DNA from: a virus
Lineage: Duplodnaviria > Caudoviricetes
Direction: 5' to 3' (one strand)
IMG/VR virus record: IMGVR_UViG_3300030098_006079
DNA length: 64,000 bases
This document shows, piece after piece, positions 1 through 64,000 of the stretch. The position numbers were made by a program, and so were the translations under genes. Under the pieces are notes generated by a model. The model saw only the letters and a list, made by a program, of their open reading frames with translations, was not told where the DNA came from and made no database searches. Each line of letters opens with the position of its first letter. Positions within the stretch are counted from its first letter, which is position 1.

Positions 1-1
1 T

Positions 2-709
2 GAAAACAATAAAGATAGATTTAAAAAGTTTTTAGATAAAGTAGAGTACATTAAACTTACTGATGTACCAGATAATTATTCAAATTTACAATATACAGAC
101 AATATAGAGTACAATAAAATCGTCGACTTTGTAAATACTACAATCGCTTTCGATAAAAACAATCAACCACATTACGGTAGAGATTTTTATCAAAAAGAAG
201 CAATAAGATTCGGGTTAACAGAGTGTAACGATAACGATATTATTATATCATCTGATTGTGACGAAATAATTAATCCTGATTCTATCGCTCGTTTCGAAGA
301 TTTTGATTTTGAAAATAGAAACTATTCAGCTGATCAAGACTTTTACATGTATTATTTTAATGTAAAAAACTTAAATGAATCTCCGTGGTATGGTTCACGT
401 GTTGGTATGTATAGAAATTTAAAAAATGCTTCGTTTAACGAGTTACGCGCTAGTAGTTTGAGCCCAATATCTAACGGTGGTTGGCATTTTAGTTATATGG
501 GAGGTGCAAATAAGATAAAAGAAAAGATACAAGCGTATAGTGCTCAAGAGTTTAATAATACTTCTGTGTTAGAACAAATTGATAATAATGTAAACAATAA
601 TACTGATGTTTTATTTCGCGGACATAAGCTAAAAGTAGTACAGTTTGATAGTACATATCCAGATTATGTTGTTAACAACAAAGATAAGTTCGCCAAATAT
701 ATAAAATGA
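2..709 (+). CDS. GT17-family (beta-1,4-GlcNAc transferase-like) glycosyltransferase, 5'-truncated by the window edge
   Basis: The frame is open from position 2. It reads ...RDFYQKEAI...DIIISSDCDEI...YMYYFN...GGWHFSY, matching the GT17 pattern. Confidence 0.75.
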   Translation, partial: ENNKDRFKKFLDKVEYIKLTDVPDNYSNLQYTDNIEYNKIVDFVNTTIAFDKNNQPHYGRDFYQKEAIRFGLTECNDNDIIISSDCDEIINPDSIARFEDFDFENRNYSADQDFYMYYFNVKNLNESPWYGSRVGMYRNLKNASFNELRASSLSPISNGGWHFSYMGGANKIKEKIQAYSAQEFNNTSVLEQIDNNVNNNTDVLFRGHKLKVVQFDSTYPDYVVNNKDKFAKYIK

Positions 710-1581
710 AGTACGTAGTTATCGGTGGTAGTGGTTTTATTGGGTCAAATATAATACAAGAAATCGCTTTATATAAGTCTTATAAATCTATTATTAATAT
801 TGATTGTACTCCAACAACAATGTTTGATGATCGTGTGACTTTTCATCAAGCAGATATATGTAAGGACGACATATCAGCATCCTTAAAAGATGCAGACGCT
901 GTATTTTTATTAGCTGCTAAAATACAAGTACAAGAATCAATTGACAACCCTCTTTTTTATAACACTAATAATGTATCAGGTTTATTAAATGTATTAGAAC
1001 AATGCAGATTAAACGGTGTACGTAGAGTTATTTTTAGTTCATCTGCGAGCGTATACGGTAACACTACTAAATTACCTATAAAAGAAACAACTCCTGTATC
1101 TCCATTAAGCCCATATGCATTACAAAAATATATTGGTGAAAACTATTGTCAATTATATTCAAACATTTATGATTTAGAGACAGTATGTTTACGATATTTT
1201 AATGTGTATGGAAAAAACATGCCTGATACTGGTTCGTATTCGTCTGTAATAAGTGTATTTAACAGATTAAAGATGAGGAACAAACCACTTACCGTTTATG
1301 GTACAGGTGAACAGCGTCGAGATTTTGTGTATGTTCGTGATGTCGCAAGAGCAAATATACTAGCTGGTACGAGTGCTGCTGTAGGTGGTGGTGATATAAT
1401 TAATATAGGTACTCAGATTAGTACATCAGTTATTGAATTAGCTAAAACATATAAACAACCAATAGATTTCTTACCAGAAAGGCTCGAGCCTAAAAATTCC
1501 ATAGCTGACATTACAAGAGCCAAAGCGTTATTAGACTGGAAACCATCTAGCAATATTACAGAGTGGTTGATAAATTTTTAA
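706..1581 (+). CDS. NAD-dependent epimerase/dehydratase (extended SDR, UDP-glucose 4-epimerase-like)
   Basis: GGSGFIG Rossmann motif, SSSASVYG, YALQK (YxxxK), RYFNVYG and RDFVYVRDVA. Confidence 0.9.
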   Translation: MKYVVIGGSGFIGSNIIQEIALYKSYKSIINIDCTPTTMFDDRVTFHQADICKDDISASLKDADAVFLLAAKIQVQESIDNPLFYNTNNVSGLLNVLEQCRLNGVRRVIFSSSASVYGNTTKLPIKETTPVSPLSPYALQKYIGENYCQLYSNIYDLETVCLRYFNVYGKNMPDTGSYSSVISVFNRLKMRNKPLTVYGTGEQRRDFVYVRDVARANILAGTSAAVGGGDIINIGTQISTSVIELAKTYKQPIDFLPERLEPKNSIADITRAKALLDWKPSSNITEWLINF

Positions 1582-1586
1582 AGTAT

Positions 1587-2729
1587 ATGAAAAAAACAGC
1601 ACTAGTGTTAGGAGCCGGTGGTTTTATTGGAAACCATTTAGTATCTCGCCTTAAGTCTGAAGGTTATTGGGTGAGAGGAGTAGATCTTAAGCTACCAACT
1701 TACAATACATCTGAAGCAGATGAATTCTTATTGTACGATTTGACAGAAAAAAACAATGTTGAACGTATTATAAAAACAGGTTTTGATCATCCTTTACAAT
1801 ATCAAGAACAGTTTGATGAGGTTTATCAACTTGCTGCTGATATGGGTGGTGCTGGCTATATTTTTACAGGAGAGAATGATGCTAATATAATGCGAAACTC
1901 TGCGACTATTAATTTACATGTTTTAGATGCAATTAATAAATTAAATCAGTTCGTACAGACCCCTTGGTATAACGATTCTCGTTTACATTCATATACACCT
2001 AAAAATACTAAGGTTTTTTATAGTAGTTCTGCTTGCATGTACCCTGAACATAATCAATTAGATCCTGATAACCCTAATTGTGAAGAAAGTTCCGCATACC
2101 CTGCGAATCCAGATAGTGAATATGGGTGGGAGAAGTTATTTAGTGAGAGATTATTCTTAGCGTATTATAAAAATTATAACATCCCAGTTCGTGTTGCAAG
2201 ATTTCATAATATATATGGTCCGTTAGGTACATGGGACGGTGGTCGAGAAAAAGCGCCTGCTGCTATATGTCGCAAAGTAGCTCAAAACTCGGGTGAACCA
2301 ATCGAGGTTTGGGGTGATGGTTCTCAAACTAGATCTTTTTTGTATATAGATGAGTGTATAGAAGCTATTCGTCGTTTAATGGGGGGAGAATTTCTTGGTC
2401 CTGTTAATATTGGTTCTGATGAAATGGTGACTATTAATCAGTTAGTTGATTACGCTGAAAAAGCTGGTGATAAAAAATTAGAAAGAACATATAAGTTAGA
2501 TGCTCCACAAGGGGTACGTGGTCGTAATAGTGATAATACTCTTATTAAAGAAAAATTAGGGTGGTCACCAAGTTTTTCTCTTGAGGAAGGTATAAAGCGT
2601 ACATACGAATGGATATCTTCTCAGGTAAATCAAACTAAAACAGCCACTAATTCACCTACAAACATAGATATGATAAGACAACTAGAAGATTGTGGTTCTC
2701 AGCTGCCCTACAAACATTATGGATCATGA
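1587..2729 (+). CDS. GDP-mannose 3,5-epimerase-like SDR
   Basis: GAGGFIG, LAADMGGAGYI, SSACMYP, YGWEK, GGREKAPAAICRK and GVRGRNSDN are characteristic of GME. Start moved to the ATG at 1587. Confidence 0.85.
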   Translation: MKKTALVLGAGGFIGNHLVSRLKSEGYWVRGVDLKLPTYNTSEADEFLLYDLTEKNNVERIIKTGFDHPLQYQEQFDEVYQLAADMGGAGYIFTGENDANIMRNSATINLHVLDAINKLNQFVQTPWYNDSRLHSYTPKNTKVFYSSSACMYPEHNQLDPDNPNCEESSAYPANPDSEYGWEKLFSERLFLAYYKNYNIPVRVARFHNIYGPLGTWDGGREKAPAAICRKVAQNSGEPIEVWGDGSQTRSFLYIDECIEAIRRLMGGEFLGPVNIGSDEMVTINQLVDYAEKAGDKKLERTYKLDAPQGVRGRNSDNTLIKEKLGWSPSFSLEEGIKRTYEWISSQVNQTKTATNSPTNIDMIRQLEDCGSQLPYKHYGS

Positions 2730-2899
2730 AAGATAAATGCGTTATATGTAAAACAGATACTCAATATGATGAATTCGATCATATTGATATGAGATATTTT
2801 TATGTAGAAGGATGTGGTCAGTTATGCCCTAAGTGTTATAACGATACATATGAAAGTAGCAGCAACAATACCTATAAAGAGCAATTCAACGAGAGTTAA
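2726..2899 (+). CDS. Small CxxC...CxxC zinc-finger protein
   Basis: MKDKCVIC...GQLCPKC; start overlaps the upstream stop (ATGA). Confidence 0.6.
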   Translation: MKDKCVICKTDTQYDEFDHIDMRYFYVEGCGQLCPKCYNDTYESSSNNTYKEQFNES

Positions 2900-3494
2900 A
2901 AATAAGAATTTTCGACTTTTAGGTGATAAGCCTCTCTATGAATATATTATAGATCATTGCATTCAAGCAGAATGCTTTGATGATATATATGTAGATACTG
3001 ATAGTCCTGAGATTAATAGTTATTGTACTAAAAATCAGATTGTCTGTATAAACCGTAAACCAGAACTTACATTAGATACTGCGAACGGTAACGATGTATT
3101 TCATTACGATGTAGACTTTATAGGTCATTACGATTTTTACTTTCAATTGTATGCTACTGCACCGTTTTTAAAGCCCGAGACTATTAGAGATTGTGTAGAT
3201 AAGCTAACTCATAGTTCAAAGCATGACTCTATACTTACAGCTACAGAAGAATATGGTTGGTTTTGGCATAAAGATCAACCTGTAAATTATCAACCTAATA
3301 TTCTACCTCGATCACAAGACGCTACACCAGTTATTAAAGAGACAACAGGGTTATACGGTATATCTAAACGGGCCTACGATCGGTATAGATGTAGGATAGG
3401 TGCTACTCCATACTTCTATATTATAAGGGACAGAAAAGAGTGTATTGATTTAGATACGTTGGACGATTTCAACTTAGCGCAGAGGTTTATATAG
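2850..3494 (+). CDS. Acylneuraminate/Kdo-type cytidylyltransferase (NeuA/KdsB-like)
   Basis: IPIKSNSTRVKNKN, VDTDS, LYATAPF, PRSQD and IDLDTLDDF motifs. Confidence 0.85.
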   Translation: MKVAATIPIKSNSTRVKNKNFRLLGDKPLYEYIIDHCIQAECFDDIYVDTDSPEINSYCTKNQIVCINRKPELTLDTANGNDVFHYDVDFIGHYDFYFQLYATAPFLKPETIRDCVDKLTHSSKHDSILTATEEYGWFWHKDQPVNYQPNILPRSQDATPVIKETTGLYGISKRAYDRYRCRIGATPYFYIIRDRKECIDLDTLDDFNLAQRFI

Positions 3495-4294
3495 TGAAAA
3501 TAGATATCATTTACACATATTTTAACGGTTCTTCTTTATTAAAAGATTACATTTATCATTGGAGCAATAATTTTAATAATATAAAACATAATATTAATTT
3601 TACTATAGTTGATGATCATAGTAGTGATAGAGCAATTGATACTATTCAACATTTAGATGTAAACTGTAACTTACAGGTTTATTATATTGATGAGGATATT
3701 ATATGGAATGAAGAAGGGGCAAGGAATTTAGGTGTAAAAACTACAAGTAATGACATTTTATTAATATTAGATTGGGATTGTATTGTATATGAAAAATTAA
3801 TAGAAGAGATACTCACATGGGATTTTAATAATAACTTTTATCAATTTAGTACTATAACTGATGGTATAACACTGCCTGGTAAGATCACATTTAATTTTTT
3901 ACAAAGTAAAAAAAATAGAGACAATAGGAATATGATAATGTTTGAAAAAAGCGCTGGCGCTATTGCTTTGAACAGAGACCTATTTACTTTATGTGGTGGT
4001 TATGATGAAGATTTCAGAGGAAATTACGGGTTTTCTGATACACTTTTTGTAAAAAATTTATCTCACCATGGTGCTCGTTTAAACAGAATAAATAACAACT
4101 TACTTTTTACTACAACTGCCGGTGAGAGTAATACTTCTCGCTTTACTGACGATAAAAATATACCTTTATCTGGTAAACTAGCAATGAAATATAGTAAAAA
4201 TTATGAGTTGTTTGAGAAAAAGAAACATAAACAATATAAACCTATCAACCCGATACGCTTTAAATATACAAAACAATATCAGCACCATATTTAA
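3494..4294 (+). CDS. GT-A fold glycosyltransferase (GT2/GT7-like)
   Basis: IVDDHS, GARNLG, LDWD (DxD) and GGYDEDFRGNYG; GTG start. Confidence 0.8.
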   Translation: MKIDIIYTYFNGSSLLKDYIYHWSNNFNNIKHNINFTIVDDHSSDRAIDTIQHLDVNCNLQVYYIDEDIIWNEEGARNLGVKTTSNDILLILDWDCIVYEKLIEEILTWDFNNNFYQFSTITDGITLPGKITFNFLQSKKNRDNRNMIMFEKSAGAIALNRDLFTLCGGYDEDFRGNYGFSDTLFVKNLSHHGARLNRINNNLLFTTTAGESNTSRFTDDKNIPLSGKLAMKYSKNYELFEKKKHKQYKPINPIRFKYTKQYQHHI

Positions 4295-4315
4295 TAAATA
4301 TATTTTATACCATAT

Positions 4316-4984
4316 ATGGATTATAGTTTTAAAAAATTACATAACTCCCAAATTATTATAGATCCGTGGGAGCATATTTTTATAGAAAATTTTTTACCGG
4401 AGGATTTTTATAAAAATTTAGTTAACATGTTGAACAGTTTAAGATCTAAAGATTTTTTCAACGAGTTACAAGAAAAAATACCCTCAAGCGGTCCAGCTAG
4501 TTTTCGTCTTCCAGTATATGATAGTAATATAGATTATATTAAAGATTATTTTGCAATGTTTGATTCAGACAAATTTAAAAAAAGTATAATATCTAAATTT
4601 GATATCTGTAAACGCAAAATTGCAGGAGATTTTTCAAGTATAGGTAGCATACAAGAAGGTTATTATGACGTATCTACATATGGCCATAAATACAGAGTAC
4701 ATAGAGATAGTAAATACAAGCTTGTTACTATAGTTTTTCACTTAGCTGAACCTGGTGATGATGTTACTCTAGGTACTCGTATGTATCCACCAACAAAAGA
4801 TCTTGAATCATTAGATTGGGAAAAAGATTGTGTTAAAATTACTGAGTACAAACCGAATAGTTTGCTTATCTTCCCGTCTAACAAACACACTAATAAATGT
4901 ACTAATCATGCAATGGGACATACATCTAAAATTACTACATTTAGAAAAAATCTTATTACTTTTTACCCTCTATTAGTGAAGTAA
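4316..4984 (+). CDS. 2OG-Fe(II) oxygenase superfamily protein
   Basis: HRD (HxD), YKPNSLLIF, distal H in NHAMG and terminal RKNL, as in phage 2OG oxygenases. Confidence 0.7.
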   Translation: MDYSFKKLHNSQIIIDPWEHIFIENFLPEDFYKNLVNMLNSLRSKDFFNELQEKIPSSGPASFRLPVYDSNIDYIKDYFAMFDSDKFKKSIISKFDICKRKIAGDFSSIGSIQEGYYDVSTYGHKYRVHRDSKYKLVTIVFHLAEPGDDVTLGTRMYPPTKDLESLDWEKDCVKITEYKPNSLLIFPSNKHTNKCTNHAMGHTSKITTFRKNLITFYPLLVK

Positions 4985-5824
4985 GGTTACGTTCTTATAA
5001 AAGTTTTTTTCATTATACACATAGCGCCATGCTGTTGGTATATTTGTCTCTACAACTCTGTTTACATTTAAACTATGTGCTATTGCAAGCGGTGCTGTTT
5101 GATTGCCTATAAACATATTACAAGAGCCTATTATATTAACCATATCTTCTAAACTATTTATTTTTATAGGCTCTACATATTGTTTTAACAAAAAGTCATT
5201 ATATTGTTCTTGTTCATAAAATATAAATCCACATTTTTTACTTTGATTAATATATTTCAAGTAAATATCTTTTCTACTTTTATTGTTTAATCTCTCTAAA
5301 CGTTCTGTGAATTGTTTTTTGTAATAAGATATGTGCTTACCTTTAGTAGCTCTATCTATCCTGTTTATAATCAACCAATCTGTGTACTCTTTTCTCTTTT
5401 TTGTAGTAGTTATGTTAGTTAACTCTCGTGGCGGGTACTGTCCGTTTAAATATTTTTTAAAAAAGAATTCTGACCAGGTGAGTTTTTGAGATCTATATGA
5501 TTTAAATAAATTAAAATCTAGCGACCCTTTTTTTCGCCATGTCGTCATATCTATATCAATCTCTTCATCCGTATATACTTTAAAGTTATTGACATATTTT
5601 TGAGCGAACATTATATTTTTCAAATCCTTATATGTTTTTTGTAGACCATATCTAAATTTCTCACCGTGTTCACACAAATATATGTTTGATTTTATTTTAA
5701 ATGTTTTATACAGGTAGCTTGGAATGCATAAACTGTAAAAAAAATCCCCTAACCTCCCACACAGTAAAATCGATACTGTAGATTTATTTAAAAACTCATT
5801 CATATAATGTTTTATAATCGACAT
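4973..5824 (-). CDS. GT9 (heptosyltransferase)-like protein
   Basis: GRLGD near the N-terminus and FIGNQTAPLAIAHSL resemble GT9 xLGD and FIGNDSGPxHLA. Confidence 0.55.
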   Translation of the reverse strand: MSIIKHYMNEFLNKSTVSILLCGRLGDFFYSLCIPSYLYKTFKIKSNIYLCEHGEKFRYGLQKTYKDLKNIMFAQKYVNNFKVYTDEEIDIDMTTWRKKGSLDFNLFKSYRSQKLTWSEFFFKKYLNGQYPPRELTNITTTKKRKEYTDWLIINRIDRATKGKHISYYKKQFTERLERLNNKSRKDIYLKYINQSKKCGFIFYEQEQYNDFLLKQYVEPIKINSLEDMVNIIGSCNMFIGNQTAPLAIAHSLNVNRVVETNIPTAWRYVYNEKNFYKNVTLLH

Positions 5825-6644
5825 GCATTATATTTCGCTTAGTCTCTTCTGTAGGTCTCCACTTACCCGAGGTAGATAGGTAAGTTTCATCAGTTAAACC
5901 ATATATACAAGGACCAGCATAGTGTATAAAGTTTGCTTTATATCGATCATTATTAAGATCTCTATCTCGAAAGCTCATTCTATTATATTCAAATGATACA
6001 GATTCGGTTTTTACGTCAAATTTTTGTAAAAGAGTGTTAATATAGTTTTGATCTCCAAAATCATACATATATTGTAAATTATGTATACTTGAAAACTTCT
6101 TATAATTTACAATATGGTCGATTGCATGTTTTCCATACAGCTGTACACCAGCATTATAATATTCGTAATTTGATAATAAGTTTTTTCTCCATGTAATATC
6201 GTGATTGTTTTTGATAATCGCATCAATATATTTTTTTCTATTACAGTTATTAGATTCATCATATGCATAAAATTTGTTTGTATCTGAATATGTGTTAAAA
6301 ATATTTTTTGCGTTTGGAGTTACTAAAATATCATTATCTAAATATAACACTTGATCATATCCTCTGTTAAATAAAGTTAAGCATTGATATTTTTCGAAAT
6401 ATGCTTTAGACTGATCGTAGTTTTTTGTACCGTATTTTATTTTATAGTCTATACATGGTAAGTTTACAGAATCTTTATATGTAGTTATACTTGTTGTATA
6501 AAAATTTTCTATCCAATTTACTGGTATTTTCGCTATGTAATGATCTATATTATATTTCTCACAATATAAATTTTGAGTATGTATACATTTATCCCAATGT
6601 GGCTTTTGTTCACCTATATATACATTACATAATGCACGTTTCAT
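5796..6644 (-). CDS. GT8-like glycosyltransferase
   Basis: VLYLDNDIL, YNAGV, GDQNYIN and IHYAG. Confidence 0.8.
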   Translation of the reverse strand: MKRALCNVYIGEQKPHWDKCIHTQNLYCEKYNIDHYIAKIPVNWIENFYTTSITTYKDSVNLPCIDYKIKYGTKNYDQSKAYFEKYQCLTLFNRGYDQVLYLDNDILVTPNAKNIFNTYSDTNKFYAYDESNNCNRKKYIDAIIKNNHDITWRKNLLSNYEYYNAGVQLYGKHAIDHIVNYKKFSSIHNLQYMYDFGDQNYINTLLQKFDVKTESVSFEYNRMSFRDRDLNNDRYKANFIHYAGPCIYGLTDETYLSTSGKWRPTEETKRNIMHVDYKTLYE

Positions 6645-7738
6645 TTTTTAAACGGGAAAGCAAGGGCAAATTGCTGAGCTCTTTCTAATGCTGTTTTATT
6701 GTTTAAGCTCCATCTTTTTATTAAGCTGTATTTTAAAAAATTTAATTCTGATCTTCCTGGAGTAACTAAAATTTTACCGTCAGTAACTACGTTTTCTTTA
6801 ATTTCATTTCTATTAATTAATCTCACATCTCTGCGATCATATATTCTATTAGCCTGTAAATTGTAATTTAATAAAAACTGTCCTTGTATACAATGATCAG
6901 ATTGAGATATAAAAAACTTACGGTAATTTCTATCATTATTTTTCATATCTTTTGATAATGTAATAAGATAGTTTTCAAACCAATTTTTAAACATTATATC
7001 TGCACCCTCTCTATTGCATACTAATGTCCAATCATTAAATGCTAGTCTTATATTATAATCTTCTTTGTATTTTAACCAAATATCTTTATCTTTTAACAAT
7101 TGATATTTGTTATTATAAAATTTACTAACAGCTAGATTTAACCCGTCATTAGACTCTCCGTTAATTTTTTTTGTTAAATCTAAAAATCGAAGCGCTACTG
7201 CATTTATTGTAGGTTTTTCTTTTTCAACATTTAAATAGTACTTTTCTTTATATGTATTATACTCTTCAATTGAACTATAACATTCAGGTATACGATATAT
7301 TACGTCTGTACGGGCCTTTATTATTAAATCGTATTTCATATTATGAGTTTGTTCATAATTCTCTATAGCCTTAAAACACTTTTTCATACTCCAGTGTTGT
7401 CCGAATTTATAATACATACTAGGAATGTTACCACCTATAGGGAGAGCTCGATCTATTAATTCAGTCGCTGTATAACTAATATTATTACATGCGATATCTA
7501 ATTCATCATAATTATCTATTGTAAGATACCTTAGATTACTAAACGTATCGCCTATTTCATCTTCTAATTCATTTTTTTCATATGTGTGTTCTTCTCCGCA
7601 TGGTACATAACCTATATTATCCCAAAAATGCGCAAAATAATCTACATTGTGATTTGGAAAATCAAACTCTTGTTTAATTAACTCCTTTGTTATATTAAAA
7701 AATCGAGGCTGCCCAAACAATAGTATCGCAACATTCAT
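6641..7738 (-). CDS. Uncharacterised 'GQPR' family protein, paralogue 1 (putative glycan enzyme)
   Basis: VAILLFGQPRF, DYFAHFWD, KFGQHWS and YDLIIKARTD are shared with 9142-10143 and 12704-13843. Confidence 0.55.
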   Translation of the reverse strand: MNVAILLFGQPRFFNITKELIKQEFDFPNHNVDYFAHFWDNIGYVPCGEEHTYEKNELEDEIGDTFSNLRYLTIDNYDELDIACNNISYTATELIDRALPIGGNIPSMYYKFGQHWSMKKCFKAIENYEQTHNMKYDLIIKARTDVIYRIPECYSSIEEYNTYKEKYYLNVEKEKPTINAVALRFLDLTKKINGESNDGLNLAVSKFYNNKYQLLKDKDIWLKYKEDYNIRLAFNDWTLVCNREGADIMFKNWFENYLITLSKDMKNNDRNYRKFFISQSDHCIQGQFLLNYNLQANRIYDRRDVRLINRNEIKENVVTDGKILVTPGRSELNFLKYSLIKRWSLNNKTALERAQQFALAFPFKK

Positions 7739-7742
7739 AATA

Positions 7743-8315
7743 TTATATTATACACATTCTGTGTATACTCCATGGCTTTCCTTTCCAATCTCTTTTTTCA
7801 TTTTCAAAATTAAGTTTATCGTAAATATCTAAATCTGCTGGTTTCACGTAATATTGGTTGTAAAACTTCTCGCTCCATTTATAACCTTTACGCTCGAATG
7901 TTATTACCCCGTCGTATTTTTCATAATCCATAATAAATGCAACTTCGAAATCAATAATATAAATAGTGTTATTATTAATACAAATATTTGACGGGTGTAT
8001 GTCTTTATATAAAATGTTATTTTTCTTTAGATTATAAAATATATTTTCTAGTTGTAATTCTATGTTGTTTATTGTACCTTTATCATGTTGTTCCACGATT
8101 GTATTACCACAATATGACATAGAGAATGATAAATTGCTATAATTTATTTTTTTTAATACTGGAAACGGATATATGTTGTAGTATTTTTTTTCAAAATTTT
8201 CTTTTAGTATTTTTAAACAAGTAATTTCGTTGTTAAAAAATACATCTCTCCCAGGAGCAAATTCTTTATATACTAAATTTTGTTCTCTATCAAATGATAT
8301 GTTTGTTTTCTTCAC
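7743..8315 (-). CDS. Protein-kinase-like fold kinase (RIO/LPS-sugar kinase-like)
   Basis: VYK, NEITCLK, catalytic loop YKDIHPSN and IIDFE. Confidence 0.7.
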   Translation of the reverse strand: MKKTNISFDREQNLVYKEFAPGRDVFFNNEITCLKILKENFEKKYYNIYPFPVLKKINYSNLSFSMSYCGNTIVEQHDKGTINNIELQLENIFYNLKKNNILYKDIHPSNICINNNTIYIIDFEVAFIMDYEKYDGVITFERKGYKWSEKFYNQYYVKPADLDIYDKLNFENEKRDWKGKPWSIHRMCII

Positions 8316-8317
8316 AA

Positions 8318-9145
8318 TTATAGATATTCATTATATAAAGTTTTAATTTGTTTTAAAATGGTTAATATATCTTTATTATCTTCCTTTCTACATATTGTAT
8401 CCATCAATCGTTTGATGCGCTCTATATTTAATTTTAGTATATTTTGCTGTTCTTTATGTGTGAACGGGCTTGTGTCACCAATAAACTGCCAGTGATCAGC
8501 TAATGTATTTAAAAAACATAAACTTGATGGGTGCCATATATACAAATTAAAATATGTATTATGATATGTAACTTTATTTTTTTGTGTATAATCTGAAATT
8601 TTGCGGTGATTAGATAACTTATTTAACATATTTAACTCCTCGTCGTTTTTTCTATAACAAAAGTGACTTGATTTGATTTTATGATACTTAAGTTTATTGT
8701 TTTGAGTTGTAGGTGTATGGTCTGAGTATACTACTTTATTTTTTCCTTTCCAATAATGTACGTTAGGCCATATATAAATGTTTAATCCTGGAGTTATATT
8801 AATATCATGTATAGTAGGTAGTATAAAATCATCATCATCTTGCGAAAAAATCACATAATCCTCTGTCTTTGCGCATGTATTAGTTATAAAATCTTGATAC
8901 TCTGTATCATTATATAATATAGTATCAAAATAATCTATTTTTCTTGTGTTTTCCAACGACAACTCTCTTAGCTTACGTCTAAACTCGAGATATGATATAC
9001 CAAACGTATCTTCCCACAAGGTAAATACACTTTTTTTCCAAGATAGTGACAGTTTATTTGCAAAATTAAATACTGACGTATTTTTTTCTTTTTTTAATTC
9101 TAAAAAATAATCTTTTTCTCCCCTTATATGAAAAATTTTTTTCAT
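8318..9145 (-). CDS. Hypothetical protein, possible GT-A fold
   Basis: SQDDDDF acidic motif; lies inside the glycan operon. Confidence 0.35.
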   Translation of the reverse strand: MKKIFHIRGEKDYFLELKKEKNTSVFNFANKLSLSWKKSVFTLWEDTFGISYLEFRRKLRELSLENTRKIDYFDTILYNDTEYQDFITNTCAKTEDYVIFSQDDDDFILPTIHDINITPGLNIYIWPNVHYWKGKNKVVYSDHTPTTQNNKLKYHKIKSSHFCYRKNDEELNMLNKLSNHRKISDYTQKNKVTYHNTYFNLYIWHPSSLCFLNTLADHWQFIGDTSPFTHKEQQNILKLNIERIKRLMDTICRKEDNKDILTILKQIKTLYNEYL

Positions 9146-10143
9146 TTTCTCCGTTCTAAATTTTCCATTTGTTTTAATTTTTGATTTATACTCGGTATAC
9201 CGCTTCTTAATTCACAATCAGTGTATTTTAACAGTAAGTATGGTACGAATGTATGTGACGTGGGTTGAAATAATGTAGCTTTTCGGATTGTTTCTATTGT
9301 AGTGTTATTACACTCAGTAACAGAACTTAAAGCACTACTATAAAAAACGTCGCCTTTGATCTGTACCATATATTCTAATAAATCTTTCTCGTAATTTTTA
9401 AATACTTCTTCTGAAAGTGTGTCAGAATTACCAACAAAATAGCAATATTCGACATGTATAGGTAAGTTAATTGATCTTGTTTTTCTTATTTGTTCTTGTA
9501 AAAAATTATTCCCTTTTATATATAAAGACGGAAAATAGACGTTAGTTCTAGGGCCTGATCTCCCATTATTCGGATGATTTTTTATATCAAAAAGCTTATT
9601 TAAATTTTTATAAAACAGCTCTACGTCTGTTCTTGATCTAAGAACAAAATCATAATGTATATTATTTTGTTTTTCGTATTCAATCCTCATCATTTGCGCT
9701 TTGCACATACTATATAATTGAGAATACCATGGATGATTTGTATATTTTATATGTTTTTCGAGCAGATTCTTATCAATAACTATATCTAATAACCTTATTT
9801 CTTTACCTTCTTTTCGCTCTTTATATATTATACCGTAATCATTTATTAATTTTTGACTATATTCATAAATATCATTTATTTTCGGGTCTAATGTTTGTTT
9901 ATCTTCAAAAATACCGTACGTAGGTTGTATAGTGTTTTGTATAAATTCGGTATTTACTTTTTCTATTACAGGTTCTTCCCGTATTTCTTTTTGCCTTTTA
10001 GTTATATCAGACCACAAATGATAAAATACATCTAAATTCACATTAGGGTCGTTTTTAAGCTGCTGTATCCCCGGGATACATCTCTCATAGTATCGCGGCT
10101 CTCCACTTAGACATAATGCTATGTTTAATACACTATCACTCAT
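9142..10143 (-). CDS. Uncharacterised 'GQPR' family protein, paralogue 2
   Basis: IALCLSGEPRY, DVFYHLWSD, YSQLYS and YDFVLRSRTD. Confidence 0.55.
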   Translation of the reverse strand: MSDSVLNIALCLSGEPRYYERCIPGIQQLKNDPNVNLDVFYHLWSDITKRQKEIREEPVIEKVNTEFIQNTIQPTYGIFEDKQTLDPKINDIYEYSQKLINDYGIIYKERKEGKEIRLLDIVIDKNLLEKHIKYTNHPWYSQLYSMCKAQMMRIEYEKQNNIHYDFVLRSRTDVELFYKNLNKLFDIKNHPNNGRSGPRTNVYFPSLYIKGNNFLQEQIRKTRSINLPIHVEYCYFVGNSDTLSEEVFKNYEKDLLEYMVQIKGDVFYSSALSSVTECNNTTIETIRKATLFQPTSHTFVPYLLLKYTDCELRSGIPSINQKLKQMENLERRK

Positions 10144-10939
10144 AAGGTTCTAAAATTTTTTCCCAATTATTTTTATAGATATAATTTACTTTATCTTTTC
10201 TCGTTATATCTTGTAACCGTAATCTTGGTTTTAATCTATTATGGTTTATTTCCTCCATTATTTTACTTTTATGTAGTGTGTATGTCATGAAACATTCTTC
10301 TCTTATACAGTTTCTATTAATAAGACATGCTTTTAATAATTCATCATAACTCCATAATTTACCTATATTATGTTTAAAGTTTTTTGTTAAACAGAATACT
10401 TGCGCATTAACTCTATCTTGACACTCATTAATTTGCTCATTTGTATACCCTTCAAGTAGAAGCATTTTTCGAGCTACATGTAATGGATGGTTATTCGCCG
10501 GATTATTTTTCAAGTTACAATAAAAAAAATTATCAAAGGAATTTAAATTAAATGATTGGAAAGCCTTTCGTCTATTTATTAATACTGTATCCTCTGCGTC
10601 TATCATGGGCATCATATCACAATCTAAAAAAAGCATCTTTTCATAATTAGATCTATAAAAATCTTGAAAAACTTCTAGTTTAGTAGACCAAGCTTTTCTT
10701 GAATGTAATCGCTGAACATCTTCTGTATTTCCTGTTTCCCATTGTTTAATTTTTGGGTGTTTTTTTCCCGCTTCTTTAAATATATCTTCTACTTCTTGTG
10801 GAACGTAATCTATGCATTTAAAATCTGCATTTATAGATTTAGCCCATTTTTCCATCCCCTGTATATTTGGTAATAAGTTTTTCGCGACTTGTTGTAATGT
10901 ATTAGGGTATGTACATACAGTATAAACTATTGTTTTCAT
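10136..10939 (-). CDS. GT8/GT34-like glycosyltransferase
   Basis: WAKSINADF, KAWSTKLEVF and MLFLDCD (DxD). Confidence 0.55.
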   Translation of the reverse strand: MKTIVYTVCTYPNTLQQVAKNLLPNIQGMEKWAKSINADFKCIDYVPQEVEDIFKEAGKKHPKIKQWETGNTEDVQRLHSRKAWSTKLEVFQDFYRSNYEKMLFLDCDMMPMIDAEDTVLINRRKAFQSFNLNSFDNFFYCNLKNNPANNHPLHVARKMLLLEGYTNEQINECQDRVNAQVFCLTKNFKHNIGKLWSYDELLKACLINRNCIREECFMTYTLHKSKIMEEINHNRLKPRLRLQDITRKDKVNYIYKNNWEKILEPYE

Positions 10940-12699
10940 TTTAGTTTTTCTATTAAGTATTTTTTATCTAAAAATAAATAATCTAGATCTGTAGTTTCAA
11001 GCGCTTCAAACGCACTTGAATATCTAGTTAGAATTGGTTTACCTTTTATATTAAAGGATGTGTTTAATATTACTGGTATAAGATCTTGATTTTCCATTTC
11101 ACATAAAATATCGTAAAAAAAGCTATGTTGTTCTCTTGTTACTGTTTGTAATCTCGCTGTATTGTCTATATGAGTTATAGATTGTAATTTTTCTCTATAC
11201 TCTTCCCGTACTGTAGGTGCAAAACTCATATATGGAGAATCAAAAGCATTTTCAAAAAATTTATTTTTATCTTCTTGACGGCACACAGGTGCAAACGGTC
11301 GATACCATTCTCTAAATTTTATCTTCGCGTTTAGTATATCTTTCATACCAGGGTCAGGTTTACAAATTATACTTCTATTACCTAACGCTCTCGGTCCTAA
11401 CTCAGATTTATCATGAGCACACCCTATAATTTTACCTTTTTTAATCTGTGCTACAACATCAGAGATAGTAGATGTTGTTTTTAAGTTGTATTTTTCTTTA
11501 TATGGTTCTATGCTATCTAGCATTGGTATACCATTATATGCGAGGTTAGGTCTTCTTTTTGGAAACTCTAAAAAGAACATACCTTGACTCAAACCGGAGT
11601 CGTTCGGGTTATTACAAACAAAAACATCTAGATTATAATCTTCTTTAAATACTTCCGCAATGCGCTGATTTACTAAAACATTAAGCGCACAACCACCTGT
11701 TAATATAATAGGTATTTTTTTTCGCTTACCAAGAGGATGTAACACTTCAAGTACTACTTCTTCCATTGCTTGTTGTAATGATGCTGCATAATCTGCTGCT
11801 TCCTCTACTGGAATGTTTTCTAAATATTCGTTTCGATTAGTATGATAACTTCTTGCAGCGTCTTTAAACCAGCCTTTAAACTCTTCTACTACATCTTTTT
11901 TAGCTTTTCCGTATGCCGTATACCCCATGTATTTACCAGGTGCTGCCAGTCTTGTATCTGACTCTTTATGTCGTAAACTTAACCAATCTATTTTACCGTT
12001 TGGATATTTTATTTTCGCATTAACGCTAACCATAGTATATGGCCCACCATAACGGTATGGTTTTGTTGTTTTTACGTATTTTATACCGTATTTTTTATTA
12101 AAGTTTTTTGCATAGAATAAAATACCAGTATTATAATCTAAACCTTTTATTTTTTTAAGTGTTTTTTCACATTCTGGTTCTCTACGTGATGTACGTAAGG
12201 TGTCACCAGAACCGTCGAATGAAAATATAAAACATTCTTCAAATTCTTGCGGTGCTTGATAATAACCGCTAGCGGCGTGCGCATAATGATGGTTAGGTTT
12301 AAATATAATTTTTGCTTCTTTGAAGATAGGTTTTAACATATCGTTAAAAACTTTTATAAAATGCGGATCAAAACCGAAGGTGCTTTTATGTTTATTTCGT
12401 TCTGCGCTTCTTAATTTTAAAATATTTGGATCTTCATACACTCTAGCTCTGTGTATAATTAAGACGATCTTTTTAATTATGCTCGGATCTTTTACTAATG
12501 TAGAAAGGTATTCTAGGTATGGTTTAAACGCTGTATCAATACAAGATACACCTCTGAACCATGCTCGTGCTCTGTTATATTTCGTATTAGCCCAGCGGTC
12601 GTATTCTATTGTTGTTAGTTGATTGTTTTTATCAACCAAAGTCGCATTTACGTCATGACTTACTGCATATATTGTGAGTAAATTCTCTTCTTTTATCAT
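10936..12699 (-). CDS. NodU/CmcH-family carbamoyltransferase
   Basis: SHDVN, HHYAHA, SFDGSGD, GKYMGYTAYG, GGCALNV, NDSGLSQG, ELGPRALGNRS, REWYRPFAP, THIDNTARLQTV and LNTSFN. Confidence 0.92.
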   Translation of the reverse strand: MIKEENLLTIYAVSHDVNATLVDKNNQLTTIEYDRWANTKYNRARAWFRGVSCIDTAFKPYLEYLSTLVKDPSIIKKIVLIIHRARVYEDPNILKLRSAERNKHKSTFGFDPHFIKVFNDMLKPIFKEAKIIFKPNHHYAHAASGYYQAPQEFEECFIFSFDGSGDTLRTSRREPECEKTLKKIKGLDYNTGILFYAKNFNKKYGIKYVKTTKPYRYGGPYTMVSVNAKIKYPNGKIDWLSLRHKESDTRLAAPGKYMGYTAYGKAKKDVVEEFKGWFKDAARSYHTNRNEYLENIPVEEAADYAASLQQAMEEVVLEVLHPLGKRKKIPIILTGGCALNVLVNQRIAEVFKEDYNLDVFVCNNPNDSGLSQGMFFLEFPKRRPNLAYNGIPMLDSIEPYKEKYNLKTTSTISDVVAQIKKGKIIGCAHDKSELGPRALGNRSIICKPDPGMKDILNAKIKFREWYRPFAPVCRQEDKNKFFENAFDSPYMSFAPTVREEYREKLQSITHIDNTARLQTVTREQHSFFYDILCEMENQDLIPVILNTSFNIKGKPILTRYSSAFEALETTDLDYLFLDKKYLIEKLK

Positions 12700-12703
12700 A
12701 ATA

Positions 12704-13843
12704 TTATGTATTTTGTTCTATTTCCCCACCACTAGCAATTATTTTGTATTGTTCTTTTAGTGGTATATTATTATCTGCTAAAACTCTTATTTTAGATCTA
12801 TCTAATATACATTGTTTAGTATTTTTATTTGCTATTTTCATTATACGTTGAGGTATAATCATTTTATTAAAATATTCATACCCTAATTCCCCAGCATTAA
12901 TACCTTCTCTACCTAATACTTCACCACATACAATCTCTCCTGCTGCCCAGTTAATATCTATACCATAAGTTTTTAATAAATAGCGTGATTTTTCTACCAT
13001 ATCATATATTGTATCAAAATAACTTTTTATACTTCGAAGCATTTCAGTACCGCTACCTAAAATATACCAATCTTTCATATGTAAATATTGAGTTTTAGGT
13101 TTATAGATATCACAATCTCCTTTGTGTCGTTTTTTCGCATACATTGTTTCATTTAAAACCGATAACTCTTCGTATATAGTTCTGTTTATAGGTTGATGAT
13201 CTGTATGATTACCAGATTTATCTACTGCACCGTCCCATATTTGTAAGTCACCAAACTTACAAAATATACCTCTTTCTTGTTTTTCTAAACGATGATAAAA
13301 TAGTTTTTTATCAAATCTATAAAACCGTTCATCTTCGTACATATCAGGTGTAACGAACATTAGATCAGTTCTAATTCTAAAAATATAATCATATTCTTCT
13401 TCTATTAAATTCGCTACTCTTTCTAATGATGTAAATTGACCAAGATAATATTTTAAATGTTCAGGTTCACATATTTCAAAAATACTTTTTCCGAGATTGA
13501 GAGGTATCATCTTACCGTCTTCTTTGTAGAAATAATTTAAACCACCTTTTAACCCGTTTACAAATTCAAATAACTCATTACATTTTTCAGTTAGTGGTTG
13601 ATAATCAGTAAATTCATATTTTTTCGGTTTATAAATATCTAAGATTTTTTGTTTTTCTTCTTCAGTTATAGTTTCTTCAGGATCATGACTATGATATGCT
13701 ATTTTATCCCAAAAATGAAAGTAGTAATCAGTTGTACATCCTTCAAAAGTTGTCTCTCGTAAGATACTTTCGTAGCTTAAGTCCCAAAACCTTGGTTGTC
13801 CGTATAATAATACTGCTAATTTCATTTTATACTTTTTGTACAA
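12704..13843 (-). CDS. Uncharacterised 'GQPR' family protein, paralogue 3
   Basis: LAVLLYGQPRF, DYYFHFWD, YLGQFTS and YDYIFRIRTD. Confidence 0.55.
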   Translation of the reverse strand: MYKKYKMKLAVLLYGQPRFWDLSYESILRETTFEGCTTDYYFHFWDKIAYHSHDPEETITEEEKQKILDIYKPKKYEFTDYQPLTEKCNELFEFVNGLKGGLNYFYKEDGKMIPLNLGKSIFEICEPEHLKYYLGQFTSLERVANLIEEEYDYIFRIRTDLMFVTPDMYEDERFYRFDKKLFYHRLEKQERGIFCKFGDLQIWDGAVDKSGNHTDHQPINRTIYEELSVLNETMYAKKRHKGDCDIYKPKTQYLHMKDWYILGSGTEMLRSIKSYFDTIYDMVEKSRYLLKTYGIDINWAAGEIVCGEVLGREGINAGELGYEYFNKMIIPQRIMKIANKNTKQCILDRSKIRVLADNNIPLKEQYKIIASGGEIEQNT

Positions 13844-14441
13844 CTAATAACGACATCGATCTCTCTATTACTTTACATTTTTTTGTGCTTATTAATAATT
13901 CATCTACAGCTTTCGCAACAGCGACATTTTCTTTCATTGCGTCATCGATGTAATCCTTCTCATCCAGATAATCATGAAAAATAGCAAACCCTGACAACGT
14001 TAAATTATCCCAAAAATTAAGTATATCTTTTTTTACACCTTCATACCTATGGTCTCCATCAACAAACAAAATATCGTAAGTATGGTTTAATTTTATATTT
14101 TCAGACTTATCTTTAATTAATGTAAGTTGTCCAGTTTCAATAAATTGGTTTACAAAATCTTGTGAATTTTTTGTTGTCTTATCTATGCTGATCACTGGTA
14201 CATTTGAACTTTCAGCAATTAAGTATGTAGATCCTCCAAACCTATGACCTATTTCTACTATTCTTTTTTTTGCTTGTTTACAATATTTTAGTAACACTTC
14301 AGCTTCCGGTATATAAAGTCGAATCCAACTACGACCACCTATATATTTTCGTCCGTTCTTTTCTTTAATCCATAAATGCCGATACTTTTTATCTAAAGTT
14401 GTAATATCTTCCCATTTTTCATGTTTTCTTGGCTTCTTCAT
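13827..14441 (-). CDS. Class I SAM-dependent methyltransferase (Methyltransf_24-like)
   Basis: VEIGHRFGGST, ISID, DILFVDGDHRYEGVKKD and IFHDY. Confidence 0.85.
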   Translation of the reverse strand: MKKPRKHEKWEDITTLDKKYRHLWIKEKNGRKYIGGRSWIRLYIPEAEVLLKYCKQAKKRIVEIGHRFGGSTYLIAESSNVPVISIDKTTKNSQDFVNQFIETGQLTLIKDKSENIKLNHTYDILFVDGDHRYEGVKKDILNFWDNLTLSGFAIFHDYLDEKDYIDDAMKENVAVAKAVDELLISTKKCKVIERSMSLLVVQKV

Positions 14442-14444
14442 AGA

Positions 14445-15503
14445 CTAATCAGTTATAAAATCAGTTAAATTACCCCAATCATGGTTGTGATAAAAATAAT
14501 TTCGGTTTAATACCTTTAAAAACATAACATGCTCTGGGTGACTTGAGTCAAAAATGTTATGTATTTGAAATTCCTTGTCTGTAAATGTACCCCAGTTGTA
14601 TATTCTCGATGTATATGAGTTAAAATTATGAGCTTGTGCAATTTGAATAAACTCAGGTATACTTTTATAGTTATTTTTTTGTACACACATGTCTAATCTT
14701 ACTTCTTTTAATCCAATCTGTTGTATGAAGTGAAGATTCTTCATTAATCGGTTCCAATCTCCTCCAACTCTAACTTTATCGTAGTGGTCTTGTATGCCTG
14801 CGTCTAAACTAATTATAGCGCTAATATTATCTGTAATTTTATGAAGATTTTTTAATCGTTCCCATCTATTCTCATCAAACAAAACTCCGTTTGTTTGTAA
14901 GCTGATACTTATTTCCGGGTTCTTCTTTAAATCAATCTTTTTCATTAACTCAAAGAAAGATGGAGAGCCAAATGGATCACCTGAACCTGTAATATTAAGC
15001 TGTACTTTATGAGGTTTACTATGAATCATTCGCAATAAGCGTTTATTAATCATCATAGTAGTTTTATACTTGTCAGGATTATTTTTCTCTCCGTACTGAA
15101 TCAAATTTTTTCTACAACTAGGACATTTTAAGTTACAGGATTTATCGTAGCATAAATTAATTGTGTTAGGAGGTTGTGCTACATCCATTTCAAACTCTAA
15201 AATGAATTTCATTTGATCCCCATACTTACCATCTAGGACATCTTGTCTTGTCGGTAAGGTTCCGTTTTGTATTTTAGGACATTCTTCATGATTACACATA
15301 CTAAATGACCCATCGAGAATAGATCTGCGAAACATTTTACTGCGCTTACTATTCCATTCTTCGTAAAAGTCTAAATCAGGAGTAAGATCTCCAATCCTAT
15401 TGTGGTTAACCCATCGTGGACAGCAATTAAATAATCCTTTTTCTTGTATTTCCAGAAACGTCCATGGATGTTCACAAAATTTAGTTGAAAGATCCTTTTG
15501 CAT
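14445..15503 (-). CDS. Radical SAM protein with N-terminal SPASM/twitch-like domain
   Basis: CNLKCPSC (CxxxCxxC), TGSGDPF and LQTNG; N-terminal FCEHPW...CC...EWN...C...C. Confidence 0.85.
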   Translation of the reverse strand: MQKDLSTKFCEHPWTFLEIQEKGLFNCCPRWVNHNRIGDLTPDLDFYEEWNSKRSKMFRRSILDGSFSMCNHEECPKIQNGTLPTRQDVLDGKYGDQMKFILEFEMDVAQPPNTINLCYDKSCNLKCPSCRKNLIQYGEKNNPDKYKTTMMINKRLLRMIHSKPHKVQLNITGSGDPFGSPSFFELMKKIDLKKNPEISISLQTNGVLFDENRWERLKNLHKITDNISAIISLDAGIQDHYDKVRVGGDWNRLMKNLHFIQQIGLKEVRLDMCVQKNNYKSIPEFIQIAQAHNFNSYTSRIYNWGTFTDKEFQIHNIFDSSHPEHVMFLKVLNRNYFYHNHDWGNLTDFITD

Positions 15504-15523
15504 GTATAATTAATTATAGAGTT

Positions 15524-15925
15524 ATGCCTAGTATACAAGCAGCTAAGCCTGAGATTAAAGAGATCTTTTTCAACGGCGTACAATACAAGCCTAATCAGAA
15601 GGATGTTGAAGAAATTACTTTCTTAGGAACTAAGACCATTCAAGCTAAAGTAAAAGAAAACTTAACTATTTTTTGGAACCCACTTACATGGGACTGGACT
15701 AAGGCAGCAGACAAGAGCGCTTATGAAACCAAATACAAGAGGAAGACTAGACCTGTGTATTTTAAGGAAAAGGTATTTCTTGTTGAGACTTCTAAAATGA
15801 AAAAAGGTATTGTCGATGACGAGTTTGTTGACACTGCAGAGCTACCAATTGGTATTGTTGTATATTGGGAACCTGATACAGAGCAATGGCAAATGTTAGG
15901 TTATAAAGAAAACTTACTTCGATAG
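15524..15925 (+). CDS. Hypothetical protein
   Basis: ORF divergent from the glycan operon; ATG at 15524; no motif recognised. Confidence 0.5.
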   Translation: MPSIQAAKPEIKEIFFNGVQYKPNQKDVEEITFLGTKTIQAKVKENLTIFWNPLTWDWTKAADKSAYETKYKRKTRPVYFKEKVFLVETSKMKKGIVDDEFVDTAELPIGIVVYWEPDTEQWQMLGYKENLLR

Positions 15926-15929
15926 ATGA

Positions 15930-16892
15930 GTGAAAAAAACTGCTTGTATCTATACTTCTAATACTGGAGTAGGTTTAGTAGCAGATGTAGATCTACTTCA
16001 GGATTTATTATTTGATTACTATGATGTTGATGTCGTATATTTTGAGCATAATATTAATTCTACATCTTCTAAAGATTATGTTCCTAAAGAGTATGATGTA
16101 GGTATATACATACAAGAATTTTTCCCAGAGAGTTTGCTATGTAATAAGAAAAATATTTTTTTCGTTAATGAAGAGTGGCTTAATTCAACAAATATTAAAC
16201 ACATACGAGATTTTGACAAAGTAATATGTAAGTCAACATTTAGTCAGCAATTATTATCCCCATACAATAATAATGTAGTTAATTGCGGGTTTATTTCTAG
16301 AGATAAATATGACTCTAACATTCCACGGAAAAACATGTTTTTACACTTAGGTGGTAAAAGCTGGCAAAAAGGTACAGAATCTGTTCTTAATATTTTTAAT
16401 AAAAACGAACTACCGTTAACATTTATACAAAGTAATAAGAACTATGATAACTCTGATAAAGATAAAAATATTACATATATAAATACCTTTTTAGACGTAA
16501 GGGAGTTAAATAGACTTTTTAATACCTCTTCTATTCATTTATGTCCAAGTATATATGAAGGATGGGGACATTATTTGTATGAAGCTTTATCGGTTGGTGC
16601 ACTTACATACGTAACAAAACTACCTATGTTTATCGAGTGGTTAGATCCAGAATTGGTAGTTTTCAATGATTGTGTTTATAGTGGTTTGAATGATGATTTC
16701 TTATTTTTACATAAAAGAAAAAATACTTTACACCAATTCGGCTGGTTGGTTGATGAGTCTTGTTTAGAAAATAATATTAACGAACATCAAAAACATTTAG
16801 AAAAACATAATCCTGCTAAAGTAAGAGATTATTTTCGTCACCTAAACGATAAAAACTCTGGTACTCTCTTAAACCACTTGTTAGATTTGTAG
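15930..16892 (+). CDS. GT-B (GT4-like) glycosyltransferase
   Basis: HLCPSIYEGWGHYLYEALSVG contains the GT4 E-x7-E motif. Confidence 0.75.
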   Translation: MKKTACIYTSNTGVGLVADVDLLQDLLFDYYDVDVVYFEHNINSTSSKDYVPKEYDVGIYIQEFFPESLLCNKKNIFFVNEEWLNSTNIKHIRDFDKVICKSTFSQQLLSPYNNNVVNCGFISRDKYDSNIPRKNMFLHLGGKSWQKGTESVLNIFNKNELPLTFIQSNKNYDNSDKDKNITYINTFLDVRELNRLFNTSSIHLCPSIYEGWGHYLYEALSVGALTYVTKLPMFIEWLDPELVVFNDCVYSGLNDDFLFLHKRKNTLHQFGWLVDESCLENNINEHQKHLEKHNPAKVRDYFRHLNDKNSGTLLNHLLDL

Positions 16893-17685
16893 TTGGTAAC
16901 TCTTCAATAAAGTCTTTTCTTTGATCCACCCACTTTATAAAATCTTGCGCATTAATTGTAATTAGCGCGCATTCACAATCATTAATACCCGCTGTAATAT
17001 ATAGCTCTTCATTTATAGTTCGTACACACATAACAAACACACATCTGTTTTTATTCTTTTTAAATTTATAAGGGTTTGTTTTTGTTGGTGGGTAGAACAA
17101 AGGCTTTGGTACATAAAATTTTGGTCGTAAGTTTTCAAGCTCTACTACTCCTTGATAATATCTTCTTGTGTTTACTGTATGACCTTTATAAGAATGAAAA
17201 ATAATAAATTGTCTGTCATTAATTTCAAACATATTACTACTTAAATGAAAAACATCTCCATACTTCCAATCCATATTGTACTCAATCCGCTCTTTATAGT
17301 TTGGTCCTTTAATTACTAATGGCTTAATTTTATAAAAATATTTTTCTTGATCTATAAACTGCCAGTTTTTTTCCCAAGCGTGACCGCTAGTAAGAGCTTC
17401 CTTATCTTTCATAAGAAAACATTCTACTTTAGGAGCATCATACTTTACATATGTAAAACTATTTTTTGATATTAGTCTAGGATCTTCTAAACTAAAATAA
17501 GGATCTTCTAATATTGTTTTCGGTTCGGTAAGAGTTTTATTTATGTGGTCAAATTTGTATTCTACAATTTTACTTCTATAGTTCTTACCTTCAACTCGAA
17601 CTAAAGCTCTATCATCCCAAAAAGACCAGTTATAAGAGTTTGTATCCTGATCAGGACTGAGCAAGATATATACTTTTTTCTTCAT
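16816..17685 (-). CDS. Putative five-bladed beta-propeller glycosidase/phosphorylase-like protein
   Basis: EDPRL, EKNW and CVFVM...ITAGINDC patterns resemble GH130-like propellers. Confidence 0.45.
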   Translation of the reverse strand: MKKKVYILLSPDQDTNSYNWSFWDDRALVRVEGKNYRSKIVEYKFDHINKTLTEPKTILEDPYFSLEDPRLISKNSFTYVKYDAPKVECFLMKDKEALTSGHAWEKNWQFIDQEKYFYKIKPLVIKGPNYKERIEYNMDWKYGDVFHLSSNMFEINDRQFIIFHSYKGHTVNTRRYYQGVVELENLRPKFYVPKPLFYPPTKTNPYKFKKNKNRCVFVMCVRTINEELYITAGINDCECALITINAQDFIKWVDQRKDFIEELPTTNLTSGLREYQSFYRLGDENNLLL

Positions 17686-18220
17686 CGCTTTGGTAATCAG
17701 TAACCCATGTGTAGTTAGCAAACTTGTGTCTTAATATACCTCCAACATCTCCAGGGGTAATTAAAATTTTATATCTTGAGTTAATGTCATTAATTGGATC
17801 TGTTATTTGTCGTGGGTTGTCGAAATTATGCTGCAGGACATCTTTACACAGTACAAGATCATATTGCCCTATATGCTCAAAATCTTCGGCAGTTACATCC
17901 TTACATATAAAAGTGTAGTCAGGGTATTTTTTTGCATGGGATTCAATTAAAGCATTTGCGCAATCGATGCCAATATAATCTACGTTTGGAAACTTTCGCA
18001 GAAGTAATGGCATCCATTGAAAATCCCCACAACCAATATCTACGATACTACTTATTAAATTTTTCGTTATAAATTTTTCAAACCATTTAATAAGAATTTT
18101 ATTATTTTTGACAAAACTACCACGACCGGATCCTTCTCCTTTAAACCCTCCGTGCTTGTAGATGTTTTTCCATTCCTCTGCGGTAATGTTACTTAAATCT
18201 ATCTCATCACAATAATTCAT
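17651..18220 (-). CDS. Class I SAM-dependent methyltransferase
   Basis: GSGRGS, SIVDIGCGDFQWM, YIGID and DLVLCKDVLQH. Confidence 0.85.
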   Translation of the reverse strand: MNYCDEIDLSNITAEEWKNIYKHGGFKGEGSGRGSFVKNNKILIKWFEKFITKNLISSIVDIGCGDFQWMPLLLRKFPNVDYIGIDCANALIESHAKKYPDYTFICKDVTAEDFEHIGQYDLVLCKDVLQHNFDNPRQITDPINDINSRYKILITPGDVGGILRHKFANYTWVTDYQSDEEKSIYLAQS

Positions 18221-18247
18221 TGATTTTTGCTCTAGTTATTTTATAAT
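18220..18247 (+). promoter_or_regulatory. Sigma70-like early promoter
   Basis: TTGATT-N16-TATAAT, ending 7 nt before the ATG at 18255. Confidence 0.65.
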
Positions 18248-18254
18248 ACTTAGT

Positions 18255-18842
18255 ATGATTTTGAGAGATATCGATATCTATGATGGTAATCTTATTCACG
18301 GGCGGTTTGCATATAAATATTTTCGCAAAAAAACTCTTCCGATTGGTAACATTGTTGCGTTTCGGGCACCGATGAAGGTTGAAACAGAAGGAATGATTGA
18401 TAATGAAGACCTACTTAATAATGATTTTATATATTCAGATGATGCTGTTAATTTTTGCTGGGAGTTGCCTAATCTTGACCCTCTTGGTGCTGTATTCTTT
18501 CAGCGACTACTTAATACACAAATTGCAAACCTTTTATCAACGAAATATCTCAACGCACCTATTGAAGTAGATGGTGATGACCTAATCGTACATAAAGAAT
18601 TCGAACAACACGGCATCATTCAACCAAAAGGTAAGTGCAGCGTGAGTATTACCTACTCACGGAACAATGTCGCGCTTGGTCACACAGCAATTAACGTTGT
18701 AGCAGGTCAAAAGGCACCTTCTTTTGCATTTTCCACGAATTTAACCGATAATCAGGTGGAAGAATTCATGAAAATCGTGGTAGATACCTACTATTCCATG
18801 GTGGATGACGCGTTTATCGCAACTACAAAACTGACATTGTGA
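18255..18842 (+). CDS. DUF366-like protein (biotin/lipoate ligase-like fold)
   Basis: YDG, IVAFRAPM, MIDNED, FIYSDD, FQRLL, VDGDDL, SVSI and GHTAINV match my recollection of the DUF366 pattern. Confidence 0.6.
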   Translation: MILRDIDIYDGNLIHGRFAYKYFRKKTLPIGNIVAFRAPMKVETEGMIDNEDLLNNDFIYSDDAVNFCWELPNLDPLGAVFFQRLLNTQIANLLSTKYLNAPIEVDGDDLIVHKEFEQHGIIQPKGKCSVSITYSRNNVALGHTAINVVAGQKAPSFAFSTNLTDNQVEEFMKIVVDTYYSMVDDAFIATTKLTL

Positions 18843-18911
18843 GGTCGAGTTCTATGTCCAAATTTTTTTCGCAAAACTTTGATGAATTTACTATAAGGTT
18901 TTTAGACTGTC

Positions 18912-19433
18912 ATGAATTTAGTAGAGAGAATACCAATCGGGAGTAAATTTCCCGACACTATAAATTGTATTATTGAGATACCGAAAGGTACAAGCGCGAA
19001 ATATGAATATAACGAAGAGTTAAACATATTTCAGCTAGCAAGGTGCTTGTACAGCTCGATGATATATACAGCATCGTACGGCTTCATACCTCAAACCTAT
19101 GCGCTTGATGATGACCCATTAGATATTATTGTTTATAACAATATACCTATACAAACCGGTGCATTGGTTGAAGTTAGGCCAATCGCGACGTTAGATATGA
19201 CCGACAATGGAGATAAAGACTATAAAGTCGTAGCTGTACCTGTAAGTCATGTCAAGGAATACCGCACATTAAAGGATCTTGAACCACACTGGGTTAGTAC
19301 TACTCTTAATTTCTTCTCTCATTATAAAGATCTTGAAGATAAAGTAGTTGAGATAGACGGGTGGTTGTCTAAATCCCGTACTAAAAAAATAATTACCGAC
19401 GCTCACAATAGATACAATGCCAAAAACAATTAA
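18912..19433 (+). CDS. ppa: Family I inorganic pyrophosphatase
   Basis: IIEIPKG, KYEY, YGFIPQT, DDDPLD, DNGDKDYK and FFSHYKDLE. Confidence 0.92.
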   Translation: MNLVERIPIGSKFPDTINCIIEIPKGTSAKYEYNEELNIFQLARCLYSSMIYTASYGFIPQTYALDDDPLDIIVYNNIPIQTGALVEVRPIATLDMTDNGDKDYKVVAVPVSHVKEYRTLKDLEPHWVSTTLNFFSHYKDLEDKVVEIDGWLSKSRTKKIITDAHNRYNAKNN

Positions 19434-19797
19434 CAATGTCTTTGACATCATTAATAATATTGCTTTTGATTCTCACATTGTCGATATCAATATTGCCGAT
19501 CGTAAATTATATTCTCCGTATATTACGAATAGGTATCTTACTTTTGTTAACTCTAAAACTGCTCATTTGGTTAATGACACCGTCAACAAATATGGGCTTG
19601 TATATAATCCTTTAGAGCATTACAAATTTTTATTTCATTTAATACCTAAGACTAAACGTAAGTTTATAAGATACGCGAAGAAGAAAAAAAAGACAGAAAA
19701 TAATTTTGAAACAATTGCAAAAAAATATAATTTATCTTCAAGAGAGGTACGATTGTATTCGGAACAATTTGATGTAAATATTCCAAAGTATGAATAG
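19417..19797 (+). CDS. gp62: Clamp loader small subunit (T4 gp62-like)
   Basis: YSPYITNRYL, HYKFLFHLIPKTKRKF and IAKKYNLS pattern of gp62 homologues. Confidence 0.65.
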   Translation: MPKTINNVFDIINNIAFDSHIVDINIADRKLYSPYITNRYLTFVNSKTAHLVNDTVNKYGLVYNPLEHYKFLFHLIPKTKRKFIRYAKKKKKTENNFETIAKKYNLSSREVRLYSEQFDVNIPKYE

Positions 19798-20272
19798 TAA
19801 GCAACAAAAAGCATATGACGCGCAGTTAGATAAAATGAATTTAACTGACAGCCAACGCGACGGGTTCGACCATTCAGCAAAACGTAGCTTAATTGATTTT
19901 GATACATATCAGAACACCGATAGTTTTAGTCTACATGGTTATAGTTTGAGTCAGGTTATGGATGATATTGTTTTAGCGCAATATGTTGACCTAACTGAAG
20001 ATGGTACTGCTGTTAAGCGCGGAGAAATTTTCATTCCATTATCACAAGTACAGAGAACATGGAGAATGGCTCGCGTCGTTTTAGCTGGACCTATGTGTAA
20101 GTTCGCTAAACCAGGTGACATTGTTTGCTTCCCTGACGATAAAGGAATTAAAGTCGATAATTTGACAGTTACTGGTTATGACCTGCCTTTGAGGAATTGT
20201 TTGTTTTTAAATGAGCAGCGCTTTTTTGGTATATGTGAAGAGTTAAAAGAAGATGATAATAGGTCTGAGTAA
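19790..20272 (+). CDS. groES: GroES-like co-chaperonin (functional analogue of T4 gp31)
   Basis: DIVLAQY, GEIFIP, ARVVLAGP, AKPGDIVCF and FLNEQRFFG. Confidence 0.7.
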   Translation: MNSKQQKAYDAQLDKMNLTDSQRDGFDHSAKRSLIDFDTYQNTDSFSLHGYSLSQVMDDIVLAQYVDLTEDGTAVKRGEIFIPLSQVQRTWRMARVVLAGPMCKFAKPGDIVCFPDDKGIKVDNLTVTGYDLPLRNCLFLNEQRFFGICEELKEDDNRSE

Positions 20273-20630
20273 TCTGAAATCAATCTTACTTAGTAAGGTT
20301 TGTGAGGTTAAATTTACTAGACGAAATATTAAGCCTGGTCGTCCAGCAACTCGACGTATGTTATGTACTAACAATGTACAATTACTAAACTCAGTTGAAG
20401 GGCGTACCGTACTAAATTATGCACCACCTGTTCGTGCTCCGAAATATAATCCTAATCAAGAAAATTTAATCATTACATGGGACATATTAATGCAAGACTT
20501 TCGTACTATCAATTGCGATACAGTTGATTTAGTAAGTACGTTAGAAGCTGATCAAAGCTTTTGGAGTTATTTAAATGAAAAAATCGCTCCTATGACAGCT
20601 GATGAAAAAATTAATTTTATGAATACATGA
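20253..20630 (+). CDS. DUF2693/WYL-like SH3-fold phage protein
   Basis: VCEVKFTRR, RRMLCT and ITWDILMQDFRTI. Confidence 0.55.
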   Translation: MIIGLSNLKSILLSKVCEVKFTRRNIKPGRPATRRMLCTNNVQLLNSVEGRTVLNYAPPVRAPKYNPNQENLIITWDILMQDFRTINCDTVDLVSTLEADQSFWSYLNEKIAPMTADEKINFMNT

Positions 20631-20953
20631 CGTACGACGTAGTTGAAAATACATTAAAATCTCTATTACAGTCTAATGTAAGAATTGTCTCGAAGAAGAG
20701 ACAATTAGGGATTGGTGTGGTACAATTATTCGAAATAAAAGACTTTAACATTAAATTAATTTTTGATAACGGAAAAAAATTAGAAATATTATACCCATAT
20801 AATATTTTTAAAGAAAAGGGAACTCTTTTCTTCGATTACCGTTTAATCCATATCCACCAAGATGATATTATTTGGCGACCACAATGCAATAGATTAATCA
20901 CCAATAAACGCAACAAATATAATGACTTGCTTCTTTCTATAGAAAAGTTATAA
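20627..20953 (+). CDS. Hypothetical protein
   Basis: Translationally coupled ORF; no motif recognised. Confidence 0.5.
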   Translation: MTYDVVENTLKSLLQSNVRIVSKKRQLGIGVVQLFEIKDFNIKLIFDNGKKLEILYPYNIFKEKGTLFFDYRLIHIHQDDIIWRPQCNRLITNKRNKYNDLLLSIEKL

Positions 20954-20954
20954 T
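20927..20954 (+). promoter_or_regulatory. Sigma70-like early promoter
   Basis: TTGCTT-N16-TATAAT, ending 8 nt before the ATG at 20963. Confidence 0.55.
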
Positions 20955-20962
20955 GTGCGTAT

Positions 20963-22630
20963 ATGGTGAGACATTTCCCTAAAGGCTTTACTCCTAACGG
21001 CAATCAAAAGCTCGCACTAGAAAGAATTGATGAAGCGTTCAATAATGGTGTTAAGTTTGTTGTTGTTCAAGGCCCGACAGGTTGTGGTAAGAGCTATATA
21101 GCTAAAGCAGTAGCTAATAGTACCTCACCGATCCCTCAAGTATTACGCGACCGTATAAATGATTACTCTGCATATAATGTAAAATGGTCAAACGGGGAAT
21201 TTGATTATGAATATGCAGATGATTTTAATGAAAAGGGTTACGGAGCTTCTATCTTAACCACTACAAAAAATCTACAAGATCAATATGAAAGAGACTTTAA
21301 AGATATAGAGCCATTAAAAGGTAAAAATTCCTACATATGTAATTTAAATAATAGAGATACAGCTGATAATGCTCCGTGTGCGGTGAGCACTAACGTAAAA
21401 CGGTCCTGTTGGGATTGTAAGCAGTGTGATTATTATGAGCAAAGAAACAAATCAATTAGCTCAAAAATAAGTATTGAGAATTATTCTAGTTTTTTTCACA
21501 AACCAGATCATCTTAAGAATAGAGAAATAATAATTTGTGACGAAGCATCCGAGTTAGAGGATGTTATCGTAAGTAGGTTTAGTTGTACTCTAGAGCATGG
21601 TAAATTACGTAAGCATGATCTTTCTATCCGATATACAGATAATAGAAAAGTATTCAAAGCCCGGTTATTTGATTTGTATGAGGATGTTAAAATAAAGTAC
21701 GATCAAGCGCGCAAGATAATTACCACACATGAAAACAATCAGAAGGATATTGTCCCCACTGTCAAAGATTCAACTAGGCAGAGTTATAAATTTTTAGGTG
21801 ATCTTAAAAACTCGCTTAAACTTGTCGTAGAAACATGGTCCCAATCCAATTACATTATTAATAAAGATGTAGATAATGGTAGATCGTATATAAAATTAAT
21901 TCCTCTTAAGGTTGATGTATTAGCGCAACACTTATTTAGGTATGCAGATAAGGTTTTGCTATTGTCAGCTACGTTTGTGGATTATAAACGCTATATGATA
22001 TCGCTAGGTGTGGAGCAAGATAATTATACATTTATAGATTTACCGTCAAGCTTTGATTCAAAAAAATCGCCTATAAGATTGATGCCACTTTCTATTAATA
22101 GAAAAAATATTGAATCCCTGATGCCTACAGTAGTTAAACGTATTAACTATATTCTCGATCTTCATAAACATGATAAGGGTATGATACATACTCAATCTAA
22201 TGATATCACAAGTAAGCTATATGATAGAATAACTGATAAGAGATTGTTGTATAGGATAAGAGGAGAAGCGACTAATAAAGATATATTAGAAGAACATGTT
22301 CGTAGAAAGGATCCTACAGTATTGGTGAGCCCGTCTATGAGCTTTGGTGTAGATCTGAAAGGAGACTTAGGCACATTCTGTATTGTAGTAAAGACACCAT
22401 GGCCTGATCTAAATTCACCGCGCGTTAAAGCTATGACTGAGTTAGCTGGTAAGTGGTATAATAATAAGATGTTTTCTACTCTCATCCAGCAATGTGGACG
22501 GTGTACAAGAGATGTGAACGATATATCTACTACATATATTATTGATGGTGGTCATATATTAAGGCTAATTAACGAGCAAAACTATAGTGAGTTATTACCT
22601 AAATATTTTACAGACCGGTTTCGTGATTAA
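20963..22630 (+). CDS. DinG/Rad3 (XPD)-like SF2 DNA helicase
   Basis: Q motif (PNGNQ), GPTGCGKS, CDEAS, LLSAT, VSPSMSFGVD and IQQCGRCTR; Cys cluster at about 21330-21430. Confidence 0.85.
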   Translation: MVRHFPKGFTPNGNQKLALERIDEAFNNGVKFVVVQGPTGCGKSYIAKAVANSTSPIPQVLRDRINDYSAYNVKWSNGEFDYEYADDFNEKGYGASILTTTKNLQDQYERDFKDIEPLKGKNSYICNLNNRDTADNAPCAVSTNVKRSCWDCKQCDYYEQRNKSISSKISIENYSSFFHKPDHLKNREIIICDEASELEDVIVSRFSCTLEHGKLRKHDLSIRYTDNRKVFKARLFDLYEDVKIKYDQARKIITTHENNQKDIVPTVKDSTRQSYKFLGDLKNSLKLVVETWSQSNYIINKDVDNGRSYIKLIPLKVDVLAQHLFRYADKVLLLSATFVDYKRYMISLGVEQDNYTFIDLPSSFDSKKSPIRLMPLSINRKNIESLMPTVVKRINYILDLHKHDKGMIHTQSNDITSKLYDRITDKRLLYRIRGEATNKDILEEHVRRKDPTVLVSPSMSFGVDLKGDLGTFCIVVKTPWPDLNSPRVKAMTELAGKWYNNKMFSTLIQQCGRCTRDVNDISTTYIIDGGHILRLINEQNYSELLPKYFTDRFRD

Positions 22631-22639
22631 ATATTTATA

Positions 22640-23323
22640 ATGAAAAATCAATACTATGGTTTTGAGTTAAAAGACATGATAAGGCAGTTTATTTCTGCCT
22701 TCAATAGTATTGTTGTCAATAGATATAATAGAGACAAGAGCGTAGTCGACCAGCTTGCAGTTAGTTTTTATTATGGTCCGAAAGAAAGAGCGATACATGA
22801 TGTAATTAATAAAGCATCATCCTTGAAGCTGCCCGTTGTAGCAGTTCATTATACATCTATTAATAGAGACCCAGATCGAGTTTTTAATAAGATACCTGGT
22901 TTTTATTATACAAAAGCCCCATCTGTGAGCGCTGGTGCTCTTGATTCTGACCATTTAAAAACACCACTCCCAGTTAACGTTGGTATTAAAATGTCTATAA
23001 TGACAAAGTTTCAAACTGATATGGATCAGATTATTAGTAACTTCGCCCCATATAATAATCCATATATTGTTATTAGCTGGAAAATACCAACATCCCAAAA
23101 TTTAGCTAGTAACTATGAAATAAGGTCTGAGGTAATGTGGTCTGGAGATATTAGTCTAGATTATCCTATTGAAGTTACTGGTACACAACCAGCGCGTATT
23201 ATAGCTAGTACTGATTTTACTATCAAAGGTTGGTTATTCAAAGGACCGCCTGAGGAAGATACAAAAAATATATTCACTATCGATCAGCGGTTTGTCCCTG
23301 TTAGTGCTTTTAATTATGAGTAA
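22640..23323 (+). CDS. gp15: Tail terminator / sheath stabiliser (T4 gp15-like)
   Basis: FISAFNSIVVNR, YGPKER, LPVVAV, PVNVGIKMSIMT, QIISNFAPY and FTIKGWLF. Confidence 0.75.
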   Translation: MKNQYYGFELKDMIRQFISAFNSIVVNRYNRDKSVVDQLAVSFYYGPKERAIHDVINKASSLKLPVVAVHYTSINRDPDRVFNKIPGFYYTKAPSVSAGALDSDHLKTPLPVNVGIKMSIMTKFQTDMDQIISNFAPYNNPYIVISWKIPTSQNLASNYEIRSEVMWSGDISLDYPIEVTGTQPARIIASTDFTIKGWLFKGPPEEDTKNIFTIDQRFVPVSAFNYE

Positions 23324-23795
23324 GTTCATTAAATTAGATTCTACGCTTACGTCAGTTACTTCTTTTAGTGGTAATTTTGATGCGAGAGAGTTATCTGCAA
23401 GACCGGAATTTTCAGCTGATAATACTTATACTACTCTCAAACAAGGCTTTTCTGGTACTAGAACATTTACAGGGTATGGTTTTGATTCAGTACAAACTGT
23501 CCTTATCAGTTCAACGAATAATGCTATGTTGTTTACGAGCGAGACTACAGCTGCTCATTTTGGTAATTGGCCAATATCTGGTTTTTCATCTTTCTCTACA
23601 TTATGTGATGGTGCGACGTTGTCTCCTGAACTTTCAGGACTAATATTCAGCAATTATACAATAAATAACTATAATAGTATGACTCTTACGTTTCCTGAAA
23701 TAACAGCAACTGGCTCTATTGATATCATTCCTATTAATGCTGCAGGTTATGGTAGTTTAGTAAACGATATAAATACGACAATAACGATAAATTAA
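23316..23795 (+). CDS. Putative virion structural protein (Ser/Thr-rich, Ig-like)
   Basis: S/T/G-rich, beta-rich composition; ends IDIIPINAAGYG; located in the structural module. Confidence 0.45.
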   Translation: MSKFIKLDSTLTSVTSFSGNFDARELSARPEFSADNTYTTLKQGFSGTRTFTGYGFDSVQTVLISSTNNAMLFTSETTAAHFGNWPISGFSSFSTLCDGATLSPELSGLIFSNYTINNYNSMTLTFPEITATGSIDIIPINAAGYGSLVNDINTTITIN

Positions 23796-23815
23796 TATGG
23801 TAATTATACCGCGCT

Positions 23816-25243
23816 ATGAGCAATTATACTGAACAAGAACTTCGACTTTTAAAAGATAAAGTCGCTACGTTATTTAATTCCAATGATAACTGGAAGGGTA
23901 TAGGCATACAGCGTAAGGAAAAAAATGGTCAATTAACAGAAGATCTAGCTATCACATTAACAGTAGATGAAAAATTACCTGAAGAAGAAATAGATAGTAA
24001 TGATTTATTCCCACAGAGTATTACTATACCTGGATTAAGTGAACCAGTTAAAACAGATGTACAAGTAGGGCCTACTGAGGTAGTAATTGAGCCTGTTTGT
24101 TACACATTACCTACACCTGGGTTAGATTTTTTAGCAACAATGCCTGTAAGTGGTAATAGAGCATCTCATAGACCGATGATGGGTGGCATTAGTTGTAGTA
24201 TTATGCCTCCTGGAGGTTATGGTGATTCGGCTAAAAATACTGGTACACTCGGTGGTTTCTGTATTGATTTAGATGATAATACTGTAGTAGGGGTTAGTAA
24301 TAATCACGTAATGGGTGGTAATCAATTACGTGGAGATGTGCTTCCTACAAGCGCATATGAATCAGAGTTTGGATTAACTTATTGGTCTTTTTTGTCTGCT
24401 AACGACACTACTGTGTCAGAAAATGAAACAAGATATCCTGTATATCAAAGAAGTAATTGGGATAATTTTAACACTTACAAATATAATTTAGATAATTTAA
24501 AAGTAGGTACAGTGAAACGAGCTTATCCTTTTACAAGTACAAATAATAAAATTGATGTTGCGATATTTGCGATAGACACAACGGTGCCGAATTTATTTAA
24601 TAAGAATGAAACTTGGAAGCAATACTTACTTAATAGACAGGATGTAGATATGGCAGACCCTGTACAGGGTGTTTCTGCTATGTCGTTTGCTACTACTGCT
24701 GAAATAGATAGTTTAATGACGACAAACTTCGAGACACCATGTTTTAAATCAGGAAGAACATATGGGCCTTTAGGATATCCAGGTAATGTACCTTACACAT
24801 GCAATGATAGTAATACAGGTACTTTAAGTGCTTATTCAGTTACGTATTCAACAAACGTAAACTTTGGTGATAATATAGGTTCTCTTGGTTTTATTGAACA
24901 AATACGTCTGAAGGGTAATCATGATGCATCTGCTGGAGGAGATTCTGGTAGTTTTTGGTGTGCTTTGTTTAATCAAGGTAACCCTTCTTTATCTGCATGG
25001 AAAATTATCGGTCTTCATTTCGCTGGAAGTGGTGACACTGCAGTCGCTAATAGAATAGACAACGTAGCAGAGATGTTTAATTTATCCGCATATAGAGGAG
25101 AAGATTTAGATATAGGTTATAGAAATACTAATATAAAAGTTGTTGATAGCCGTCAAACAGCAATTACTGCAAGAATAGGTGGTAGAATGTATTGGCAAGC
25201 TGGATCTACGAACGAACCTGCAAATGCACAGTTTGATACATAA
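23816..25243 (+). CDS. Nal1-like trypsin-fold serine protease
   Basis: GTLG, SNNHV (His at 24305), IDVAI (Asp at 24554), KSGRTYG, GGDSGS (Ser at 24944) and IIGLHFAG. Confidence 0.8.
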   Translation: MSNYTEQELRLLKDKVATLFNSNDNWKGIGIQRKEKNGQLTEDLAITLTVDEKLPEEEIDSNDLFPQSITIPGLSEPVKTDVQVGPTEVVIEPVCYTLPTPGLDFLATMPVSGNRASHRPMMGGISCSIMPPGGYGDSAKNTGTLGGFCIDLDDNTVVGVSNNHVMGGNQLRGDVLPTSAYESEFGLTYWSFLSANDTTVSENETRYPVYQRSNWDNFNTYKYNLDNLKVGTVKRAYPFTSTNNKIDVAIFAIDTTVPNLFNKNETWKQYLLNRQDVDMADPVQGVSAMSFATTAEIDSLMTTNFETPCFKSGRTYGPLGYPGNVPYTCNDSNTGTLSAYSVTYSTNVNFGDNIGSLGFIEQIRLKGNHDASAGGDSGSFWCALFNQGNPSLSAWKIIGLHFAGSGDTAVANRIDNVAEMFNLSAYRGEDLDIGYRNTNIKVVDSRQTAITARIGGRMYWQAGSTNEPANAQFDT

Positions 25244-25267
25244 CTATAATGAATAAATAATATTACA

Positions 25268-27058
25268 ATGGCAGACGACGGAAAACAAGGAACATTTGGT
25301 AGAGGTTTACAGAAGTTTATCTCTAATAACCTCCCATACAGATCACCAGCAGCTATTATAGATGATGTAGCGCAACAGAACCCTAAGTTCAAAGAATTTT
25401 ATAAAGCAGGTACTGTACGAAAAGAATTACTTGCTAGTCATTCAGTTATTGCTCCTAAGCTTCCTGAATCAGCTCATCCTGTTGGATCGTTTTTAGCTGA
25501 TAAAGCATATAATGAACTAATGTACGCAACTCTCGACGTTGATAAGTATCGTCGATTAAGAGATTATAGAGTAATGGCTCAATTTGCAGAGGTTGCTGAT
25601 GCATTAGATGAAATATGTGATGAGTTTTTAAACGAAGACGATCACGGTCAAATGATTTCTCTTAAAATTCGAGATGAAAAAGAATTCGACCCGCTAGTTT
25701 CAAAAAGTATAAATAAAGAATTTAACAAATTTATTAATTTGTTTGACTTTAAAGAAAAGGCATGGGAGTATGTTAGGTCATTATTAGTTGATGGTGAATT
25801 ATATTTTGAAAATGTAATTCACGAGAAGCATGTCAAAGAAGGTATTTTAGGAGTTATTAACGTACCGACTCAAGCAATTGACCCTGTGTATGATAATTAT
25901 CAAAACATGCACGTTAAAGCTTTCTTATTACGTAAAGCTAAACACCATAAAGAAGAAGACGAACAGTTTACTTCAATGCAAGATAAAGATTTTATTCCTA
26001 TGGAAAAAAATCAGATTACATATATTAACTCTGGTACATGGAATGAAAATAAAACTTTTAGAATACCATTTATTGAGAACGCAAGAAGAGCTTACAGACA
26101 GTTATCCTTAATTGAAGATTCTATTATTATATATCGGTTAGTAAGAGCGCCAGAAAGATTAATCTTTAATGTTGATGTAGGTAACATGAGCCCACCTAAA
26201 GCAGAAGCTTATTTAAGAAAGCTTATGCAAAACTATTGGAGTAAAAAGGCGTTCAGCTTAGATGAGGATAAGAGAGTAAATTCCTTTAACCCACAATCTA
26301 TACTTGACGCATATTGGTTTCCAAAAAGAGAGGGAAGTACAGGTACGGAGGTAAATACATTACCTGGGGGTCAGAATTTAGGAGAGTTACAAGACTTGGT
26401 ATATTTTGTCAAAAAATTATATAAAGCTCTTAAGGTACCTACTAACAGAGTCGATACAGAGAATTCACAATATAGTGCTGATGCAAACGTCTTGAGAGAA
26501 GAGTTAAAGTTTGCTAACTTTATTGTTAGATTACAGTCTCAATTCGCATTAGGTATTAAAGATGCTTTTGTCACCCATTTAAAATTACGTGACGTATGGA
26601 AGCAATACGACATGCGTGAGAATTCATTTGACTTACAATTTACCCCACCCCGTAATTATTTTGAATTACGGAGACAACAAATTCTCGATCTTAAATTGAA
26701 TAACTTTACAAATGTAGCTGCTAACGAATCTATTTCTCAAGGTTATAGTCAAAAAGAATATCTTGGTTGGACAGATGAGCAGATAAAAGCTAATAGAGAG
26801 TGGTTACGTAAGGATGCTGCTTTACAGCATGAATTAGAACAAATCCGTGGTGGTGGTGCTGATTGGGCTGCTGGAGGAGGCGCTGCTCCGCCTCCTATGG
26901 GTGGCGCTGCTGCACCAGCTGGTGGTGATGATACACCTCCTGATTTAGGTCCGGGCACGCCTCCTGACACTGGAGATGCAGGAGATGCAGGAGGAGATGC
27001 TGCAGCTCCTACACCAACCCCTACCCCAGGGGGTGAAACTTCAGCGTTGCCAACATAA
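25268..27058 (+). CDS. gp20: Portal vertex protein
   Basis: LIEDSIIIYRLVRAPERLIFNVDVGNM, YWFPKREG, LPGGQNLGE and ELKFANFI; low-complexity G/P/A/D tail. Confidence 0.95.
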   Translation: MADDGKQGTFGRGLQKFISNNLPYRSPAAIIDDVAQQNPKFKEFYKAGTVRKELLASHSVIAPKLPESAHPVGSFLADKAYNELMYATLDVDKYRRLRDYRVMAQFAEVADALDEICDEFLNEDDHGQMISLKIRDEKEFDPLVSKSINKEFNKFINLFDFKEKAWEYVRSLLVDGELYFENVIHEKHVKEGILGVINVPTQAIDPVYDNYQNMHVKAFLLRKAKHHKEEDEQFTSMQDKDFIPMEKNQITYINSGTWNENKTFRIPFIENARRAYRQLSLIEDSIIIYRLVRAPERLIFNVDVGNMSPPKAEAYLRKLMQNYWSKKAFSLDEDKRVNSFNPQSILDAYWFPKREGSTGTEVNTLPGGQNLGELQDLVYFVKKLYKALKVPTNRVDTENSQYSADANVLREELKFANFIVRLQSQFALGIKDAFVTHLKLRDVWKQYDMRENSFDLQFTPPRNYFELRRQQILDLKLNNFTNVAANESISQGYSQKEYLGWTDEQIKANREWLRKDAALQHELEQIRGGGADWAAGGGAAPPPMGGAAAPAGGDDTPPDLGPGTPPDTGDAGDAGGDAAAPTPTPTPGGETSALPT

Positions 27059-27066
27059 ATAATTAT

Positions 27067-28416
27067 GTGGCAACGGATACATGGTCAGACAATTACTTAA
27101 GCGCTGGTAGTCATTTATATTCTACCTATCTTGCTAATGCTGTTAATGGTTATGAAAGATTAGCAGACAGAATTACATACGCGCTTGGATATCCAATAGT
27201 TAATCTTGAGTTACATGGTAACCAAATATTTACTAATATAGCTCTCTCATTAGAAATGTTTAGTAAGTATGCTGGGTATACTGAAGAGCATTTAGTATTT
27301 GATAGTGATAAGTACACCCGTGGTAAAGGCTTAGATATAGCTGAGCTTTTAACTCTCACACCAGAGCTTACCGCTACATATGAATCTACTATAGAAGTAA
27401 CTACAACTACTTCAACAAACGTAGCAACAACAACTGCAAAGAATTTTGACGCAAATAGTGAAGGTACATTTATATCATTGTTCGAGTTTAATGTTGGTAA
27501 TACCGCTGTTGATCCATCAGAATATACATTTACAATTACATTAAACGATTCTAATGTACAAGTTTCTAAAGCATTAGTTGTTGCAGTATCAGGAGATACT
27601 GATAGTGAATCAGCTGATGTTAGTTTAACTCAATATGGTGATGTGTTTACTACATCTACTGAAATTTTTGATGTAAGTGCGATTCCAGGAACTACTAGCG
27701 AACAAGTAGGTGGTAGTTTCACAAACAATGTATCAGTAGGTGTTATACTTGGTAGTGAGATGACTAAAGCAGGATCAGTTAACGCTAACCGTAATGCTGT
27801 TTCTACAGACGCAACTACAACTGAGACATTAACAAGCCAAAGGCCTATTATTGGTAATTTCGATGACCTTACAAAACAAAAACGTAAAGTAATAGATGTA
27901 TATAGTCATGAAGAGGCTGCAAGTAGTAGTTTAAATACATTATTCACTATCGAACAAACTTTAGCGCAACAAACTTATTTTAGTTATGCAATGGGTAATT
28001 ATGGTTTTGACTTAATAAGCTGGTATGTATTAAAGCAATGGTTAGAGACAAGAGAAAAAATGCTTTCTACAAAGCGTTACTTTAAGTTTGATGAGCGTAC
28101 TCAACATTTATTGCTGTTACCAGAACCAAAAGAAAAAGAACGCTTTTACGGTGTTGTGAGTTGTTATGTAGAAAAACCGATTCGTTTTCTCATCAAAGAA
28201 CCTTGGGTGTATCAATATGCTTTAGCCTTAACAAAAATAACTCTTGGTCGAGTTCGTGGTAAGTTTGGTAACGCTCAGCTATTTGGTGGTACAAGCTTAG
28301 ATACGTCGATATTACAAGAAGGTTTGCAAGAGAAGAAAGAGTTAGAAACAATGCTAACTTCTGGTGCTGCCCCTGGTTTTGGTGATGCCGCTCCTCCAAT
28401 GTTTTTTGTAGGTTAA
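27067..28416 (+). CDS. gp13: Neck protein (T4 gp13-like) with an internal insertion of about 160 aa
   Basis: LGYPIVNLEL; C-terminal WVYQYALALTKITLGRVRGKF and LFGGTSLD. Confidence 0.8.
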   Translation: MATDTWSDNYLSAGSHLYSTYLANAVNGYERLADRITYALGYPIVNLELHGNQIFTNIALSLEMFSKYAGYTEEHLVFDSDKYTRGKGLDIAELLTLTPELTATYESTIEVTTTTSTNVATTTAKNFDANSEGTFISLFEFNVGNTAVDPSEYTFTITLNDSNVQVSKALVVAVSGDTDSESADVSLTQYGDVFTTSTEIFDVSAIPGTTSEQVGGSFTNNVSVGVILGSEMTKAGSVNANRNAVSTDATTTETLTSQRPIIGNFDDLTKQKRKVIDVYSHEEAASSSLNTLFTIEQTLAQQTYFSYAMGNYGFDLISWYVLKQWLETREKMLSTKRYFKFDERTQHLLLLPEPKEKERFYGVVSCYVEKPIRFLIKEPWVYQYALALTKITLGRVRGKFGNAQLFGGTSLDTSILQEGLQEKKELETMLTSGAAPGFGDAAPPMFFVG

Positions 28417-28886
28417 TGAGCATACACAAAAAAGGTGATTTTAAAAAGGGTGTATACAGACCTATTTACCGACAAAAATTTAAAGGTAAAAAATATCCTG
28501 TCTATCGTAGTTCGTGGGAACTACATTTTTTTCGCTGGTGCGACTATAATAATAATGTTTTAGAGTGGACTAGTGAAGGTATAGTTGTCCCATATATTAG
28601 CCCTCTTGATACTAAGACACATAGATACTTCGTTGATAATAGTTTAGTGTTAAATCAGCGAGGTAAGAATGTAAAATACTTAGTAGAAATTAAACCTTTT
28701 ACTCAAACTCAAAAGCCAGTTATGAGAGGTCGTAAGAAACAAAGTACGTTTTTACATGAGCAAGCTACGTATGATGTTAATCAAGCGAAATGGAGAGCCG
28801 CTAAGCAATGGGCGGATGATCATGGGTACAAGTTCCTTATATTAACTGAAAAGGAATTATTTAGCGGAAAAAGCGCAAAGAGATAA
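28416..28886 (+). CDS. gp4: Head completion nuclease (T4 gp4-like, TnsA fold)
   Basis: YRSSWE, WTSE, VPY, HRYFVD, VEIKP and NQAKWRAA. Confidence 0.9.
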   Translation: MSIHKKGDFKKGVYRPIYRQKFKGKKYPVYRSSWELHFFRWCDYNNNVLEWTSEGIVVPYISPLDTKTHRYFVDNSLVLNQRGKNVKYLVEIKPFTQTQKPVMRGRKKQSTFLHEQATYDVNQAKWRAAKQWADDHGYKFLILTEKELFSGKSAKR

Positions 28887-28905
28887 TAAATATTTTATAA
28901 GGCAT

Positions 28906-29562
28906 ATGTCATTTAAACTTTTAATCGAAAAAACTGACCCTCAAGAGTTTGAATATATTCTCGAAGAGAAGAATACTAAAGAAGCTCCACGGTTGTATAT
29001 CAAAGGACCGTATATGATGGCAGATGGTGTTAACAAAAACAATCGCGTATATGATCTTGATAATATGATTGAAGAGGTAGCGCGGTATGAAAAAGAAATG
29101 ATTAATGCAGATCGCGCCATGGGAGAGTTAAATCACCCTACTACTGCTGAAGTAGATTTAGAAAGAGCTTGTCATATTGTAACTGAAATGACTCAAGATG
29201 GTAGTACGTTTATTGGTAAAAGCAAAGTTTTACAAACACCATGTGGTGAGATTGTTCGAAAGCTTGTTACTGATGGTGTAAGAGTAGGTATGTCCTCAAG
29301 AGCATTAGGCAAGATTGATCAACAAGGAGAGGTTGGTAAAGTTAGTGAGATGAAACTTGTTGCTATTGATTGTGTTGCTGACCCATCCTATTCAGATGCA
29401 TTTGTAAATGGTATTTTAGAATCTAAACAATGGATTCTAAATAAAGACGGTTCGTTTGAAGAGCATTATGACAGGTTCGAAGAGAGTTTAAACAAACTAC
29501 CGCGCAATGATGTTAATGATTATCTAACAGAAAAAATCATTGCTTTCATTAGAAATATTTAA
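28906..29562 (+). CDS. gp21: Prohead core protease
   Basis: NKNNRVY, GELNHP, GMSSRALG and DCVADPS. Confidence 0.93.
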   Translation: MSFKLLIEKTDPQEFEYILEEKNTKEAPRLYIKGPYMMADGVNKNNRVYDLDNMIEEVARYEKEMINADRAMGELNHPTTAEVDLERACHIVTEMTQDGSTFIGKSKVLQTPCGEIVRKLVTDGVRVGMSSRALGKIDQQGEVGKVSEMKLVAIDCVADPSYSDAFVNGILESKQWILNKDGSFEEHYDRFEESLNKLPRNDVNDYLTEKIIAFIRNI

Positions 29563-29590
29563 AAAAGACGTTAGGATAAGATAAATAATT

Positions 29591-29737
29591 ATGATGGATC
29601 AAAAACAACAGATCAGATCTTTTATCGCTAATATTATCGATAAAAATTATGCTAGTGCGCATAAGAATTTAAAAAGCGTCACAGACGCTAAAATAAAAGA
29701 AAGAATCACTAACGCAAAGAAAAAGGATTTATTTTAA
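29591..29737 (+). CDS. Small prohead core protein (gp67/gp68-like), absent from the ORF track
   Basis: 48-aa ORF MMDQKQQIRSFIANII...KKDLF between gp21 and gp22, preceded by a TAAATA box. Confidence 0.55.
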   Translation: MMDQKQQIRSFIANIIDKNYASAHKNLKSVTDAKIKERITNAKKKDLF

Positions 29738-29739
29738 TC

Positions 29740-30621
29740 ATGAGCAAGATAACTGATTTATTAAAAGAAGTAGGGAAAGACGTTCTCACAGAGGAAAGTC
29801 TTGAAACTATCGAGACAGTTTTTAACGAAGCTGTAGAGAAAAAAGCAACTGAGCGCGCTGAGCTCGCCACTGAAGCTGCATTGCAGGTTCAGGACGATGA
29901 GCATTCTAAGAAGCTAGAAGAGCTGCTTGAAGCAATCGACAAAGATCACGCGAAGAAACTCGAAAAAGTTGTTGAAGCAGTTGATACAGACCGTACACGT
30001 AAACTTAAGAATGTTATTCGTAAGTATCAGACTGCGATTGCTGAAGAAGCAAGTGGCTTAAAAGAAACCATGGTTGAATCTGTATCTGATTATCTTGACT
30101 CATATATTACAGACACCCTACCTACAGAGACCATCGAAGAAGCTACTAAAAATCGTCGTGCGTTTGACGTTCTTTCAGAAATTCGCAAAATGTTATCAGT
30201 TGATATGGTACTTGCTAATGAATCCATCCGCGAAGCTGTAAAAGACGGTAAAGCTACAATTGAAGAATCTAAGAAGAGTCTTGCTGAAATGACTGAATAT
30301 AATTCTGATCTTAAGATTCAATTAGAGGGTGCACAGAAAGAGTTATTTTTAGAAAAGAAACTCGCTGGCTTTGACGAAAAGAAAGCAAAATTTGTTCGTA
30401 AAACATTTGCTGATAAAGAATTAGCTTTCATCGAAGAAAATTTTGATTACACAGTAACAATGTTCGATAAGAAGACTGAAGAAGCTCTTCAAGTTCTTAA
30501 AGAAGAGGCTACTAAAGAGTGTAAAGCACAGGAAGCAGAAGTAGTTGTAGAAGAGAGCTCATCTACTCCTAAGTCAGCGACCGAACTTTACGCTGCTGAG
30601 TTAGCTGCAATGAGACTGTAA
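29740..30621 (+). CDS. gp22: Prohead scaffolding protein
   Basis: Acidic coiled-coil composition, TVFNEAV and SDYLDSYI; sits directly before the major capsid gene. Confidence 0.85.
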   Translation: MSKITDLLKEVGKDVLTEESLETIETVFNEAVEKKATERAELATEAALQVQDDEHSKKLEELLEAIDKDHAKKLEKVVEAVDTDRTRKLKNVIRKYQTAIAEEASGLKETMVESVSDYLDSYITDTLPTETIEEATKNRRAFDVLSEIRKMLSVDMVLANESIREAVKDGKATIEESKKSLAEMTEYNSDLKIQLEGAQKELFLEKKLAGFDEKKAKFVRKTFADKELAFIEENFDYTVTMFDKKTEEALQVLKEEATKECKAQEAEVVVEESSSTPKSATELYAAELAAMRL

Positions 30622-30705
30622 AGTAATCTATAACTGTTGAGGTATATTACTACCTGATTCTCCAATACAATGGAAAAAACAAAACTAAAATAAAGGATAA
30701 AAATT

Positions 30706-32241
30706 ATGAACGAAACTAAAACTCGTCCAAATACTGATTATATTGACAATAATCGCGCGCAGTCCTTGTTGGAGAAGTGGAGTCCAGTTCTGGACTATAC
30801 CTCCGACAAAGTTTCTGCAATTGATGACGCTTCTACGCGTCTGAACACCGCCATTCTCCTTGAGAACCAAGAAGAATGGTGTATTAAGGAAGCCAACAAT
30901 GGAAACGTTGCTGGTACTAACAGTGGAGCCTTTGGTTCTACGTTACACGCAGGCGCACAAAGTGACGCCTACCAAACTGATGATAGCTACGCTAAAGGTG
31001 ATGCTCGTTTACCGAAGATTCTTATTCCGATGATTCGCCGTACATTCCCTGAGTTGATCACTAACGAAATCGTTGGTGTTCAGCCAATGAGTGGACCGGT
31101 TGGTCTCGCATTTGCTCTTCGCTACAAGTATGCTACAACATCTCTTGATGGTACAGAAGTTGGCGGTCAGGCTGTTGGTTCTGGTGTAGCTGGTAACCCT
31201 GGAACACTTGCTACTGCAAAAGGTGGTCAAGGTACTAACGAGCTTGGTCATAACCATCTCGCTACTGGCTTCACAGGTACAGTTAATACTAGTTTATCAA
31301 CTGACTTAACCGTCGCAGGTCTTGCTGATGATGATGGGGTTGGAGATGATCACTGGTTAGAAGGTGGATTATCTGCTAATGATGCTGGTTTCGCTGCTGC
31401 GTTATCTGCATTTGAAATGGATAAAACAGCTGATAACATGCCAACTGTCGAGCTTAGCTTCGAAAAGACAGCTGTTGAAGCTGGTACTCGTAGGTTAGGT
31501 GCTCGTTGGTCGGTTGAGTTAGAGCAGGATCTTAAGAACATGAATGGTATTGATGTTGACGCTGAGTTGACCAATGCTATGTCTTATGAGATTCAAGCTG
31601 AAATCGATCGTGAGATGATCATTCGCATGGTTCAATCCGCTGTTAAAGCTGGTTCTGGTACAGGTTTCTCTACATACAGAGTTTCTGGTGCTGATGCTCG
31701 CTGGATGGCAGAAAGAAATCGCGACTTCTATCAGAAGTTGATCGTTGAAGCCAATAGAATGGCTGTTCGCAACCGCCGTGGTGCTGCTAACTTTATTGTT
31801 GCTACACCTCGTATTTGCGCTATTCTTGAGATGCTTCCTGAGTTCTCTTGGATGACTGTTGACGGTAACGTCAATACTCAACCAGTTGGTGTTGCTAAGG
31901 TTGGTAACGTTGGTGGTCGTTTTAACGTCTATCGCGATACACGTACTGAAGCTCAGTACAACCTCGGTGCAACAGCAGAGAACAATAAGGTTGAGTATGC
32001 ATTGCTTGGTTATAAAGGCCCTGAGTATTATGATACTGGTATCATTTACTGTCCTTATATCCCGGTTATGGTACAGCGATCAATTGATCCTAATTCCTTC
32101 TATCCGAAGGTTGGTATGTTGACACGTTATGGTGTTGTTGATCACCTCTTTGGTGCTTCTAACTACTATCATGTTGTTTTCGTACTTGGATTAGGAACCG
32201 CAGTCGGTTCTGGTGCTGCTGCATACACACCATTCCAGTAA
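30706..32241 (+). CDS. gp23: Major capsid protein
   Basis: LLEKWSPVL, GVQPMSGPVGL, AMSYEIQAEIDRE, YCPYIP and GMLTRYG; probable gp21 cut after CIKE. Confidence 0.97.
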   Translation: MNETKTRPNTDYIDNNRAQSLLEKWSPVLDYTSDKVSAIDDASTRLNTAILLENQEEWCIKEANNGNVAGTNSGAFGSTLHAGAQSDAYQTDDSYAKGDARLPKILIPMIRRTFPELITNEIVGVQPMSGPVGLAFALRYKYATTSLDGTEVGGQAVGSGVAGNPGTLATAKGGQGTNELGHNHLATGFTGTVNTSLSTDLTVAGLADDDGVGDDHWLEGGLSANDAGFAAALSAFEMDKTADNMPTVELSFEKTAVEAGTRRLGARWSVELEQDLKNMNGIDVDAELTNAMSYEIQAEIDREMIIRMVQSAVKAGSGTGFSTYRVSGADARWMAERNRDFYQKLIVEANRMAVRNRRGAANFIVATPRICAILEMLPEFSWMTVDGNVNTQPVGVAKVGNVGGRFNVYRDTRTEAQYNLGATAENNKVEYALLGYKGPEYYDTGIIYCPYIPVMVQRSIDPNSFYPKVGMLTRYGVVDHLFGASNYYHVVFVLGLGTAVGSGAAAYTPFQ

Positions 32242-32260
32242 TCTTTAAGATTATAAACAT

Positions 32261-32291
32261 AAAGAGCGCCCGAAAGGGCGCTCTTTTTTTT
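32261..32291. terminator. Bidirectional intrinsic terminator
   Basis: AAAGAGCGCCC-GAAA-GGGCGCTCTTT followed by a T tract, between convergent gp23 and queF. Confidence 0.9.
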
Positions 32292-32308
32292 ATTATGATG
32301 AATAAGGA

Positions 32309-33220
32309 TTATTGTCTCAATGTTTTGATCCACGGAACCGTATGATCCCAAAAGAACTCATCAATCAAATATTCATGAGTAGTTCTAATAGGGTTAATGT
32401 CCCAACCACCTCGTCGTACATATAAACATGCTACCATAAGGGACCGCGGCTCAAAAGTATTATTCAATCTAGTAAAAATAGTCTCACAAATCTCTTCATG
32501 AAAATGACATTCATCTCTAAAAGAGATAATATACTTTAACAATTCTTTATCAGATGGATGCTTGGTACCTTCAAGAGAGATAAACACATCACCCCAGTCA
32601 GGTTGAGAAGTAACACGACAGTTACTCTTAAGTAAGGATGACATTACTCTGTAAGGCTTATTAGTAGAGTTCAAATGCTTTGTCTCTAACAAGCCGGGTG
32701 TTTCACTATAAACATTTACATAATAACTCTCTGCATCAATCTCATCAGTATTTTCTAATCTCTTATAGTTCTTATCAGTAAAAGGATTATCATTACTAAA
32801 TGTATCGCTTGTAGGAAATACAGTAACTCTTACATCTGTCTGAAGATACTTACTCAAGTCTTTCGAAGCTGTATCTTCTAGATTCTTAATTACCTTATCA
32901 AACGTATCTCCCATCTTAGTCATATTGAATGTATTCCAATACAACTTCATAGATTTAGATTCAACGATATACTTACTATCAGAAGGATATACTACTTTAG
33001 CAACCCCGCAAACAGGCACACCATTATTAGTTAATGCTGATATCTCGTAACCATTCCATACATCACAACCAATAAAAGGTAAGCTCTTTTCTTTAATGCC
33101 TAAGTGCTTACGATTACTCGATCGTGGTTCTCTCACTAACAGACTTGCATCATACTCAGATTTATACTGACTAGACTGTCCTAAGTGCTTACTAATATTT
33201 TTATTATCTAGTTTTGACAT
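32309..33220 (-). CDS. queF: NADPH-dependent 7-cyano-7-deazaguanine reductase (bimodular type)
   Basis: LGQSSQY, WNGYEIS, ESKSMKLY, LKSNCRVTSQPDWG, FHEEIC and RRGGWDINP. Confidence 0.92.
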   Translation of the reverse strand: MSKLDNKNISKHLGQSSQYKSEYDASLLVREPRSSNRKHLGIKEKSLPFIGCDVWNGYEISALTNNGVPVCGVAKVVYPSDSKYIVESKSMKLYWNTFNMTKMGDTFDKVIKNLEDTASKDLSKYLQTDVRVTVFPTSDTFSNDNPFTDKNYKRLENTDEIDAESYYVNVYSETPGLLETKHLNSTNKPYRVMSSLLKSNCRVTSQPDWGDVFISLEGTKHPSDKELLKYIISFRDECHFHEEICETIFTRLNNTFEPRSLMVACLYVRRGGWDINPIRTTHEYLIDEFFWDHTVPWIKTLRQ

Positions 33221-33758
33221 CTTCAATAATCTCTATCATCTTATTATATCTACTCTCTACACTTCCTTCCAGTACATAAATATTAGGATACTTCCCTAAT
33301 ATCAATTCTTCATATAGTTTAATAATTTGACTTCTAAAACTCTCACTCATAGATCTTTCTCCATCATTGATAAGAGGAACATCATAAGGATTAGTATAGA
33401 AGATACAATCATACTTTTCTATATATCTACCTAATGCATAACTAAACATTTTATCTACAAACTCATTTACTTTACCTTGTATTCTAAAATATCTAGTATA
33501 AACAAAACCATCTACTATACAACGATCTAAGATATTGTTCATATCTTTACCGCTATAAGTAAATAAATTTTGAATATGATCAGCAAAAATAGCTAACTGC
33601 GTATCATTATAGTTTGAACCATCGTCGTTAATCTCAAAACCACCACGCCGGATACGTCTTGTAACCTCATCGACTGAGCCCCATGCATTTGACTCTAAGA
33701 ATTCGCGCAACAGAGTAGTTTTACCACTACTCTGTGCGCCTGTAAAAGAAACTAACAT
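33204..33758 (-). CDS. P-loop nucleoside/nucleotide kinase-like protein (AAA_28/NadR-like)
   Basis: GAQSSGKTT, DEVTR, ILDRCIVDG and DGERS. Confidence 0.7.
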   Translation of the reverse strand: MLVSFTGAQSSGKTTLLREFLESNAWGSVDEVTRRIRRGGFEINDDGSNYNDTQLAIFADHIQNLFTYSGKDMNNILDRCIVDGFVYTRYFRIQGKVNEFVDKMFSYALGRYIEKYDCIFYTNPYDVPLINDGERSMSESFRSQIIKLYEELILGKYPNIYVLEGSVESRYNKMIEIIEDVKTR

Positions 33759-34108
33759 TATTTACCCCAGACACCATTATCGACTATCTGAGCGATTTTG
33801 CAATATAAACTTGAATCTTTCCATGCATCTTGAATAGGTTCATTAGCAGCTTCAGCAGTACGTTTCTTAATGACGAGATTAATGAGTCTCTGTACTTTAT
33901 CATTAACACGGAATACTAGTCCAGCTTTAGCAACTAAACGGCCATCCGGTTTAGATAAGTCCTGACCTACAGAAATATTAGTAGGGCCATAGTCGTATTG
34001 CTTATTAATAAATAGCTTGTATTCTTCTTCGAGAAGATCTCTCAACATTGCACATGTCTCAGGATAATCATTCTCTACTTCCGCCTTGATTTCAGTGTAA
34101 TCTTTCAT
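33758..34108 (-). CDS. Nmad1/DUF1599-like all-alpha nucleotide-modification-associated protein
   Basis: KQYDYG, FRVNDKVQRLINL and EPIQDAWKDSSLY. Confidence 0.65.
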   Translation of the reverse strand: MKDYTEIKAEVENDYPETCAMLRDLLEEEYKLFINKQYDYGPTNISVGQDLSKPDGRLVAKAGLVFRVNDKVQRLINLVIKKRTAEAANEPIQDAWKDSSLYCKIAQIVDNGVWGK

Positions 34109-34664
34109 TTAAAAAATTTATCCAAAGTTTTGTAGATTCAACATGAAGAGCTTTTTCTAGTTCTTCATATGTATTAAAGTTATTATCTATAATTGCATTT
34201 GCAACAATAGGACCATCATCGAGCTCGGGCGTTACCTTATGAATAACGCACCCAGCTCGATCATGTTTTGCTTCCCAAGCTTTTTTCTGAGGGTTAAAGC
34301 CTTTCAATTCTGGATAGATATCAATAGCGCCTGGATGACCATTATAGATGTTTGATGATCTAGTAAAGTCAGGAGGTAATATTCTCAGATACCCGTGCAA
34401 AGTAACAAACACCCCTTTAGCCCAATCATCATTAAGAATAGAATAGTTAAGAGCATCAGCTGCTTTAAGATAATCCATCTCTTTTGGCCATTTAGGTAAT
34501 CGTACAAACGGGAGACCTCCTGTTGACCTCTTATAGATCAATTCAATATTTGTACCTATATCTTCTTGTCTATTAGTAACAATAAGATCAGGCCATCTTT
34601 TGATCTGTTTAGAGATGTTTACAATTTCAGAACCAGTCTGACTATAAAATGCTACCCACTTCAT
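34092..34664 (-). CDS. dpdN: PurN-paralogue formyltransferase, candidate dPreQ1 formyltransferase
   Basis: FYSQTGSE, TLHGYLRIL, YNGHPG, GCVIHKV and LDDGPI; flanked by queF and a TGT-like gene. Confidence 0.7.
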   Translation of the reverse strand: MKWVAFYSQTGSEIVNISKQIKRWPDLIVTNRQEDIGTNIELIYKRSTGGLPFVRLPKWPKEMDYLKAADALNYSILNDDWAKGVFVTLHGYLRILPPDFTRSSNIYNGHPGAIDIYPELKGFNPQKKAWEAKHDRAGCVIHKVTPELDDGPIVANAIIDNNFNTYEELEKALHVESTKLWINFLNERLH

Positions 34665-35494
34665 TACCAATATCTTCTTTTAATAATTCTTTTGAACTGA
34701 CTTGTATTATACAAAATACGCTCTACTGCATCTTCATCAGGTTGCGCACCTATTAAGTCTGCTAACAGTTGTGATGGTTTATGATCTAGACCGAAGTCTC
34801 CATTATAGGTATAACCTAACAGACCTGCTACAACTGGATTAGATGTATCTAAGCTTCTAATATTATAGATATTATTATCTACATACCATCTAAACTCACT
34901 CGCAAGTGACGCACCTAACAAATGATGAGGTTTATTCCAGTCCCATTCTCCTTCGTCAATTAATCTTTTAACTAGATTCTGTCGTCCAGTGGATTGCCTT
35001 TTCAATTTAGCGTTTTCATCACAAATATGGCTAATGCCTGTAACATGATACATACTAAAATCGAAACTGATAGCGACATAATCCGCATTATTTTTCATAA
35101 AGCGATAACAATCTACTACCTCTGACCAAGTATCGCCTTGAACTGCTCCTATTCTAGCGCCTGGTAATTTACCATAGTTAGCTCGAAAATCTTTAAAATG
35201 ACTTATTGTCGCTGGTCCATTTTCAAGAACATCAGGGACAATATAATAATTAGGTTTAATCTTCTCACACCAAATAGCGTATTTGTCAGCATCAAACGCT
35301 TCTTTTAGTTCAAAGATAGAATTATCTAAGAGAATCTCTCCATTAGGTACTTTAGCTCTATATTTTTCTAGAAACCATTCTTTATATTCTTCTTGTTCTT
35401 CCATTAGATGGACTAAACAATATTGATAATCATTGTATTCTACCGATTCTGGTAGGAGAGCTATAGGAGATTCGTGCGATACCTTAATCGTCAT
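34664..35494 (-). CDS. dpdA: TGT-fold 7-deazaguanine DNA transglycosylase candidate (DpdA3-like)
   Basis: ILLDNSIFE, IVPDV, GAVQG, HLLG and SLDTSNP are TGT-barrel motifs; operon context supports the call. Confidence 0.65.
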   Translation of the reverse strand: MTIKVSHESPIALLPESVEYNDYQYCLVHLMEEQEEYKEWFLEKYRAKVPNGEILLDNSIFELKEAFDADKYAIWCEKIKPNYYIVPDVLENGPATISHFKDFRANYGKLPGARIGAVQGDTWSEVVDCYRFMKNNADYVAISFDFSMYHVTGISHICDENAKLKRQSTGRQNLVKRLIDEGEWDWNKPHHLLGASLASEFRWYVDNNIYNIRSLDTSNPVVAGLLGYTYNGDFGLDHKPSQLLADLIGAQPDEDAVERILYNTSQFKRIIKRRYW

Positions 35495-35500
35495 ACTTTT

Positions 35501-35528
35501 ATTATAGTGGTTTCACTATAAAGATCAA
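35501..35528 (-). promoter_or_regulatory. Sigma70-like promoter of the deazaguanine operon
   Basis: TTGATC-N16-TATAAT on the minus strand, ending 6 nt before the ATG at 35494. Confidence 0.65.
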
Positions 35529-35543
35529 GTAATAAATAATTAT

Positions 35544-36860
35544 ATGGCTTTTAGCTTTGATACTCTTGTCAACGATCAAAAACAAGCTGCAGTAGATGTA
35601 GTTGATACTATTACTCCAAGACAAGTCAAACAGATAGGTAATGCATATAAAGAAGGTTTAAATGCATCTCCTAAACAAGTTATTAATGAGACTCTCGAAC
35701 AATTTACAGGCGTTAATCTGAGCCAGGGTGCAGGAGCAGATGGGTTAGGCCAGCAATTAAAAAGTTTTTTTGCTAGTCAAGCTGGTAATCTCGCGTTACA
35801 GCTAGAGCAACAAATTTTAGGTTGTATAAATACTCAAATTAGAGACTTAATGAACAGAGTTCCTGAGCTTGCTTTTGCGTTAGATTTTGAAAATCAGATT
35901 AATCAAATCTTAGGTGACTTTCGAAATAAGTTAGAACAAAAAATCGACGGAGAATTACGTAAGCTCGCATATAAGAAAATTAAAATACAGCAAACCGCTT
36001 TATTTAAACAGCGTATTCGCGCTAAAATAAAAGATATATGCCCTGGAGCAACTCCTGCAAGTGTTGCTGAGGTAAGAGATTTTAACAATAAGATAAAAGG
36101 TTTACTCGAAAAAAGACAGAGTGATAGTGTTGTGCCAGATACTAGCCCTACTATACCAGCAACGAGTATAACAACTAAATCTAAACCCAGTAAACAAGTA
36201 CCGACTGCTGTAGAAGGTCCTAGTGAGAGTCTTAAGAAAATTGTAAGAGAGGATCCAGTAAAGACACGAGAATTTGTTAGTGAGAAAACAGAAGAAGCAA
36301 AAAAAGTAGTAGAAGATACTGCTGTAGAGGAGTTAGATGAAGGGGATGACACAACAATAGAAGCTTTATCTGAAACTGTACCAAAAGAAGAAGTCCGTAA
36401 AAAAACTTGGTCAGCTTATAAAGTTGTAATTGTTAGAGCTAATATATTAAAAGACGGTGGAGTGTCTAACACTGATAATATAAATATTATTTTAGATAAA
36501 GCTGTGCCAGAGATTTTCTCAGAGTTTAAAAACAACATTGATAATGATCGTAAGTGGGATGATTCTCTTTTTGATAAAGAGAAAACCGAGAAAAAGAAGA
36601 ATTTAAGCCTTGGAGATGTTATGGTGTCAAGCTCGGCTGATCTTGTTAGTTATGGTGTAAGTCCTGCTACTGGCTTAAAGACAGCTATGGTGTCTTATAC
36701 GTTTCGTATAAACCATAAAACAGAATCTCGGTTTCTACACACTGCAAAGGTAATGGGAGAAATGTTTCAGGGTATGGGAGAGAGTTATGCTGAGGCAAGC
36801 AAATCGGCTTTAAATCTCTTAGAAAAAACAACAAGAAGAAAAACCTTAATGGAAAGCTAA
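35544..36860 (+). CDS. Hypothetical late protein upstream of the spike gene
   Basis: TAAATA box at 35533-35538; helical N-half, P/T/K/E-rich linker and a separate C-terminal domain. Confidence 0.5.
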   Translation: MAFSFDTLVNDQKQAAVDVVDTITPRQVKQIGNAYKEGLNASPKQVINETLEQFTGVNLSQGAGADGLGQQLKSFFASQAGNLALQLEQQILGCINTQIRDLMNRVPELAFALDFENQINQILGDFRNKLEQKIDGELRKLAYKKIKIQQTALFKQRIRAKIKDICPGATPASVAEVRDFNNKIKGLLEKRQSDSVVPDTSPTIPATSITTKSKPSKQVPTAVEGPSESLKKIVREDPVKTREFVSEKTEEAKKVVEDTAVEELDEGDDTTIEALSETVPKEEVRKKTWSAYKVVIVRANILKDGGVSNTDNINIILDKAVPEIFSEFKNNIDNDRKWDDSLFDKEKTEKKKNLSLGDVMVSSSADLVSYGVSPATGLKTAMVSYTFRINHKTESRFLHTAKVMGEMFQGMGESYAEASKSALNLLEKTTRRKTLMES

Positions 36861-36869
36861 GTTTAAACT

Positions 36870-39254
36870 ATGAGTGTATATGTAAATGCAAACCCTGGTT
36901 CAGAACTTCAACCGAGAAAAGAATATTTCGGTAACTATCTTGGTATAGTCGTACAAAATAATGACCCAGATAAAGGCGGTAAGGTAAAAATATGGGTACC
37001 TCATATTTCCCCTACAGTGTATGAAAACTGGGATGAAAAAAATGAAGATAAATCATTTAAGTTTATTGGTAGAAATATCGATAGTGATATTACTGATATT
37101 GTAGAAGATTTAAAAAGAATACTTCCATGGGCTGAGTCTGCTTCTCCTATTATGGGAAGTTCTGCACCTGGTCGCTACAACGCTCACGATCAATTCGCTA
37201 CTATATCTGATACTAATAAACACTCAACTGCCTATCCTAAGTATGAAGAAGAAGGAGATCAACGATATAAATTAAATGATGATGGTATAGGTGAAAAACC
37301 AGCTCGTAAATATGAAGTACATTCTTTAAAGGTACATGATGCGTTCGCAGATAAAAACAAAGTTAACTTTAATAATTTAAATTTATATTCCTATAATTAC
37401 GTACCTTCTTCCTACTCTAATAGTGCAAAAGGTAGTTTTAGTATACCTAATGTAGGTGCACATGTATGGGTTTTCTTTAGTGAAGGGGATCCTAATAACC
37501 CTGTTTACTTTGCTACAACACACGGTACTGATGAATGGAAGTCTATACATAATAACTTTAACTCTCATGGTACAGACTATCCTGGTGCGTATGAAAACAC
37601 GTCTAAAGATTTAGATCCTAACTATAACCATAATACAGAGACGTATAGAAACAAATATGTTATAAATCAAAAAGGCGGTACAATTGAAATAGTAAGTACT
37701 GATAATAAAGAATCATTAAAATTTACACATTACTCTGGTTCGTTTAAAGAGTTTAATAATAAAGTTAATACTGAACTCGCAACAAATAATAACCAAAAAT
37801 TAGTACAAGGGGATGAGTTTTTTACAGTCAATGGTACTAAAAATGATTACGTTGGGAGAGATTATGATCAAATTGTTACCGGGGATTATTATAAGAAGAT
37901 TGGTAATTTAGAATATCAAATACATAAAGAGTGGAGAGATATAATGGAGACAATTGCTGATGCAAAGCAGTTGTTTGAGCAAAAGCGTACCGGAGTAGTT
38001 ACTGACACTAATCCGTTTATTAAAAAGAGTAGTGCTAAACAAACTAAAAGTGGTACTCCAGGGCCCTGCCCATTATGTAAGGAAACAACCACCAGAGATT
38101 TAATTTATGATAATTCATATGCGTTTACAAAAGTAAACCCTAATTATGAATATAAAAAAGGAGTACTTGTGTTTGATCATAGCGGAGAAATTACTTCTGC
38201 TAATTCAAATACAATGAGTAAACTAATAGCTCCAACCACATCGGGTAACTTTTTAGATGGAGGAGCATGTCCTGTGTGCGGTGGATCAGGGGAAAGTCCA
38301 TCAAGTTATAATGGACAATGGGACCCATCAGAAAAAGATACGCTTATTATCACTACACTCCGTGCACAAATCCAAAATGTAATTAATCTCGAAAAACAAT
38401 TAGGTATAGGTGGTAGTGAAATTATTAATGTATCAAAGCATAAGATAGAAAATATAGGTCTTATTTACAACGACTTTCCGTCGGTACGTATTGATGAAGC
38501 TGGTAAAATAGAGAACTATGAAACTAAAGTATTTCCTAAAGGGGTTGTTACAACTAAAAAAGAATCTGCTCTATTAGAGTATGTACATGTTGATGACTTC
38601 CCAGGTGGTGATTTTACTCAAAATATAGGTAACAAATGGAATGTATTAGTTGGTAGTGGTGGTGTATCTATTAAATCTACAGGTGGTGTAGATATTGGAG
38701 GTACTATAACTAACGTCGCGGGTCAGCAAGTTAATATTTCTTCTGAGTATGAAACTAACATTTCATCAAAGAGAGTTAATATCGCTGCTGAAATGCTCAC
38801 CTTACGTAATAAAAATAATAGACAAATTTTAGTTGACGGTAATCTAGGTGTTAATCAAAATGTTGTAATAGGTGGTAGTATGCATGTAGAAGGAGAGTTA
38901 AGTGTTCAGCATATTACTGCTCCTGTTGAGATACAAGAGACTGAACCAGTTGTAGCGTATAGTAAATTACTGACTGGTCTAGCGTTTGAGGCAACTATTA
39001 GCGGACACACTAAAGAAGGAACTGATGGTGCGAAAAATGGAGATTGTACAATAACCTTGAAAACAGATAGTAACGATAATTTAGTTAAAGCATATCCTCA
39101 CACCCATCCGTTCAAGAATGTGCCGCTCAAGTTAATGAAAGACAAAGATGAAGTACGTAAGGTAGGAGCCAAGCAAACAGACTTGCAAGGCCGTTCATCT
39201 GCAATCCCGGTCATACACGAACAAAAAACCGGTGAGACAGGTCCCACCGGTTAA
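36870..39254 (+). CDS. gp5: Baseplate hub/central spike protein (gp5/VgrG OB-fold, no lysozyme domain)
   Basis: YLGIVVQNNDPDKGGKVKIWVP, IPNVGAHVWVFFSEGDPNNPVYF, HYSGSFKE, beta-helix-like repeats and a C-terminal HTH. Confidence 0.8.
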   Translation: MSVYVNANPGSELQPRKEYFGNYLGIVVQNNDPDKGGKVKIWVPHISPTVYENWDEKNEDKSFKFIGRNIDSDITDIVEDLKRILPWAESASPIMGSSAPGRYNAHDQFATISDTNKHSTAYPKYEEEGDQRYKLNDDGIGEKPARKYEVHSLKVHDAFADKNKVNFNNLNLYSYNYVPSSYSNSAKGSFSIPNVGAHVWVFFSEGDPNNPVYFATTHGTDEWKSIHNNFNSHGTDYPGAYENTSKDLDPNYNHNTETYRNKYVINQKGGTIEIVSTDNKESLKFTHYSGSFKEFNNKVNTELATNNNQKLVQGDEFFTVNGTKNDYVGRDYDQIVTGDYYKKIGNLEYQIHKEWRDIMETIADAKQLFEQKRTGVVTDTNPFIKKSSAKQTKSGTPGPCPLCKETTTRDLIYDNSYAFTKVNPNYEYKKGVLVFDHSGEITSANSNTMSKLIAPTTSGNFLDGGACPVCGGSGESPSSYNGQWDPSEKDTLIITTLRAQIQNVINLEKQLGIGGSEIINVSKHKIENIGLIYNDFPSVRIDEAGKIENYETKVFPKGVVTTKKESALLEYVHVDDFPGGDFTQNIGNKWNVLVGSGGVSIKSTGGVDIGGTITNVAGQQVNISSEYETNISSKRVNIAAEMLTLRNKNNRQILVDGNLGVNQNVVIGGSMHVEGELSVQHITAPVEIQETEPVVAYSKLLTGLAFEATISGHTKEGTDGAKNGDCTITLKTDSNDNLVKAYPHTHPFKNVPLKLMKDKDEVRKVGAKQTDLQGRSSAIPVIHEQKTGETGPTG

Positions 39255-39275
39255 CTAAAATTAATGTAAGTAGTT

Positions 39276-39698
39276 TTAAGCTACCTTAACATCAATTACT
39301 TTAGCTTCTTTACGAGCTTTCCGAGGAATAGTGATACTAAGTACCCCTTCTGAGATAGTAGCATCAAGCTCTGCACAATTCATCTCGTTACTTGGATGAA
39401 ATGAGCGAGTATATGTTTCTTCCTTACTACCAGTCTTAGTAGTAATTGAGCGCTTTGCCTCAACATATACATTATTAGATTCCTCAGAGTAAGTAACTTT
39501 GAGGTTTTCCTTCTTCACACCTGGAAGATCAATTTCAATGCGAGCACCATCTTCACTTTCATTAAAACGAATATTATCGTTTGAGAATGAAGCTGGAGTA
39601 GCAAAATTGTCTCCAAATGCAGTGTTGAATAAGTCAACGACTGGGCTGACTGACCCCGCCCGAGGGTTTGTTGTTAAGTAATTAAATAAGTTAGACAT
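39276..39698 (-). CDS. hsp20: Small heat-shock protein (Hsp20/alpha-crystallin)
   Basis: IDLPGVKKENLKV, YTRSF and ATISEGVLSITIPR; upstream TATAAATA box. Confidence 0.9.
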   Translation of the reverse strand: MSNLFNYLTTNPRAGSVSPVVDLFNTAFGDNFATPASFSNDNIRFNESEDGARIEIDLPGVKKENLKVTYSEESNNVYVEAKRSITTKTGSKEETYTRSFHPSNEMNCAELDATISEGVLSITIPRKARKEAKVIDVKVA

Positions 39699-39739
39699 AA
39701 CGTAAGTATTTATACGCTATACCAGAGAAAGTGCAAGAA

Positions 39740-39979
39740 TTATCTTATTTGGCGCTCGATCTTCTTTCCGGAGCGAATATTTTGTATAATCATTTTTTTC
39801 GCAACACCTATACGAACAGTAAAGTTAACGGTATCACCAGACATAACAGGAGAGCCTTCAATCTTACCAGGGTATCTATAGTTTTTAACTATATTACCTT
39901 TCAATGTCTCTCTAATTTGTAATTTAACAGAATTACCTTGTTGAGTTGCAATAGCGTAGTATGTCTCGTTTTTGTTCAT
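39740..39979 (-). CDS. Small basic hypothetical protein
   Basis: Has its own TAAATA box 6 nt before the ATG. Confidence 0.55.
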   Translation of the reverse strand: MNKNETYYAIATQQGNSVKLQIRETLKGNIVKNYRYPGKIEGSPVMSGDTVNFTVRIGVAKKMIIQNIRSGKKIERQIR

Positions 39980-40033
39980 TTTAATTATTTAATAATACTG
40001 GTATTAATGTGGTTAATATATTAAATATTTTAT

Positions 40034-41047
40034 ATGGCAACGGTTAAGAAGGCTAGATTATTTCTACGTAGAGGAACTGATACAGATAGAAAAACCTCAG
40101 TTCTGTGTTCTGGTGAGCTCGGTTACTCAACTGATGCATTTAGAGTTTTTATAGGTGATGGTGCTACATTAGGTGGTAACCCAGTTGGTATTACATCTTT
40201 TATGAGCGCGGGTTCTGCGTTTCATACAGATCTTGTTGAAGCATCAGCAGCCGGCTACGCATTCAAAGGTGATTTTGCTTTATTCCCATCTAAAACATAT
40301 CTTAATTTAAATAATACTCAAATTACTCCCCCGACAGGTTTTGCTGTTGCCATGGTATTAACAGGTGAAGATGGAGCTAGTAATGCTCAATCATGGGTTG
40401 CTTTAAACTCAGGCATTCCGTTTGGTAATATTGTTGTAGGTGACGATGAAATCTCAGCTGATAAAATTCACGGTGGTACGTTTTCTGGTGATGTAAATTT
40501 TGAAATGTCATCTGCGACAACTAAGCTTAGTAGTTTATCAGTTTCCCACTTAACAGCTTTTAATGCGACAATTTCTGGTGCTGGTGGTAGCGGTCATAGA
40601 TATGTTTTATCTGACCCAGACGGTAAGCTATGCAACTCAGCTGAGACATATGATATCGGTAATACGGGTATTCAATGGCTTACTCTTTATCACGAAATAA
40701 CAGCGCGAGACCCATCAGCATCTACTGTACCTGGACATAATCAAGATCATGAATATACCTTGCCGGCAGCCGTGCCGTCATCTGCTACATCTGTATTATT
40801 AGCTGGTACTTGGCGAAGAAACGATCGCATGAACCCGCCTGCTATCTTATATGCTGGTGATGTACATGCTCATTTCATTCTCGCCCAAGCATGGGTTGCT
40901 AATGATGAATTAGCGGCAGGAGCGTTCCAATCATGGATACCGATTGGTGCTAATAAAAAAATTAAAATTAAATTTAATGATAAGTGGGCTGGATTAACAG
41001 GCAATTCTACTAGCCAATGGGGTCTAAGTGCTATAGCTTGGATGTAA
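40034..41047 (+). CDS. Tail fibre/appendage protein with an MTD-N-like N-terminus
   Basis: LRRGT...GELGYSTD...FIGDG N-terminal module; late box upstream. Confidence 0.7.
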   Translation: MATVKKARLFLRRGTDTDRKTSVLCSGELGYSTDAFRVFIGDGATLGGNPVGITSFMSAGSAFHTDLVEASAAGYAFKGDFALFPSKTYLNLNNTQITPPTGFAVAMVLTGEDGASNAQSWVALNSGIPFGNIVVGDDEISADKIHGGTFSGDVNFEMSSATTKLSSLSVSHLTAFNATISGAGGSGHRYVLSDPDGKLCNSAETYDIGNTGIQWLTLYHEITARDPSASTVPGHNQDHEYTLPAAVPSSATSVLLAGTWRRNDRMNPPAILYAGDVHAHFILAQAWVANDELAAGAFQSWIPIGANKKIKIKFNDKWAGLTGNSTSQWGLSAIAWM

Positions 41048-41536
41048 TTAGTTTTCCCAAGGAAATACTATCCATTCATCATTATCAAACTCTTTCACTG
41101 TATGGTGAGGCATGAATGTAGATTTAGGTTTGTAATATAATGTAGAATAAACCCATTGATTTTGCTCTGGTCTTTCCCATGTGACTATATTATCTATTTG
41201 TTTAACTTTACGAAGAGTCATTCCAGTATCAGCTAAATCATCTACTATAAGTATTTTCTCTTCATCTCTCAATGTACCGAAGTCTGGAAATGTAACTAGC
41301 TTTACTACATCAGTTTCTGAATGTTCTCCATCTCGAGGTTTATCATCTACATAAGACTTTAAATTTGCGGAAAGCAGTTTATCTACTTTAAGATACTTAG
41401 CTAATAAGGTCGCAGGAATCATACCTCCATTAGCAATTCCAATAATACAGGTAATTTTTTCTTTTGATAAATTATCTGCTAAGGTTTTGCAGTCTTGTTT
41501 TATATCATCCCAGGTCAAATAAGTTTTATTAGGCAT
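41048..41536 (-). CDS. Purine phosphoribosyltransferase (Gpt-like)
   Basis: LTWDDI, IANGGMIPA, PRPP motif LIVDDLADTG and WIVFPWE. Confidence 0.88.
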   Translation of the reverse strand: MPNKTYLTWDDIKQDCKTLADNLSKEKITCIIGIANGGMIPATLLAKYLKVDKLLSANLKSYVDDKPRDGEHSETDVVKLVTFPDFGTLRDEEKILIVDDLADTGMTLRKVKQIDNIVTWERPEQNQWVYSTLYYKPKSTFMPHHTVKEFDNDEWIVFPWEN

Positions 41537-41698
41537 TTACAATGTAACTTCTTTTCCTATATATTTTACCAATTGTTTCAAATTTTCAAGGGCCTTTTCT
41601 TTTTCCGATACGTTCATTTTTTTAGCTTCTTTATACAGTCTAAGAATTAAGTCTGGAGTGACAATATGTTTCTCTTTTATAGCGGAGCTATTTTTCAT
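41537..41698 (-). CDS. Small hypothetical protein, absent from the ORF track
   Basis: 53-aa ORF MKNSSAIKEKH...GKEVTL; its stop abuts the PRTase ATG and a TAAATA box lies 5 nt upstream. Confidence 0.5.
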   Translation of the reverse strand: MKNSSAIKEKHIVTPDLILRLYKEAKKMNVSEKEKALENLKQLVKYIGKEVTL

Positions 41699-41767
41699 AT
41701 AAATATTTACACAACTCTTTCTAACATCAATCTGTAAAAACAGTTGTTTTTTGTTAAATAATTAATA

Positions 41768-44700
41768 ATGTCAATGTCAGTCTATAGTGAAGTCGTCGCG
41801 GAATCTGCTTTTGGATATCATAGAGATCGTGTTTTAGATACTCTACAAAATCCAGATTTAGATTTACCTTATAATTTAGATACTATAAAGATTAGTCATA
41901 ACGACTTTGCTGTTTCTGATGTATATAACGACAGTATAAAAAAATTATATAGTAACTATTTGTTTTTAATTGCTAATGCAGAAATTACTACTAATATTTC
42001 TCCTTTAACATCGAATATTGGTTATGTAAAATATGATGCAAATAATGCTGCCACTAAAGTTGCTATTACTACAGCGCCTCAAGACGGTACTGGAACAAGT
42101 AATTTGTCTGGTACCGTAGAAACGTTTGTAACAAACAAAATTGACAGTAGTAATAAATTAGTATTCTTTAATTATAGTATCTCAGACAATAATGTGTTTG
42201 AAGCTAACTATGACTTAACAAATCTTTCTACCTCAATTAATGATAGGTTTGTAGAGTTTAATAAAACATTTACGTTTAATAATGTTGTGAGTGTTGATTC
42301 TATCGGCTCAACATTATTTGTTTTAGATAAAGGATTAAACACTGTATTTAAATTCGATGTAACTGGTTTATTAGCTGATGATCCAGCTCTAAAAAGAACG
42401 AGTTATACTGATACAGAACATCCTGGTAGGTTTTTGTTAAAGACAATTGGTGGTCAAGGTACATCTCAAACTAAAAATAAATTATCCAACCCGAGTAGTT
42501 TATCAGTTTATAAAGATAGAATTTATATATTAGATAATGGTAATAATAGTGTTAAAGTTTTTGATTTAGATTTTAATTTTTTACATGAATTATCCAGCCC
42601 TGAATTGTTTAATAATCCTAATTTTGGTGAACCTGTCTCAATTGTAGTAAGTAAGAAGTTTAATACTTTAGATATACCATGGGGTTACATTTTAACAAGT
42701 AGAGGAAATATTTTAGAGTATGATGTAAGAGAGAATAGGTATGGTGTTGTTCATTCACCATATGATATATATGATACAAGATTACAAACTCTATCCTCTT
42801 ATAATGAAACAAGTAGTTGGAAGAAAATTATTAATTCTAAGTCTGACGATAATATACTTTATATAGCTAATGACAAAGAAATATATAAATTTTATAAAAC
42901 TAATTTTAACTTACCAGTTAGTGTACTAAATTTACGTAAAGCAAATATTAGTATGAATAACGATAGTTCTGGTCAGCGTATTTTGTCTTTTGATAATACT
43001 TTATATGATGGCGCTGATTATTTAGCTATAACAACAGTTTTAAATAAAGATAATAGTAAGACTCAAACATATGTAGTAATGGATAAAAACATTCCTACAA
43101 AACTATATAATGAAAGTTTTTATACTAATTACTTCTCTTTATCAGATATATTAATTTTACCGCAAGAGATTGTTAACAATATTACATTTAACAAAACTAC
43201 AAAAAAACTTTTATATAATCATTATTCTTTATTTGAAAATATTAATAAAAAAGTTTATAGTTATTATCAAGATGTAAGTGGTTATGCTATTGTTCCTACA
43301 TTATGTACTGTAACAGGAAAAGACTTTACAAAGCCAACTAGTTTTGATGATACACCGAATTTGTATATTGGTATTAATGAACCTATTTTAACTGATGTAA
43401 TAAATAGACCATTAGAAATTTTGTATGATCAACAAAAAGATATATTTAATACATTAAAAGAAGAGAGTCTTAATAATAACCCTCCGTCAAACATACCGTC
43501 TCAGTTACCTGGTAGATATGAAAACGCTTTGAATGTTCTTACTTTAACAGCAACCCAGGCTTCAGTTGCAGCTGGTGAGAGTGTACAGATTGGAGTTGTA
43601 AGAACCAACGCATTGAGCTTATCAAGTAATTGTTCGTTTAAATTTTGGACTACGCTAGGTACCGCTGCGAAAAAAGATTTAGAGTATATAGACGAGGAAA
43701 ATCCAAGTATACTTGAATTTGAGCGCGGTGAAACTGAAATTACATTCCCGCTAGGTACTTTTAAAGAATTTAATAGTACTGAAAAAACATTCTCAGTATA
43801 CATTGAACAAGATGTAAATTGTGTTATTGATTATAATTATCAAAAACTTGATGTTACGATTACACCAATTGAAGATATGTACTCCGTTAGTGTGTCAACT
43901 TCGTTTGTTAATATGAAGGAAGGACAAAATAATCGCGTAGGTTTCGTCCGTCATAATGTAAATGGAGACTATAAAGAGCGGACTGGTATATTAGTTGAAA
44001 TTGATACTGATTTAAGTGATTCTGTATATATACCAAATATTGCTTCTGTTGATACGCACACAATTATCACTGGTTCAACATCTCAACAAGACATGCCTGG
44101 TGTTCCAGGTGGTACAGATCTGTTTATGGCATCTGCAGCTGAAATAAAAGACACAGGAACAATTTGGTTTAATGAGGGAGTAAGTTCAGTAGTGTTTGAT
44201 ATTAGTGCTGTGAATGATTTATCTCAAAATACAGGTAGTAAAAAGTTAGATATAGTTATAAAAAATCCAACTGTTGGATCTAATATATCTCCTCTTGAAA
44301 AAAGAGATTATATTGACCCGAGTAGAACATCTGTATTTATTGGTGATGCGGAACCGAAACCTATATTTTTAAATTTAACAAGTATAGCGCCATTATATTC
44401 AGCTCATGACGCACCGTTTGTAGTACCTGACGTAAACAGCGGAACTATTACAAACATGGTGAGTAATGTTAATATATGGGAAGCTTTAGTTATGAGCACG
44501 GCTGAGAGTAACACAAATGCATTTTCTGCTGTTTCAGCTTCTCATCCAATTAGTGCTTGTTTTACAGTTAATGCTCCTTTATCTGTTATATCAGTATCAG
44601 CTTTATCTGGCGCGTTAGATTTTGCACCACCAAGCAATGCAGAAGGACAGTTTGTATATACTAATAATAGAATAGATATTATTATTGAAGAGGGTGCTGC

Positions 44701-45490
44701 TGTTGTAGGTAAAGGTGGTCGAGGAGGTCATGGTTGGTTATGGGAGTCAGGAAGCGATTTTGCTTTTAACGGTACTGATGATATTTCAATATATAATCAG
44801 CGTATCGGTGAAGATGGTGGTCCTGCTATTGGTAATTTTGATACTTATTTTGATAACTTTACTATTACAAATGCTGGTTCTGTTATAGGTGGAGCTGGTG
44901 GAGGTGCTCCTGGTCATGTTGGTTTAAGTGCTTCTGTTATGCATCACGTTTCTGCTTTATCAGCTGGTAGTGGTGGTGGAGGTGGAGCGGGTATACATGT
45001 AAGTAATGCTGGTTTAGGTGGTTTGGCTGCGGTTGGAGAATCTACACAAAATTCTTTATATACGTTTAGTTTTCGTAGAGATGGTTTCCCTGGCGGTGTT
45101 AACGTTGGTGGTGAGGGTGGTGGTCATCATGACGCAGGAGGTACAAATCATACATACCCATTTGTACCTATACGAGTACTACCTGGTAGTAATTCAACTA
45201 CAGATATTGGAGACGGTACAGGTACACCAGCTAACTTACATATTAATGTAACTAAATATCCTGTCTTGTGTGGTAAAAACGGTGGTAATATTGGAGAAGC
45301 GGGTGGTACAGATACCAGCGCAGTTGAACCAGATCAAACACCCGCTACAGGTACGAGCTTTAGTACAGTGTCAGATGAGTTTGCAGAAAGAACTGGTGGT
45401 CTTGCTGGTAAACTTATGGATACTTCAAAACAGGTCACATATAGAGGGTCGGGACATAAAAAGGGTGACGAAACTAATATAGTAGAATAA
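41768..45490 (+). CDS. Large multidomain virion/adhesin protein (NHL propeller, Calx-beta-like repeats, gp38-like Gly-rich C-terminus)
   Basis: LSNPSSLSVYKDRIYILDNGN (NHL), LEFERGETEITF and IWFNEGVSSVVF (Calx-beta-like), VVGKGGRGG...ITNAGSVIGGAGGG. Confidence 0.65.
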   Translation: MSMSVYSEVVAESAFGYHRDRVLDTLQNPDLDLPYNLDTIKISHNDFAVSDVYNDSIKKLYSNYLFLIANAEITTNISPLTSNIGYVKYDANNAATKVAITTAPQDGTGTSNLSGTVETFVTNKIDSSNKLVFFNYSISDNNVFEANYDLTNLSTSINDRFVEFNKTFTFNNVVSVDSIGSTLFVLDKGLNTVFKFDVTGLLADDPALKRTSYTDTEHPGRFLLKTIGGQGTSQTKNKLSNPSSLSVYKDRIYILDNGNNSVKVFDLDFNFLHELSSPELFNNPNFGEPVSIVVSKKFNTLDIPWGYILTSRGNILEYDVRENRYGVVHSPYDIYDTRLQTLSSYNETSSWKKIINSKSDDNILYIANDKEIYKFYKTNFNLPVSVLNLRKANISMNNDSSGQRILSFDNTLYDGADYLAITTVLNKDNSKTQTYVVMDKNIPTKLYNESFYTNYFSLSDILILPQEIVNNITFNKTTKKLLYNHYSLFENINKKVYSYYQDVSGYAIVPTLCTVTGKDFTKPTSFDDTPNLYIGINEPILTDVINRPLEILYDQQKDIFNTLKEESLNNNPPSNIPSQLPGRYENALNVLTLTATQASVAAGESVQIGVVRTNALSLSSNCSFKFWTTLGTAAKKDLEYIDEENPSILEFERGETEITFPLGTFKEFNSTEKTFSVYIEQDVNCVIDYNYQKLDVTITPIEDMYSVSVSTSFVNMKEGQNNRVGFVRHNVNGDYKERTGILVEIDTDLSDSVYIPNIASVDTHTIITGSTSQQDMPGVPGGTDLFMASAAEIKDTGTIWFNEGVSSVVFDISAVNDLSQNTGSKKLDIVIKNPTVGSNISPLEKRDYIDPSRTSVFIGDAEPKPIFLNLTSIAPLYSAHDAPFVVPDVNSGTITNMVSNVNIWEALVMSTAESNTNAFSAVSASHPISACFTVNAPLSVISVSALSGALDFAPPSNAEGQFVYTNNRIDIIIEEGAAVVGKGGRGGHGWLWESGSDFAFNGTDDISIYNQRIGEDGGPAIGNFDTYFDNFTITNAGSVIGGAGGGAPGHVGLSASVMHHVSALSAGSGGGGGAGIHVSNAGLGGLAAVGESTQNSLYTFSFRRDGFPGGVNVGGEGGGHHDAGGTNHTYPFVPIRVLPGSNSTTDIGDGTGTPANLHINVTKYPVLCGKNGGNIGEAGGTDTSAVEPDQTPATGTSFSTVSDEFAERTGGLAGKLMDTSKQVTYRGSGHKKGDETNIVE

Positions 45491-45529
45491 CTACTTGATC
45501 TCTAAAGTTTTACTATATAAGTATAGTTA

Positions 45530-47911
45530 ATGAAGTTCAGTAAACAAGCACAATCTGCTTTAGCAATTTCTAAAAGTTACGCAGAAGAATACAAATGTAG
45601 GTATGCAGGTACTGAACATTTACTCTTAGGTTTAATAGAGTGTGACGATGAATTCTTAAAAGAAACTTTCGAACGCTTAGAGGTTGATTTTATAGATTTA
45701 AAAGATGTTGTTGTTAGTATTTGTCAATTAGAAGAAAACAATAAACTTTTTAAATTAGATGCTGGTCCAAATTTTACCCCTCGTGTATTACGTATTATAG
45801 ATTTTGCAAAAGGTTTAGCTGAGAAGCTTTCAAAAAACAATGTAGATGTAATACATTTATTTTTATCTTTACTTTATGAAAATGATGGTGTTGCGACTTC
45901 TATTTTATCAGAATATGGATTAAATTTTAATAATGTTAAAACAGTTATACAAAAAGAAATAGGTAATTTTGATAATGAAACTAAAATTCAATCTTTATCT
46001 ATACCTGAAAGTCTCGAACCTTTTTTTAACGACCTTACATATCTAGCTGCAAAAAATGAACTACAACATACTTTTTCTCGTGACGCAGAATTTGATAAAA
46101 TATATTTAGTGCTTGGTAAGAAGCATAATACAAATATTATTATTAGTGGTGAGCCTGGTGTTGGAAAAAGGTCTGTAGTTTATGAACTCGCAAAACGTAT
46201 TACAAAAAAACTCACCCCACCTCATTTACAGAACAAAAAAATTCTTGAATTAAAATTAAAAACTCTTATTAGCGGAACAAAATTTAGAGGAGATTTTGAA
46301 TCAAGAATTGATACTCTTCATGAATATCTAAAAAAGAATAATGATATTATTTTATTTATTAATGATATAGCTCTTATTACTAGACTTGAAGGTACAACAA
46401 ATATAGAAGAATATTTTAGTGAACTGTTTAATAGAGATGATATTAATTTTATTGGTACGTGTACAGCAGATGACTATAAAAAATATATTGATGATATTAC
46501 TACTATAAGTTCTAACTTTGAAAATATTATAGTTAAACAAACAAGCAATAAAGAGACGAAAGAGATTTTAAACACTATGATACCTACATATGAGAAATAT
46601 CATAATGTTAAATTTGAGCGCGATATTATAGATAATGTTATAGATTTATCTAGCCGATATATTGTAGATAAAAGTCAACCTTCCTGTGCATTAGATCTAC
46701 TAGATGAGTGTGGCTCATATATTAAAAACCAAATAGGTAGTACATCAGAACAATTGGTACAGTTACAACAAAAAATAGATAAATTAAATGAACAAAAGCT
46801 TGAAGCAGTAAAATCTTATGATTTCGAAACTGGTCTTAAATTATTAAGAAGAGAGACTACATTATCTAATAAGTTAAAAAAGGAACTCACTGACCGTAAG
46901 CAAGTTGAATTTGATAAAATTATAACTCGCTCGATAGTTAATAGAATTGTGAGTACTAAAACTGGTATACCACTATCAGATATATCAGGAAGTAGCTTAC
47001 CTGACTTAAATAAAGTCCAGAAAAAATTAACCGACAAATATGTATCTCAGAAAAAAGCTATCGATTCTATACTGTATCATTTTAAGAGAGTTAAAACTGG
47101 ATTACAAGACCCAAATAGGCCACTTGGATCATTTCTATTTATAGGGCCTACTGGTGTAGGTAAAACATATTTATGTGAGCTTATTTCTGAATACTTTTTT
47201 TATAATAAACAAAACTTTTTAAAAATAGATATGTCAGAATATATGGAACCTCATTCAGTTAGTAAATTGATTGGGTCTCCTCCAGGTTATGTTGGTTATG
47301 GTGATAGGTCTGTTTTATGCGATTTTATTAAAAACACTCCATACAGTTTAATATTACTTGATGAAATTGAAAAGGCTCATCCAGATGTTGTTAATATATT
47401 TCTACAAGTTTTAGATAAAGGTGAATTAACTGATAGTGTAGGTAGAAAAATAAATTTAAAAAATTGTATTATAGTATTTACTAGTAATATTGGTGCTGAT
47501 TTATTTGATAAAAACGCAATTGGTTTTGGTAGTTCGGCTATTAGTTCTATGGATTTAGAAAACTCGTTACAGAAATTTTTTAAACCTGAGTTTTTAAATA
47601 GATTATCTGAAATTATTAGATTTGAGCATTTAGATCAAGATGACATATATAATTTAGTTGATATCGAAACAAAAAAATTCGTTGCAAAATTACAGCAAAG
47701 TAACAATATTTTGTTTGTGTTAGATGATGATGCGCGTGAGTACATAGCTGAACAAGGATATAGCCGCAAATATGGAGCTCGATTCCTTAAGAGGTTTTTC
47801 GAGAAACATATTGAAACAGAAATAGCGACTCATATTATCCGAAGTAAAACTAAGCTCAAAAAAATCACTTGCAATTACTCCTCTAATAAGTTAATATTTA
47901 CCACATGCTGA
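45530..47911 (+). CDS. clpC: ClpC-like Hsp100 AAA+ ATPase
   Basis: Clp-N repeats (GTEHLLLGL, HLFLSLL), UVR-type M-domain, intact D2 (GPTGVGKT, LLDEIEKAH, GYVGY), IGF loop and YGAR. D1 is degenerate. Confidence 0.88.
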   Translation: MKFSKQAQSALAISKSYAEEYKCRYAGTEHLLLGLIECDDEFLKETFERLEVDFIDLKDVVVSICQLEENNKLFKLDAGPNFTPRVLRIIDFAKGLAEKLSKNNVDVIHLFLSLLYENDGVATSILSEYGLNFNNVKTVIQKEIGNFDNETKIQSLSIPESLEPFFNDLTYLAAKNELQHTFSRDAEFDKIYLVLGKKHNTNIIISGEPGVGKRSVVYELAKRITKKLTPPHLQNKKILELKLKTLISGTKFRGDFESRIDTLHEYLKKNNDIILFINDIALITRLEGTTNIEEYFSELFNRDDINFIGTCTADDYKKYIDDITTISSNFENIIVKQTSNKETKEILNTMIPTYEKYHNVKFERDIIDNVIDLSSRYIVDKSQPSCALDLLDECGSYIKNQIGSTSEQLVQLQQKIDKLNEQKLEAVKSYDFETGLKLLRRETTLSNKLKKELTDRKQVEFDKIITRSIVNRIVSTKTGIPLSDISGSSLPDLNKVQKKLTDKYVSQKKAIDSILYHFKRVKTGLQDPNRPLGSFLFIGPTGVGKTYLCELISEYFFYNKQNFLKIDMSEYMEPHSVSKLIGSPPGYVGYGDRSVLCDFIKNTPYSLILLDEIEKAHPDVVNIFLQVLDKGELTDSVGRKINLKNCIIVFTSNIGADLFDKNAIGFGSSAISSMDLENSLQKFFKPEFLNRLSEIIRFEHLDQDDIYNLVDIETKKFVAKLQQSNNILFVLDDDAREYIAEQGYSRKYGARFLKRFFEKHIETEIATHIIRSKTKLKKITCNYSSNKLIFTTC

Positions 47912-48129
47912 TGCATTCATATAAATTATTAGTTAAGGATATTTATACGAACGAGAAGAGAGAGATTGAATATTCTTCTCCAAATAAAGACCCACGCCTT
48001 GTACATAAAGAAGGTCTTAAAAAAATTCGTTATGAAGAAGATATCGAAAAAGTATATACAAACGCTAACGCAAAAGAAACTACTTTTAATCGCTTAGTAT
48101 ATGATAAACGGAAAGGATTTTTAGACTAA
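47905..48129 (+). CDS. Hypothetical protein
   Basis: Coupled ORF; no motif recognised. Confidence 0.5.
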   Translation: MLMHSYKLLVKDIYTNEKREIEYSSPNKDPRLVHKEGLKKIRYEEDIEKVYTNANAKETTFNRLVYDKRKGFLD

Positions 48130-48335
48130 TGAGTAATACAAACACAGAAATTCTTGAAGCATTAGTTGCTATTTACGTAGCAGAAGAAAAAACTGCAGGA
48201 GCAAATTTAAATAATTATTTAAACAACGCAGCAGGTATTGGAGAACATCCAGACATTGTTGCAGAAGCTAAAAAATTAGTAGAAAAAATAGGTGCTGCGC
48301 GAGCTAATCGAGAGCTTGTTAAATCTATGCTATAA
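48129..48335 (+). CDS. Small conserved T4-like marine phage protein
   Basis: YLNNAAGIGEHPDI resembles a motif I recall from cyanophage small proteins. Confidence 0.55.
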   Translation: MSNTNTEILEALVAIYVAEEKTAGANLNNYLNNAAGIGEHPDIVAEAKKLVEKIGAARANRELVKSML

Positions 48336-48363
48336 GATTCCCCCTTGCAATGTTAGTAGACCT

Positions 48364-48386
48364 AAGCGCCTTCGGGCGCTTTTTTT
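48364..48386 (+). terminator. Intrinsic terminator with a cUUCGg tetraloop
   Basis: AAGCGCC-TTCG-GGCGCTT followed by a T tract. Confidence 0.88.
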
Positions 48387-48398
48387 ATAAATAATTAT

Positions 48399-48827
48399 AT
48401 GATACCTGCAGAAATTATGACGATGTTCGGGGGATCTATCGTAGGGTTCTTTTTTAAGATAGTTGCCAAGCGAGCTGAAAACGAACAAAAGCGTTTTGAA
48501 ATGCTCATGAAAGAAAAGGAAGCTGCTGATGCCTCTGCAGATAAAGCTGTACAGCGTGTTAGTGTAGATGCGGGCAAGTGGGTTCGACGTATAATTGTTA
48601 TTAGTGTTTTGTTTGGAGTTATTCTAGCTCCATTCGTAATAACATTCTTCAATCATCCTATAGTAGTAGAAGAAATGATAACTAAAAAGGTACTATGGGG
48701 ATTGTTAGGGACTAAGACCGAACCTGTGTTTGTCGAGATTGAGGGATACTTGTTAGTACCTGAGATTCGACAAGCTTTGACTGCTATTATTGGTTTCTAT
48801 TTTGGGCAAGCAACCGTAAAACGTTAA
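48399..48827 (+). CDS. Late membrane protein (2-3 hydrophobic segments), possible lysis component
   Basis: Hydrophobic stretches and a C-terminal AIIGFYFG; TATAAATA at 48386-48393. Confidence 0.5.
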   Translation: MIPAEIMTMFGGSIVGFFFKIVAKRAENEQKRFEMLMKEKEAADASADKAVQRVSVDAGKWVRRIIVISVLFGVILAPFVITFFNHPIVVEEMITKKVLWGLLGTKTEPVFVEIEGYLLVPEIRQALTAIIGFYFGQATVKR

Positions 48828-48868
48828 ACTTGATATTCGTAAATAATTAATTAAAATAATTATTACGA

Positions 48869-51118
48869 ATGAATGTAGTTAAACGCGATGGAAGAACGGA
48901 AGAATTTGACGCTAACAAGATCCACGAGGTGTTGTTTTGGGCTACAAAGGACATTAAGGGGGTCAGTGTCAGCGATATCGAAATTAATGCAAAGCTGCAA
49001 GTGTTTGATGGTATTAAGTCTTTTAATATACATCAATTATTAATTCAATCTGCTGCAGATCTTATTTCAGAAGATAATCCCAACTATCAAATAGTTGCGG
49101 CGAACTTACTCAATTATTATTTACGAAAACAAGTCTTCGGGGTTTCGGATAATATGCCTTCCTTACTTGATGTTATTAAAAAGAATATTAAGATCGGGGT
49201 ATATGATCCAGAACTACTAGAACAGTATACCGAAGATGAACTTGATCAGTTAGATAACTATATTAAGCATAATAGAGACTATCTTTTTGTATATGCTGGG
49301 CTCCAGCAATTAGTAGACAAATACTTATTAAAAGATAGGCAATCCAATAAGGTGTATGAGACACCACAATATATGTATATGCTTATCTCAATGGTTCTAT
49401 TTAGTGATCAGAACAAAGATGTACGTTTACGTAAGATTAAAGCCTTTTACAATGACACAAGTACATTTAAAACCTCTTTGCCTACACCTGTTATGTGTGG
49501 TGTCCGTACTCCATCACGTCAATACAGTTCGTGCACACTGATAGATGTAGGCGATTCTTTACCTTCTATATTTCATTCTAATACAGCTGTAGGTTATTAT
49601 ACAGCTAATAGAGCTGGTATTGGTTTGAATATGGGAAGAGTTCGTGCTGTAGGTTCTAAGATAAGAAATGGTGAAGTAGTACATACTGGAGTTATTCCGT
49701 TTCTTAAAATGTTTGAATCTACTACAAAATGTTGTACACAGAATGGAGTACGTGGTGGTTCATCTACAACACACTTTCCTTTCTGGCATAAGGAGATTCA
49801 GGAAATCTTAGTACTAAAAAATAATAGAGGTACTGATGATAATAGAGTTCGTAAAATGGATTACTCAATTCAATTTAATAAGCTTTTTTACAAGCGCTTT
49901 ATTGAGGATAAATCTATTACTCTGTTTAGCCCTCATGATGTTCCTGATCTGTACGACGCGTTTGTTGCTGGTTCAGATTCTTTTTATGAATTATATGAAC
50001 AGTATGAATCATCTAGAAAGGTTTCGAAGACGAAAATATCTGCTCGTAAGTTGTTTATGCAGTTTTGTCAAGAACGTATAGAAACTGGTAGGATGTATGT
50101 AATGAATATGGATCATGTTAATGATCATAGTTCATTTCTTGATAGTGTTACTATGTCTAACCTATGTCAGGAAATTACATTACCTACTACTCCTATAGAA
50201 CATATAGACGATGAAGAAACTGGTGAGATAGCTCTGTGTGTTCTCTCAGCTATTAACGTTGGTTCTATTAATAAATTAGATCAATTAGAAAAGATATGTG
50301 ATAATATAGTAACCGCTTTAGATTACATTATTGAGAATCAATTATATCCAGTTAGCGCTGCTCTCAATATGAAAAAGCGTCGAAGTATTGGAGTAGGTAT
50401 TACTAACTTCGCATACTACTTAGCGAAGAATGGAGTTTCATACGAGGATAAAGAGGCTCTTAAAGTTACAGATGAATTAGCGGAAGCTATTCAATACTAT
50501 CTGCTTAAAGCATCTAATAATCTTGCGAAAGAAAGAGGTAAGTGTGAGTGGTTTGATCGTACGAAATATAGTAAAGGTATATTACCAATTGATACTTACT
50601 GTAAAGAAGTAGATAATATTGTTAAAAGAAAATATACATACGATTGGGAAAAGCTTCGGAAAGATATTAAGGAGTATGGTTTAAGAAATAGTACTCTTAC
50701 GGCTCTAATGCCTTGTGAGAGTTCTTCCTTGGTGACTAACTCTACAAACGGTATTGAGCCTCCTAGAAGTTTAGTAACCGTCAAGAAATCTAAGCAGGGA
50801 CTTATCCCGCAGGTAGTTCCTGAGATACAAAAACTCAAGAACAAATATAGTCTTGCGTATGAAATGTCTGACAACAAGGGATATATAAACATTTGCGGAG
50901 TATTGCAAAAATATTTTGATCAAGCTATATCTGCAAATCATTATTACAATTTTAGTAAGTATGAAGAGAACAATCTCCCGCTTTCGGTTGTAGCTAAGGA
51001 TATCCTATATTCCTATAAGGTTGGTCTGAAAACATTATATTATGCTAATACTGATGATGGTAAAACTGATAATGCTCCTGAAGAAAGTGATTGCCCTGGC
51101 GGTGCATGTAAGCTATAA
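48869..51118 (+). CDS. nrdA: Ribonucleotide reductase class Ia alpha subunit with ATP cone
   Basis: VVKRDG cone, PTPVM, SSCTL, SNLCQEI, PCESSS, KTLYY and C-terminal CPGGAC. Confidence 0.97.
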   Translation: MNVVKRDGRTEEFDANKIHEVLFWATKDIKGVSVSDIEINAKLQVFDGIKSFNIHQLLIQSAADLISEDNPNYQIVAANLLNYYLRKQVFGVSDNMPSLLDVIKKNIKIGVYDPELLEQYTEDELDQLDNYIKHNRDYLFVYAGLQQLVDKYLLKDRQSNKVYETPQYMYMLISMVLFSDQNKDVRLRKIKAFYNDTSTFKTSLPTPVMCGVRTPSRQYSSCTLIDVGDSLPSIFHSNTAVGYYTANRAGIGLNMGRVRAVGSKIRNGEVVHTGVIPFLKMFESTTKCCTQNGVRGGSSTTHFPFWHKEIQEILVLKNNRGTDDNRVRKMDYSIQFNKLFYKRFIEDKSITLFSPHDVPDLYDAFVAGSDSFYELYEQYESSRKVSKTKISARKLFMQFCQERIETGRMYVMNMDHVNDHSSFLDSVTMSNLCQEITLPTTPIEHIDDEETGEIALCVLSAINVGSINKLDQLEKICDNIVTALDYIIENQLYPVSAALNMKKRRSIGVGITNFAYYLAKNGVSYEDKEALKVTDELAEAIQYYLLKASNNLAKERGKCEWFDRTKYSKGILPIDTYCKEVDNIVKRKYTYDWEKLRKDIKEYGLRNSTLTALMPCESSSLVTNSTNGIEPPRSLVTVKKSKQGLIPQVVPEIQKLKNKYSLAYEMSDNKGYINICGVLQKYFDQAISANHYYNFSKYEENNLPLSVVAKDILYSYKVGLKTLYYANTDDGKTDNAPEESDCPGGACKL

Positions 51119-51127
51119 TAAGAACAG

Positions 51128-52201
51128 ATGAAGAGTATTATTAATAAAGATAATGTCGACACCACTAAGCAGCCGCTGTTTTTTGGTGCTGGGTTAAATT
51201 TGCAGAGATACGATAAGTATCGCTACAAGAAAATCTATGACTTATTTCTCCAGCAATTAAGTTTCTTTTGGAGACCAGAGGAAGTAGATTTATCTGGTAA
51301 AGAGAAAAACGATTATGAAACTCTTACGGATCATCAAAAGTTTATCTTTACCAAGAACCTTGGTTATCAGATTCTTTTAGATTCTGTTCAAAGTAGAGGT
51401 ATCAGTCATCTATTAGAAGATTGTAGTAATCCAGAATTTGAAGCCTTTGCAAAGACTTGGGAGTTTTTTGAGACGTTACATAGTTACTCTTATACATATA
51501 TTATTAAGAATGTCTATCCGAATCCTTCAGAAGTATTTGATAATATCTTATCTGATCCAGAAATTATTAAACGAACAACGTCTGTTACGAAATATTATGA
51601 TGATCTAATTGAAACTATTCCTAATGAATCGGTTGATGATAGGAAGAAGAAACTTTATTTAACTTTAGTTAGTATTAATATTTTAGAGGGTATTAGATTT
51701 TATGTTTCGTTTGCATGTTCATATTGTTTTGCTCAGAATAAAACAATGGAAGGTAACGCAAAGATTATTTCATTAATTAATCGTGACGAGAATCTTCATT
51801 TAGCTTCTACTCAAAACCTATTGAAATATTTACGAGATAATGAAGAGGAAGGATTCCAGCATATTGTAGAGCAATGTCGACCTATAGTTAAGACAATGTT
51901 TGAAGATGCTGCTAAAGAAGAGATGGAATGGGCTAGATACCTTTTTAAAGATGGTTCTATGTTAGGTCTTAATGATGAGATCTTAATTCAATATATGAAG
52001 CATTTATGTAATCGTAGAACTAAAGCAGTTGGTGTTGAAAATGTATTTGAAGATACTCCTAATCCTATTCAATGGATTAAAAACTGGACTGAAAGTAAAC
52101 ACGTACAGGTCGCTCCTCAAGAGACACAGATAGAAACCTATAAGGTAGGTTCATTCAAACAAGACACGTCAGAGACAGATTTTTCTGACTTTAATTTTTA
52201 G
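51128..52201 (+). CDS. nrdB: Ribonucleotide reductase class Ia beta subunit
   Basis: FWRPEEV, LDSVQ, ETLHSYSY, LEGIRFY, RDENLH and APQETQI. Confidence 0.97.
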   Translation: MKSIINKDNVDTTKQPLFFGAGLNLQRYDKYRYKKIYDLFLQQLSFFWRPEEVDLSGKEKNDYETLTDHQKFIFTKNLGYQILLDSVQSRGISHLLEDCSNPEFEAFAKTWEFFETLHSYSYTYIIKNVYPNPSEVFDNILSDPEIIKRTTSVTKYYDDLIETIPNESVDDRKKKLYLTLVSINILEGIRFYVSFACSYCFAQNKTMEGNAKIISLINRDENLHLASTQNLLKYLRDNEEEGFQHIVEQCRPIVKTMFEDAAKEEMEWARYLFKDGSMLGLNDEILIQYMKHLCNRRTKAVGVENVFEDTPNPIQWIKNWTESKHVQVAPQETQIETYKVGSFKQDTSETDFSDFNF

Positions 52202-52574
52202 TACTCTTTGAACCATTAAATCTGGTTAGGTCAAGCTGCTGTAGAGGTTTTTCTATTTTAAGCTTGGCTAACCATTCATTTTGTACTACTAATTTACTAC
52301 CACCGACGATTTTACCTTCATGGACATCATATATAAAAAAGACAGTCTTTACAATACCTACTCTTATAATTCGAGCTGGTTTTCCGTCCACGAAGACAAC
52401 ATCATCAGTTTTATAATCTCCTCCAACAAATACAAATAAAGATGCTGCTAGTTTTTTTATACTAGATTGAAAAAGTAATATTACTAAACCAGCAACAAAC
52501 AACCAACCGTAATCTCCGATTAGATTTTTTGCCATGTTCTCTAGATGTTGTGGTTGAATTCCTGTTGACTCCAT
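52191..52574 (-). CDS. Minimal MscS-like membrane protein
   Basis: A TM helix, then FVGGDYKTDDVVFVDGKPARIIRVGIVKT, resembling the MscS TM3/beta domain. Confidence 0.5.
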   Translation of the reverse strand: MESTGIQPQHLENMAKNLIGDYGWLFVAGLVILLFQSSIKKLAASLFVFVGGDYKTDDVVFVDGKPARIIRVGIVKTVFFIYDVHEGKIVGGSKLVVQNEWLAKLKIEKPLQQLDLTRFNGSKSTKN

Positions 52575-52610
52575 ATAATTATTTAATTACGTTTGACATA
52601 AATAATTAAG

Positions 52611-52898
52611 ATGAAGAAAATATTTAACATCATTAAGGAATATAAGAAAGAGATCGGAGGTTTACTTCGACATGCTGCTACTATAGCTGGAGGTGTTTTA
52701 ATCGCTAAAGGTTCTCTTACTACTGATAGTTTCCATTTGATTTTAGGTGCTTCTACAAGTATAATCGGTACAGGTTGGTCGTTTGCTAATAAGATTTCTC
52801 AAAGAAAAGAAGTCAAAGTTGCTTTATCTACGGACCCAGTGACCGGTGATGTTACTCGTAAATTTAACGAGGAAACAAAAACTTGGGAAAGCGCTTAA
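52611..52898 (+). CDS. Putative holin (two TM segments)
   Basis: LLRHAATIAGGVLIAKG...LILGASTSIIGTGWS; late box upstream; lysozyme gene nearby. Confidence 0.55.
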   Translation: MKKIFNIIKEYKKEIGGLLRHAATIAGGVLIAKGSLTTDSFHLILGASTSIIGTGWSFANKISQRKEVKVALSTDPVTGDVTRKFNEETKTWESA

Positions 52899-52902
52899 GA
52901 TA

Positions 52903-53253
52903 ATGCATACAGGTTATCTTTATATTATAAGCAATAGATCTTGGCCTGGGTGGATAAAGGTAGGAACTACTAAGAATCTAAAAACTCGTCTGCAAACTTA
53001 TCAGACGGGTTCTCCTTTTCGAGATTATGAGATTTTATATTCTATAAAGCATCCAGATTACCTGAAAGCAGAAAAGAATATAAAAATACAAATGGCTCAT
53101 TTTGCTAAACAGATAAAAAATGAGTGGTATGAAGTAGATATAGAAATCGCTAAAGTTAGATTATCAGAACAATTAGACAATTACTTTTATGGTGAATGTG
53201 ATTATGAAGAAAAATATGATCACATACCAGTAAGAGATTTTATTTATAAATAA
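52903..53253 (+). CDS. GIY-YIG-like T5orf172-domain protein
   Basis: GYLYII, WIKVGTT, RLQTYQTGSP, AEK and EWY. Confidence 0.8.
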   Translation: MHTGYLYIISNRSWPGWIKVGTTKNLKTRLQTYQTGSPFRDYEILYSIKHPDYLKAEKNIKIQMAHFAKQIKNEWYEVDIEIAKVRLSEQLDNYFYGECDYEEKYDHIPVRDFIYK

Positions 53254-53258
53254 TTATA

Positions 53259-54080
53259 ATGACATTTGATCAATTAAATGAAGCAAATGAGATTATTTTG
53301 CAAGAAGGACCTTTTGCGAAGGCTCTTGCAGCATTAGGTATTTTAGGAGCTACCTTAGGTAGTCCGGGCGAAGTACAAGCCAAAATGCCTACTCCAATAA
53401 CTCAAGCCATTAAACAAGATCAATCTTATTACGATTATATTGCGCCGAGTGAAGGTAAAGGTAAAGCTGGTCGCCCCGGGTACGCGTACAAAGACCACAA
53501 AGGTTACTTAACCGTTGGAGTAGGCCATCTTGTTTTACGTAACGACAAAGCCTTACAACAAGTAGCGGGAAGAGATTATAATAGCGTTATAAGAGGTCGT
53601 GTACCGTTATCTGATAGACAAATGGAAGCTTTATTTAATATAGACGTACAAGCAAAAATTGCTGCTGCCAGACGAGCATTACCAGCATTTGACTCCTACC
53701 CGCAGTACTTACGTAATGCTATTGTAGATGGTTTCTTTAGAGGAGATTTATCAGGAAGTAAAAATACTTTAGGTTTAATGAATAAAGGCCAATGGAAAGC
53801 AGCCGCAAAAGAATATCTCAATCATGCTGGTTATAGAACTTCAAAAGAAGAAGGAACAGGTGTAGCTGGTAGGATGGAACGTAATGCAGCTGTGTTTGCT
53901 ACTTATGGTGGTGGTTCATCTCCCCAACAACCAGTAAAGACCGACTTCTATACAGTTAAGTCTGGAGATACATTAAGTAAGATATCTAAAATGACAGGTA
54001 AGTCAATTAAAGATATAATGCAGAAGAATAGAATTACCAACCCGAATAAGATTAGTGTTGGTCAAAAGTTATCTATTTAG
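53259..54080 (+). CDS. T4-lysozyme-like (GH24) muramidase with C-terminal LysM
   Basis: SEG...YKDHKGYLTVGVGHL (E, D-x5-T) and YTVKSGDTLSKIS...NPNKISVGQKL. Confidence 0.88.
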   Translation: MTFDQLNEANEIILQEGPFAKALAALGILGATLGSPGEVQAKMPTPITQAIKQDQSYYDYIAPSEGKGKAGRPGYAYKDHKGYLTVGVGHLVLRNDKALQQVAGRDYNSVIRGRVPLSDRQMEALFNIDVQAKIAAARRALPAFDSYPQYLRNAIVDGFFRGDLSGSKNTLGLMNKGQWKAAAKEYLNHAGYRTSKEEGTGVAGRMERNAAVFATYGGGSSPQQPVKTDFYTVKSGDTLSKISKMTGKSIKDIMQKNRITNPNKISVGQKLSI

Positions 54081-54498
54081 CGCCTCGTTCTTGCCAATTG
54101 TAAGATTTTTCATCCGTTGTTATCGGACCACCTTTTGCCCATGTATGACAAGCTCTCGCACTGTGACATTTAAAGTGATGCATCCAACAGTAACCTAATC
54201 TACCATCGTCATCAGATGTTTCTCCAGGCATACAAGCATCCATTCTAGGAGAAATATCAAACGCTACACAGTTTCCGCACAGAGATGCTCTTGCAGCCCT
54301 TTCGGTTGTCTTCCAGTACCTAGCGATTCTTTTCCAATAATTACCGGGCTCACTTACATTTAATGGTCCGTAATTATAATCTCGTATTGTTGCATCTCTA
54401 TTCTTAGTGTTTAATGCTAGGTCTTGAGTTGCCGCTGGACAATCCATTCCAGCTTTTTCTAGTATTGTTTGTATTAATGATTCGAATAGTTTTGTCAT
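54073..54498 (-). CDS. Cys-rich small protein (HiPIP-like Cys spacing), putative internal head protein
   Basis: CGNCVAF, GYC and FKCHSARACHTW; N-terminus MTKLFESLIQTILE. Confidence 0.5.
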   Translation of the reverse strand: MTKLFESLIQTILEKAGMDCPAATQDLALNTKNRDATIRDYNYGPLNVSEPGNYWKRIARYWKTTERAARASLCGNCVAFDISPRMDACMPGETSDDDGRLGYCWMHHFKCHSARACHTWAKGGPITTDEKSYNWQERGAK

Positions 54499-54499
54499 T

Positions 54500-54895
54500 T
54501 TACCAGTCCTTACACGCTTGATATCTGGCCGTACCTGGTTTAGCAGAACTACATTTATGTCTTGCTCTAAAGCTTTTCCTTCTTTTAGTATTTGCCTTAC
54601 CAGATACTTTCACACCTTTTTGACCCCAATGTATTCTCTTATAACCTTTACCGTCAGGGTTCTTAACACACTTCATCCACTTCTTACCTTTCGCAGTACT
54701 ACTAGCTTTCTTAGTAGACTTAGTACATCTTGCTGCTTCATCAATATCTTCTTTAGAAATCTTAGCAGCTTGCTTCTTCATCTGCTTTCTATACTTTGGA
54801 TCATTCTTCCATTTACTAGAAACTTTACCCTTCTTTTTAGCTTTGTTAATATTATCCCAAAGACCTTCGTATAGTTTATCGAATTCTGGTGTCAT
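54500..54895 (-). CDS. Small basic protein (RRKSFRARHxC motif), putative internal head protein
   Basis: LYE-GLWDNI, EDIDE-A and RRKSFRARHKC...ARYQACKDW. Confidence 0.55.
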   Translation of the reverse strand: MTPEFDKLYEGLWDNINKAKKKGKVSSKWKNDPKYRKQMKKQAAKISKEDIDEAARCTKSTKKASSTAKGKKWMKCVKNPDGKGYKRIHWGQKGVKVSGKANTKRRKSFRARHKCSSAKPGTARYQACKDW

Positions 54896-54899
54896 ATCG

Positions 54900-54913
54900 T
54901 ATAAATATTTATA
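54900..54913. promoter_or_regulatory. Palindromic bidirectional T4-type late promoter
   Basis: TATAAATATTTATA is a perfect 14-bp palindrome, giving TATAAATA on both strands between divergent ATGs at 54895 and 54913. Confidence 0.75.
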
Positions 54914-55263
54914 TGGAAACTACTAAAAAATTAGATAGTTACTTAAATGAATTGCATTGTCATTGTGACGGTAAGTCTCATGGTAAGAAGAAAAAGAAAA
55001 AAGTAAACGAAGATAATGCTGAACCTGATGGTGCAGGTATGGCTAAAACTGATTTATTTCATCTAGCTAACACATCTAAAGAACTACATGATATGTTAGA
55101 TGATGAATATCCATTAGATGATTGGATGGAAGCTAAATTAACAAAAGCAGCTGATTATGTTAAGTCTGTATATCAATCTGTTGCATACGATATAAAGGGT
55201 GAAGGGGAAGAAACTACAAACGAACATACTACAATTTATATTACTACTCCTGATGCCAAATAA
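54913..55263 (+). CDS. Small acidic/basic protein, putative internal head protein
   Basis: SYLNE, poly-K, GMAKTDL...WMEAKLTKAADY module. Confidence 0.55.
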   Translation: METTKKLDSYLNELHCHCDGKSHGKKKKKKVNEDNAEPDGAGMAKTDLFHLANTSKELHDMLDDEYPLDDWMEAKLTKAADYVKSVYQSVAYDIKGEGEETTNEHTTIYITTPDAK

Positions 55264-56119
55264 TTTTAAAACATATTTCGAAGAAAATAATTATTATAAT
55301 GATACTCTTCATCCTGATTTTTGGGATGAATTTGAGTTTAAAGAGGATATACTTAAGCCAATTTTAAAAATTGTTGACGACTTCGTACAGGACGATGATC
55401 ATATTTCTGCTGAGATGATAGAAGATATACAGTTAACTGGCTCATTAGCCAATTATAACTATTCAGAGTACTCTGATTTAGATGTACATATACTTTTAGA
55501 CTTTGCTGATATTAATAAAGATGAAGATTTAGTAAAGCGTGCGTTAGATGGAAAGAGATTTATTTGGAACCTTAGACATGATATAAAATTTAATGGCCAT
55601 GAAGTTGAGTTATATTTTCAAGATATTCATGAACCTCATGTGGCTTCCGGTCTATTTAGTTTATCTGGCAATAGATGGATTAAAAAGCCTAAATACGAAA
55701 AACCGGAAGTAGATCACGAGGACGTAGTAAAAAAAGCTGAGTCGTTTAAAAAAGAGCTTGATCTCTTAGCTGATGCATTAGATAATATTAGCGACGAGAA
55801 AGAATTTAGTCTTATTAATAGACGTGCAAAGAAGCTTAAAGATAAGATTATGAAGATGCGTAGAGAAGGTCTCGCTAGTAAAGGAGAGTTTTCTGTTGAG
55901 AATCTCGCATTTAAAAATTTACGTAATGATCAGACTATAGCTAGATTAAATGATCTAATTATTAAGTCATATGATCTTATGTATTCAAAAGAAGAGTTAA
56001 AAGAGAAGGTTGGTTTAGAAGAATGGGAAAAAGCTATGTTGAGTGCTTTAGGTACCAAAAACGATAAAAACGCTCAACATCAAAAAGAAAAACCAAAAAG
56101 ATATCCTATAGGTATATGA
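55253..56119 (+). CDS. Pol-beta superfamily nucleotidyltransferase
   Basis: LTGSLANYNYSEYSDLDVHI (GS...DxD), third acid in EVELY and GEFSVENLAFK; start moved to MPNNFKTYFEE. Confidence 0.8.
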   Translation: MPNNFKTYFEENNYYNDTLHPDFWDEFEFKEDILKPILKIVDDFVQDDDHISAEMIEDIQLTGSLANYNYSEYSDLDVHILLDFADINKDEDLVKRALDGKRFIWNLRHDIKFNGHEVELYFQDIHEPHVASGLFSLSGNRWIKKPKYEKPEVDHEDVVKKAESFKKELDLLADALDNISDEKEFSLINRRAKKLKDKIMKMRREGLASKGEFSVENLAFKNLRNDQTIARLNDLIIKSYDLMYSKEELKEKVGLEEWEKAMLSALGTKNDKNAQHQKEKPKRYPIGI

Positions 56120-57183
56120 AAACATATAAACAATATTTTAAAGAGAATTATATTAAGTTTATTGATCCTGATACTGGTAAAGAAGTAAAGCGTAGAGTAT
56201 CAGATACTTTTATTAATAGTATTTTAAAAAAGAAATCTGACAAGTTCGACTCTGCGTCGTATTTAAAAAAGATTAGAGATCATGGAGTAAAAACTGGAGC
56301 ATTTGATAAGGGAGAAAATATTGACTCTAGAGATGTTGTTGCATTTTTTGACTTTATAAAAGAGGCAGTACCTCGCAATCAACTACATAATTTTTTAAAA
56401 GAATTACCAAGAAAAGATTTACAAGCTCGTTTTAAAGAGGAGCTTTCTAGGTCTAAAAAATTTAGCTTTTTAGATGTTTTAGATACTACGTGTGACCCGT
56501 CTTGCAAATTCGCTGATGCATTAGCAAGTAATCCAGTTGTACTTAAAATTAGACCAGCGTCTGATAGATATAAGACTCGTGGTGCAGCTGGTCCTGGTGA
56601 AGCATTTTTAGCTTTTATGTTTTCTGGTAGAAAACCATCTGGGGCTGGAGACTTAGAATTAGACGATATGATTGTTGAGTTAAAAGCCAATGGTGGTCGA
56701 ATAGCTAAAGACTTAGATTTTCGAGGCCAAGGAAGATTATTAAGAAGTTTTTATCCAGGTATTAAGAGTACGACACAAGAAGCCTTACCTTTAATTTTAC
56801 GTCATTTTAATCAATCAGAGACGGATTTAAGTATGTTAGATTTTCTATCTGCAGTTTCTGGAGTACCATCTGGTTTAGACGATCTTGATATTAAATATTT
56901 TGCCAAGAGACCGATATATGATCTCAAAAAATACCCTACATACAGAGAGTTAATACAATTGTTAGGACCAATACAAATGAAAAATTACTTCACTAAAATC
57001 GCTGACTTTAATACAATTGCTATATTTGATAATGATATAATTATAGGTTTTAGTAGAGATATTTTACAGCAAAAAACCTCAGTTCAAATACAAAAAGAGT
57101 TTGCAAATAGTGGTGTTATAATAGGAGCAAAACCAGCAGGTGGAAGTGCATATGATGCATCAGGGTTTACAATTAATGTATGA
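56116..57183 (+). CDS. Putative PD-(D/E)xK nuclease-like protein with CTS-like N-terminus
   Basis: GPGEAFLAF...GDLELDDMIVELKA; N-terminus MKTYKQYFKE. Confidence 0.5.
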   Translation: MKTYKQYFKENYIKFIDPDTGKEVKRRVSDTFINSILKKKSDKFDSASYLKKIRDHGVKTGAFDKGENIDSRDVVAFFDFIKEAVPRNQLHNFLKELPRKDLQARFKEELSRSKKFSFLDVLDTTCDPSCKFADALASNPVVLKIRPASDRYKTRGAAGPGEAFLAFMFSGRKPSGAGDLELDDMIVELKANGGRIAKDLDFRGQGRLLRSFYPGIKSTTQEALPLILRHFNQSETDLSMLDFLSAVSGVPSGLDDLDIKYFAKRPIYDLKKYPTYRELIQLLGPIQMKNYFTKIADFNTIAIFDNDIIIGFSRDILQQKTSVQIQKEFANSGVIIGAKPAGGSAYDASGFTINV

Positions 57184-57395
57184 ACGCAATCGGATTATAT
57201 GATACAATGGTAATGGGTTATAGGGTTAAAGTACAACCTTATAAAATTACTATATTCGATGAAGACGGTTCAATTGAGGGTACTCAAATACCTAATAAGT
57301 TAGTAAGATATATTATACATGAAGGTTTTTGCGATGCTTGGCTTACAGAGAGCATGGCTATAAAGGTTAACGTTTATAGGATTAAAGATATATGA
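57180..57395 (+). CDS. Small hypothetical protein
   Basis: Coupled to both neighbours by ATGA overlaps. Confidence 0.5.
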   Translation: MNAIGLYDTMVMGYRVKVQPYKITIFDEDGSIEGTQIPNKLVRYIIHEGFCDAWLTESMAIKVNVYRIKDI

Positions 57396-58438
57396 TAACA
57401 TACAAAGAATATTTTTTATTTAATGAAGGTGGTGCAGGAGGTCATATGCAGCATCCTTTTGATGTTGATTCAGTAAACTCTGGTCAAGATCTAATAGATT
57501 TTTTTAATAGAGCGCACGATAGTTTAAGTAACAATCCTGGATCATTAAAAATAGATGGCGTTAATGCTTCTATAAAATTTATAGGTAATGAATTCGCTTT
57601 AGATAGAGGAAGTAATAAACCAATAGACGTTGAAGGTATTACTATATCAAGATTAGGTGAAAGGTTTCCTGAAGGTCATGGAATGATTAAAGTTGGTACT
57701 GAAGTGCTTTCGTTTTTTAACGACGCGTTAGGTAACATACAACAAGAATTACAATCATTAGGCATATTAGATAACCCGAATGTGCTTTTTAATTTAGAAT
57801 ATGTTGATGGTAGTACTAATGTTCTAGAATATGATGAAAAATTTATCGCTATACATGGTTTATTAGAAATGTATCAAGCTACACCTCGTAGACGTGCTTC
57901 GAAAGAAATTAATTATAATCCTGAGGTAATGCAATCGTTGATAGAAAAATTAAACCAAGCTGGAACATTTAAGGTTTTCGGATCTGTTGACGTAGGTGTC
58001 GGAGAAAGGCCTAATTATGAAGCGGTATTAGCTCAAAACGTAGAAATACCATATGAACAATCTAGTAATGAAGTTAAACCGTTAAAGCAATGGTTGCAAG
58101 AGTTAAACTTACCTAAGAGAGTCAAGTTAAAGAGGCTAGATGGTACACCGAGAGAAGCAATAAGCAAAGCAAACTACATGGATATTATCTTACAGCAAGT
58201 ACCTGTTGATACATTATATGAGAACCCAGACGAACAAAGAGCTGCTATTGATGGAGCTATTGTTTATCATGCAACAAGATTTTTAGGTAAAGCCTTACTC
58301 GAAACTCTCGATTCACCAATGGGTCGTGTCGACTCTCATGAAGGAGTTGTTATAAGAGATCCGAGAATTGATGTACGCCCGGTAAAAATTACAGGTGACT
58401 TTATCATTCAAGGTTTACAAAGTACATTCCGTAAATAG
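57392..58438 (+). CDS. RNA-ligase-like (ligase/capping nucleotidyltransferase domain) protein with CTS-like N-terminus
   Basis: Motif I KIDG (57548), III NLEYV, IIIa FIAIHG, IV EGVVIRD (58340) and V VKITG. Confidence 0.6.
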   Translation: MITYKEYFLFNEGGAGGHMQHPFDVDSVNSGQDLIDFFNRAHDSLSNNPGSLKIDGVNASIKFIGNEFALDRGSNKPIDVEGITISRLGERFPEGHGMIKVGTEVLSFFNDALGNIQQELQSLGILDNPNVLFNLEYVDGSTNVLEYDEKFIAIHGLLEMYQATPRRRASKEINYNPEVMQSLIEKLNQAGTFKVFGSVDVGVGERPNYEAVLAQNVEIPYEQSSNEVKPLKQWLQELNLPKRVKLKRLDGTPREAISKANYMDIILQQVPVDTLYENPDEQRAAIDGAIVYHATRFLGKALLETLDSPMGRVDSHEGVVIRDPRIDVRPVKITGDFIIQGLQSTFRK

Positions 58439-58475
58439 TGGTTTCCTAAATTAATTCTGTAAATAATCCTACAGG

Positions 58476-59060
58476 ATGACTATCGTTTTTAATTTATTTG
58501 ATTCCTCTTATAGTGGTAGTTTTTTAAGCTCATGGGTTAATTTAACTTCTTATCTAAATAAGACTGGTATTTATTATTATGTGTCTCAACACTCAAGCTG
58601 TAATGCTTTTTATGCTAAGCAGATGTGTTTAGGAGGTAACGTATTAGCTGGTCCTAAACAAAAGCCATATCAAAACAAAATTAATTATGACGTATTAGTT
58701 TTTCTAAGCAATAAAATTACATTTACTTCTACTACGTTTATTAAAACATTAGATAAATTTATGGAAAGTGATCATAAATTTTTATCAGGTATGTTCGAAG
58801 GTAGGTATAAAGCTAAAAATGAAGACGATAATTATATTATAGCTGATTTTTTAGACTTTGATTTAGTCTTTATTAAAAAAGGAATATTTGAGCAACTTAC
58901 ATATCCTTGGTTTAAGCCACATGTAAGCAAGAATAAAATAGAACAACAATACATAGATATTGATATATGTAATAGAATAAAAGAACAAAATATAGATTTA
59001 CTTATAGATAAAAATATAGAATTAAATGAAAGTAATTTTAATTTCGTAAAAATAAAATGA
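58476..59060 (+). CDS. Degenerate GT2-like protein (paralogue of the next gene)
   Basis: FSGSFLSSW...KQMCLGG...QKPY...YDVLVFLSN aligns with the next ORF but lacks DxD. Confidence 0.55.
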   Translation: MTIVFNLFDSSYSGSFLSSWVNLTSYLNKTGIYYYVSQHSSCNAFYAKQMCLGGNVLAGPKQKPYQNKINYDVLVFLSNKITFTSTTFIKTLDKFMESDHKFLSGMFEGRYKAKNEDDNYIIADFLDFDLVFIKKGIFEQLTYPWFKPHVSKNKIEQQYIDIDICNRIKEQNIDLLIDKNIELNESNFNFVKIK

Positions 59061-59713
59061 ATAAGACTATTATTATATGTTGTCCTGGACAGTCATTTAC
59101 AGGTAAGTTTTTAACATCTCTTACATATTTGATTAGACATTTACATAGTAAAGGGTTTAAAGTTTTATTTAGTACAACATTTTCTCGTAACATATATGAA
59201 GTACGTAACAAATGTCTTATGGGTGACCCTAGTAATGGTCCTGATCAACAGTTATTTAACGGTCAAGATTATGATTACATATTATGGCTAGATGATGATA
59301 TTATTTTTACTCCAGAAGATTTTGAAAAGTTATATAAAGAGGATAAAGATGTTATATCAGGTTTGTATTTAATGGCTAATGGAACTCAGTTCGCTGCTGT
59401 TGAAGTGTGGGACGAAGAATTTTTCAAAGAAAACGGGACGTTTGAATTTCTTAATAAACAAGATATATCTCATAGGTTATTACCGTTTAGTGTTGAGTAT
59501 GTTGGTTTTGGATTTTTATTATTTAAAAAAGGAATCTTTGAGCAATTACAATATCCATGGTTTGAGCCTACATTTTTAGAGATAAAAGATTGTATTGATT
59601 TTTCTATGGAGGACGTAACTCTTTGTATAAAATTGCGCAAATTAAATATCGACGTTTATGTACATCCAGATGTTGTTGTAGGTCATCAAAAGGAAGTTGA
59701 GTTAAAAATATGA
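59057..59713 (+). CDS. GT2-like glycosyltransferase
   Basis: CCPGQSF, VRNKCLMG, YDYILWLDDD, VGFGFLL, SMEDV and VGHQK. Confidence 0.7.
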   Translation: MNKTIIICCPGQSFTGKFLTSLTYLIRHLHSKGFKVLFSTTFSRNIYEVRNKCLMGDPSNGPDQQLFNGQDYDYILWLDDDIIFTPEDFEKLYKEDKDVISGLYLMANGTQFAAVEVWDEEFFKENGTFEFLNKQDISHRLLPFSVEYVGFGFLLFKKGIFEQLQYPWFEPTFLEIKDCIDFSMEDVTLCIKLRKLNIDVYVHPDVVVGHQKEVELKI

Positions 59714-60099
59714 ACGCTGAAACACCAGAAGAATTCTGGTATCAAAATATAGCTAAATATAGTACACCACCAGAACCTAAACAATCATTTCCGTCTAATG
59801 TTGTTGTAGAACAACTTACAAAAACTAAGAAATCTGAAATATGCATATTTGAAGGTTATTTAAAGAATGGAGATAGTATACTTCTTACATATCCGCGTAA
59901 TGCTTCTCTAGATGGTACCATAGTTGTAAAGAATTTTATTGGTATGGGAGTAGGGAAATGTGATTATGACGCTCAAATACACGTTGTTGTTTATGATTTA
60001 GATTATCATAAACCTATGACTGATGAATTCTTTCTTTCTCTACTGCAAGATAGTTATGGTTGGGAAATTAAAGACTATGGGGATTTATCTATATACTAG
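59710..60099 (+). CDS. Hypothetical protein
   Basis: Coupled ORF; no motif recognised. Confidence 0.5.
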   Translation: MNAETPEEFWYQNIAKYSTPPEPKQSFPSNVVVEQLTKTKKSEICIFEGYLKNGDSILLTYPRNASLDGTIVVKNFIGMGVGKCDYDAQIHVVVYDLDYHKPMTDEFFLSLLQDSYGWEIKDYGDLSIY

Positions 60100-60115
60100 A
60101 CCATAAATAATTAAT

Positions 60116-62056
60116 ATGGCTAGCAAAGATTTCATAGTAAAAAACGGTCTAAGGATAGGAGGTTCATCAGGGACCGGAGGCTTAACAGCCAGTAACGCGA
60201 GTTTTTTAACCAGTCTTAGCGCTGCAGGTATATGCGGTGCTGCAGGAACTGGTTTTGCTACCGGAGCAACTATAGCCCTCGCAGGAGATGTAACTGGTTC
60301 AGTCGACTTAGATACCTTAGGTGGTACTAAAACAATTACAGCGACGATTGCTGCTGATAGTGTTGCTTTAGGTACTGATACTACAGGTAGTTATGTTCAG
60401 TCTTTTGGAGTCAATACTACGTATCAAACACTAACCGGTACTATTGGTACAGGAGAAGGAGCTGACGTAACAGGGTTAGGTTTGTCTGCAACCGGTGTAC
60501 ATGCTGGTTCATATGGTAGTAGTACTGCTATTCCAACAATCACAGTCTTATCTGATGGTCGAATATCCTCTATTAATACAGCTGCTATATCTACAGATTT
60601 AACTATTGCTGCAGATAGCGGTAGTAATGATACAGTATCAATTGGTACTGATACATTAACATTTGCTGGTACATCTAATGAAATCGAAACTACAGTTAGC
60701 GATAATCAGATACAGATTGGTTTACCTAACAATGTCACATTAGGTGGAGATCTACGATTAAATGGTAATTCTATTAATGATAGTAGTGACACAACTGCTA
60801 TACAATTCGATGGTTCTGGTAATACAGAAATTTGTGGTAACTTAACAGTACAAGGAACTCACACTACTCTTAACACATCTGTTACATCTACTACCACAGC
60901 TACAGAGAATAACTTTGTTATTACATCTACAGATACAGGTGCGGACGCAGCTCCAGATTTAAAATTATATCGTAATAGTTCCAGTCCTGCTGATAATGAT
61001 AGAATTGGTAACATTATTTTCACAGGCAGAAATGATAATACACAAGATGTAGATTATGGACAGATTGTAACTCGGATTACTGATGCGTCGGATAGTTCAG
61101 AAGATGCCTATTTAACATTTAAAACAATGGCAGCAGGTACTCTTTCAGATCGACTTACTATTAATAGTGGGTTGGTAGGTATTGGTACTACTGCACCAGG
61201 CCATACATTATCTGTTGCAGGTACTATTAGTGCTTCAGGTGTTATTTATGGTGATGCATTTAACTCCGCGTCAGGTGGATCTACTATAGATTTTAAAGAT
61301 GATGTATTACAACATGGCGCGTTAAGTGTTACAGGCGCTATAAGTGGTAATAGTTCTCTTACTATAAATGGTGATTCTACACTCGGTAATGCATCTGGAG
61401 ATACAATAACTCTTAACGGTGCAACAATAAATATACCAAATGTTGCTGCTGGTACAGATAATACAGTAGTAATATATAACGGGTCAACACTGTTAACTGA
61501 TGAGATTGATTCAAGGGTATGGGGTAGTACATTAATAGATGGTACAGGTAACGCTAATAGAATCGCTAAATTTACTGATGGAGATACAATTGCTGATTCT
61601 TCTATAACAGATGATGGTAATGCTATTATAATTGGTACATCAACAGGTACAACAGCTAATGCTTTTTCAGTATCTGCTACTGCAACAGCAGGTTCTATAC
61701 AGTTTAATAATAATAGAACAGCATATCATTCTGTAAGTTCTACAATTGCTAACTCTGCATCTGGTACTTTAATACGTATTCCTAAAGCTGATTATAGGAC
61801 TAGTAAAATAGTTATATCCGCTAAAGGTACATCTGCATGTACATGTCATGCAGAAGCTACAGAGCTGCTTATTGTACATGATGGTGCAAACGCGGCGTTT
61901 TCAACTGAATTTGCTATTGTACGTACTGGAGATCAAGTCGGTACATATTGTGCAGAAGTTATTGGTGGAGATGTTGAGCTTAGAGCGACAAACGAACTAG
62001 GTGGAAGTGCAACTGCCACATTTGTTGCATCAGTACATCATCTTGGAGAACTATAA
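60116..62056 (+). CDS. Tail fibre / virion appendage protein
   Basis: G/T/S/A-rich, VGIGTT repeat, C-terminal LLIVHDG...TEFAIV module; TAAATA box at 60104-60109. Confidence 0.8.
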   Translation: MASKDFIVKNGLRIGGSSGTGGLTASNASFLTSLSAAGICGAAGTGFATGATIALAGDVTGSVDLDTLGGTKTITATIAADSVALGTDTTGSYVQSFGVNTTYQTLTGTIGTGEGADVTGLGLSATGVHAGSYGSSTAIPTITVLSDGRISSINTAAISTDLTIAADSGSNDTVSIGTDTLTFAGTSNEIETTVSDNQIQIGLPNNVTLGGDLRLNGNSINDSSDTTAIQFDGSGNTEICGNLTVQGTHTTLNTSVTSTTTATENNFVITSTDTGADAAPDLKLYRNSSSPADNDRIGNIIFTGRNDNTQDVDYGQIVTRITDASDSSEDAYLTFKTMAAGTLSDRLTINSGLVGIGTTAPGHTLSVAGTISASGVIYGDAFNSASGGSTIDFKDDVLQHGALSVTGAISGNSSLTINGDSTLGNASGDTITLNGATINIPNVAAGTDNTVVIYNGSTLLTDEIDSRVWGSTLIDGTGNANRIAKFTDGDTIADSSITDDGNAIIIGTSTGTTANAFSVSATATAGSIQFNNNRTAYHSVSSTIANSASGTLIRIPKADYRTSKIVISAKGTSACTCHAEATELLIVHDGANAAFSTEFAIVRTGDQVGTYCAEVIGGDVELRATNELGGSATATFVASVHHLGEL

Positions 62057-62082
62057 CATTAATATTAATTTATATGTATTTC

Positions 62083-62108
62083 AAAAGGGCCTTCGGGCCC
62101 TTTTTTTA
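62083..62108 (+). terminator. Intrinsic terminator with a cUUCGg tetraloop
   Basis: AAAAGGGCC-TTCG-GGCCCTTTTTTTT. Confidence 0.88.
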
Positions 62109-62141
62109 TTAAATAATTACGTAAGTGGATAGTGGAAACTT

Positions 62142-64000
62142 ATGGCAACTAAAAATTTCTTTGTAAACGACGGGCTGAAAGTCAAAGGCAATACGTTACT
62201 TAACGGTAATACGTATACTGATGGAGCTTCAGCGAAACTACATGTTAAGTCAGCTCCTAACGGTACAGGTGCTAACCTAGCGAATGTTAACGGAATCCTA
62301 GTTGAGAATAGCGGTACAGGTAACACCAACTATGCTCTCAAACTCGCTTCAGGCTCCGGAAATATCTTTAATGTAAGTAACGCAGGTAACGTAGGTATTG
62401 GTGTAACTGATGCTAGTTCTATACTTCATATTGTCGGTCCTGGTACTCATCCTACGTCACTTGCTCACTTTGATACTCAATCTATTGCCCGTTTTGAAGC
62501 TGATAGTAGTAATGCCGTAAGTTTATATATTACAGAAGGTGCTGATGGATCTTATTTACAGGTCACAGATGGCACAACAGATTCAAGTACAGCTAAAGAT
62601 TTAAACTTACAACCATTCGGTGGTTGTGTTGGTATAGGTACAACTAATCCAGGTAAGAGTTTACATGTATATACTTCTGATGATATTATAAGTAAGTTTT
62701 CTAGTTCAGATGCTGGTGGTAGAATACTAATTAATGACTCTACTACCAATGCTTATATTAATGCATCTAATGGAGTTGCTTCATTAGGTCAGTGTAATGG
62801 ACTAAACAATAGTAATCTTAATATATTAAGCGCTGGACAAGTTGGTATAGGTACTACAAGTCCTGGTAATCTTTTAGAATTATATAGCTCAGCACCTGTA
62901 TTATCAATTAAGGATGGAGGGGCATATGGAACGAATGCTACCTCCTATATAGATTTTAAAGATAGTTCTTCAGTAATGTCAAGAGTAGGTGTTGCTGGTG
63001 TCGCTGGTACATTAGATGTTGATAATTTAAAAGCAAATAGTATTAGACTTCGTACTAATGGTAGTACTCAAGTTACAGTTACTAGCGCTGGTAATGTCGG
63101 TATAGGTACAACTGACCCGAATTACAGCTTAGACGTTACTTCGTCAGGTAGTCAGACTATAAGAGTAAAGTCTACAGATAATCATGCAGCTGTTAGAATT
63201 GATAGGCCATCAGATAGCTATGATAGTAATTTAATGTTTCAAACAAACGGAACTACTAAATGGCGATTAGGTCAAGGCGTAGTTACGGCAGGTGATAATT
63301 ATTTAGCTATATATGATGACATTAATGATGCTGGTCATACCACGTTTAAGGCTGGTGGTAGTGTTGGTATAGGAACAGCTGAACCAAATGAGAAGCTTAC
63401 AGTCTCAGGTAATATTAGTGCAAGTGGTATAGTATATGCTGATGCATTTAATTCAGTAACAGGCGGTACTGCAATAGATTTTAATGACAATATTGACTTA
63501 GCAGGTAATCTTACATTGAGTGGTTATGTTAGCGCTAATGGTGGTTATTGTAGTGATGAAAATGCTAATGCTAAGTTCGGTACATGTGCGTTAAACGGTC
63601 TAACAACAGGTCTGTATAACGTCGCAATAGGTACAAGCGCTCTGCGTTCAAATACTAGCGGTTGTGATAACGCTAGTGTAGGTCAAGATGCTCTATATGC
63701 TAATACAACCGGTTGCAAAAATGTAGCGTTAGGTCGAGCTGCGTTAAGGTATAATACGACTGGTAAATGGAATTCAGCAGTTGGACATACAGCTTTGTTT
63801 TGTACTACAACTGGTTGTAAAAATACTGCTAGCGGTGCATATGCTTTGCATTGTAATACAACTGGTATGGAAAACGCAGGGCATGGTTATGCTGCATTAC
63901 TTTGTAACACAACAGCTAATTATAACACTGCAGTTGGTGCTTGTTCTTTATATGCTAATACTACCGGTGCTAATAATACTGCAGTTGGTTTTAAGTCTTT
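62142..64000 (+). CDS. Second tail fibre protein, 3'-truncated by the window edge and absent from the ORF track
   Basis: Open frame MATKNFFVNDGLKV... with five GxVGIG repeats, then 14-aa NxAxGxxALxxNTTG repeats. Confidence 0.85.
   Translation, partial: MATKNFFVNDGLKVKGNTLLNGNTYTDGASAKLHVKSAPNGTGANLANVNGILVENSGTGNTNYALKLASGSGNIFNVSNAGNVGIGVTDASSILHIVGPGTHPTSLAHFDTQSIARFEADSSNAVSLYITEGADGSYLQVTDGTTDSSTAKDLNLQPFGGCVGIGTTNPGKSLHVYTSDDIISKFSSSDAGGRILINDSTTNAYINASNGVASLGQCNGLNNSNLNILSAGQVGIGTTSPGNLLELYSSAPVLSIKDGGAYGTNATSYIDFKDSSSVMSRVGVAGVAGTLDVDNLKANSIRLRTNGSTQVTVTSAGNVGIGTTDPNYSLDVTSSGSQTIRVKSTDNHAAVRIDRPSDSYDSNLMFQTNGTTKWRLGQGVVTAGDNYLAIYDDINDAGHTTFKAGGSVGIGTAEPNEKLTVSGNISASGIVYADAFNSVTGGTAIDFNDNIDLAGNLTLSGYVSANGGYCSDENANAKFGTCALNGLTTGLYNVAIGTSALRSNTSGCDNASVGQDALYANTTGCKNVALGRAALRYNTTGKWNSAVGHTALFCTTTGCKNTASGAYALHCNTTGMENAGHGYAALLCNTTANYNTAVGACSLYANTTGANNTAVGFKS
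63575..64000 (+). repeat. Tandem 42-nt (14-aa) imperfect coding repeats
   Basis: Units such as NVAIGTSALRSNTSG, NVALGRAALRYNTTG and NTAVGACSLYANTTG. Confidence 0.8.

Follow-up and report, generated by a model that had tools for sequence, protein, structure and literature searches.

Does a phage that replaces all the guanine of its genome by a 7-deazaguanine exchange the base in replicated DNA or on free nucleotides? This question is raised by a compact operon of an uncultured T4-like phage (Caudoviricetes), found in a window of 64,000 nt of the IMG/VR record IMGVR_UViG_3300030098_006079. To our knowledge, the sole published proposal for complete guanine replacement is a post-replicative exchange by the transglycosylase DpdA3, an enzyme never shown to work. 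An earlier note on this DNA had listed as established the role of QueF, the proposal for DpdN, the link of DpdA3 to complete replacement and the post-replicative insertion, all in agreement with the literature (PMC10516641), and had suggested that guanine may be replaced, or its replacement policed, in the nucleotide pool. This suggestion, as far as comparison of gene sets can tell, has strong comparative support; the term "pre-replicative" was not found together with 7-deazaguanine in our literature search.

Organization of the locus

The operon spans positions 32309-35494 of the minus strand, and its five genes are translationally coupled, with overlaps of 1 or 17 nt at the junctions; in the TAATG sequence, the dpdA3 stop codon and the likely dpdN start (ATG 34664) come together. 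The description of these genes in the earlier note as five overlapping reading frames (TGT-like, PurN-like, Nmad1/DUF1599-like, P-loop kinase and queF) proved right in its coordinates and in all five identities, each of which gained independent family support. The features discussed below are:

34664..35494, minus strand: dpdA3, TGT-fold 7-deazaguanine transglycosylase, 276 aa, no Zn subdomain
34092..34670, minus strand: dpdN, PurN-like formyltransferase, ORF of 192 aa, likely start ATG 34664
33758..34108, minus strand: DUF1599/Nmad1 gene, four-helix protein of 116 aa, partner of DpdN
33204..33758, minus strand: AAA_28 P-loop kinase gene, nucleoside/nucleotide kinase class, 184 aa
32309..33226, minus strand: queF, bimodular NADPH-dependent preQ0 reductase, ORF of 305 aa, likely start ATG 33220
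35501..35528, minus strand: sigma-70-like promoter match, TTGATC-16-TATAAT, 10/12, which would mean a nearly leaderless mRNA
32261..32286, no strand: hairpin with an 11-bp G+C-rich stem between queF and the convergent gp23-like major capsid gene
41048..41536, minus strand: xanthine/guanine phosphoribosyltransferase (XGPRT)-like gene (NF006613, 5.5e-25)
18912..19433, plus strand: inorganic pyrophosphatase gene, 47% identity to the pyrophosphatase within the operon of locus L022

The single promoter attributed to the operon earlier is indeed found where it had been placed, but should be read as a consensus match only, since the number of promoter-like sites in the region (19) is at the chance level (17.1 in shuffles) and the -10 box ends just 6 nt upstream of the dpdA3 ATG. 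The hairpin is likely a bidirectional terminator. NrdA and NrdB are also encoded in the window, and tRNA genes are absent from its 64 kb. A tblastn search with queries from five phages found no folE, queD, queE or queC in the window, which bears out their reported absence.

QueF combines the Pfam domains QueF_N (4.3e-32) and QueF (1.7e-16), shows 47% identity to QueF of the Flavobacterium phage immuto, and matches TIGR03138 at 3e-76 with 256.6 bits, under the equivalog cut-off of 293.45. It contains the segment ESKSMKLY, which we take to be QueF-motif-like, and the Cys segment SNC...QPDWGD. The XGPRT-like protein shows 32% identity to immuto gp60, whose gene sits in the deazaguanine cluster of that phage, and could possibly serve guanine salvage for the pathway. 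The inorganic pyrophosphatase may be linked to the system as a possible sink for the PPi of the NTP pyrophosphatase and phosphoribosyltransferase (PRT) reactions. The locus, four of whose genes show identities of 33-47%, is a diverged copy of the gene set known from immuto, a phage with fdPreQ1 instead of every G, and no dG, in its DNA (PMC10516641).

The operon proteins and their companions in related phages

DpdA3 is 44% identical to immuto DpdA (1e-64) and 39-41% identical to homologues from CP220-type phages. With its structure model (pLDDT 89.3), all top 50 Foldseek matches were TGT (E about 2e-7), and in VIA the best match was DpdA 7ui4 (Z 18.1, rmsd 3.1, 235 residues aligned), with Z 17.8 to TGT and ArcTGT. 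In a MAFFT alignment, i.e., at the level of sequence and not of residue-by-residue structure, D57 and D216 correspond to E. coli Tgt D89 and the nucleophile D264; neither varies among 20 family members and 7 distant DpdA3 sequences. The segment forming the Zn site of Tgt (C-terminal CxCxxC...H) is a gap in all DpdA3 sequences aligned, C129 is the sole invariant cysteine, and the protein, at some 140 aa less than the DpdA that acts on DNA, has no Zn/C-terminal part. We relied on MAFFT and fold searches instead of hhalign against the single E. coli Tgt sequence, which was weak (1% probability); a PDB profile search with the DpdA3 alignment gave nothing useful. In aquatic viromes, homologues are plentiful, with 3332 at E <= 0.001. 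DpdA3 has been linked to complete G replacement, and DpdA3 alone was inactive when tried in E. coli (PMC10516641).

DpdN matches Pfam Formyl_trans_N (5e-11, 43.1 bits at a cut-off of 26.1), immuto DpdN (41% identity) and E. coli PurN (hhalign 98%). Its residues N110, H112 and D151, invariant in 23 sequences, correspond to the PurN catalytic triad N106/H108/D144, and it carries a G-S loop at the position where PurN presumably binds the GAR phosphate. Fusions of DpdA3 with DpdN exist (P0138, P0203).

By its modelled structure and language-model features, the Nmad1 protein is a member of DUF1599: the model superimposes on a DUF1599 cluster, 68% of whose members carry PF07659, with TM 0.89 over 116 residues (rmsd 1.7), and in the Atlas feature search 73 of 100 matches carry PF07659 (score 0.96). 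The PF07659 sequence model did not match the protein itself up to E 10; homologues reached E 0.0023 and 0.073, under the gathering score, and a fused relative (P0292) carries PF07659 according to precomputed matches. The identity assigned earlier stood, but the MazG-like nature suggested with it is only putative: MazG-type enzymes gave no significant profile or fold match. Foldseek comparison with RS21-C6 dCTPase and iMazG ended at E 2-4, and the sole full-length VIA match, 2p06 (Z 7.9), lies inside helical-bundle noise. With hhalign, the matches to the PRA-PH-like gp63 of immuto and to the DUF5664 group were insignificant (<1%), though DYG/KYG motifs align. One Atlas cluster holds both MazG and DUF1599. 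PDB profile searches with the Nmad1 and DUF5664 alignments yielded nothing useful, and the predicted DpdN-Nmad1 complex scored 0.02, which counts neither for nor against an interaction.

The P-loop protein, as its sequence relatives indicate (AAA_28, NadR-RNK, TMPK, dNK), is of the nucleoside/nucleoside-monophosphate kinase class. It matches Pfam AAA_28 (52.4 bits at a cut-off of 27) and phrog_2107, is 33% identical to immuto gp68 and aligns with CP220 gp057 (hhalign 99.9%). Invariant in 25 sequences are G7, G12, K13, D78-R79-C80, R135 and R142, which belong to the P-loop, a DR-x motif and an Arg-rich LID. Its nearest solved relatives (6gye, 8puu and 2pbr; 8.6e-5 to 4e-4) are the NadR ribosylnicotinamide kinase, which is the best at 8.6e-5, deoxynucleoside kinase and thymidylate kinase; its PDB profile matches include no polynucleotide kinase. 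With about 180 aa it is a LID-type protein of the small-molecule class, not ParB-like and without a DNA-binding module. Longer proteins holding the domain were not found, which is weak evidence. The P-loop protein gp041 of phiST matched the kinase profile at the P-loop only, and BSTP12_039 may be remotely homologous (65% probability).

A survey of how often these genes travel together, of the kind that the earlier note had proposed, covered 80 related IMG/VR loci. Counts over them are not independent, since most of the loci come from a single T4-like lineage, in which the cassette adjoins the capsid gene (68/80). The kinase lies within 10 kb of DpdA3 in 75 of the 80, mostly 0-2 genes apart, and these 75 represent 10 of the 12 DpdA3 clusters at 65% identity; at four loci from two lineages it is absent within 3-10 kb. 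It adjoins DpdA3 also in immuto, in CP220 and in four of six distant lineages sampled (L087, L088, L089, L091). Among 50,697 phage records, kinase matches occur only in Campylobacter and immuto records, nearly all of which hold DpdA3; the few exceptions either match DpdA3 weakly or are separate records for fragments of a single phage. Upstream of the kinase gene, the slot is taken by Nmad1 in 26 loci and by DUF5664 in 11 others (E 3.6e-22), with DpdN present at every one of them, whereas the 35 loci without DpdN have no NTP-pyrophosphatase-like gene inside the operon. Nmad1 is never without DpdN (26/26 loci), to which it is fused in L078 and in no fewer than 21 protein clusters. The faithful companion of DpdA3 is the kinase; Nmad1 follows DpdN, a point to be corrected in the earlier note. 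Some sister operons include GMP reductase or pyrophosphatase genes, and DpdA3 is flanked by MazG, dUTPase-like, DCD or HD genes in phiST, L087-L089 and CP220; Pfam matched nothing in several conserved clusters of neighbouring genes, among them the 180-aa and 70-aa companions of DUF5664. The kinase is not new to this window, having orthologues in immuto and CP220; what is new here is its pairing with DpdA3 across loci, the exclusivity and fusions of Nmad1 with DpdN, the DpdA3-DpdN fusions, and DUF5664 in the Nmad1 slot, with other nucleotide-pool genes in further relatives. The 2023 paper never mentions a kinase (PMC10516641).

Exchange in DNA or on free nucleotides

The operon very probably provides the later enzymes of a DpdA3/DpdN-type system replacing genomic guanine by 7-(formylamino)methyl-7-deazaguanine. 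As for the mechanism, we assign a probability of about 0.5 to a pre-replicative one, in which the base would be swapped on free nucleotides in a way resembling the T4 and DutZ/DUF5664 plus DmtZ routes. QueF, by its family function, would reduce preQ0 to preQ1, the preQ0 genes lying outside the window; the further steps are suggested by gene context. An NTP pyrophosphatase, for which Nmad1 is the candidate here and DUF5664, MazG, dUTPase-like or HD proteins in relatives, would convert dGTP to dGMP. In the central step, DpdA3 would swap the guanine of free dGMP, possibly of dG, for preQ1, and DpdN would act on the monophosphate by formylating its aminomethyl group; Nmad1, often fused to DpdN, might feed it or give the unformylated nucleotide back. 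The kinase would rephosphorylate the product, leaving incorporation to the host NDP kinase and the phage polymerase, while the XGPRT-like enzyme would salvage the released guanine to GMP and then GTP, the preQ0 precursor. We propose, with slightly less confidence than an even chance, that DpdA3 is the first TGT-fold enzyme whose base exchange takes place on free deoxyguanine nucleotides or nucleosides, that fully substituted genomes (fdPreQ1, dADG, dDG) are made pre-replicatively via a dedicated kinase, and that DUF1599/Nmad1 is an NTP pyrophosphatase module feeding the formyltransferase, the gp56-like part of the system.

The pre-replicative route is favoured by the collinearity with immuto, by the barrel and both Asp kept in DpdA3 with the Zn/C-terminal part missing, by the kinase-DpdA3 pairing and the small-molecule relatives of this kinase, by the DUF5664/Nmad1 slot, and by the GMP reductase, pyrophosphatase, MazG, dUTPase-like, DCD and HD neighbours. 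The DpdA3-DpdN and DpdN-Nmad1 fusions, the DpdN triad and G-S loop, and the DmtZ precedent point the same way, as do the published complete replacement, the failure of lone DpdA3 in E. coli and the ADG nucleoside detected in CP220-infected cells (PMC10516641). Against it stand the non-independent counts, the four loci without a kinase nearby, the tracking of DpdN, not DpdA3, by NTP-pyrophosphatase-like genes, and the only putative catalysis or MazG-likeness of Nmad1. Besides, phage replication modules often contain dUTPase and MazG in any case, and we know of no TGT-superfamily enzyme acting on a mononucleotide, the characterised members all acting on tRNA or DNA.

This last point favours the published post-replicative model, the main rival, which we consider possible though rather unlikely. 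In this model, DpdA3 would be a transglycosylase working on replicated DNA, where preQ1 (or formyl-preQ1) takes the place of G; the P-loop protein would be either a helper that uses ATP (a functional analogue of DpdB) or a salvage kinase; Nmad1 would provide DpdN with a substrate-binding module, like the C-terminal domain of Fmt; and the pyrophosphatases, GMP reductase and PRT would only manage the released guanine. The best structural match of DpdA3 is a DNA-acting DpdA, the P-loop genes beside DpdA3 in phiST and CP220 gp055 have weak polynucleotide-kinase matches, and the fusions are equally compatible with a DNA-bound complex. Hutinet et al. argue that DpdA is present in every 7-deazaguanine phage (PMC10516641), and the bacterial DpdA, a preQ0 insertase, needs the DpdB ATPase (PMC10164549), so an NTPase beside DpdA need not be a nucleotide kinase. 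However, the kinase is of the LID type and has no DNA-binding module or polynucleotide-kinase relatives in the PDB; an in-operon family hydrolysing dGTP/dATP to dNMPs, and a GMP reductase, lack a clear role if replication needs dGTP; scanning of DNA would hardly reach complete replacement; and DpdA3, inactive alone in E. coli, is devoid of the Zn/C-terminal part that its relatives acting on DNA and tRNA possess.

In a further reading, the XGPRT-like enzyme, encoded both in the window and in the immuto cluster, might join preQ1 to PRPP, with the kinase producing the diphosphate, NrdAB (encoded in the window and, in about 20 loci, at a distance of 5-7 kb upstream of DpdA3) reducing it and the polymerase incorporating it; DpdA3 would then have a side role such as residual-G correction or tRNA modification. 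We find this improbable: a PRT lies within 10 kb of DpdA3 in only 19 of 80 loci, as opposed to the nearly constant DpdA3-kinase pair, RNA would be loaded with the base too, and the universally conserved DpdA3 would be left without a main role. That the kinase has nothing to do with base insertion and, as a ribosylnicotinamide kinase, raises the NAD(P)H available to QueF, could be read from NadR as its best solved relative and from weak NadR model matches, yet these are all far under the curated cut-offs; we reject this reading because the kinase persists beside DpdA3 even without QueF (CP220, L088, L089, L091). Modification of tRNA (queuosine-type supply) and not of phage DNA is very improbable as well: QueF and the TGT fold also belong to the tRNA queuosine machinery, but the orthologous immuto set goes with fdPreQ1 in DNA, the window has no tRNA genes, and DpdA3 lacks the Zn/C-terminal subdomain of the tRNA-acting TGT.

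The DpdA3-kinase pairing and the interchangeable dNTP-hydrolase slot make the pre-replicative hypothesis testable in vitro with four small proteins. If the exchange on nucleotides is true, it would give the TGT superfamily a new substrate class, DUF1599/Nmad1 a function, and an enzymatic route to 7-deazaguanine dNTPs, useful for restriction-resistant DNA.

Comparison with known systems

In the hydroxymethylcytosine pathway of T4, gp56 is the dCTPase, gp42 the dCMP hydroxymethylase and gp1 the dNMP kinase. The logic proposed here would be the same, with a canonical dNTP brought down to the dNMP, modified at that level and rephosphorylated by a dedicated kinase; the protein families are unrelated, and the base exchange, proposed from gene context, has no counterpart in T4. 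Phages do exchange bases on dNMPs by means of DmtZ, and a standalone DUF5664 protein converts dATP, dUTP and dGTP to dNMPs (PMC12884076). This route to dZTP in PurZ0 phages (DutZ/DUF5664 plus DmtZ) shares with our loci the DUF5664 found in the Nmad1 slot of 11 sister operons, but DmtZ has a nucleoside deoxyribosyltransferase fold, not that of TGT, and its target is adenine, not guanine.

The bacterial DpdA/DpdB system (PMC10164549; 7ui4) also unites a transglycosylase, the best structural match of DpdA3, with an NTP-using partner; it differs in the size of DpdA (413 aa), in the low frequency with which this enzyme acts on DNA, and in DpdB, an ATPase of the ParB-like and not a kinase of the LID type. 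In the Campylobacter phage CP220, where dADG replaces all G, a DpdA3 homologue is directly followed by the orthologous kinase, although QueF, DpdN and Nmad1 are absent, an HD-phosphohydrolase/P-loop fusion lies upstream and the base is another one. In immuto, the base is shown in the phage DNA, while the window phage is known here from its genes. The window has a DUF1599/Nmad1 gene between dpdN and the kinase gene, whereas immuto has a PRA-PH/MazG-like pyrophosphohydrolase upstream of dpdA; the window cassette is placed among the structural genes, next to that of the capsid, with the preQ0 genes elsewhere. Despite these differences, DpdA3, DpdN, the kinase and QueF are orthologous in the two phages (44, 41, 33 and 47% identity) and collinear, and the XGPRT-like gene is common to both.

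The operon, its proteins and its surroundings

All five minus-strand ORFs of the operon (32309-35494; dpdA3, dpdN, Nmad1, kinase and queF, in this order) were found exactly where an earlier note on this DNA had put them. The dpdA3 and dpdN genes overlap by 1 nt via TAATG, as do Nmad1 and the kinase gene by 1 nt, and 17-nt overlaps occur at the dpdN/Nmad1 and kinase/queF junctions; because the genes abut or overlap by 1 or 17 nt, we regard them as one translationally coupled unit. The promoter proposed at 35528-35501 does match the consensus, its -10 box stopping 6 nt short of the ATG, but the region is no richer in such sites than shuffled sequence. In this T4-like myovirus the cassette is embedded in the structural module, flanked at one end by the prohead protease and major capsid protein genes and at the other by the baseplate hub gene. 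The genes folE, queD, queE and queC, noted earlier as missing, were indeed not found in the 64-kb window by tblastn with queries from immuto (a Flavobacterium phage), phiST, BSTP12 and two metagenomic phages.

Features of the window outside the operon
4973-15503 (-), low-GC (0.26-0.31) block of about 10 genes
18912-19433, inorganic pyrophosphatase, orthologous to the pyrophosphatase inside one sister operon
32261-32286, strong hairpin between queF and the convergent gp23-type capsid gene
39276-39698 (-), Hsp20 small heat-shock protein
40034-41047 (+), 337-aa protein with an N-terminal Mtd_N (major tropism determinant) domain
41048-41536, XGPRT-like gene, homologue of a gene inside the immuto cluster
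41768-45490, 1240-aa ORF after the Mtd_N gene, without a family match
45530-47911 (+), full-length ClpB-like two-AAA chaperone

The low-GC block encodes a family-8 glycosyltransferase, a NodU/CmcH-type carbamoyltransferase, a radical SAM protein and a weak protein-kinase-like match, and looks like a sugar-modification island with no relation to the deazaguanine operon.

The 276-aa protein gave no sequence match in Pfam, NCBIfam or PDB; its proposed TGT-like nature was confirmed by 44% identity to the annotated DpdA of immuto. AlphaFold predicts a TGT barrel for it (pLDDT 89), with Z 18.1 to the DNA preQ0 insertase DpdA (7ui4) and Z 17.8 to bacterial and archaeal TGT. The residue mapping is based on a MAFFT sequence alignment in which seven DpdA3 sequences were set against E. 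coli Tgt: D57 and D216 are invariant and correspond to D89 and D264 of Tgt, and the Zn-site segment of Tgt has no counterpart in DpdA3. The 192-aa protein is the expected PurN-like DpdN (41% identity to immuto DpdN; hhalign 98% to E. coli PurN) and retains the Asn-His-Asp triad. The 305-aa product is QueF of the bimodular type.

Pairing of DpdA3 with a kinase

The 184-aa protein, as had been suggested, is a P-loop kinase; it belongs to the AAA_28 family and shows a DRC motif and a LID rich in Arg. The closest relatives of solved structure are all small-molecule kinases, namely NadR ribosylnicotinamide kinase, deoxynucleoside kinase and thymidylate kinase. The DpdA3 family is large, one search yielding 3332 homologues and another 2787 representatives at 50% identity; its neighbourhoods were sampled in the 80 closest IMG/VR loci. 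The kinase family was found at most 10 kb from DpdA3, mostly 0-2 genes off, in 75 of the 80, and one further locus stops at dpdA3; QueF was present in 73 loci, DpdN in 45, Nmad1 in 26 and DUF5664 in 11. At 65% DpdA3 identity the loci form 12 clusters, 10 of them with the kinase. Two lineages (L020, L021, L053 and L055) are exceptions, having DpdA3 with no kinase within 3-10 kb; in L053 and L055 a DnaB/RecA-type ATPase stands directly upstream instead.

The 80 loci are lineage-biased and not independent (in 68 the cassette adjoins the capsid gene), and more distant lineages were therefore sampled. Among six distant representatives, the kinase adjoins DpdA3 in four, with differing orders and contexts.

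Gene orders in the distant loci
L087: folE, dUTPase, MazG, dpdA3, unknown gene, kinase, queF
L088 (610-4086): kinase, dpdA3 (419 aa), DCD-family dNTP gene, Vut_1/YhhQ-type transporter
L089: queD, queE, folE, dUTPase, queC, kinase, dpdA3, Pol III alpha
L091: dpdA3, kinase

At its N-terminus the DpdA3 of L087 (L087:6001-7761, P0145) is extended by 316 aa that match no family, and the gene between dpdA3 and the kinase, in DpdN's usual place, encodes 236 aa of no known family. No biosynthesis genes lie near L088:610-4086, and in this phage uptake of preQ0 or preQ1 may take the place of synthesis. Among 50,697 phage records, kinase matches came from Campylobacter and immuto phages only.

Genes in and near the Nmad1 slot

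The 116-aa protein, weakly detected by sequence models, was corroborated as a four-helix DUF1599/Nmad1 member by its predicted structure (TM 0.89) and language-model features. The MazG-type kinship also claimed for it was not established, sub-threshold matches alone pointing to it. Among the 80 closest loci, Nmad1 is confined to those with DpdN (26 of 26). DpdN carries Nmad1 as a C-terminal fusion in L078 and, across many samples, in at least 21 protein clusters (302-325 aa); DpdA3-DpdN fusions occur as well (P0138, P0203). The distant 361-aa DpdA3 of L089 (5001-6086) is extended at its C-terminus by 100 aa, in which KYG and RLDDKxxR motifs align with the Nmad1 family (hhalign E 0.008, low probability). 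This protein is a possible DpdA3-Nmad1 fusion, and its operon lacks both DpdN and QueF.

Eleven loci that have DpdN but lack Nmad1 carry DUF5664 (PF18909, E 3.6e-22) directly upstream of the kinase. In Arthrobacter phage Wayne, a DUF5664 protein that stands alone converts dATP, dUTP and dGTP to monophosphates by hydrolysis, and in another phage the domain lies within a dGTP/dATP pyrophosphohydrolase (PMC12884076). DUF5664 is constantly joined, between dpdN and the kinase, by two conserved genes of about 180 and 70 aa (L023:2773-3318 and L023:3315-3530, and eight other loci), which match no Pfam, NCBIfam or Atlas family. GMP reductase (NF003966, at its cut-off) lies between dpdN and Nmad1 in five loci of one sub-lineage (L058:11381-12340, L059, L064, L065 and L068), and one locus has inorganic pyrophosphatase inserted at the kinase/queF junction. 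L068 additionally has a radical SAM/SPASM gene, and an ornithine cyclodeaminase-family gene lies within the operon of L025.

Level of base exchange and comparison with known phages

The operon belongs, as a variant, with the known DpdA3/DpdN systems for fdPreQ1. In the gene contexts, a base exchanger and a small-molecule-type kinase consistently go together, often along with one of several unrelated dNTP-hydrolase families and with guanine-nucleotide enzymes. In T4, bases are modified by a pre-replicative route, and by analogy with T4 and the Z-genome phages the pairing pattern is a putative signature of pre-replicative modification. Phage DmtZ can take deoxyribose 5-phosphate from a canonical dNMP and transfer it to a non-canonical base in free form (PMC12884076); this precedent, together with the gene pattern, therefore favours exchange in the nucleotide pool. 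Going by gene identities and associations, DpdA3 would exchange the base on dGMP (or dG), DpdN would formylate at the monophosphate level, the kinase would rephosphorylate the product, and the released guanine would be salvaged. The natural substrate of PurN is a ribonucleotide bearing a primary amine. The limitation of Nmad1 and DUF5664 to DpdN operons and the DpdN-Nmad1 fusion fit a gp56-like role, proposed by analogy, in which these proteins would keep nucleotides at the monophosphate level, so that the formylated form alone matures.

The main alternative is the published one, in which DpdA3 exchanges the base in DNA and the P-loop protein would be an ATP-using helper. In that work fdPreQ1 was present in immuto DNA and dG was undetectable, DpdA3 was linked to complete replacement, and insertion was concluded to be post-replicative; DpdA3 activity could not be demonstrated in E. 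coli, and the word "kinase" is absent from that paper (PMC10516641). Bacterial DpdA does require the ATPase DpdB (PMC10164549), a ParB-like protein with no relation to the kinase paired with DpdA3. We consider DNA-level exchange possible but less likely than exchange in the nucleotide pool. A ribonucleotide route via PRT and NrdAB, an NAD-supply role of the kinase and tRNA modification by the operon genes are less likely explanations. Pool-level exchange is our leading hypothesis, ahead of exchange in DNA, with a probability of about 0.5.

The named phages show related arrangements. The immuto order is dpdA, a 50-aa ORF, dpdN, kinase and queF, with a PRA-PH/MazG-like pyrophosphohydrolase two genes upstream and the phosphoribosyltransferase among folE, queE and queD. 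Campylobacter phage CP220 has a dADG genome and lacks queF; its DpdA3 gene has an HD-phosphohydrolase/P-loop fusion upstream and the orthologous kinase (hhalign 99.9%) directly downstream. In phiST, with a dDG genome, the order is folE, MazG, one ORF, a different P-loop protein and then dpdA3.

Follow-up and report, generated by a model that had tools for sequence, protein, structure and literature searches.

Why should unrelated, enzyme-sized proteins of a late gene block begin with the kind of short peptide by which proteins are brought into the head of T4? The question is raised by eight consecutive open reading frames (A–H, 53259–58438) in a 64,000-nucleotide stretch of viral DNA, hereafter the window, whose source is a very divergent marine T4-like phage (major capsid protein 29 per cent identical to that of T4, prohead protease 33 per cent identical to T4 gp21). 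Because they begin with this peptide, the proteins are probably packaged in the head and injected with the DNA. Our best explanation, to which we assign a probability of roughly 0.6, is that a T4-type capsid-targeting sequence (CTS) is fused to natural cargo in E, F and H and, with less certainty, in A–D. What the analysis shows is a rare leader motif, a protease, boxes of late type, cargo that is exchanged exactly where the leader ends, and the folds of H and E. The features concerned are as follows.

28906–29562, plus strand: gp21-type prohead protease, presumed processing enzyme (phrog_207, E 7e-56)
29740–30621, plus strand: protein in the gp22 position, flanked by the protease and major capsid protein genes; presumed scaffold and leader docking partner
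52611–52898, plus strand: holin-like protein of 95 residues, weakly hydrophobic in two segments and having a late-type box; it bears on the alternative view of A
53241–53252: late-promoter-like box, TATAAATA on both strands, 13–14 nt upstream of A
53259–54080, plus strand: A, T4 e-type (GH24) lysozyme with C-terminal LysM, from profile matches and similarity to T4 e
54073–54498, minus strand: B, Cys-rich protein of 141 residues (7 Cys in the putative mature part), leader MTKLFESLIQTILE (I-L-E)
54500–54895, minus strand: C, very basic protein of 131 residues (pI 10.5), leader MTPEFDKLYE; weak matches to phrog_7595 and DUF5754
54900–54913: palindromic late-promoter-like box serving C and B (minus strand) and D–H (plus strand)
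54913–55263, plus strand: D, acidic protein of 116 residues, leader METTKKLDSYLNE, start conserved in relatives
55253–56119, plus strand: E, Pol-beta-type nucleotidyltransferase (phrog_36119), leader MPNNFKTYFEE (55253–55285) resembling those of internal proteins
56116–57183, plus strand: F, hypervariable-slot protein with a PD-(D/E)xK-like motif, leader MKTYKQYFKE (56116–56145)
57180–57395, plus strand: G, conserved protein of 71 residues that lacks a leader, between variable slots F and H in the comparison of relatives
57392–58438, plus strand: H, ligase/capping-type nucleotidyltransferase, leader MITYKEYFLFNE (57392–57427)

Leaders of the A–H cluster

An ORF check of the window bore out the claim of an earlier note on this DNA that seven of these eight consecutive frames open with a short peptide ending in hydrophobic-x-E, all seven N-termini being confirmed in place. 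The internal ATG chosen for D (54913) and for E (55253) is supported because homologues on related contigs begin at the identical ATG. As sequences the seven leaders are not uniform: those of E, F and H are close to the CTS that T4's internal proteins carry, and they share the strict motif [KTN][FY]xx[FY][FILY]x0-3E, and those of A–D are of a looser, weaker type, F-[DE]-x-L...L-x-E, for which a regular expression recovers A and B with 0.1 matches expected.

In a post hoc comparison, hydrophobic-x-E was found within the first 16 residues of 7/8 cluster ORFs versus 18/64 of the remaining ORFs in the window (Fisher p = 0.002). The aromatic..hydrophobic-x-E form was present in five of eight cluster ORFs as against four of the 64 others in the window (p = 0.0004). 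The case for A–D is weaker because 28 per cent of the other ORFs have hydrophobic-x-E near the N-terminus; the holin-like neighbour (52611, MKKIFNIIKE) and the prohead protease itself also have it. Since the strict motif occurs internally only once in 20,905 residues of the window, 0.03 N-terminal matches would be expected, and three are seen. At the DNA level, the pattern of the F and H leaders occurs twice in the window and in none of 100 shuffles.

The T4 genome confirms that ipII and ipIII begin MKTYQEFIAE, as the note had stated, and ipI begins MKTFKEF; MKTYKQYFKE of F, MITYKEYFLFNE of H and FKTYFEE of E can be likened to these. When the complete T4 genome was scanned with the corresponding DNA pattern, it matched only ipI, ipII, ipIII and gene 61.1, and a reversed control pattern gave no match there. 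Within the T4 CTS, residues 4 and 7 determine targeting and residues 8 and 10 processing (PMC9026906). We collected 52 distinct leaders: 51 of them have F or Y at position 4, Y, F, L, I or H stands at position 7 and L, F, I or V at P3, and all end in E.

The leader is an add-on to its cargo domains, because it is disordered in both structure models (F, pLDDT 83, residues 1–10 below 50; H, pLDDT 88, residues 1–17 disordered), is missing from some DUF6267 orthologues (S-PM2 and S-SZBM1 begin directly at the domain, whereas Melnitz and the present clade have a leader) and is likewise missing from many E-family members, which have no N-terminal extension of any kind. As for the smaller proteins, the leader-like start of B is kept as MIKKFETLVKLVLE in one relative (L006), that of C is kept in relatives, some of which have domain insertions in C, and the start and L-x-E of D are conserved as MQTTQKLDGYLNE and MKTSKILDSLLEQ. 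Family searches with B, D and G gave no family.

Exchange of cargo at the leader boundary

Near-identical relatives keep the leader and replace the cargo, with DNA homology breaking exactly at the last leader codon. One relative (L004) is 99.7 per cent identical to the window up to 56144, the last F leader codon, unalignable until 57178 and then 99.1 per cent identical, and in another (L012) homology ends at 57426, the last H leader codon, and resumes at 58433. The H slot is exchanged in relatives for a DUF6267 protein, with its breakpoint at 57426, and cargos of the F slot are 17–23 per cent identical or unrelated while their first eight leader residues are nearly alike. The intervening G is 80–100 per cent identical in most close relatives (52–69 per cent in L001, L002 and L009), regardless of the cargo in either slot.

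So sharp a boundary could also arise if the shared N-terminal codons were a recombination and translation-start linker for cassette exchange and the proteins acted late in the cytoplasm of the producing cell, an A/T-rich conserved 5' gene end then giving both efficient initiation and a homology arm. The breakpoints do fall precisely at the leader end, and with the start codons overlapped by the genes before them, the 5' arm takes in the leader. The leader codons are nearly all A/T-rich (AAA, ACA, TTT, TAT) and alike at the DNA level across slots and phages; given this composition and their place at a recombination boundary, their DNA-level conservation may have other causes. However, the peptide is kept despite synonymous or conservative changes (TTT/TTC, TAT/TAC, Y/F, K/R), the E leader uses codon strings different from those of F and H, and distant phages follow the same peptide rule with different DNA (S-CRM01, MKLFNQFFKE; Melnitz, MQGFKTFLSE). 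The leaders also fit the experimentally mapped T4 determinants, the 3' arm exists without a conserved peptide, and leader-bearing homologues have been detected in virions. We therefore regard the linker as an unlikely explanation, roughly one chance in five, for what we read as a capsid-targeting leader.

Predicted enzymatic cargo and its proposed late expression and processing

The earlier note had counted four enzymes in the cluster, and three of these, the A lysozyme-LysM, the E Pol-beta nucleotidyltransferase and the ligase-like H, stood up, whereas for F a PD-(D/E)xK-like nuclease is suggested by the motif only. E matches phrog_36119 (E 4e-38) and, by profile, the putative nucleotidyltransferase of PDB 2rff (E 0.004), and its G63 S64 ... 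D75 x D77 are invariant in 41 sequences. In F, E162, D179 and E188-x-K190 are invariant in 12 homologues, and a fold search gave no significant match (best Z 3.2, restriction enzymes among the top rows). H as modelled has a ligase/capping fold: K53-I-D-G56 (KxDG) is invariant in 40 sequences, VIA-align superposes the model on T4 Rnl1 (Z 8.5, rmsd 5.1, 187 aligned), and its first 27 rows are all taken by ligases, capping enzymes or the Pnkp ligase domain. Relatives of H have the domain fused to a cytidylyltransferase, a domain that H of the window lacks. The hydrophobic-x-E just before GGAGGHM in H is also kept in more than 70 homologues whose domain is internal, so that L-x-E at this place belongs to the domain and does not prove that cleavage occurs there. 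It also counts against head cargo that the internal proteins of T4 are small, whereas the enzymes E and H are both large and acidic.

For A alone, there is a little less than an even chance that it is not head cargo but an ordinary lysis enzyme (a SAR or secreted endolysin) partnering the holin-like 52611 protein. A scores 53 bits for LysM and 21.5 bits for Phage_lysozyme (cutoff 22.3), matches endolysin PHROGs and is 30 per cent identical to T4 e (E 2e-11), itself a late lysis gene; it is also the sole endolysin seen in the window. Its acidic leader of 16 residues ends L-Q-E (53259–53306) and runs into a weakly hydrophobic Gly/Ala-rich segment (residues 18–34, Kyte-Doolittle mean 1.42) ending V-Q-A. 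Leader and segment are kept in close homologues and absent from a group 60–67 per cent identical to the A catalytic domain. The membrane protein with two segments, which has a late-type box to itself, lies two genes upstream with a GIY-YIG-like insert between; a family search with this protein gave no family. Yet the sixteen acidic leader residues ahead of the segment have a net charge of about -4, which would be uncommon in a SAR domain or a signal peptide. Even homologues 40–45 per cent identical whose N-termini otherwise differ keep [LFV]-x-E-G ahead of the segment, and in a further lysozyme group MISLKSLLTE sits directly on the catalytic domain. Moreover, the gp5-like spike matches the hub-plus-lysozyme profile in its N-terminal hub part only (positions 17–134 of 868), and an entry muramidase would therefore need another source.

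The earlier note had also placed the cluster behind late boxes at 53245 and at the 54900 palindrome. Both copies of TATAAATA are present, but the octamer is not enriched over the window (18 seen versus 19 expected). ATAAATA, by comparison, lies 10–22 nt upstream of 12 start codons in the window against 0.33 expected (Poisson p about 2e-15), among them those of the portal (25268), protease (28906), fibre (60116), A, C and D. The ATAAATAATTAT-ATG layout at A is the one that also precedes the portal, protease and fibre genes, and the cluster does lie behind boxes of late type. Three late-promoter units may be drawn, each opened by the late-promoter-like box that portal and protease also have: A by itself, C followed by B, and D–H.

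The protease at 28906 aligns with T4 gp21 over the GELNHP and SSR(G/A)LG blocks and at an N-terminal LLIE, in keeping with its earlier designation as gp21. The protein at 29740, presumed from its position to be the scaffold and docking partner, is Glu-rich with repeated L-x-E and gave no family match. The course that we infer runs from docking and cleavage through packaging and injection to the targets of the enzymes. Cargo proteins would be produced late from the three units; a leader of 9–16 residues, whose key residues would be aromatic at positions 4 and 7, hydrophobic at P3 and Glu at P1, would dock on the scaffolding core during prohead formation; and the gp21-type protease would cut after Glu, leaving the mature protein in the head, from which it would be ejected along with the DNA into the next cell. 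There the nucleotidyltransferase, the fast-evolving PD-(D/E)xK-like protein and the ligase-type enzyme would act before phage gene expression, in which case they would most likely be directed against host defences.

The leaders might instead be propeptides for another process, such as activation or sorting by the S1-like protease (23816–25243), tail or baseplate assembly, or degradation. This second protease gene does lie in the virion module behind an exact TATAAATA, and published virion proteomes do not specify where in the particle the homologues reside. We nevertheless consider it very improbable: the leader fits the T4 CTS, which is head-specific, as well as the Glu-specific rule of gp21, nothing ties it to an S1-type specificity, and the gp21-type protease retains at its N-terminus an LLIE site conforming to the T4 gp21 cleavage logo.

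Virion proteomes and known systems

Indirect experimental support, by analogy with other phages, comes from virion detection of an E homologue and of leader-bearing cytidylyltransferases. The S-CREM2 virion proteome detected ORF156, ORF155 and ORF154 (PMC10665884); ORF156 (gp156) is an E homologue (36 per cent identity, E 1e-36) and ORF154 a cytidylyltransferase starting MKNFSSFLTE. In S-SZBM1 the cytidylyltransferase (start MRFRQFIIE) was found in the virion proteome, and its leaderless DUF6267 neighbour is not among the listed virion proteins that we examined. The authors of the cyanophage proteomes themselves caution that abundant non-structural proteins may carry over through CsCl purification. 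NMNAT-like enzymes have been detected repeatedly in cyanophage virions, with no link to a CTS (PMC9602691; PMC9146016). These reports, together with the packaged and gp21-processed T4 Alt (PMC9026906), make the earlier note's statement that the combination is undescribed too strong.

The cyanophage virion NMNAT/cytidylyltransferases (S-CREM2, S-SZBM1, S-SCSM1, S-CBWM1) resemble the present system in that cytidylyltransferase is the domain fused to H in relatives, S-CREM2 supplies an E homologue, and the proteins open with leader-like peptides. They differ in that the papers report detection only, with contamination allowed for and neither CTS nor processing described, and in that H of the window is without that domain. 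The ADP-ribosyltransferase Alt of T4 has propeptides, is processed by gp21, is present in about 40 copies in the head and is injected so as to act before phage transcription (PMC9026906; PMC5694885). The likeness lies in this published processing, packaging and injection, but Alt is a single gene of another enzyme class rather than a multi-slot cassette. In the giant phages of the phiKZ-like group and SPN3US, head-internal ejection proteins include enzymes (virion RNA polymerase) and paralogues with identical N-termini, and a gp21-related protease removes their propeptides after Glu (PMC5694885). This too is a case of Glu-cut propeptides on head-internal proteins, some of them enzymes, although the propeptides mostly exceed 100 residues, their cleavage-site logo differs and the phages belong to another lineage.

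T4 IPI, IPII and IPIII provided the CTS (Mullaney and Black 1996; reviewed in PMC9026906 and PMC3012670). The cargo of the window is enzyme-sized (277–345 mature residues) and partly acidic, its mature parts do not resemble IPI, IPII or IPIII in sequence, and its packaging is predicted from genes in a phage about 30 per cent identical to T4 in the capsid protein. In both, however, an N-terminal leader (10–19 residues) of the MKT[YF]..F..E type carries determinants at 4/7 for targeting and 8/10 for processing, and a gp21 protease is encoded in the genome. The ipII/ipIII locus of T4 likewise lies outside the structural module and adjoins an e-type lysozyme, and at the T-even IP loci the leader is conserved between related phages, the body is hypervariable and homology ends at the leader, as it does here.

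Leader-bearing genes in a divergent T4-like phage

The earlier note described eight consecutive ORFs, seven of them opening with a short leader likened to the capsid-targeting sequence (CTS) of T4 internal proteins, and the sequence bears out both the ORFs and all seven N-terminal peptides. The internal ATG starts that it chose for D (54913) and E (55253) are the same starts used by homologues in related contigs.

Eight consecutive ORFs of the cluster
53259..54080, plus strand: A, predicted lysozyme
54073..54498, minus strand: B, Cys-rich
54500..54895, minus strand: C, basic
54913..55263, plus strand: D, acidic
55253..56119, plus strand: E, predicted nucleotidyltransferase
56116..57183, plus strand: F, nuclease-like by motif
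57180..57395, plus strand: G, no leader
57392..58438, plus strand: H, predicted ligase/capping-type protein

Hydrophobic-x-E occurs within the first 16 residues of 7/8 cluster ORFs against 18/64 ORFs elsewhere (p=0.002, post hoc; leader counts cover the 64-kb window). The seven N-termini fall into two classes, a strict aromatic one (FKTYFEE in E, MKTYKQYFKE in F and MITYKEYFLFNE in H) and a looser one in A to D that reads F-[DE]-x-L ... L-x-E. The strict motif was seen at three N-termini where 0.03 would be expected (one internal occurrence in 20,905 residues), and the DNA pattern of the F and H leaders did not occur in 100 shuffles. An MKT[YF]xx[FY]-type propeptide with a terminal Glu is present in F and H and, with a one-residue offset, in E. 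A to D lack this form and carry the looser hydrophobic-x-E only, a less specific type of start that is also found near the beginning of the holin-like neighbour at 52611 and of the protease.

We collected 52 distinct leaders from E, from the F and H slots (the positions at which relatives swap the cargo, or protein body, behind the leader), from all N-terminal-type H homologues and from cultured marine phages. Of these 52, 51 have F or Y at position 4; position 7 is occupied by Y, F, L, I or H, and every leader ends with Glu at P1, preceded by L, F, I or V at P3. A run of genes with similar starts (MKKFLKTYNAILEQ, MDKFTKLANSILKE, MSWKSLDQVYLQE, MTFDKLYTSLME and MKFDDLVDVYLTE) surrounds an H homologue in a 193-kb JGI contig of another T4-like lineage (L016:6403-13642), and the phenomenon therefore extends beyond this clade.

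The source of the window is a very divergent T4-like phage, as its major capsid protein is at most ~35 per cent identical to that of any cultured phage and 29 per cent identical to T4 gp23. Megablast of the cluster against cultured phages returned no match.

Virion genes of the phage
25268 (start): portal protein
28906-29562: gp21-type prohead protease (phrog_207, E 7e-56; catalytic blocks conserved)
30706-32241: major capsid protein
Within the window: head-closure protein and gp5-like hub

The scaffolding core protein in the same genome as the gp21-type protease is assigned from position only. A predicted complex of the protease with F residues 1-40 scored 0.01, which neither favours nor disfavours binding. 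A gp21 homologue was sought on the contigs behind two related loci (L005 and L010), and none lies on these fragments, a result that is uninformative for any correlation between leaders and a T4-type head. A 475-aa protein in the virion module (23816-25243) matches the protease family phrog_20754 (E 3e-14), with an exact TATAAATA 48 nt upstream of its gene, and would be a second protease alongside gp21.

Exchange of cargo behind the leader

In related IMG/VR contigs the gene order is kept and the cargo is changed, so that homologues retain the leader in the F and H slots, a check the earlier note had proposed, while what lies behind it is replaced. One contig (L004) matches the window at 99.7 per cent identity as far as 56144, where the F leader has its final codon; it is unalignable from there to 57178, and then resumes at 99.1 per cent identity. 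In another (L012), homology stops with the final codon of the H leader (57426) and returns at 58433; the alternative cargo in this slot is a DUF6267/phrog_455 protein whose first twelve residues are identical. Six F-slot variants share 17-23 per cent identity, a common G-x-G-E ... G-D and first eight residues that are almost invariant. The idea that all F-slot cargos are unrelated was dropped on alignment, since this common G-x-G-E ... G-D marks the majority as very distant homologues; the exceptions, which look unrelated, are the L012-L014 protein (phrog_13937) and a 152-aa extra gene of L001.

The leader is an add-on to its cargo. In the confident predicted models of H (pLDDT 88) and F (pLDDT 83), residues 1-17 and 1-10, respectively, are disordered. 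DUF6267 orthologues of cyanophages S-PM2 and S-SZBM1 start right at the conserved NKHLEHLED block without a leader, and a leader is present on the orthologues from Melnitz (INFSKYITE), HTVC008M (MYNDLLVE) and this clade; a phmmer search of the DUF6267 protein against PDB sequences gave no useful match. Many members of the E family likewise have no extension and others have leader-like peptides.

Some neighbouring genes vary in other ways. Leaderless G (71 aa) is 80-100 per cent identical in most close relatives, whatever cargo occupies the F and H slots, and 52-69 per cent identical in L001, L002 and L009. The small proteins B and C are shuffled among relatives (L003:1577-2158, L006:2480-2929, L007:2508-3089, L012:1-543) through a module that starts M[ET]SLFD..VEE[IL]LEK and contains HDPVRPGILKR; depending on the contig, this module is joined to the C-terminal portion of B or of C, or lies inside C. 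The E homologue of L009 (553-1430) is split into two ORFs of 169 and 92 aa, which may reflect a broken gene or a misassembly.

Published virion proteomes of relatives bear indirectly on packaging. That of S-CREM2 lists ORF154, ORF155 and ORF156 (PMC10665884, Table 3), of which ORF154 is a cytidylyltransferase starting MKNFSSFLTE and ORF156 is an E homologue (by tblastn; blastp 36 per cent identity, E 1e-36). For S-SZBM1, the virion proteome includes the cytidylyltransferase, which starts MRFRQFIIE; the neighbouring DUF6267 protein, which has no leader, does not appear among the listed proteins consulted. The S-CRM01 cytidyltransferase starts MKLFNQFFKE, and NMNAT-like proteins recur in cyanophage virions (PMC9602691). 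The proteome authors caution that abundant proteins were possibly carried over during purification (PMC10665884). These cyanophage virion-proteome papers make no mention of a CTS, and our literature search found no paper linking a CTS to marine T4-like phages, bar one general T4 review.

Taken as a head-targeted cassette, as the earlier note proposed, the cluster divides. The comparative evidence and, indirectly, the published proteomes give good support to the proposed packaging of E, F and H by way of the leader; for B, C and D this reading is plausible though weak, and for A it is contested.

Predicted activities, expression and the case of the lysozyme

Four enzymes had been claimed, and of these the lysozyme-LysM (A), Pol-beta-type (E) and ligase-type (H) assignments stand, while F is nuclease-like by motif only. 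E is predicted to be a Pol-beta-type nucleotidyltransferase from its invariant GS ... DxD and third acid. The pattern hG[GS]-x9-13-D-x-[DE] with a third carboxylate is present, and in an alignment of 41 sequences from a family of >3,600 representatives G63 S64 ... D75 x D77 are invariant and E119 nearly so; database matches are weak (Pfam NTP_transf_2 16 bits, cutoff 21; profile match to PDB 2rff, E 0.004). In F, the motif E ... D ... ExK, of the kind seen in PD-(D/E)xK nucleases, is invariant in 12 homologues; among the six F-slot variants E162 and D179 are kept in all and the Lys is lost in three. The F model scores no higher than Z 3.2 in VIA-align, where HinP1I, HhaI and MspI are found in the top rows; the motif is invariant but no fold match is significant, so 'nuclease' is a tentative name for F.

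H is predicted, from its motifs and modelled fold, to be a ligase/capping-type nucleotidyltransferase. Motif I KxDG, with the nucleotidyl-accepting lysine, is invariant in 40 sequences (K53 I54 D55 G56), and the invariant E136, E317-G318 and K332 are candidate motif III, IV and V residues. VIA-align matches the model to T4 Rnl1 (Z 8.5, rmsd 5.1, 187 aligned), and its top 27 rows are all ligases, capping enzymes or the Pnkp ligase domain. Foldseek by itself was weak for the H model (E 0.04), with nothing at E<=0.001 in PDB for the H or F models; phmmer of E, F and H against PDB sequences gave no useful match, and tblastn of H against cultured phages gave none. H homologues (P0006-P0120; L010:5989-8634) are mostly fused, at either end, to a cytidylyltransferase/NMNAT-like domain, which suggests two activities working together; H itself is a stand-alone version without this fusion. 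An L-x-E before GGAGGHM in three H leaders was considered as evidence of a cleavage site and dropped: L/I/F-x-E also precedes the invariant GGAGGHM in >70 homologues with an N-terminal cytidylyltransferase, where the domain is internal, so the Glu is part of the domain motif and by itself no sign of cleavage. Only the MKTFKxY part of the H leader is confined to the N-terminal position. No family could be assigned to B, C, D or G, and an NCBIfam search returned nothing apart from LysM.

The cluster was also said to be served by late boxes. In the whole window TATAAATA is not enriched (18 seen, 19 expected), but 12 start codons have ATAAATA 10-22 nt upstream, against 0.33 expected (4316, 25268, 27067, 28906, 35544, 39698 minus strand, 48399, 52611, 53259, 54895 minus strand, 54913 and 60116). 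The genes so marked include portal, protease and fibre as well as A, C and D, whose boxes sit at -12/-13, as at the portal and protease genes. Genes D to H abut or overlap one another on a single strand, and B comes after C; three late-type boxes would therefore serve the whole block, for which we infer late expression. The layout ATAAATAATTAT-ATG recurs, a late-promoter-like box so near the start codon that 5' leaders would be of few nucleotides.

A is predicted to be a T4 e-type (GH24) lysozyme with LysM (LysM 53 bits; lysozyme 21.5 bits, under the cutoff of 22.3 that close homologues pass; 30 per cent identity to T4 e, E 2e-11). An ordinary SAR or secreted endolysin working with a holin is a serious alternative to packaging here, because the acidic 16-residue start of A is followed by a Gly/Ala-rich, weakly hydrophobic segment (Kyte-Doolittle mean 1.42) ending V-Q-A, and two genes upstream a two-segment membrane protein, holin-like from hydropathy only, has its own late box (52611). 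An acidic extension ahead of such a segment is nevertheless unusual, and the junction [LFV]-x-E-G is conserved in distant homologues, so that A may yet be a packaged muramidase. One group of homologues, 60-67 per cent identical to the catalytic domain of A, has neither leader nor hydrophobic segment, and in another lysozyme group MISLKSLLTE is joined straight to the catalytic domain. A GIY-YIG/T5orf172-like gene of homing-endonuclease type (52846-53253; phrog_15085, phrog_5032, and endonuclease PHROGs at lower score) separates the holin-like gene from A.

Implications and comparison with T4

It is possible, at a probability of roughly 0.4, that the T4 capsid-targeting code is conserved throughout the T4 superfamily and serves abundant marine myophages as a plug-in address label for injected first-strike enzymes, with the slots engaged in an arms race. 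Recombination exactly at the leader boundary would put any enzyme behind the leader and make it an injected tool, here ligase-type, nucleotidyltransferase, fast-evolving nuclease-like, NMNAT-like and muramidase proteins. Turnover in the slots may then reflect host defences, for example through mending of cleaved RNA or DNA or restoring of NAD+; destruction of host or competitor DNA at entry would be another use.

Should the leaders act as they do in T4, the proteins that uncultured marine T4-like phages co-inject with their DNA would be predictable from a simple sequence rule; such proteins work ahead of all phage gene expression and are hard to find otherwise. The leaders would also provide a mechanism for a repeated, unexplained observation, that cyanophage virion proteomes contain cytidylyltransferase/NMNAT-like enzymes and others. 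An enzymatic, quickly changing payload points to counter-defence functions so far undescribed. The findings suggest that the targeting peptide is among the most conserved elements of T4-type head assembly, and it could be useful for engineering protein delivery in non-coli phages.

In T4, leader function is proven. In its genome ipII and ipIII, which adjoin the lysozyme gene e, begin MKTYQEFIAE, and ipI begins MKTFKEFTSTTTPVSTITE. Across the entire T4 genome, the DNA pattern for M-K-T-[FY]-[QK]-[EQ]-[FY] matches ipI, ipII, ipIII and the small gene 61.1 and nothing else, and its reversed control has no match; the motif is therefore highly specific in T4. The 61.1 product is a hypothetical protein of 54 aa (L029:667-831; NC_000866 18966-19130) whose start, MKTFKEFIKE, is a full CTS consensus. 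In the IPIII leader, residues 4 and 7 govern targeting and residues 8 and 10 processing, and Asp at position 10 blocks cleavage with targeting intact (PMC9026906); the leaders collected here match these residues.

At T4 internal-protein loci the bodies are diverse and the CTS alone is conserved (PMC3012670), which is the same pattern of conserved leader and hypervariable body seen among the relatives here. The T4 internal proteins are small, basic and DNA-associated, unlike mature E (277 residues, pI 5.3) and mature H (336 residues, pI 5.1); in this cluster basic character is confined to C (pI 10.5), A and F. Small size and basic charge are a habit of T4 internal proteins; since Alt and foreign enzymes are packaged too, neither property is required. 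The proposed mechanism is the CTS/gp21 system already known from T4. Two points are new: the targeting peptide persists in a lineage sharing only ~30 per cent identity with T4, and it labels exchangeable, enzyme-sized cargo arranged in slots.

Follow-up and report, generated by a model that had tools for sequence, protein, structure and literature searches.

A predicted ligase-fold enzyme behind a T4-type capsid-targeting-like leader, probably carried in the virion of an uncultured T4-like phage

Introduction

In phage T4, the internal proteins IPI, IPII and IPIII and the protein Alt are loaded by means of a capsid-targeting leader (CTS) and trimmed by gp21. This leader is an N-terminal propeptide, 10 to 19 residues long, that has aromatic side chains at positions 4 and 7 and an [LI]-x-Glu end; positions 4 and 7 set the targeting and positions 8 and 10 the processing (PMC9026906). 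Moreover, in the internal-protein loci of T-even phages the CTS alone is conserved (PMC3012670). The payloads behind it are variable, those of T4 being a small basic inhibitor or an ADP-ribosyltransferase.

RNA ligases of the T4 Rnl1 type, also of phage origin, have an ordered set of motifs (the Lys of motif I, the Glu of motif III, the EG of motif IV and the Lys of motif V) and no OB domain. The KxDGxN form of motif I is common in RNA ligases, and T4 Rnl1 is not known to be CTS-loaded. All known DNA ligases have an OB domain and motif VI. For another family, Pfam DUF6267 (PF19782), a literature search found no paper; it corresponds to T4-GC71, a core gene of T4-like cyanophages found in 16 of the 16 cyanophage genomes that Sullivan et al. 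compared. S-SM1 virions were found to contain its NMNAT-like cyanophage neighbor, T4-GC190 (PMC3037559), and cytidyltransferases are recurrent in cyanophage virion proteomes (PMC10665884).

Here, we describe a gene from a 64-kb stretch of viral DNA (the whole stretch analyzed, hereafter the window) whose product resembles a ligase preceded by a leader of the T4 type (Table 1).

Results

The gene and its motif set

The gene has exactly the boundaries of an open reading frame from ATG to stop. Its ATG overlaps the stop of the 71-residue ORF upstream (ATGA), and the two preceding gene junctions overlap in the same way; therefore, these genes would be translationally coupled. The five motifs listed in the initial annotation (KIDG, NLEYV, FIAIHG, EGVVIRD and VKITG) are all present in the ORF and in that order, and the OB domain is absent as claimed there, because the protein ends 13 residues past VKITG and an OB domain with its motif VI cannot fit at the C-terminus.

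Table 1. Features of the ligase-like gene, its cassette and the head module (positions of the window)
Feature	Coordinates	Strand	Basis
Whole gene, 348-aa predicted ligase-fold nucleotidyltransferase with N-terminal leader	57392..58438	+	ATG-to-stop ORF; homologues
Leader, residues 1-12, MITYKEYFLFNE, T4-type capsid-targeting-like, ends hydrophobic-x-Glu	57392..57427	+	Likeness to T4 internal proteins; modularity
Gly/His-rich element GGAGGHMQHPFD, family-specific, putative start of mature domain	57428..57463	+	Conservation
Motif I KIDGVN, residues 53-58; K53 predicted AMP acceptor	57548..57565	+	Invariant columns
Motif Ia-like DRG (D71, R72)	57602..57610	+	Invariant D71/R72; assigned by position only
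Motif III NLEYV, residues 134-138 (E136)	57791..57805	+	Conservation; weak hhalign match to Rnl1
Motif IIIa-like FIAIHG, residues 151-156 (H155)	57842..57859	+	H155 conserved in at least 90%; on the model's long beta hairpin (146-164)
Alpha/beta insert, residues 172-308, between motifs IIIa and IV	57905..58315	+	Family-specific
Motif IV EGVVIRD, residues 317-323	58340..58360	+	E317 and G318 invariant
Motif V VKITG, residues 331-335	58382..58396	+	K332 and G335 invariant
Conserved 71-aa ORF, overlaps start of ligase-like gene	57180..57395	+	Directly upstream
355-aa protein, start MKTYKQYFKE, closest match to T4 tag	56116..57183	+	Variable payload slot
Pol-beta-superfamily nucleotidyltransferase, leader-like start MPNNFKTYFEE...	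55253..56119	+	Weak Pfam matches; phrog_36119
gp21-type prohead protease, expected leader-trimming enzyme	28906..29562	+	phrog_207 at 7e-56; 33% identity to T4 gp21, E 2e-22
Probable scaffold (gp22 position), acidic, helical, rich in [LI]-x-E	29740..30621	+	Position and composition only

In an alignment of 46 sequences, with members at 35-85% identity, no variation is seen at K53, D55, G56, N58, D71, R72, N134, E317, G318 and K332, and at least 90% of the sequences have E136. These columns are invariant again across 56 multidomain relatives, and the KxDGxN motif is present in 268 of the 270 family members stored. Since these residues are invariant or nearly so, the motifs are not due to chance, and the conservation expected of the KIDG lysine holds throughout the alignments. 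Regarding the DRG triplet, its position suggests a putative motif Ia. Motifs III, IV and V are conserved and ordered (E136, E317-G318 and K332); motif V has the form K-[IVL]-[TS], with one lysine followed by Thr or Ser (KIT in 190 members, KVT in 28, KIS in 21 and KLT in 15) and not the usual K-x-K.

Predicted fold and ligase relatives

The AlphaFold model of the 348-residue protein has a pLDDT of 91.4 and a pTM of 0.87. When this model was compared by a VIA search with 48,161 PDB representatives, the top 26 rows contained nothing but ligases of RNA or DNA and capping enzymes, in agreement with the ligase-like fold proposed in the initial annotation, and every neighbor with Z above 5.2 was a polynucleotide ligase or a capping enzyme. 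The best match is T4 Rnl1 (Z 9.1, rmsd 4.8, 188 aligned residues), followed by a Prochlorococcus DNA ligase (Z 7.3) and a Naegleria RNA ligase (Z 7.2), with Trl1, Rnl3, Rnl2 and REL1 also in the top rows. The assignment rests on the VIA search; Foldseek against the PDB gave no row at E<=0.001, its best rows being weak and corresponding to RNA ligases. On this model, the protein would be a divergent member of the covalent nucleotidyltransferase (ligase and capping-enzyme) superfamily, with the adenylyltransferase domain only.

A comparison with the described RNA ligases reveals the adenylyltransferase fold in common with T4 Rnl1 (PF09511) and, at Z values of 6.1-7.2, with Rnl2/REL1 (PF09414), Rnl3, Rnl5 (from Naegleria) and Trl1, together with the motif order and lack of an OB domain typical of the Rnl1 type. 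However, the 348-residue protein has no significant sequence match to Rnl1 or Rnl2; it lacks the C-terminal tRNA-specificity domain of the former, the C-terminal nick-binding domain of the Rnl2/REL1 family and the N-terminal domain of Rnl5, and it differs from all these enzymes in a 137-residue insert, a Gly/His-rich N-terminal element and the single-lysine motif V. The minimal ATP-dependent DNA ligases, also small and of viral or marine origin, have the same nucleotidyltransferase core (Z 7.3 for the Lig E type and 5.9 for the Chlorella virus ligase), but the protein described here has no OB domain, no motif VI and no match to PF01068. By sequence or architecture, it lies outside Rnl1, Rnl2 and Rnl3. 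The insert, when folded alone, reaches a pLDDT of 93.5, and its best Z against PDB folds is 3.9, which is no match and proves neither a new fold nor a function; we regard it as a candidate substrate-binding module.

Sequence searches with the protein found no match in Pfam (E<=1, PF09414 included), PHROGs, NCBIfam or the PDB sequences, and the profile of the homologue alignment was also without match in the sequence databases. A tblastn search of 50,697 phage records returned a single weak match, in Microcystis phage Mel-JY01, and blastn with a 4.3-kb stretch of the window (from the helicase to the protease-like gene) returned none. A 41%-identical homologue matches Pfam RNA_ligase (PF09414) with an E of 0.019 and 15.6 bits, below the cut-off of 27. 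Moreover, hhalign of the homologue alignment against T4 Rnl1 aligns only motif III, placing NLEYV on NFE159FV in a weak match (E 0.071, 42 columns).

A virus-only family related to DUF6267

Full-length homologues with 74-99% identity are encoded on six other viral contigs, and family matches number 514 and 457 in two protein libraries. The ligase-like protein is a member of a large virus-only family, sister to Pfam DUF6267. DUF6267 is the nearest family by language-model features (0.98) and, by predicted structure, the protein reaches a TM of 0.92 to a cluster with DUF6267 on 22% of its members. The two families have in common the motifs KxDG, EG and K, a start rich in His and a link to an NMNAT-like enzyme, and in sister contigs they fill one genomic slot after a common leader. 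Nonetheless, the DUF6267 model gives no match to the 348-residue protein even at E<=1, hhalign aligns only the C-terminal third in a weak profile match (E 0.004), and the cyanophage members of DUF6267, unlike this protein, are leaderless and lie in the replication module.

An NMNAT-like domain with a HIGH motif often accompanies relatives of the protein, as a fusion or in an adjacent gene; PF01467 is found in 15 of the 56 multidomain relatives (E<=0.001) and also in many proteins of the match list from one protein library. Examples of such fusions have 553-564 residues. Tad3, an inhibitor of the Thoeris ThsB enzyme, is the partner in three of the 56, and GNAT, SET, amidase, DUF192 and DUF5661 domains are further fusion partners. 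Neither a motif scan covering the window nor a PF01467 search covering three related contigs found an NMNAT-like gene, these records being fragments.

The leader is a portable module

The start of the protein, MITYKEYFLFNE, resembles the leaders read from the T4 record (MKTYQEFIAE in IPII and IPIII, MKTFKEF... in IPI). It has Y4 and Y7 and ends in F-N-E, the end being L-N-E or I-N-E in most homologues, and it is disordered in the AlphaFold model (pLDDT <50). As in the T4 internal proteins, a short propeptide ends in hydrophobic-x-Glu ahead of a small residue, variable payloads follow a conserved leader at the locus, and a gp21 homologue is present. The payload, however, is here a predicted 336-residue ligase-fold enzyme. 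The P3 residue of the leader end is Phe in this protein, not Leu or Ile.

Among the family members, 94 have the leader, typically MKTFKEYILNE, and others begin directly at the domain; in many homologues the leader is missing or internal. In the syntenic slot of three sister contigs (L010-L012), an identical leader peptide precedes a different body, DUF6267. When the window is compared with L010, the DNA identity collapses right after codon 12, the leader codons differ by three synonymous and no non-synonymous changes, and the Pfam DUF6267 model begins at residue 17 of the L010 protein. This swap, with its break after codon 12, matches the pattern of the T-even internal-protein loci (PMC3012670). 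Together with the likeness to the T4 leaders and the homologues that lack it, it upholds the CTS-like start proposed in the initial annotation and argues that the first 12 residues are a separate, portable module of the T4 type, found also on unrelated payloads.

The GGAGGHMQHPFD element that follows has G14, H18, H21 and P22 conserved in at least 90% of the sequences, and its counterpart in DUF6267 is H-L-x-H-[LP]-E-[DE]-L. It is retained in the internal copies of fusion proteins, always after L-[LIV]-x-E. Since the L-[LIV]-x-E-GG junction is kept inside these fusions, it may belong to the domain and not just to a cleavage site.

Cassette neighbors and head module

Only three ORFs of the window have a leader-pattern start at their first ATG (at 55253, 56116 and 57392). 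They are neighboring genes of one operon, with only the 71-residue ORF between the last two, and this variable cassette runs into fiber genes. In the sister contigs, the slot of the 56116 gene holds at least four different bodies behind an MKT[YF]K[QH][YF]F leader, whereas the 55253 gene is conserved in all related loci. The latter has weak Pfam matches to NTP_transf_2, Polbeta and SidM_N, matches phrog_36119 at 5e-38, and has atlas neighbors that carry NTP_transf_2; BLAST of the C-terminal domain of P0191 against this gene was not significant. The slot of the ligase-like gene is occupied in nine related contigs always by one of two ligase-fold genes.

The window also encodes a T4-type head module, with homologues of gp20 (portal), gp23, gp3 and gp4 in addition to the gp21-type protease, and the probable scaffold ORF separates the protease gene from that of the major head protein. 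For the late-promoter motif TATAAATA, 18 occurrences compare with 19 expected, a chance frequency, and sigma-70-like promoters and terminators are at chance level too. BLAST and Pfam searches of the cassette genes, and of those other ORFs of the window that were tested, turned up neither a polynucleotide kinase/phosphatase nor any other end-healing enzyme, and the window gave no credible tblastn match to T4 PseT or RnlA.

Discussion

We favor, at roughly even odds (about 0.5), a tagged, probably strand-sealing enzyme of the ligase fold that an uncultured T4-like phage would carry in the virion by means of the T4-type leader and that would reseal broken nucleic acid at entry. As in ligases, K53 would be charged with AMP from ATP or a different adenylate donor, the AMP would be handed on to a 5'-phosphate end, and attack by a 3'-OH would seal the break; the 137-residue insert would hold the substrate in place of the absent OB or C-terminal domain. 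Because the leader is of the T4 type and detachable, the enzyme would probably be packed in the prohead core, where the gp21-type protease would cut after Glu12 and leave Gly13 as the new N-terminus. The trimmed enzyme would then be ejected together with the DNA and would act ahead of any phage gene expression. Adenylylation, strand joining, packaging, cleavage and injection are thus steps that we infer by analogy; what the present analysis shows is the fold, a conserved set of active-site residues, the modularity of the leader and that the phage encodes the protease. On grounds of fold and motifs, we lean slightly toward RNA-ligase-type chemistry over DNA nick sealing, with the remainder going to another acceptor. 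An inert internal protein was also considered and rejected, given that the family shows no variation in any catalytic-type residue.

A somewhat unlikely alternative is that of a housekeeping DNA ligase standing in for gp30 and sealing Okazaki or recombination nicks, perhaps with an NMNAT-like donor partner, the leader being incidental or a head start. T4-GC71, present in every cyanophage genome of the comparison cited above, is flanked by uvsX/gp41/mazG and gp61; PF01068, PF01653 and PF09414 have no match in the complete genomes of Syn9, S-SM1 and Syn1; and gp30 is in a gene group described as absent from at least one T4-related cyanophage (PMC2993671). Moreover, a leaderless fusion (P0038) lies directly downstream of a primase and a fused gp46/47-like nuclease, a ligase-fold gene is never missing from the slot in the related contigs, and the second-best structural match is a DNA ligase. 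These leaderless relatives, in replication or recombination modules of phages without any known ligase, fit DNA sealing at least as well as tRNA repair, and nothing specifically indicates the repair of tRNA or of anticodon-nuclease damage proposed in the initial annotation. However, a protein of 348 residues that has neither OB domain nor motif VI departs from the DNA ligases, RNA ligases dominate the list of structural matches, motif I has the KxDGxN form, and the gene lies here in a variable cassette of leader-bearing genes toward the fiber genes, outside the replication module. Also, a canonical ligase may lie beyond the 64-kb window, the best related record being 59% complete. Even less probable would be the transfer of an adenylyl or other NMP group to an acceptor that is not a polynucleotide (an NAD-related nucleotide or, as AMPylation, a host protein), in an anti-defense role alongside the NMNAT-like enzyme. 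The recurrent PF01467 and Tad3 fusions would fit such a role, as would the single-lysine motif V, an insert without a known nucleic-acid-binding fold, and a mixture of partners that is typical of polyvalent conflict proteins (PMC5512222), although mixed fusions in polyvalent proteins need not imply one pathway. On the other hand, the closest structural neighbors all act on polynucleotides or are capping enzymes, motif IV is the ligase-like EG, and the NMNAT-like gene was not found in the window or in the three related contigs.

The packaging itself could be doubted if the leader likeness came from an A/T-rich constraint on initiation or coupling, or from the first element of the domain, so that the enzyme would act only from new synthesis; we consider this unlikely. 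The L-[LIV]-x-E-GG retained in internal copies and the ATGA overlap, which puts the start region under RNA-level constraint, are in line with it, as are the leaderless fusions that start with the NMNAT-like domain and the proteomics table, where cyanophage T4-GC71 is not flagged as a virion protein. Nonetheless, all the leader changes between the window and L010 are synonymous, the same leader type stands on unrelated bodies, the DUF6267 match in the L010 protein does not start before residue 17, and the leader is disordered in the model. Also, the virion-detected T4-GC190 protein begins likewise (MKKFSAFLNE/A). The capsid-tagged ligase that we favor has to be weighed against its single-lysine motif V, the lack of a match to any known ligase architecture, the junction kept in internal copies, the Phe at P3, the leaderless T4-GC71, the chance frequency of the late-promoter motif and the search for end-healing enzymes, which found none in the cassette or the other ORFs tested.

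A broader reading, which we hold to be doubtful, is that this family and DUF6267 (T4-GC71) are the missing ligase of gp30-less T4-like phages, OB-less, with T4-GC190 as NMNAT-like partner, preloaded in the capsid in some lineages and swapped as a cassette. In such a case, T4-GC190 might provide or regenerate the adenylate donor or stand in for motif VI, and the family would bear on how gp30-less T4-like phages seal their DNA.

If the capsid-tagged ligase is correct, the head-loading tag of T4, whose experimental definition comes from T-even coliphages alone, would persist in uncultured T4-like phages of aquatic origin that are much more remote. In these, the tag would label a set of enzymes that travel with the DNA, and a simple rule on sequence would help to recognize injected phage proteins in metagenomes. 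Alt and the few other catalysts among virion cargo would be joined by a ligase-fold enzyme, implying that broken nucleic acid must be resealed ahead of the first phage gene expression. It would also give a testable function to a virus-only family of hundreds of clusters, to its sister DUF6267 and to their recurrent NMNAT-like partner. Finally, the two very distant ligase-fold genes swapped behind one identical leader represent a clean cassette exchange at the boundary of the signal peptide.

Ligase motifs and gene context

The gene of P0001, the 348-aa ligase-fold protein, is a clean ORF from ATG to stop and closes a run of four genes that overlap and are translationally coupled (table). The ligase/capping-enzyme motifs proposed in the initial annotation are all present in the expected order (residues 53-58, 134-138, 151-156, 317-323, and 331-335), and the protein ends 13 residues past the final one, in agreement with the proposed lack of a C-terminal OB domain. 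Both the ORF and the motifs are confirmed, and the motif pattern is beyond chance. Searches of Pfam, PHROGs, NCBIfam, and PDB sequences gave no match to P0001. Its family is nevertheless large: one library yielded 514 relatives, and a second one 457 clusters at 50% identity. Going by the taxa of its structural and feature neighbors, the family is exclusively viral. Conservation of the KIDG lysine, on which the ligase proposal hinged, holds: K53 is invariant in 46 diverse members, along with D55, G56, N58, D71, R72, N134, E317, G318, and K332, being E136 and H155 nearly invariant. Across 56 multidomain relatives these columns are likewise invariant, and KxDGxN is present in 268 of 270 stored members. 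Moreover, six further viral contigs carry full-length copies of 74-99% identity, which shows maintenance of the gene.

The window comes from an uncultured T4-like phage, with genes for a gp3-like sheath stabilizer, portal, gp4-like head-completion protein, gp21-type prohead protease, and gp23-type major head protein (head proteins sharing ~31-35% identity with their counterparts in T4 and cyanophages), as well as ribonucleotide reductase (RNR) and long fibers. Two glycosyltransferase-like genes and then fiber genes lie downstream of the four coupled genes.

Predicted fold

The AlphaFold2 model, based on a 46-sequence alignment (pLDDT 91.4, pTM 0.87), restricts disorder to residues 1-16 and 346-348 and supports a ligase-like fold, as initially proposed. 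Compared exhaustively with 48,161 PDB representatives, the model matches T4 RNA ligase 1 best (Z 9.1, rmsd 4.8 Å, 188 residues), and ranks 2-26 are all RNA ligases, DNA ligases, or capping enzymes, including the RNA ligases Naegleria Rnl5, Trl1, archaeal Rnl3, T4 Rnl2, and REL1. Foldseek lists the same proteins, but weakly (best E 5e-3), and the sole profile-profile match to T4 Rnl1, NLEYV on NFE159FV (motif III glutamate), is not significant alone. Compared with known ligases, P0001 is devoid of an OB or other C-terminal domain and, like the family, has K-[IVL]-[TS] in motif V instead of K-x-K. It also adds GGAxGHMxHPFD, a conserved element ahead of the ligase core, and a 137-residue alpha/beta insert between motifs IIIa and IV, which reaches pLDDT 93.5 when folded alone and has no match in the PDB (best Z 3.9).

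The clusters nearest to P0001 carry Pfam DUF6267 (PF19782, T4-GC71), both by language-model features (0.98) and predicted structure (TM 0.92). P0001 fails to hit the DUF6267 model in a Pfam search, and therefore it represents a sister family, not a member. DUF6267 is found in 465 phage records, and Sullivan et al. compared 16 genomes of T4-like cyanophages, all of which have it; a literature search found no mention of it.

A portable leader

The initial annotation also described a start like the T4 capsid-targeting sequence (CTS), and the reading of this leader as a tag is supported by its T4-like form and its portability across protein bodies. The P0001 leader is MITYKEYFLFNE, followed by GG; the T4 record gives MKTYQEFIAE for IPII/IPIII and MKTFKEF...ITE for IPI, all followed by A. 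As a caveat, residue P3 is Phe in P0001 rather than Leu or Ile. In T4, loading needs only the first 10 residues, positions 4 and 7 serving targeting and 8 and 10 gp21 cleavage (PMC9026906). Leader-like starts also head two neighboring genes (table), and the pattern occurs in no further first-ATG ORF start within the 64-kb window. Ninety-four family members carry a leader, mostly of 11-13 residues and typically MKTFKEYILNE or MRTFKQHYNILNE; in the others the protein starts directly at the domain or the domain is internal.

Portability is the strongest evidence for a tag. In L010-L012, sister contigs with conserved synteny, the slot of the P0001 gene encodes a 418-aa DUF6267 protein (PF19782 E 8e-88, model beginning at residue 17) headed by a 12-residue leader identical to that of P0001. 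DNA identity is ~90% in the upstream gene and over the leader, whose 12 codons hold three changes, all synonymous, and collapses directly past the Glu12 codon, an exact swap of cassettes at the edge of the leader. The slot upstream of P0001 holds at least four protein bodies in closely related contigs, all behind a MKT[YF]K[QH][YF]F leader, and is thus a hypervariable payload slot. The same pattern is known from T-even internal-protein loci, where the CTS alone is conserved (PMC3012670). In a 193-kb phage with a leader-bearing family fusion, a cluster of small genes starts with M..F..L..[LI]xE; four radical-SAM genes follow this ligase-like/NMNAT-like fusion.

T4-GC190, an NMNAT-like cyanophage protein detected in S-SM1 virions (PMC3037559), is an independent precedent. 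This "cytitidyltransferase" starts with a 10-residue T4-CTS-like peptide (MKKFSAFLNE or MKKFSAFLSE, followed by A; the former in S-SM1, and Syn9 gp184 alike), ~85 residues ahead of the HIGH-motif domain. Another study notes that virion proteomes of cyanophages repeatedly contain cytidyltransferases, with the warning that carry-over is possible (PMC10665884).

Function and alternative readings

The best reading, with a probability of about 0.5, is that P0001 is a putative ligase-type adenylyltransferase which would be loaded in the virion, trimmed of its leader by gp21, and reseal broken nucleic acid early in infection. The substrate is the weak point of this interpretation. RNA is suggested by the RNA ligases leading the structural list, the absent OB domain, a homologue with a PF09414 match below threshold, and the KxDGxN form of motif I, usual in RNA ligases. 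The specific tRNA repair initially put forward is unsupported; neither the cassette nor the remaining window ORFs that were searched yielded a kinase/phosphatase, which argues against a tRNA-repair kit. For DNA, leaderless relatives are located in replication/recombination modules: DUF6267 between uvsX/gp41/mazG and gp61 in Syn9, Syn1, and S-SM1, and the leaderless fusion P0038 directly 3' of a primase and a gp46/47-like nuclease. Moreover, three complete cyanophage genomes have no match to PF01068, PF01653, or PF09414, which agrees with gp30 being in a gene group that one or more T4-related cyanophages are described as lacking (PMC2993671). These data would fit a housekeeping DNA ligase, a possible although doubtful explanation.

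The family is recurrently fused to or adjoins an NMNAT-like HIGH-motif enzyme, with Tad3, GNAT, SET, amidase, DUF192, and DUF5661 as occasional partners, and such fusions look like polyvalent conflict proteins (PMC5512222). They leave room for a non-polynucleotide acceptor, but an adenylyltransferase of small molecules or proteins is the least probable alternative. No NMNAT-like gene was found in the window or related fragments. Finally, the leader could have no packaging role, an unlikely option that overlaps the other readings: L-[LIV]-x-E-GG is retained in internal copies, a caveat on the cleavage-site reading, and T4-GC71 of cyanophages, which has no leader, carries no virion-protein flag, although the identical leader on a DUF6267 body and the purely synonymous changes within that leader argue against this option.

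Other genes and relatives

Coordinates of the features in the window and related contigs
Sequence	Coordinates	Strand	Feature
Window	32309-35494	-	Deazaguanine-related block
Window	within 32309-35494	-	QueF (PF14819, 4e-32)
Window	within 32309-35494	-	AAA_28 P-loop protein, NadR ribosylnicotinamide-kinase-like (9.5e-14)
Window	within 32309-35494	-	Formyltransferase-like protein
Window	40034-41047	+	N-terminus resembling Mtd_N (1e-7)
Window	45530-47911	+	Lon-like ATP-dependent protease, 793 aa (phrog_4871, 5e-182)
Window	52846-53253	+	T5orf172/MUG113 (GIY-YIG-related) domain protein, adjoining RNR genes
Window	53259-54080	+	Lysozyme-plus-LysM protein (weak Phage_lysozyme match); start MTFDQLNEANEIILQE followed by G, then hydrophobic stretch
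Window	54073-54498	-	Small gene; start MTKLFESLIQTILE followed by K
Window	54500-54895	-	Small gene; start MTPEFDKLYE followed by G
Window	55253-56119	+	Coupled gene 1, Pol-beta-superfamily nucleotidyltransferase (GS...DxD); leader-like start MPNNFKTYFEE...
Window	56116-57183	+	Coupled gene 2, upstream-slot body, 355 aa; leader start MKTYKQYFKE...
Window	57180-57395	+	Coupled gene 3, overlapping start of P0001 gene
Window	57392-58438	+	Coupled gene 4, P0001, ligase-like
Window	58476-59713	+	Two adjoining paralogues of phrog_1574, 3' of P0001 gene
L003	1361-2455		Upstream-slot body, 364 aa
L005	4965-6062		Upstream-slot body, 365 aa
L010	1758-2711		Upstream-slot body, 317 aa
L013 (Syn9)	4911-6059		T4-GC190, gp184
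L016 (S-SM1)	5257-6420		T4-GC190, SSM1_190
L020 (193-kb phage)	13285-17812		Four radical-SAM genes in a row

P0191, a 1002-aa metagenomic relative, combines NMNAT-like, DUF5661, Tad3 (Thoeris ThsB inhibitor), ligase-like, and C-terminal GS...DxD-type domains in one polypeptide, and two of its domain junctions are LL-x-E-GG. The nucleotidyltransferase of the first coupled gene has only weak Pfam matches (NTP_transf_2, SidM_N), also matches phrog_36119, and is kept in every related locus. Both phrog_1574 paralogues, the second with weak glycosyltransferase matches, are kept in sister contigs. Neither of the two small opposite-strand genes matches Pfam; the one starting MTPEFDKLYE is very lysine-rich, as are T4 internal proteins, and its L010 homologue has an additional internal segment. 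Mtd_N belongs to the major tropism determinant of diversity-generating retroelement phages. The Lon-like gene is surrounded by structural and nucleotide-metabolism genes, and the T5orf172/MUG113 gene is probably a homing-endonuclease-like selfish gene.
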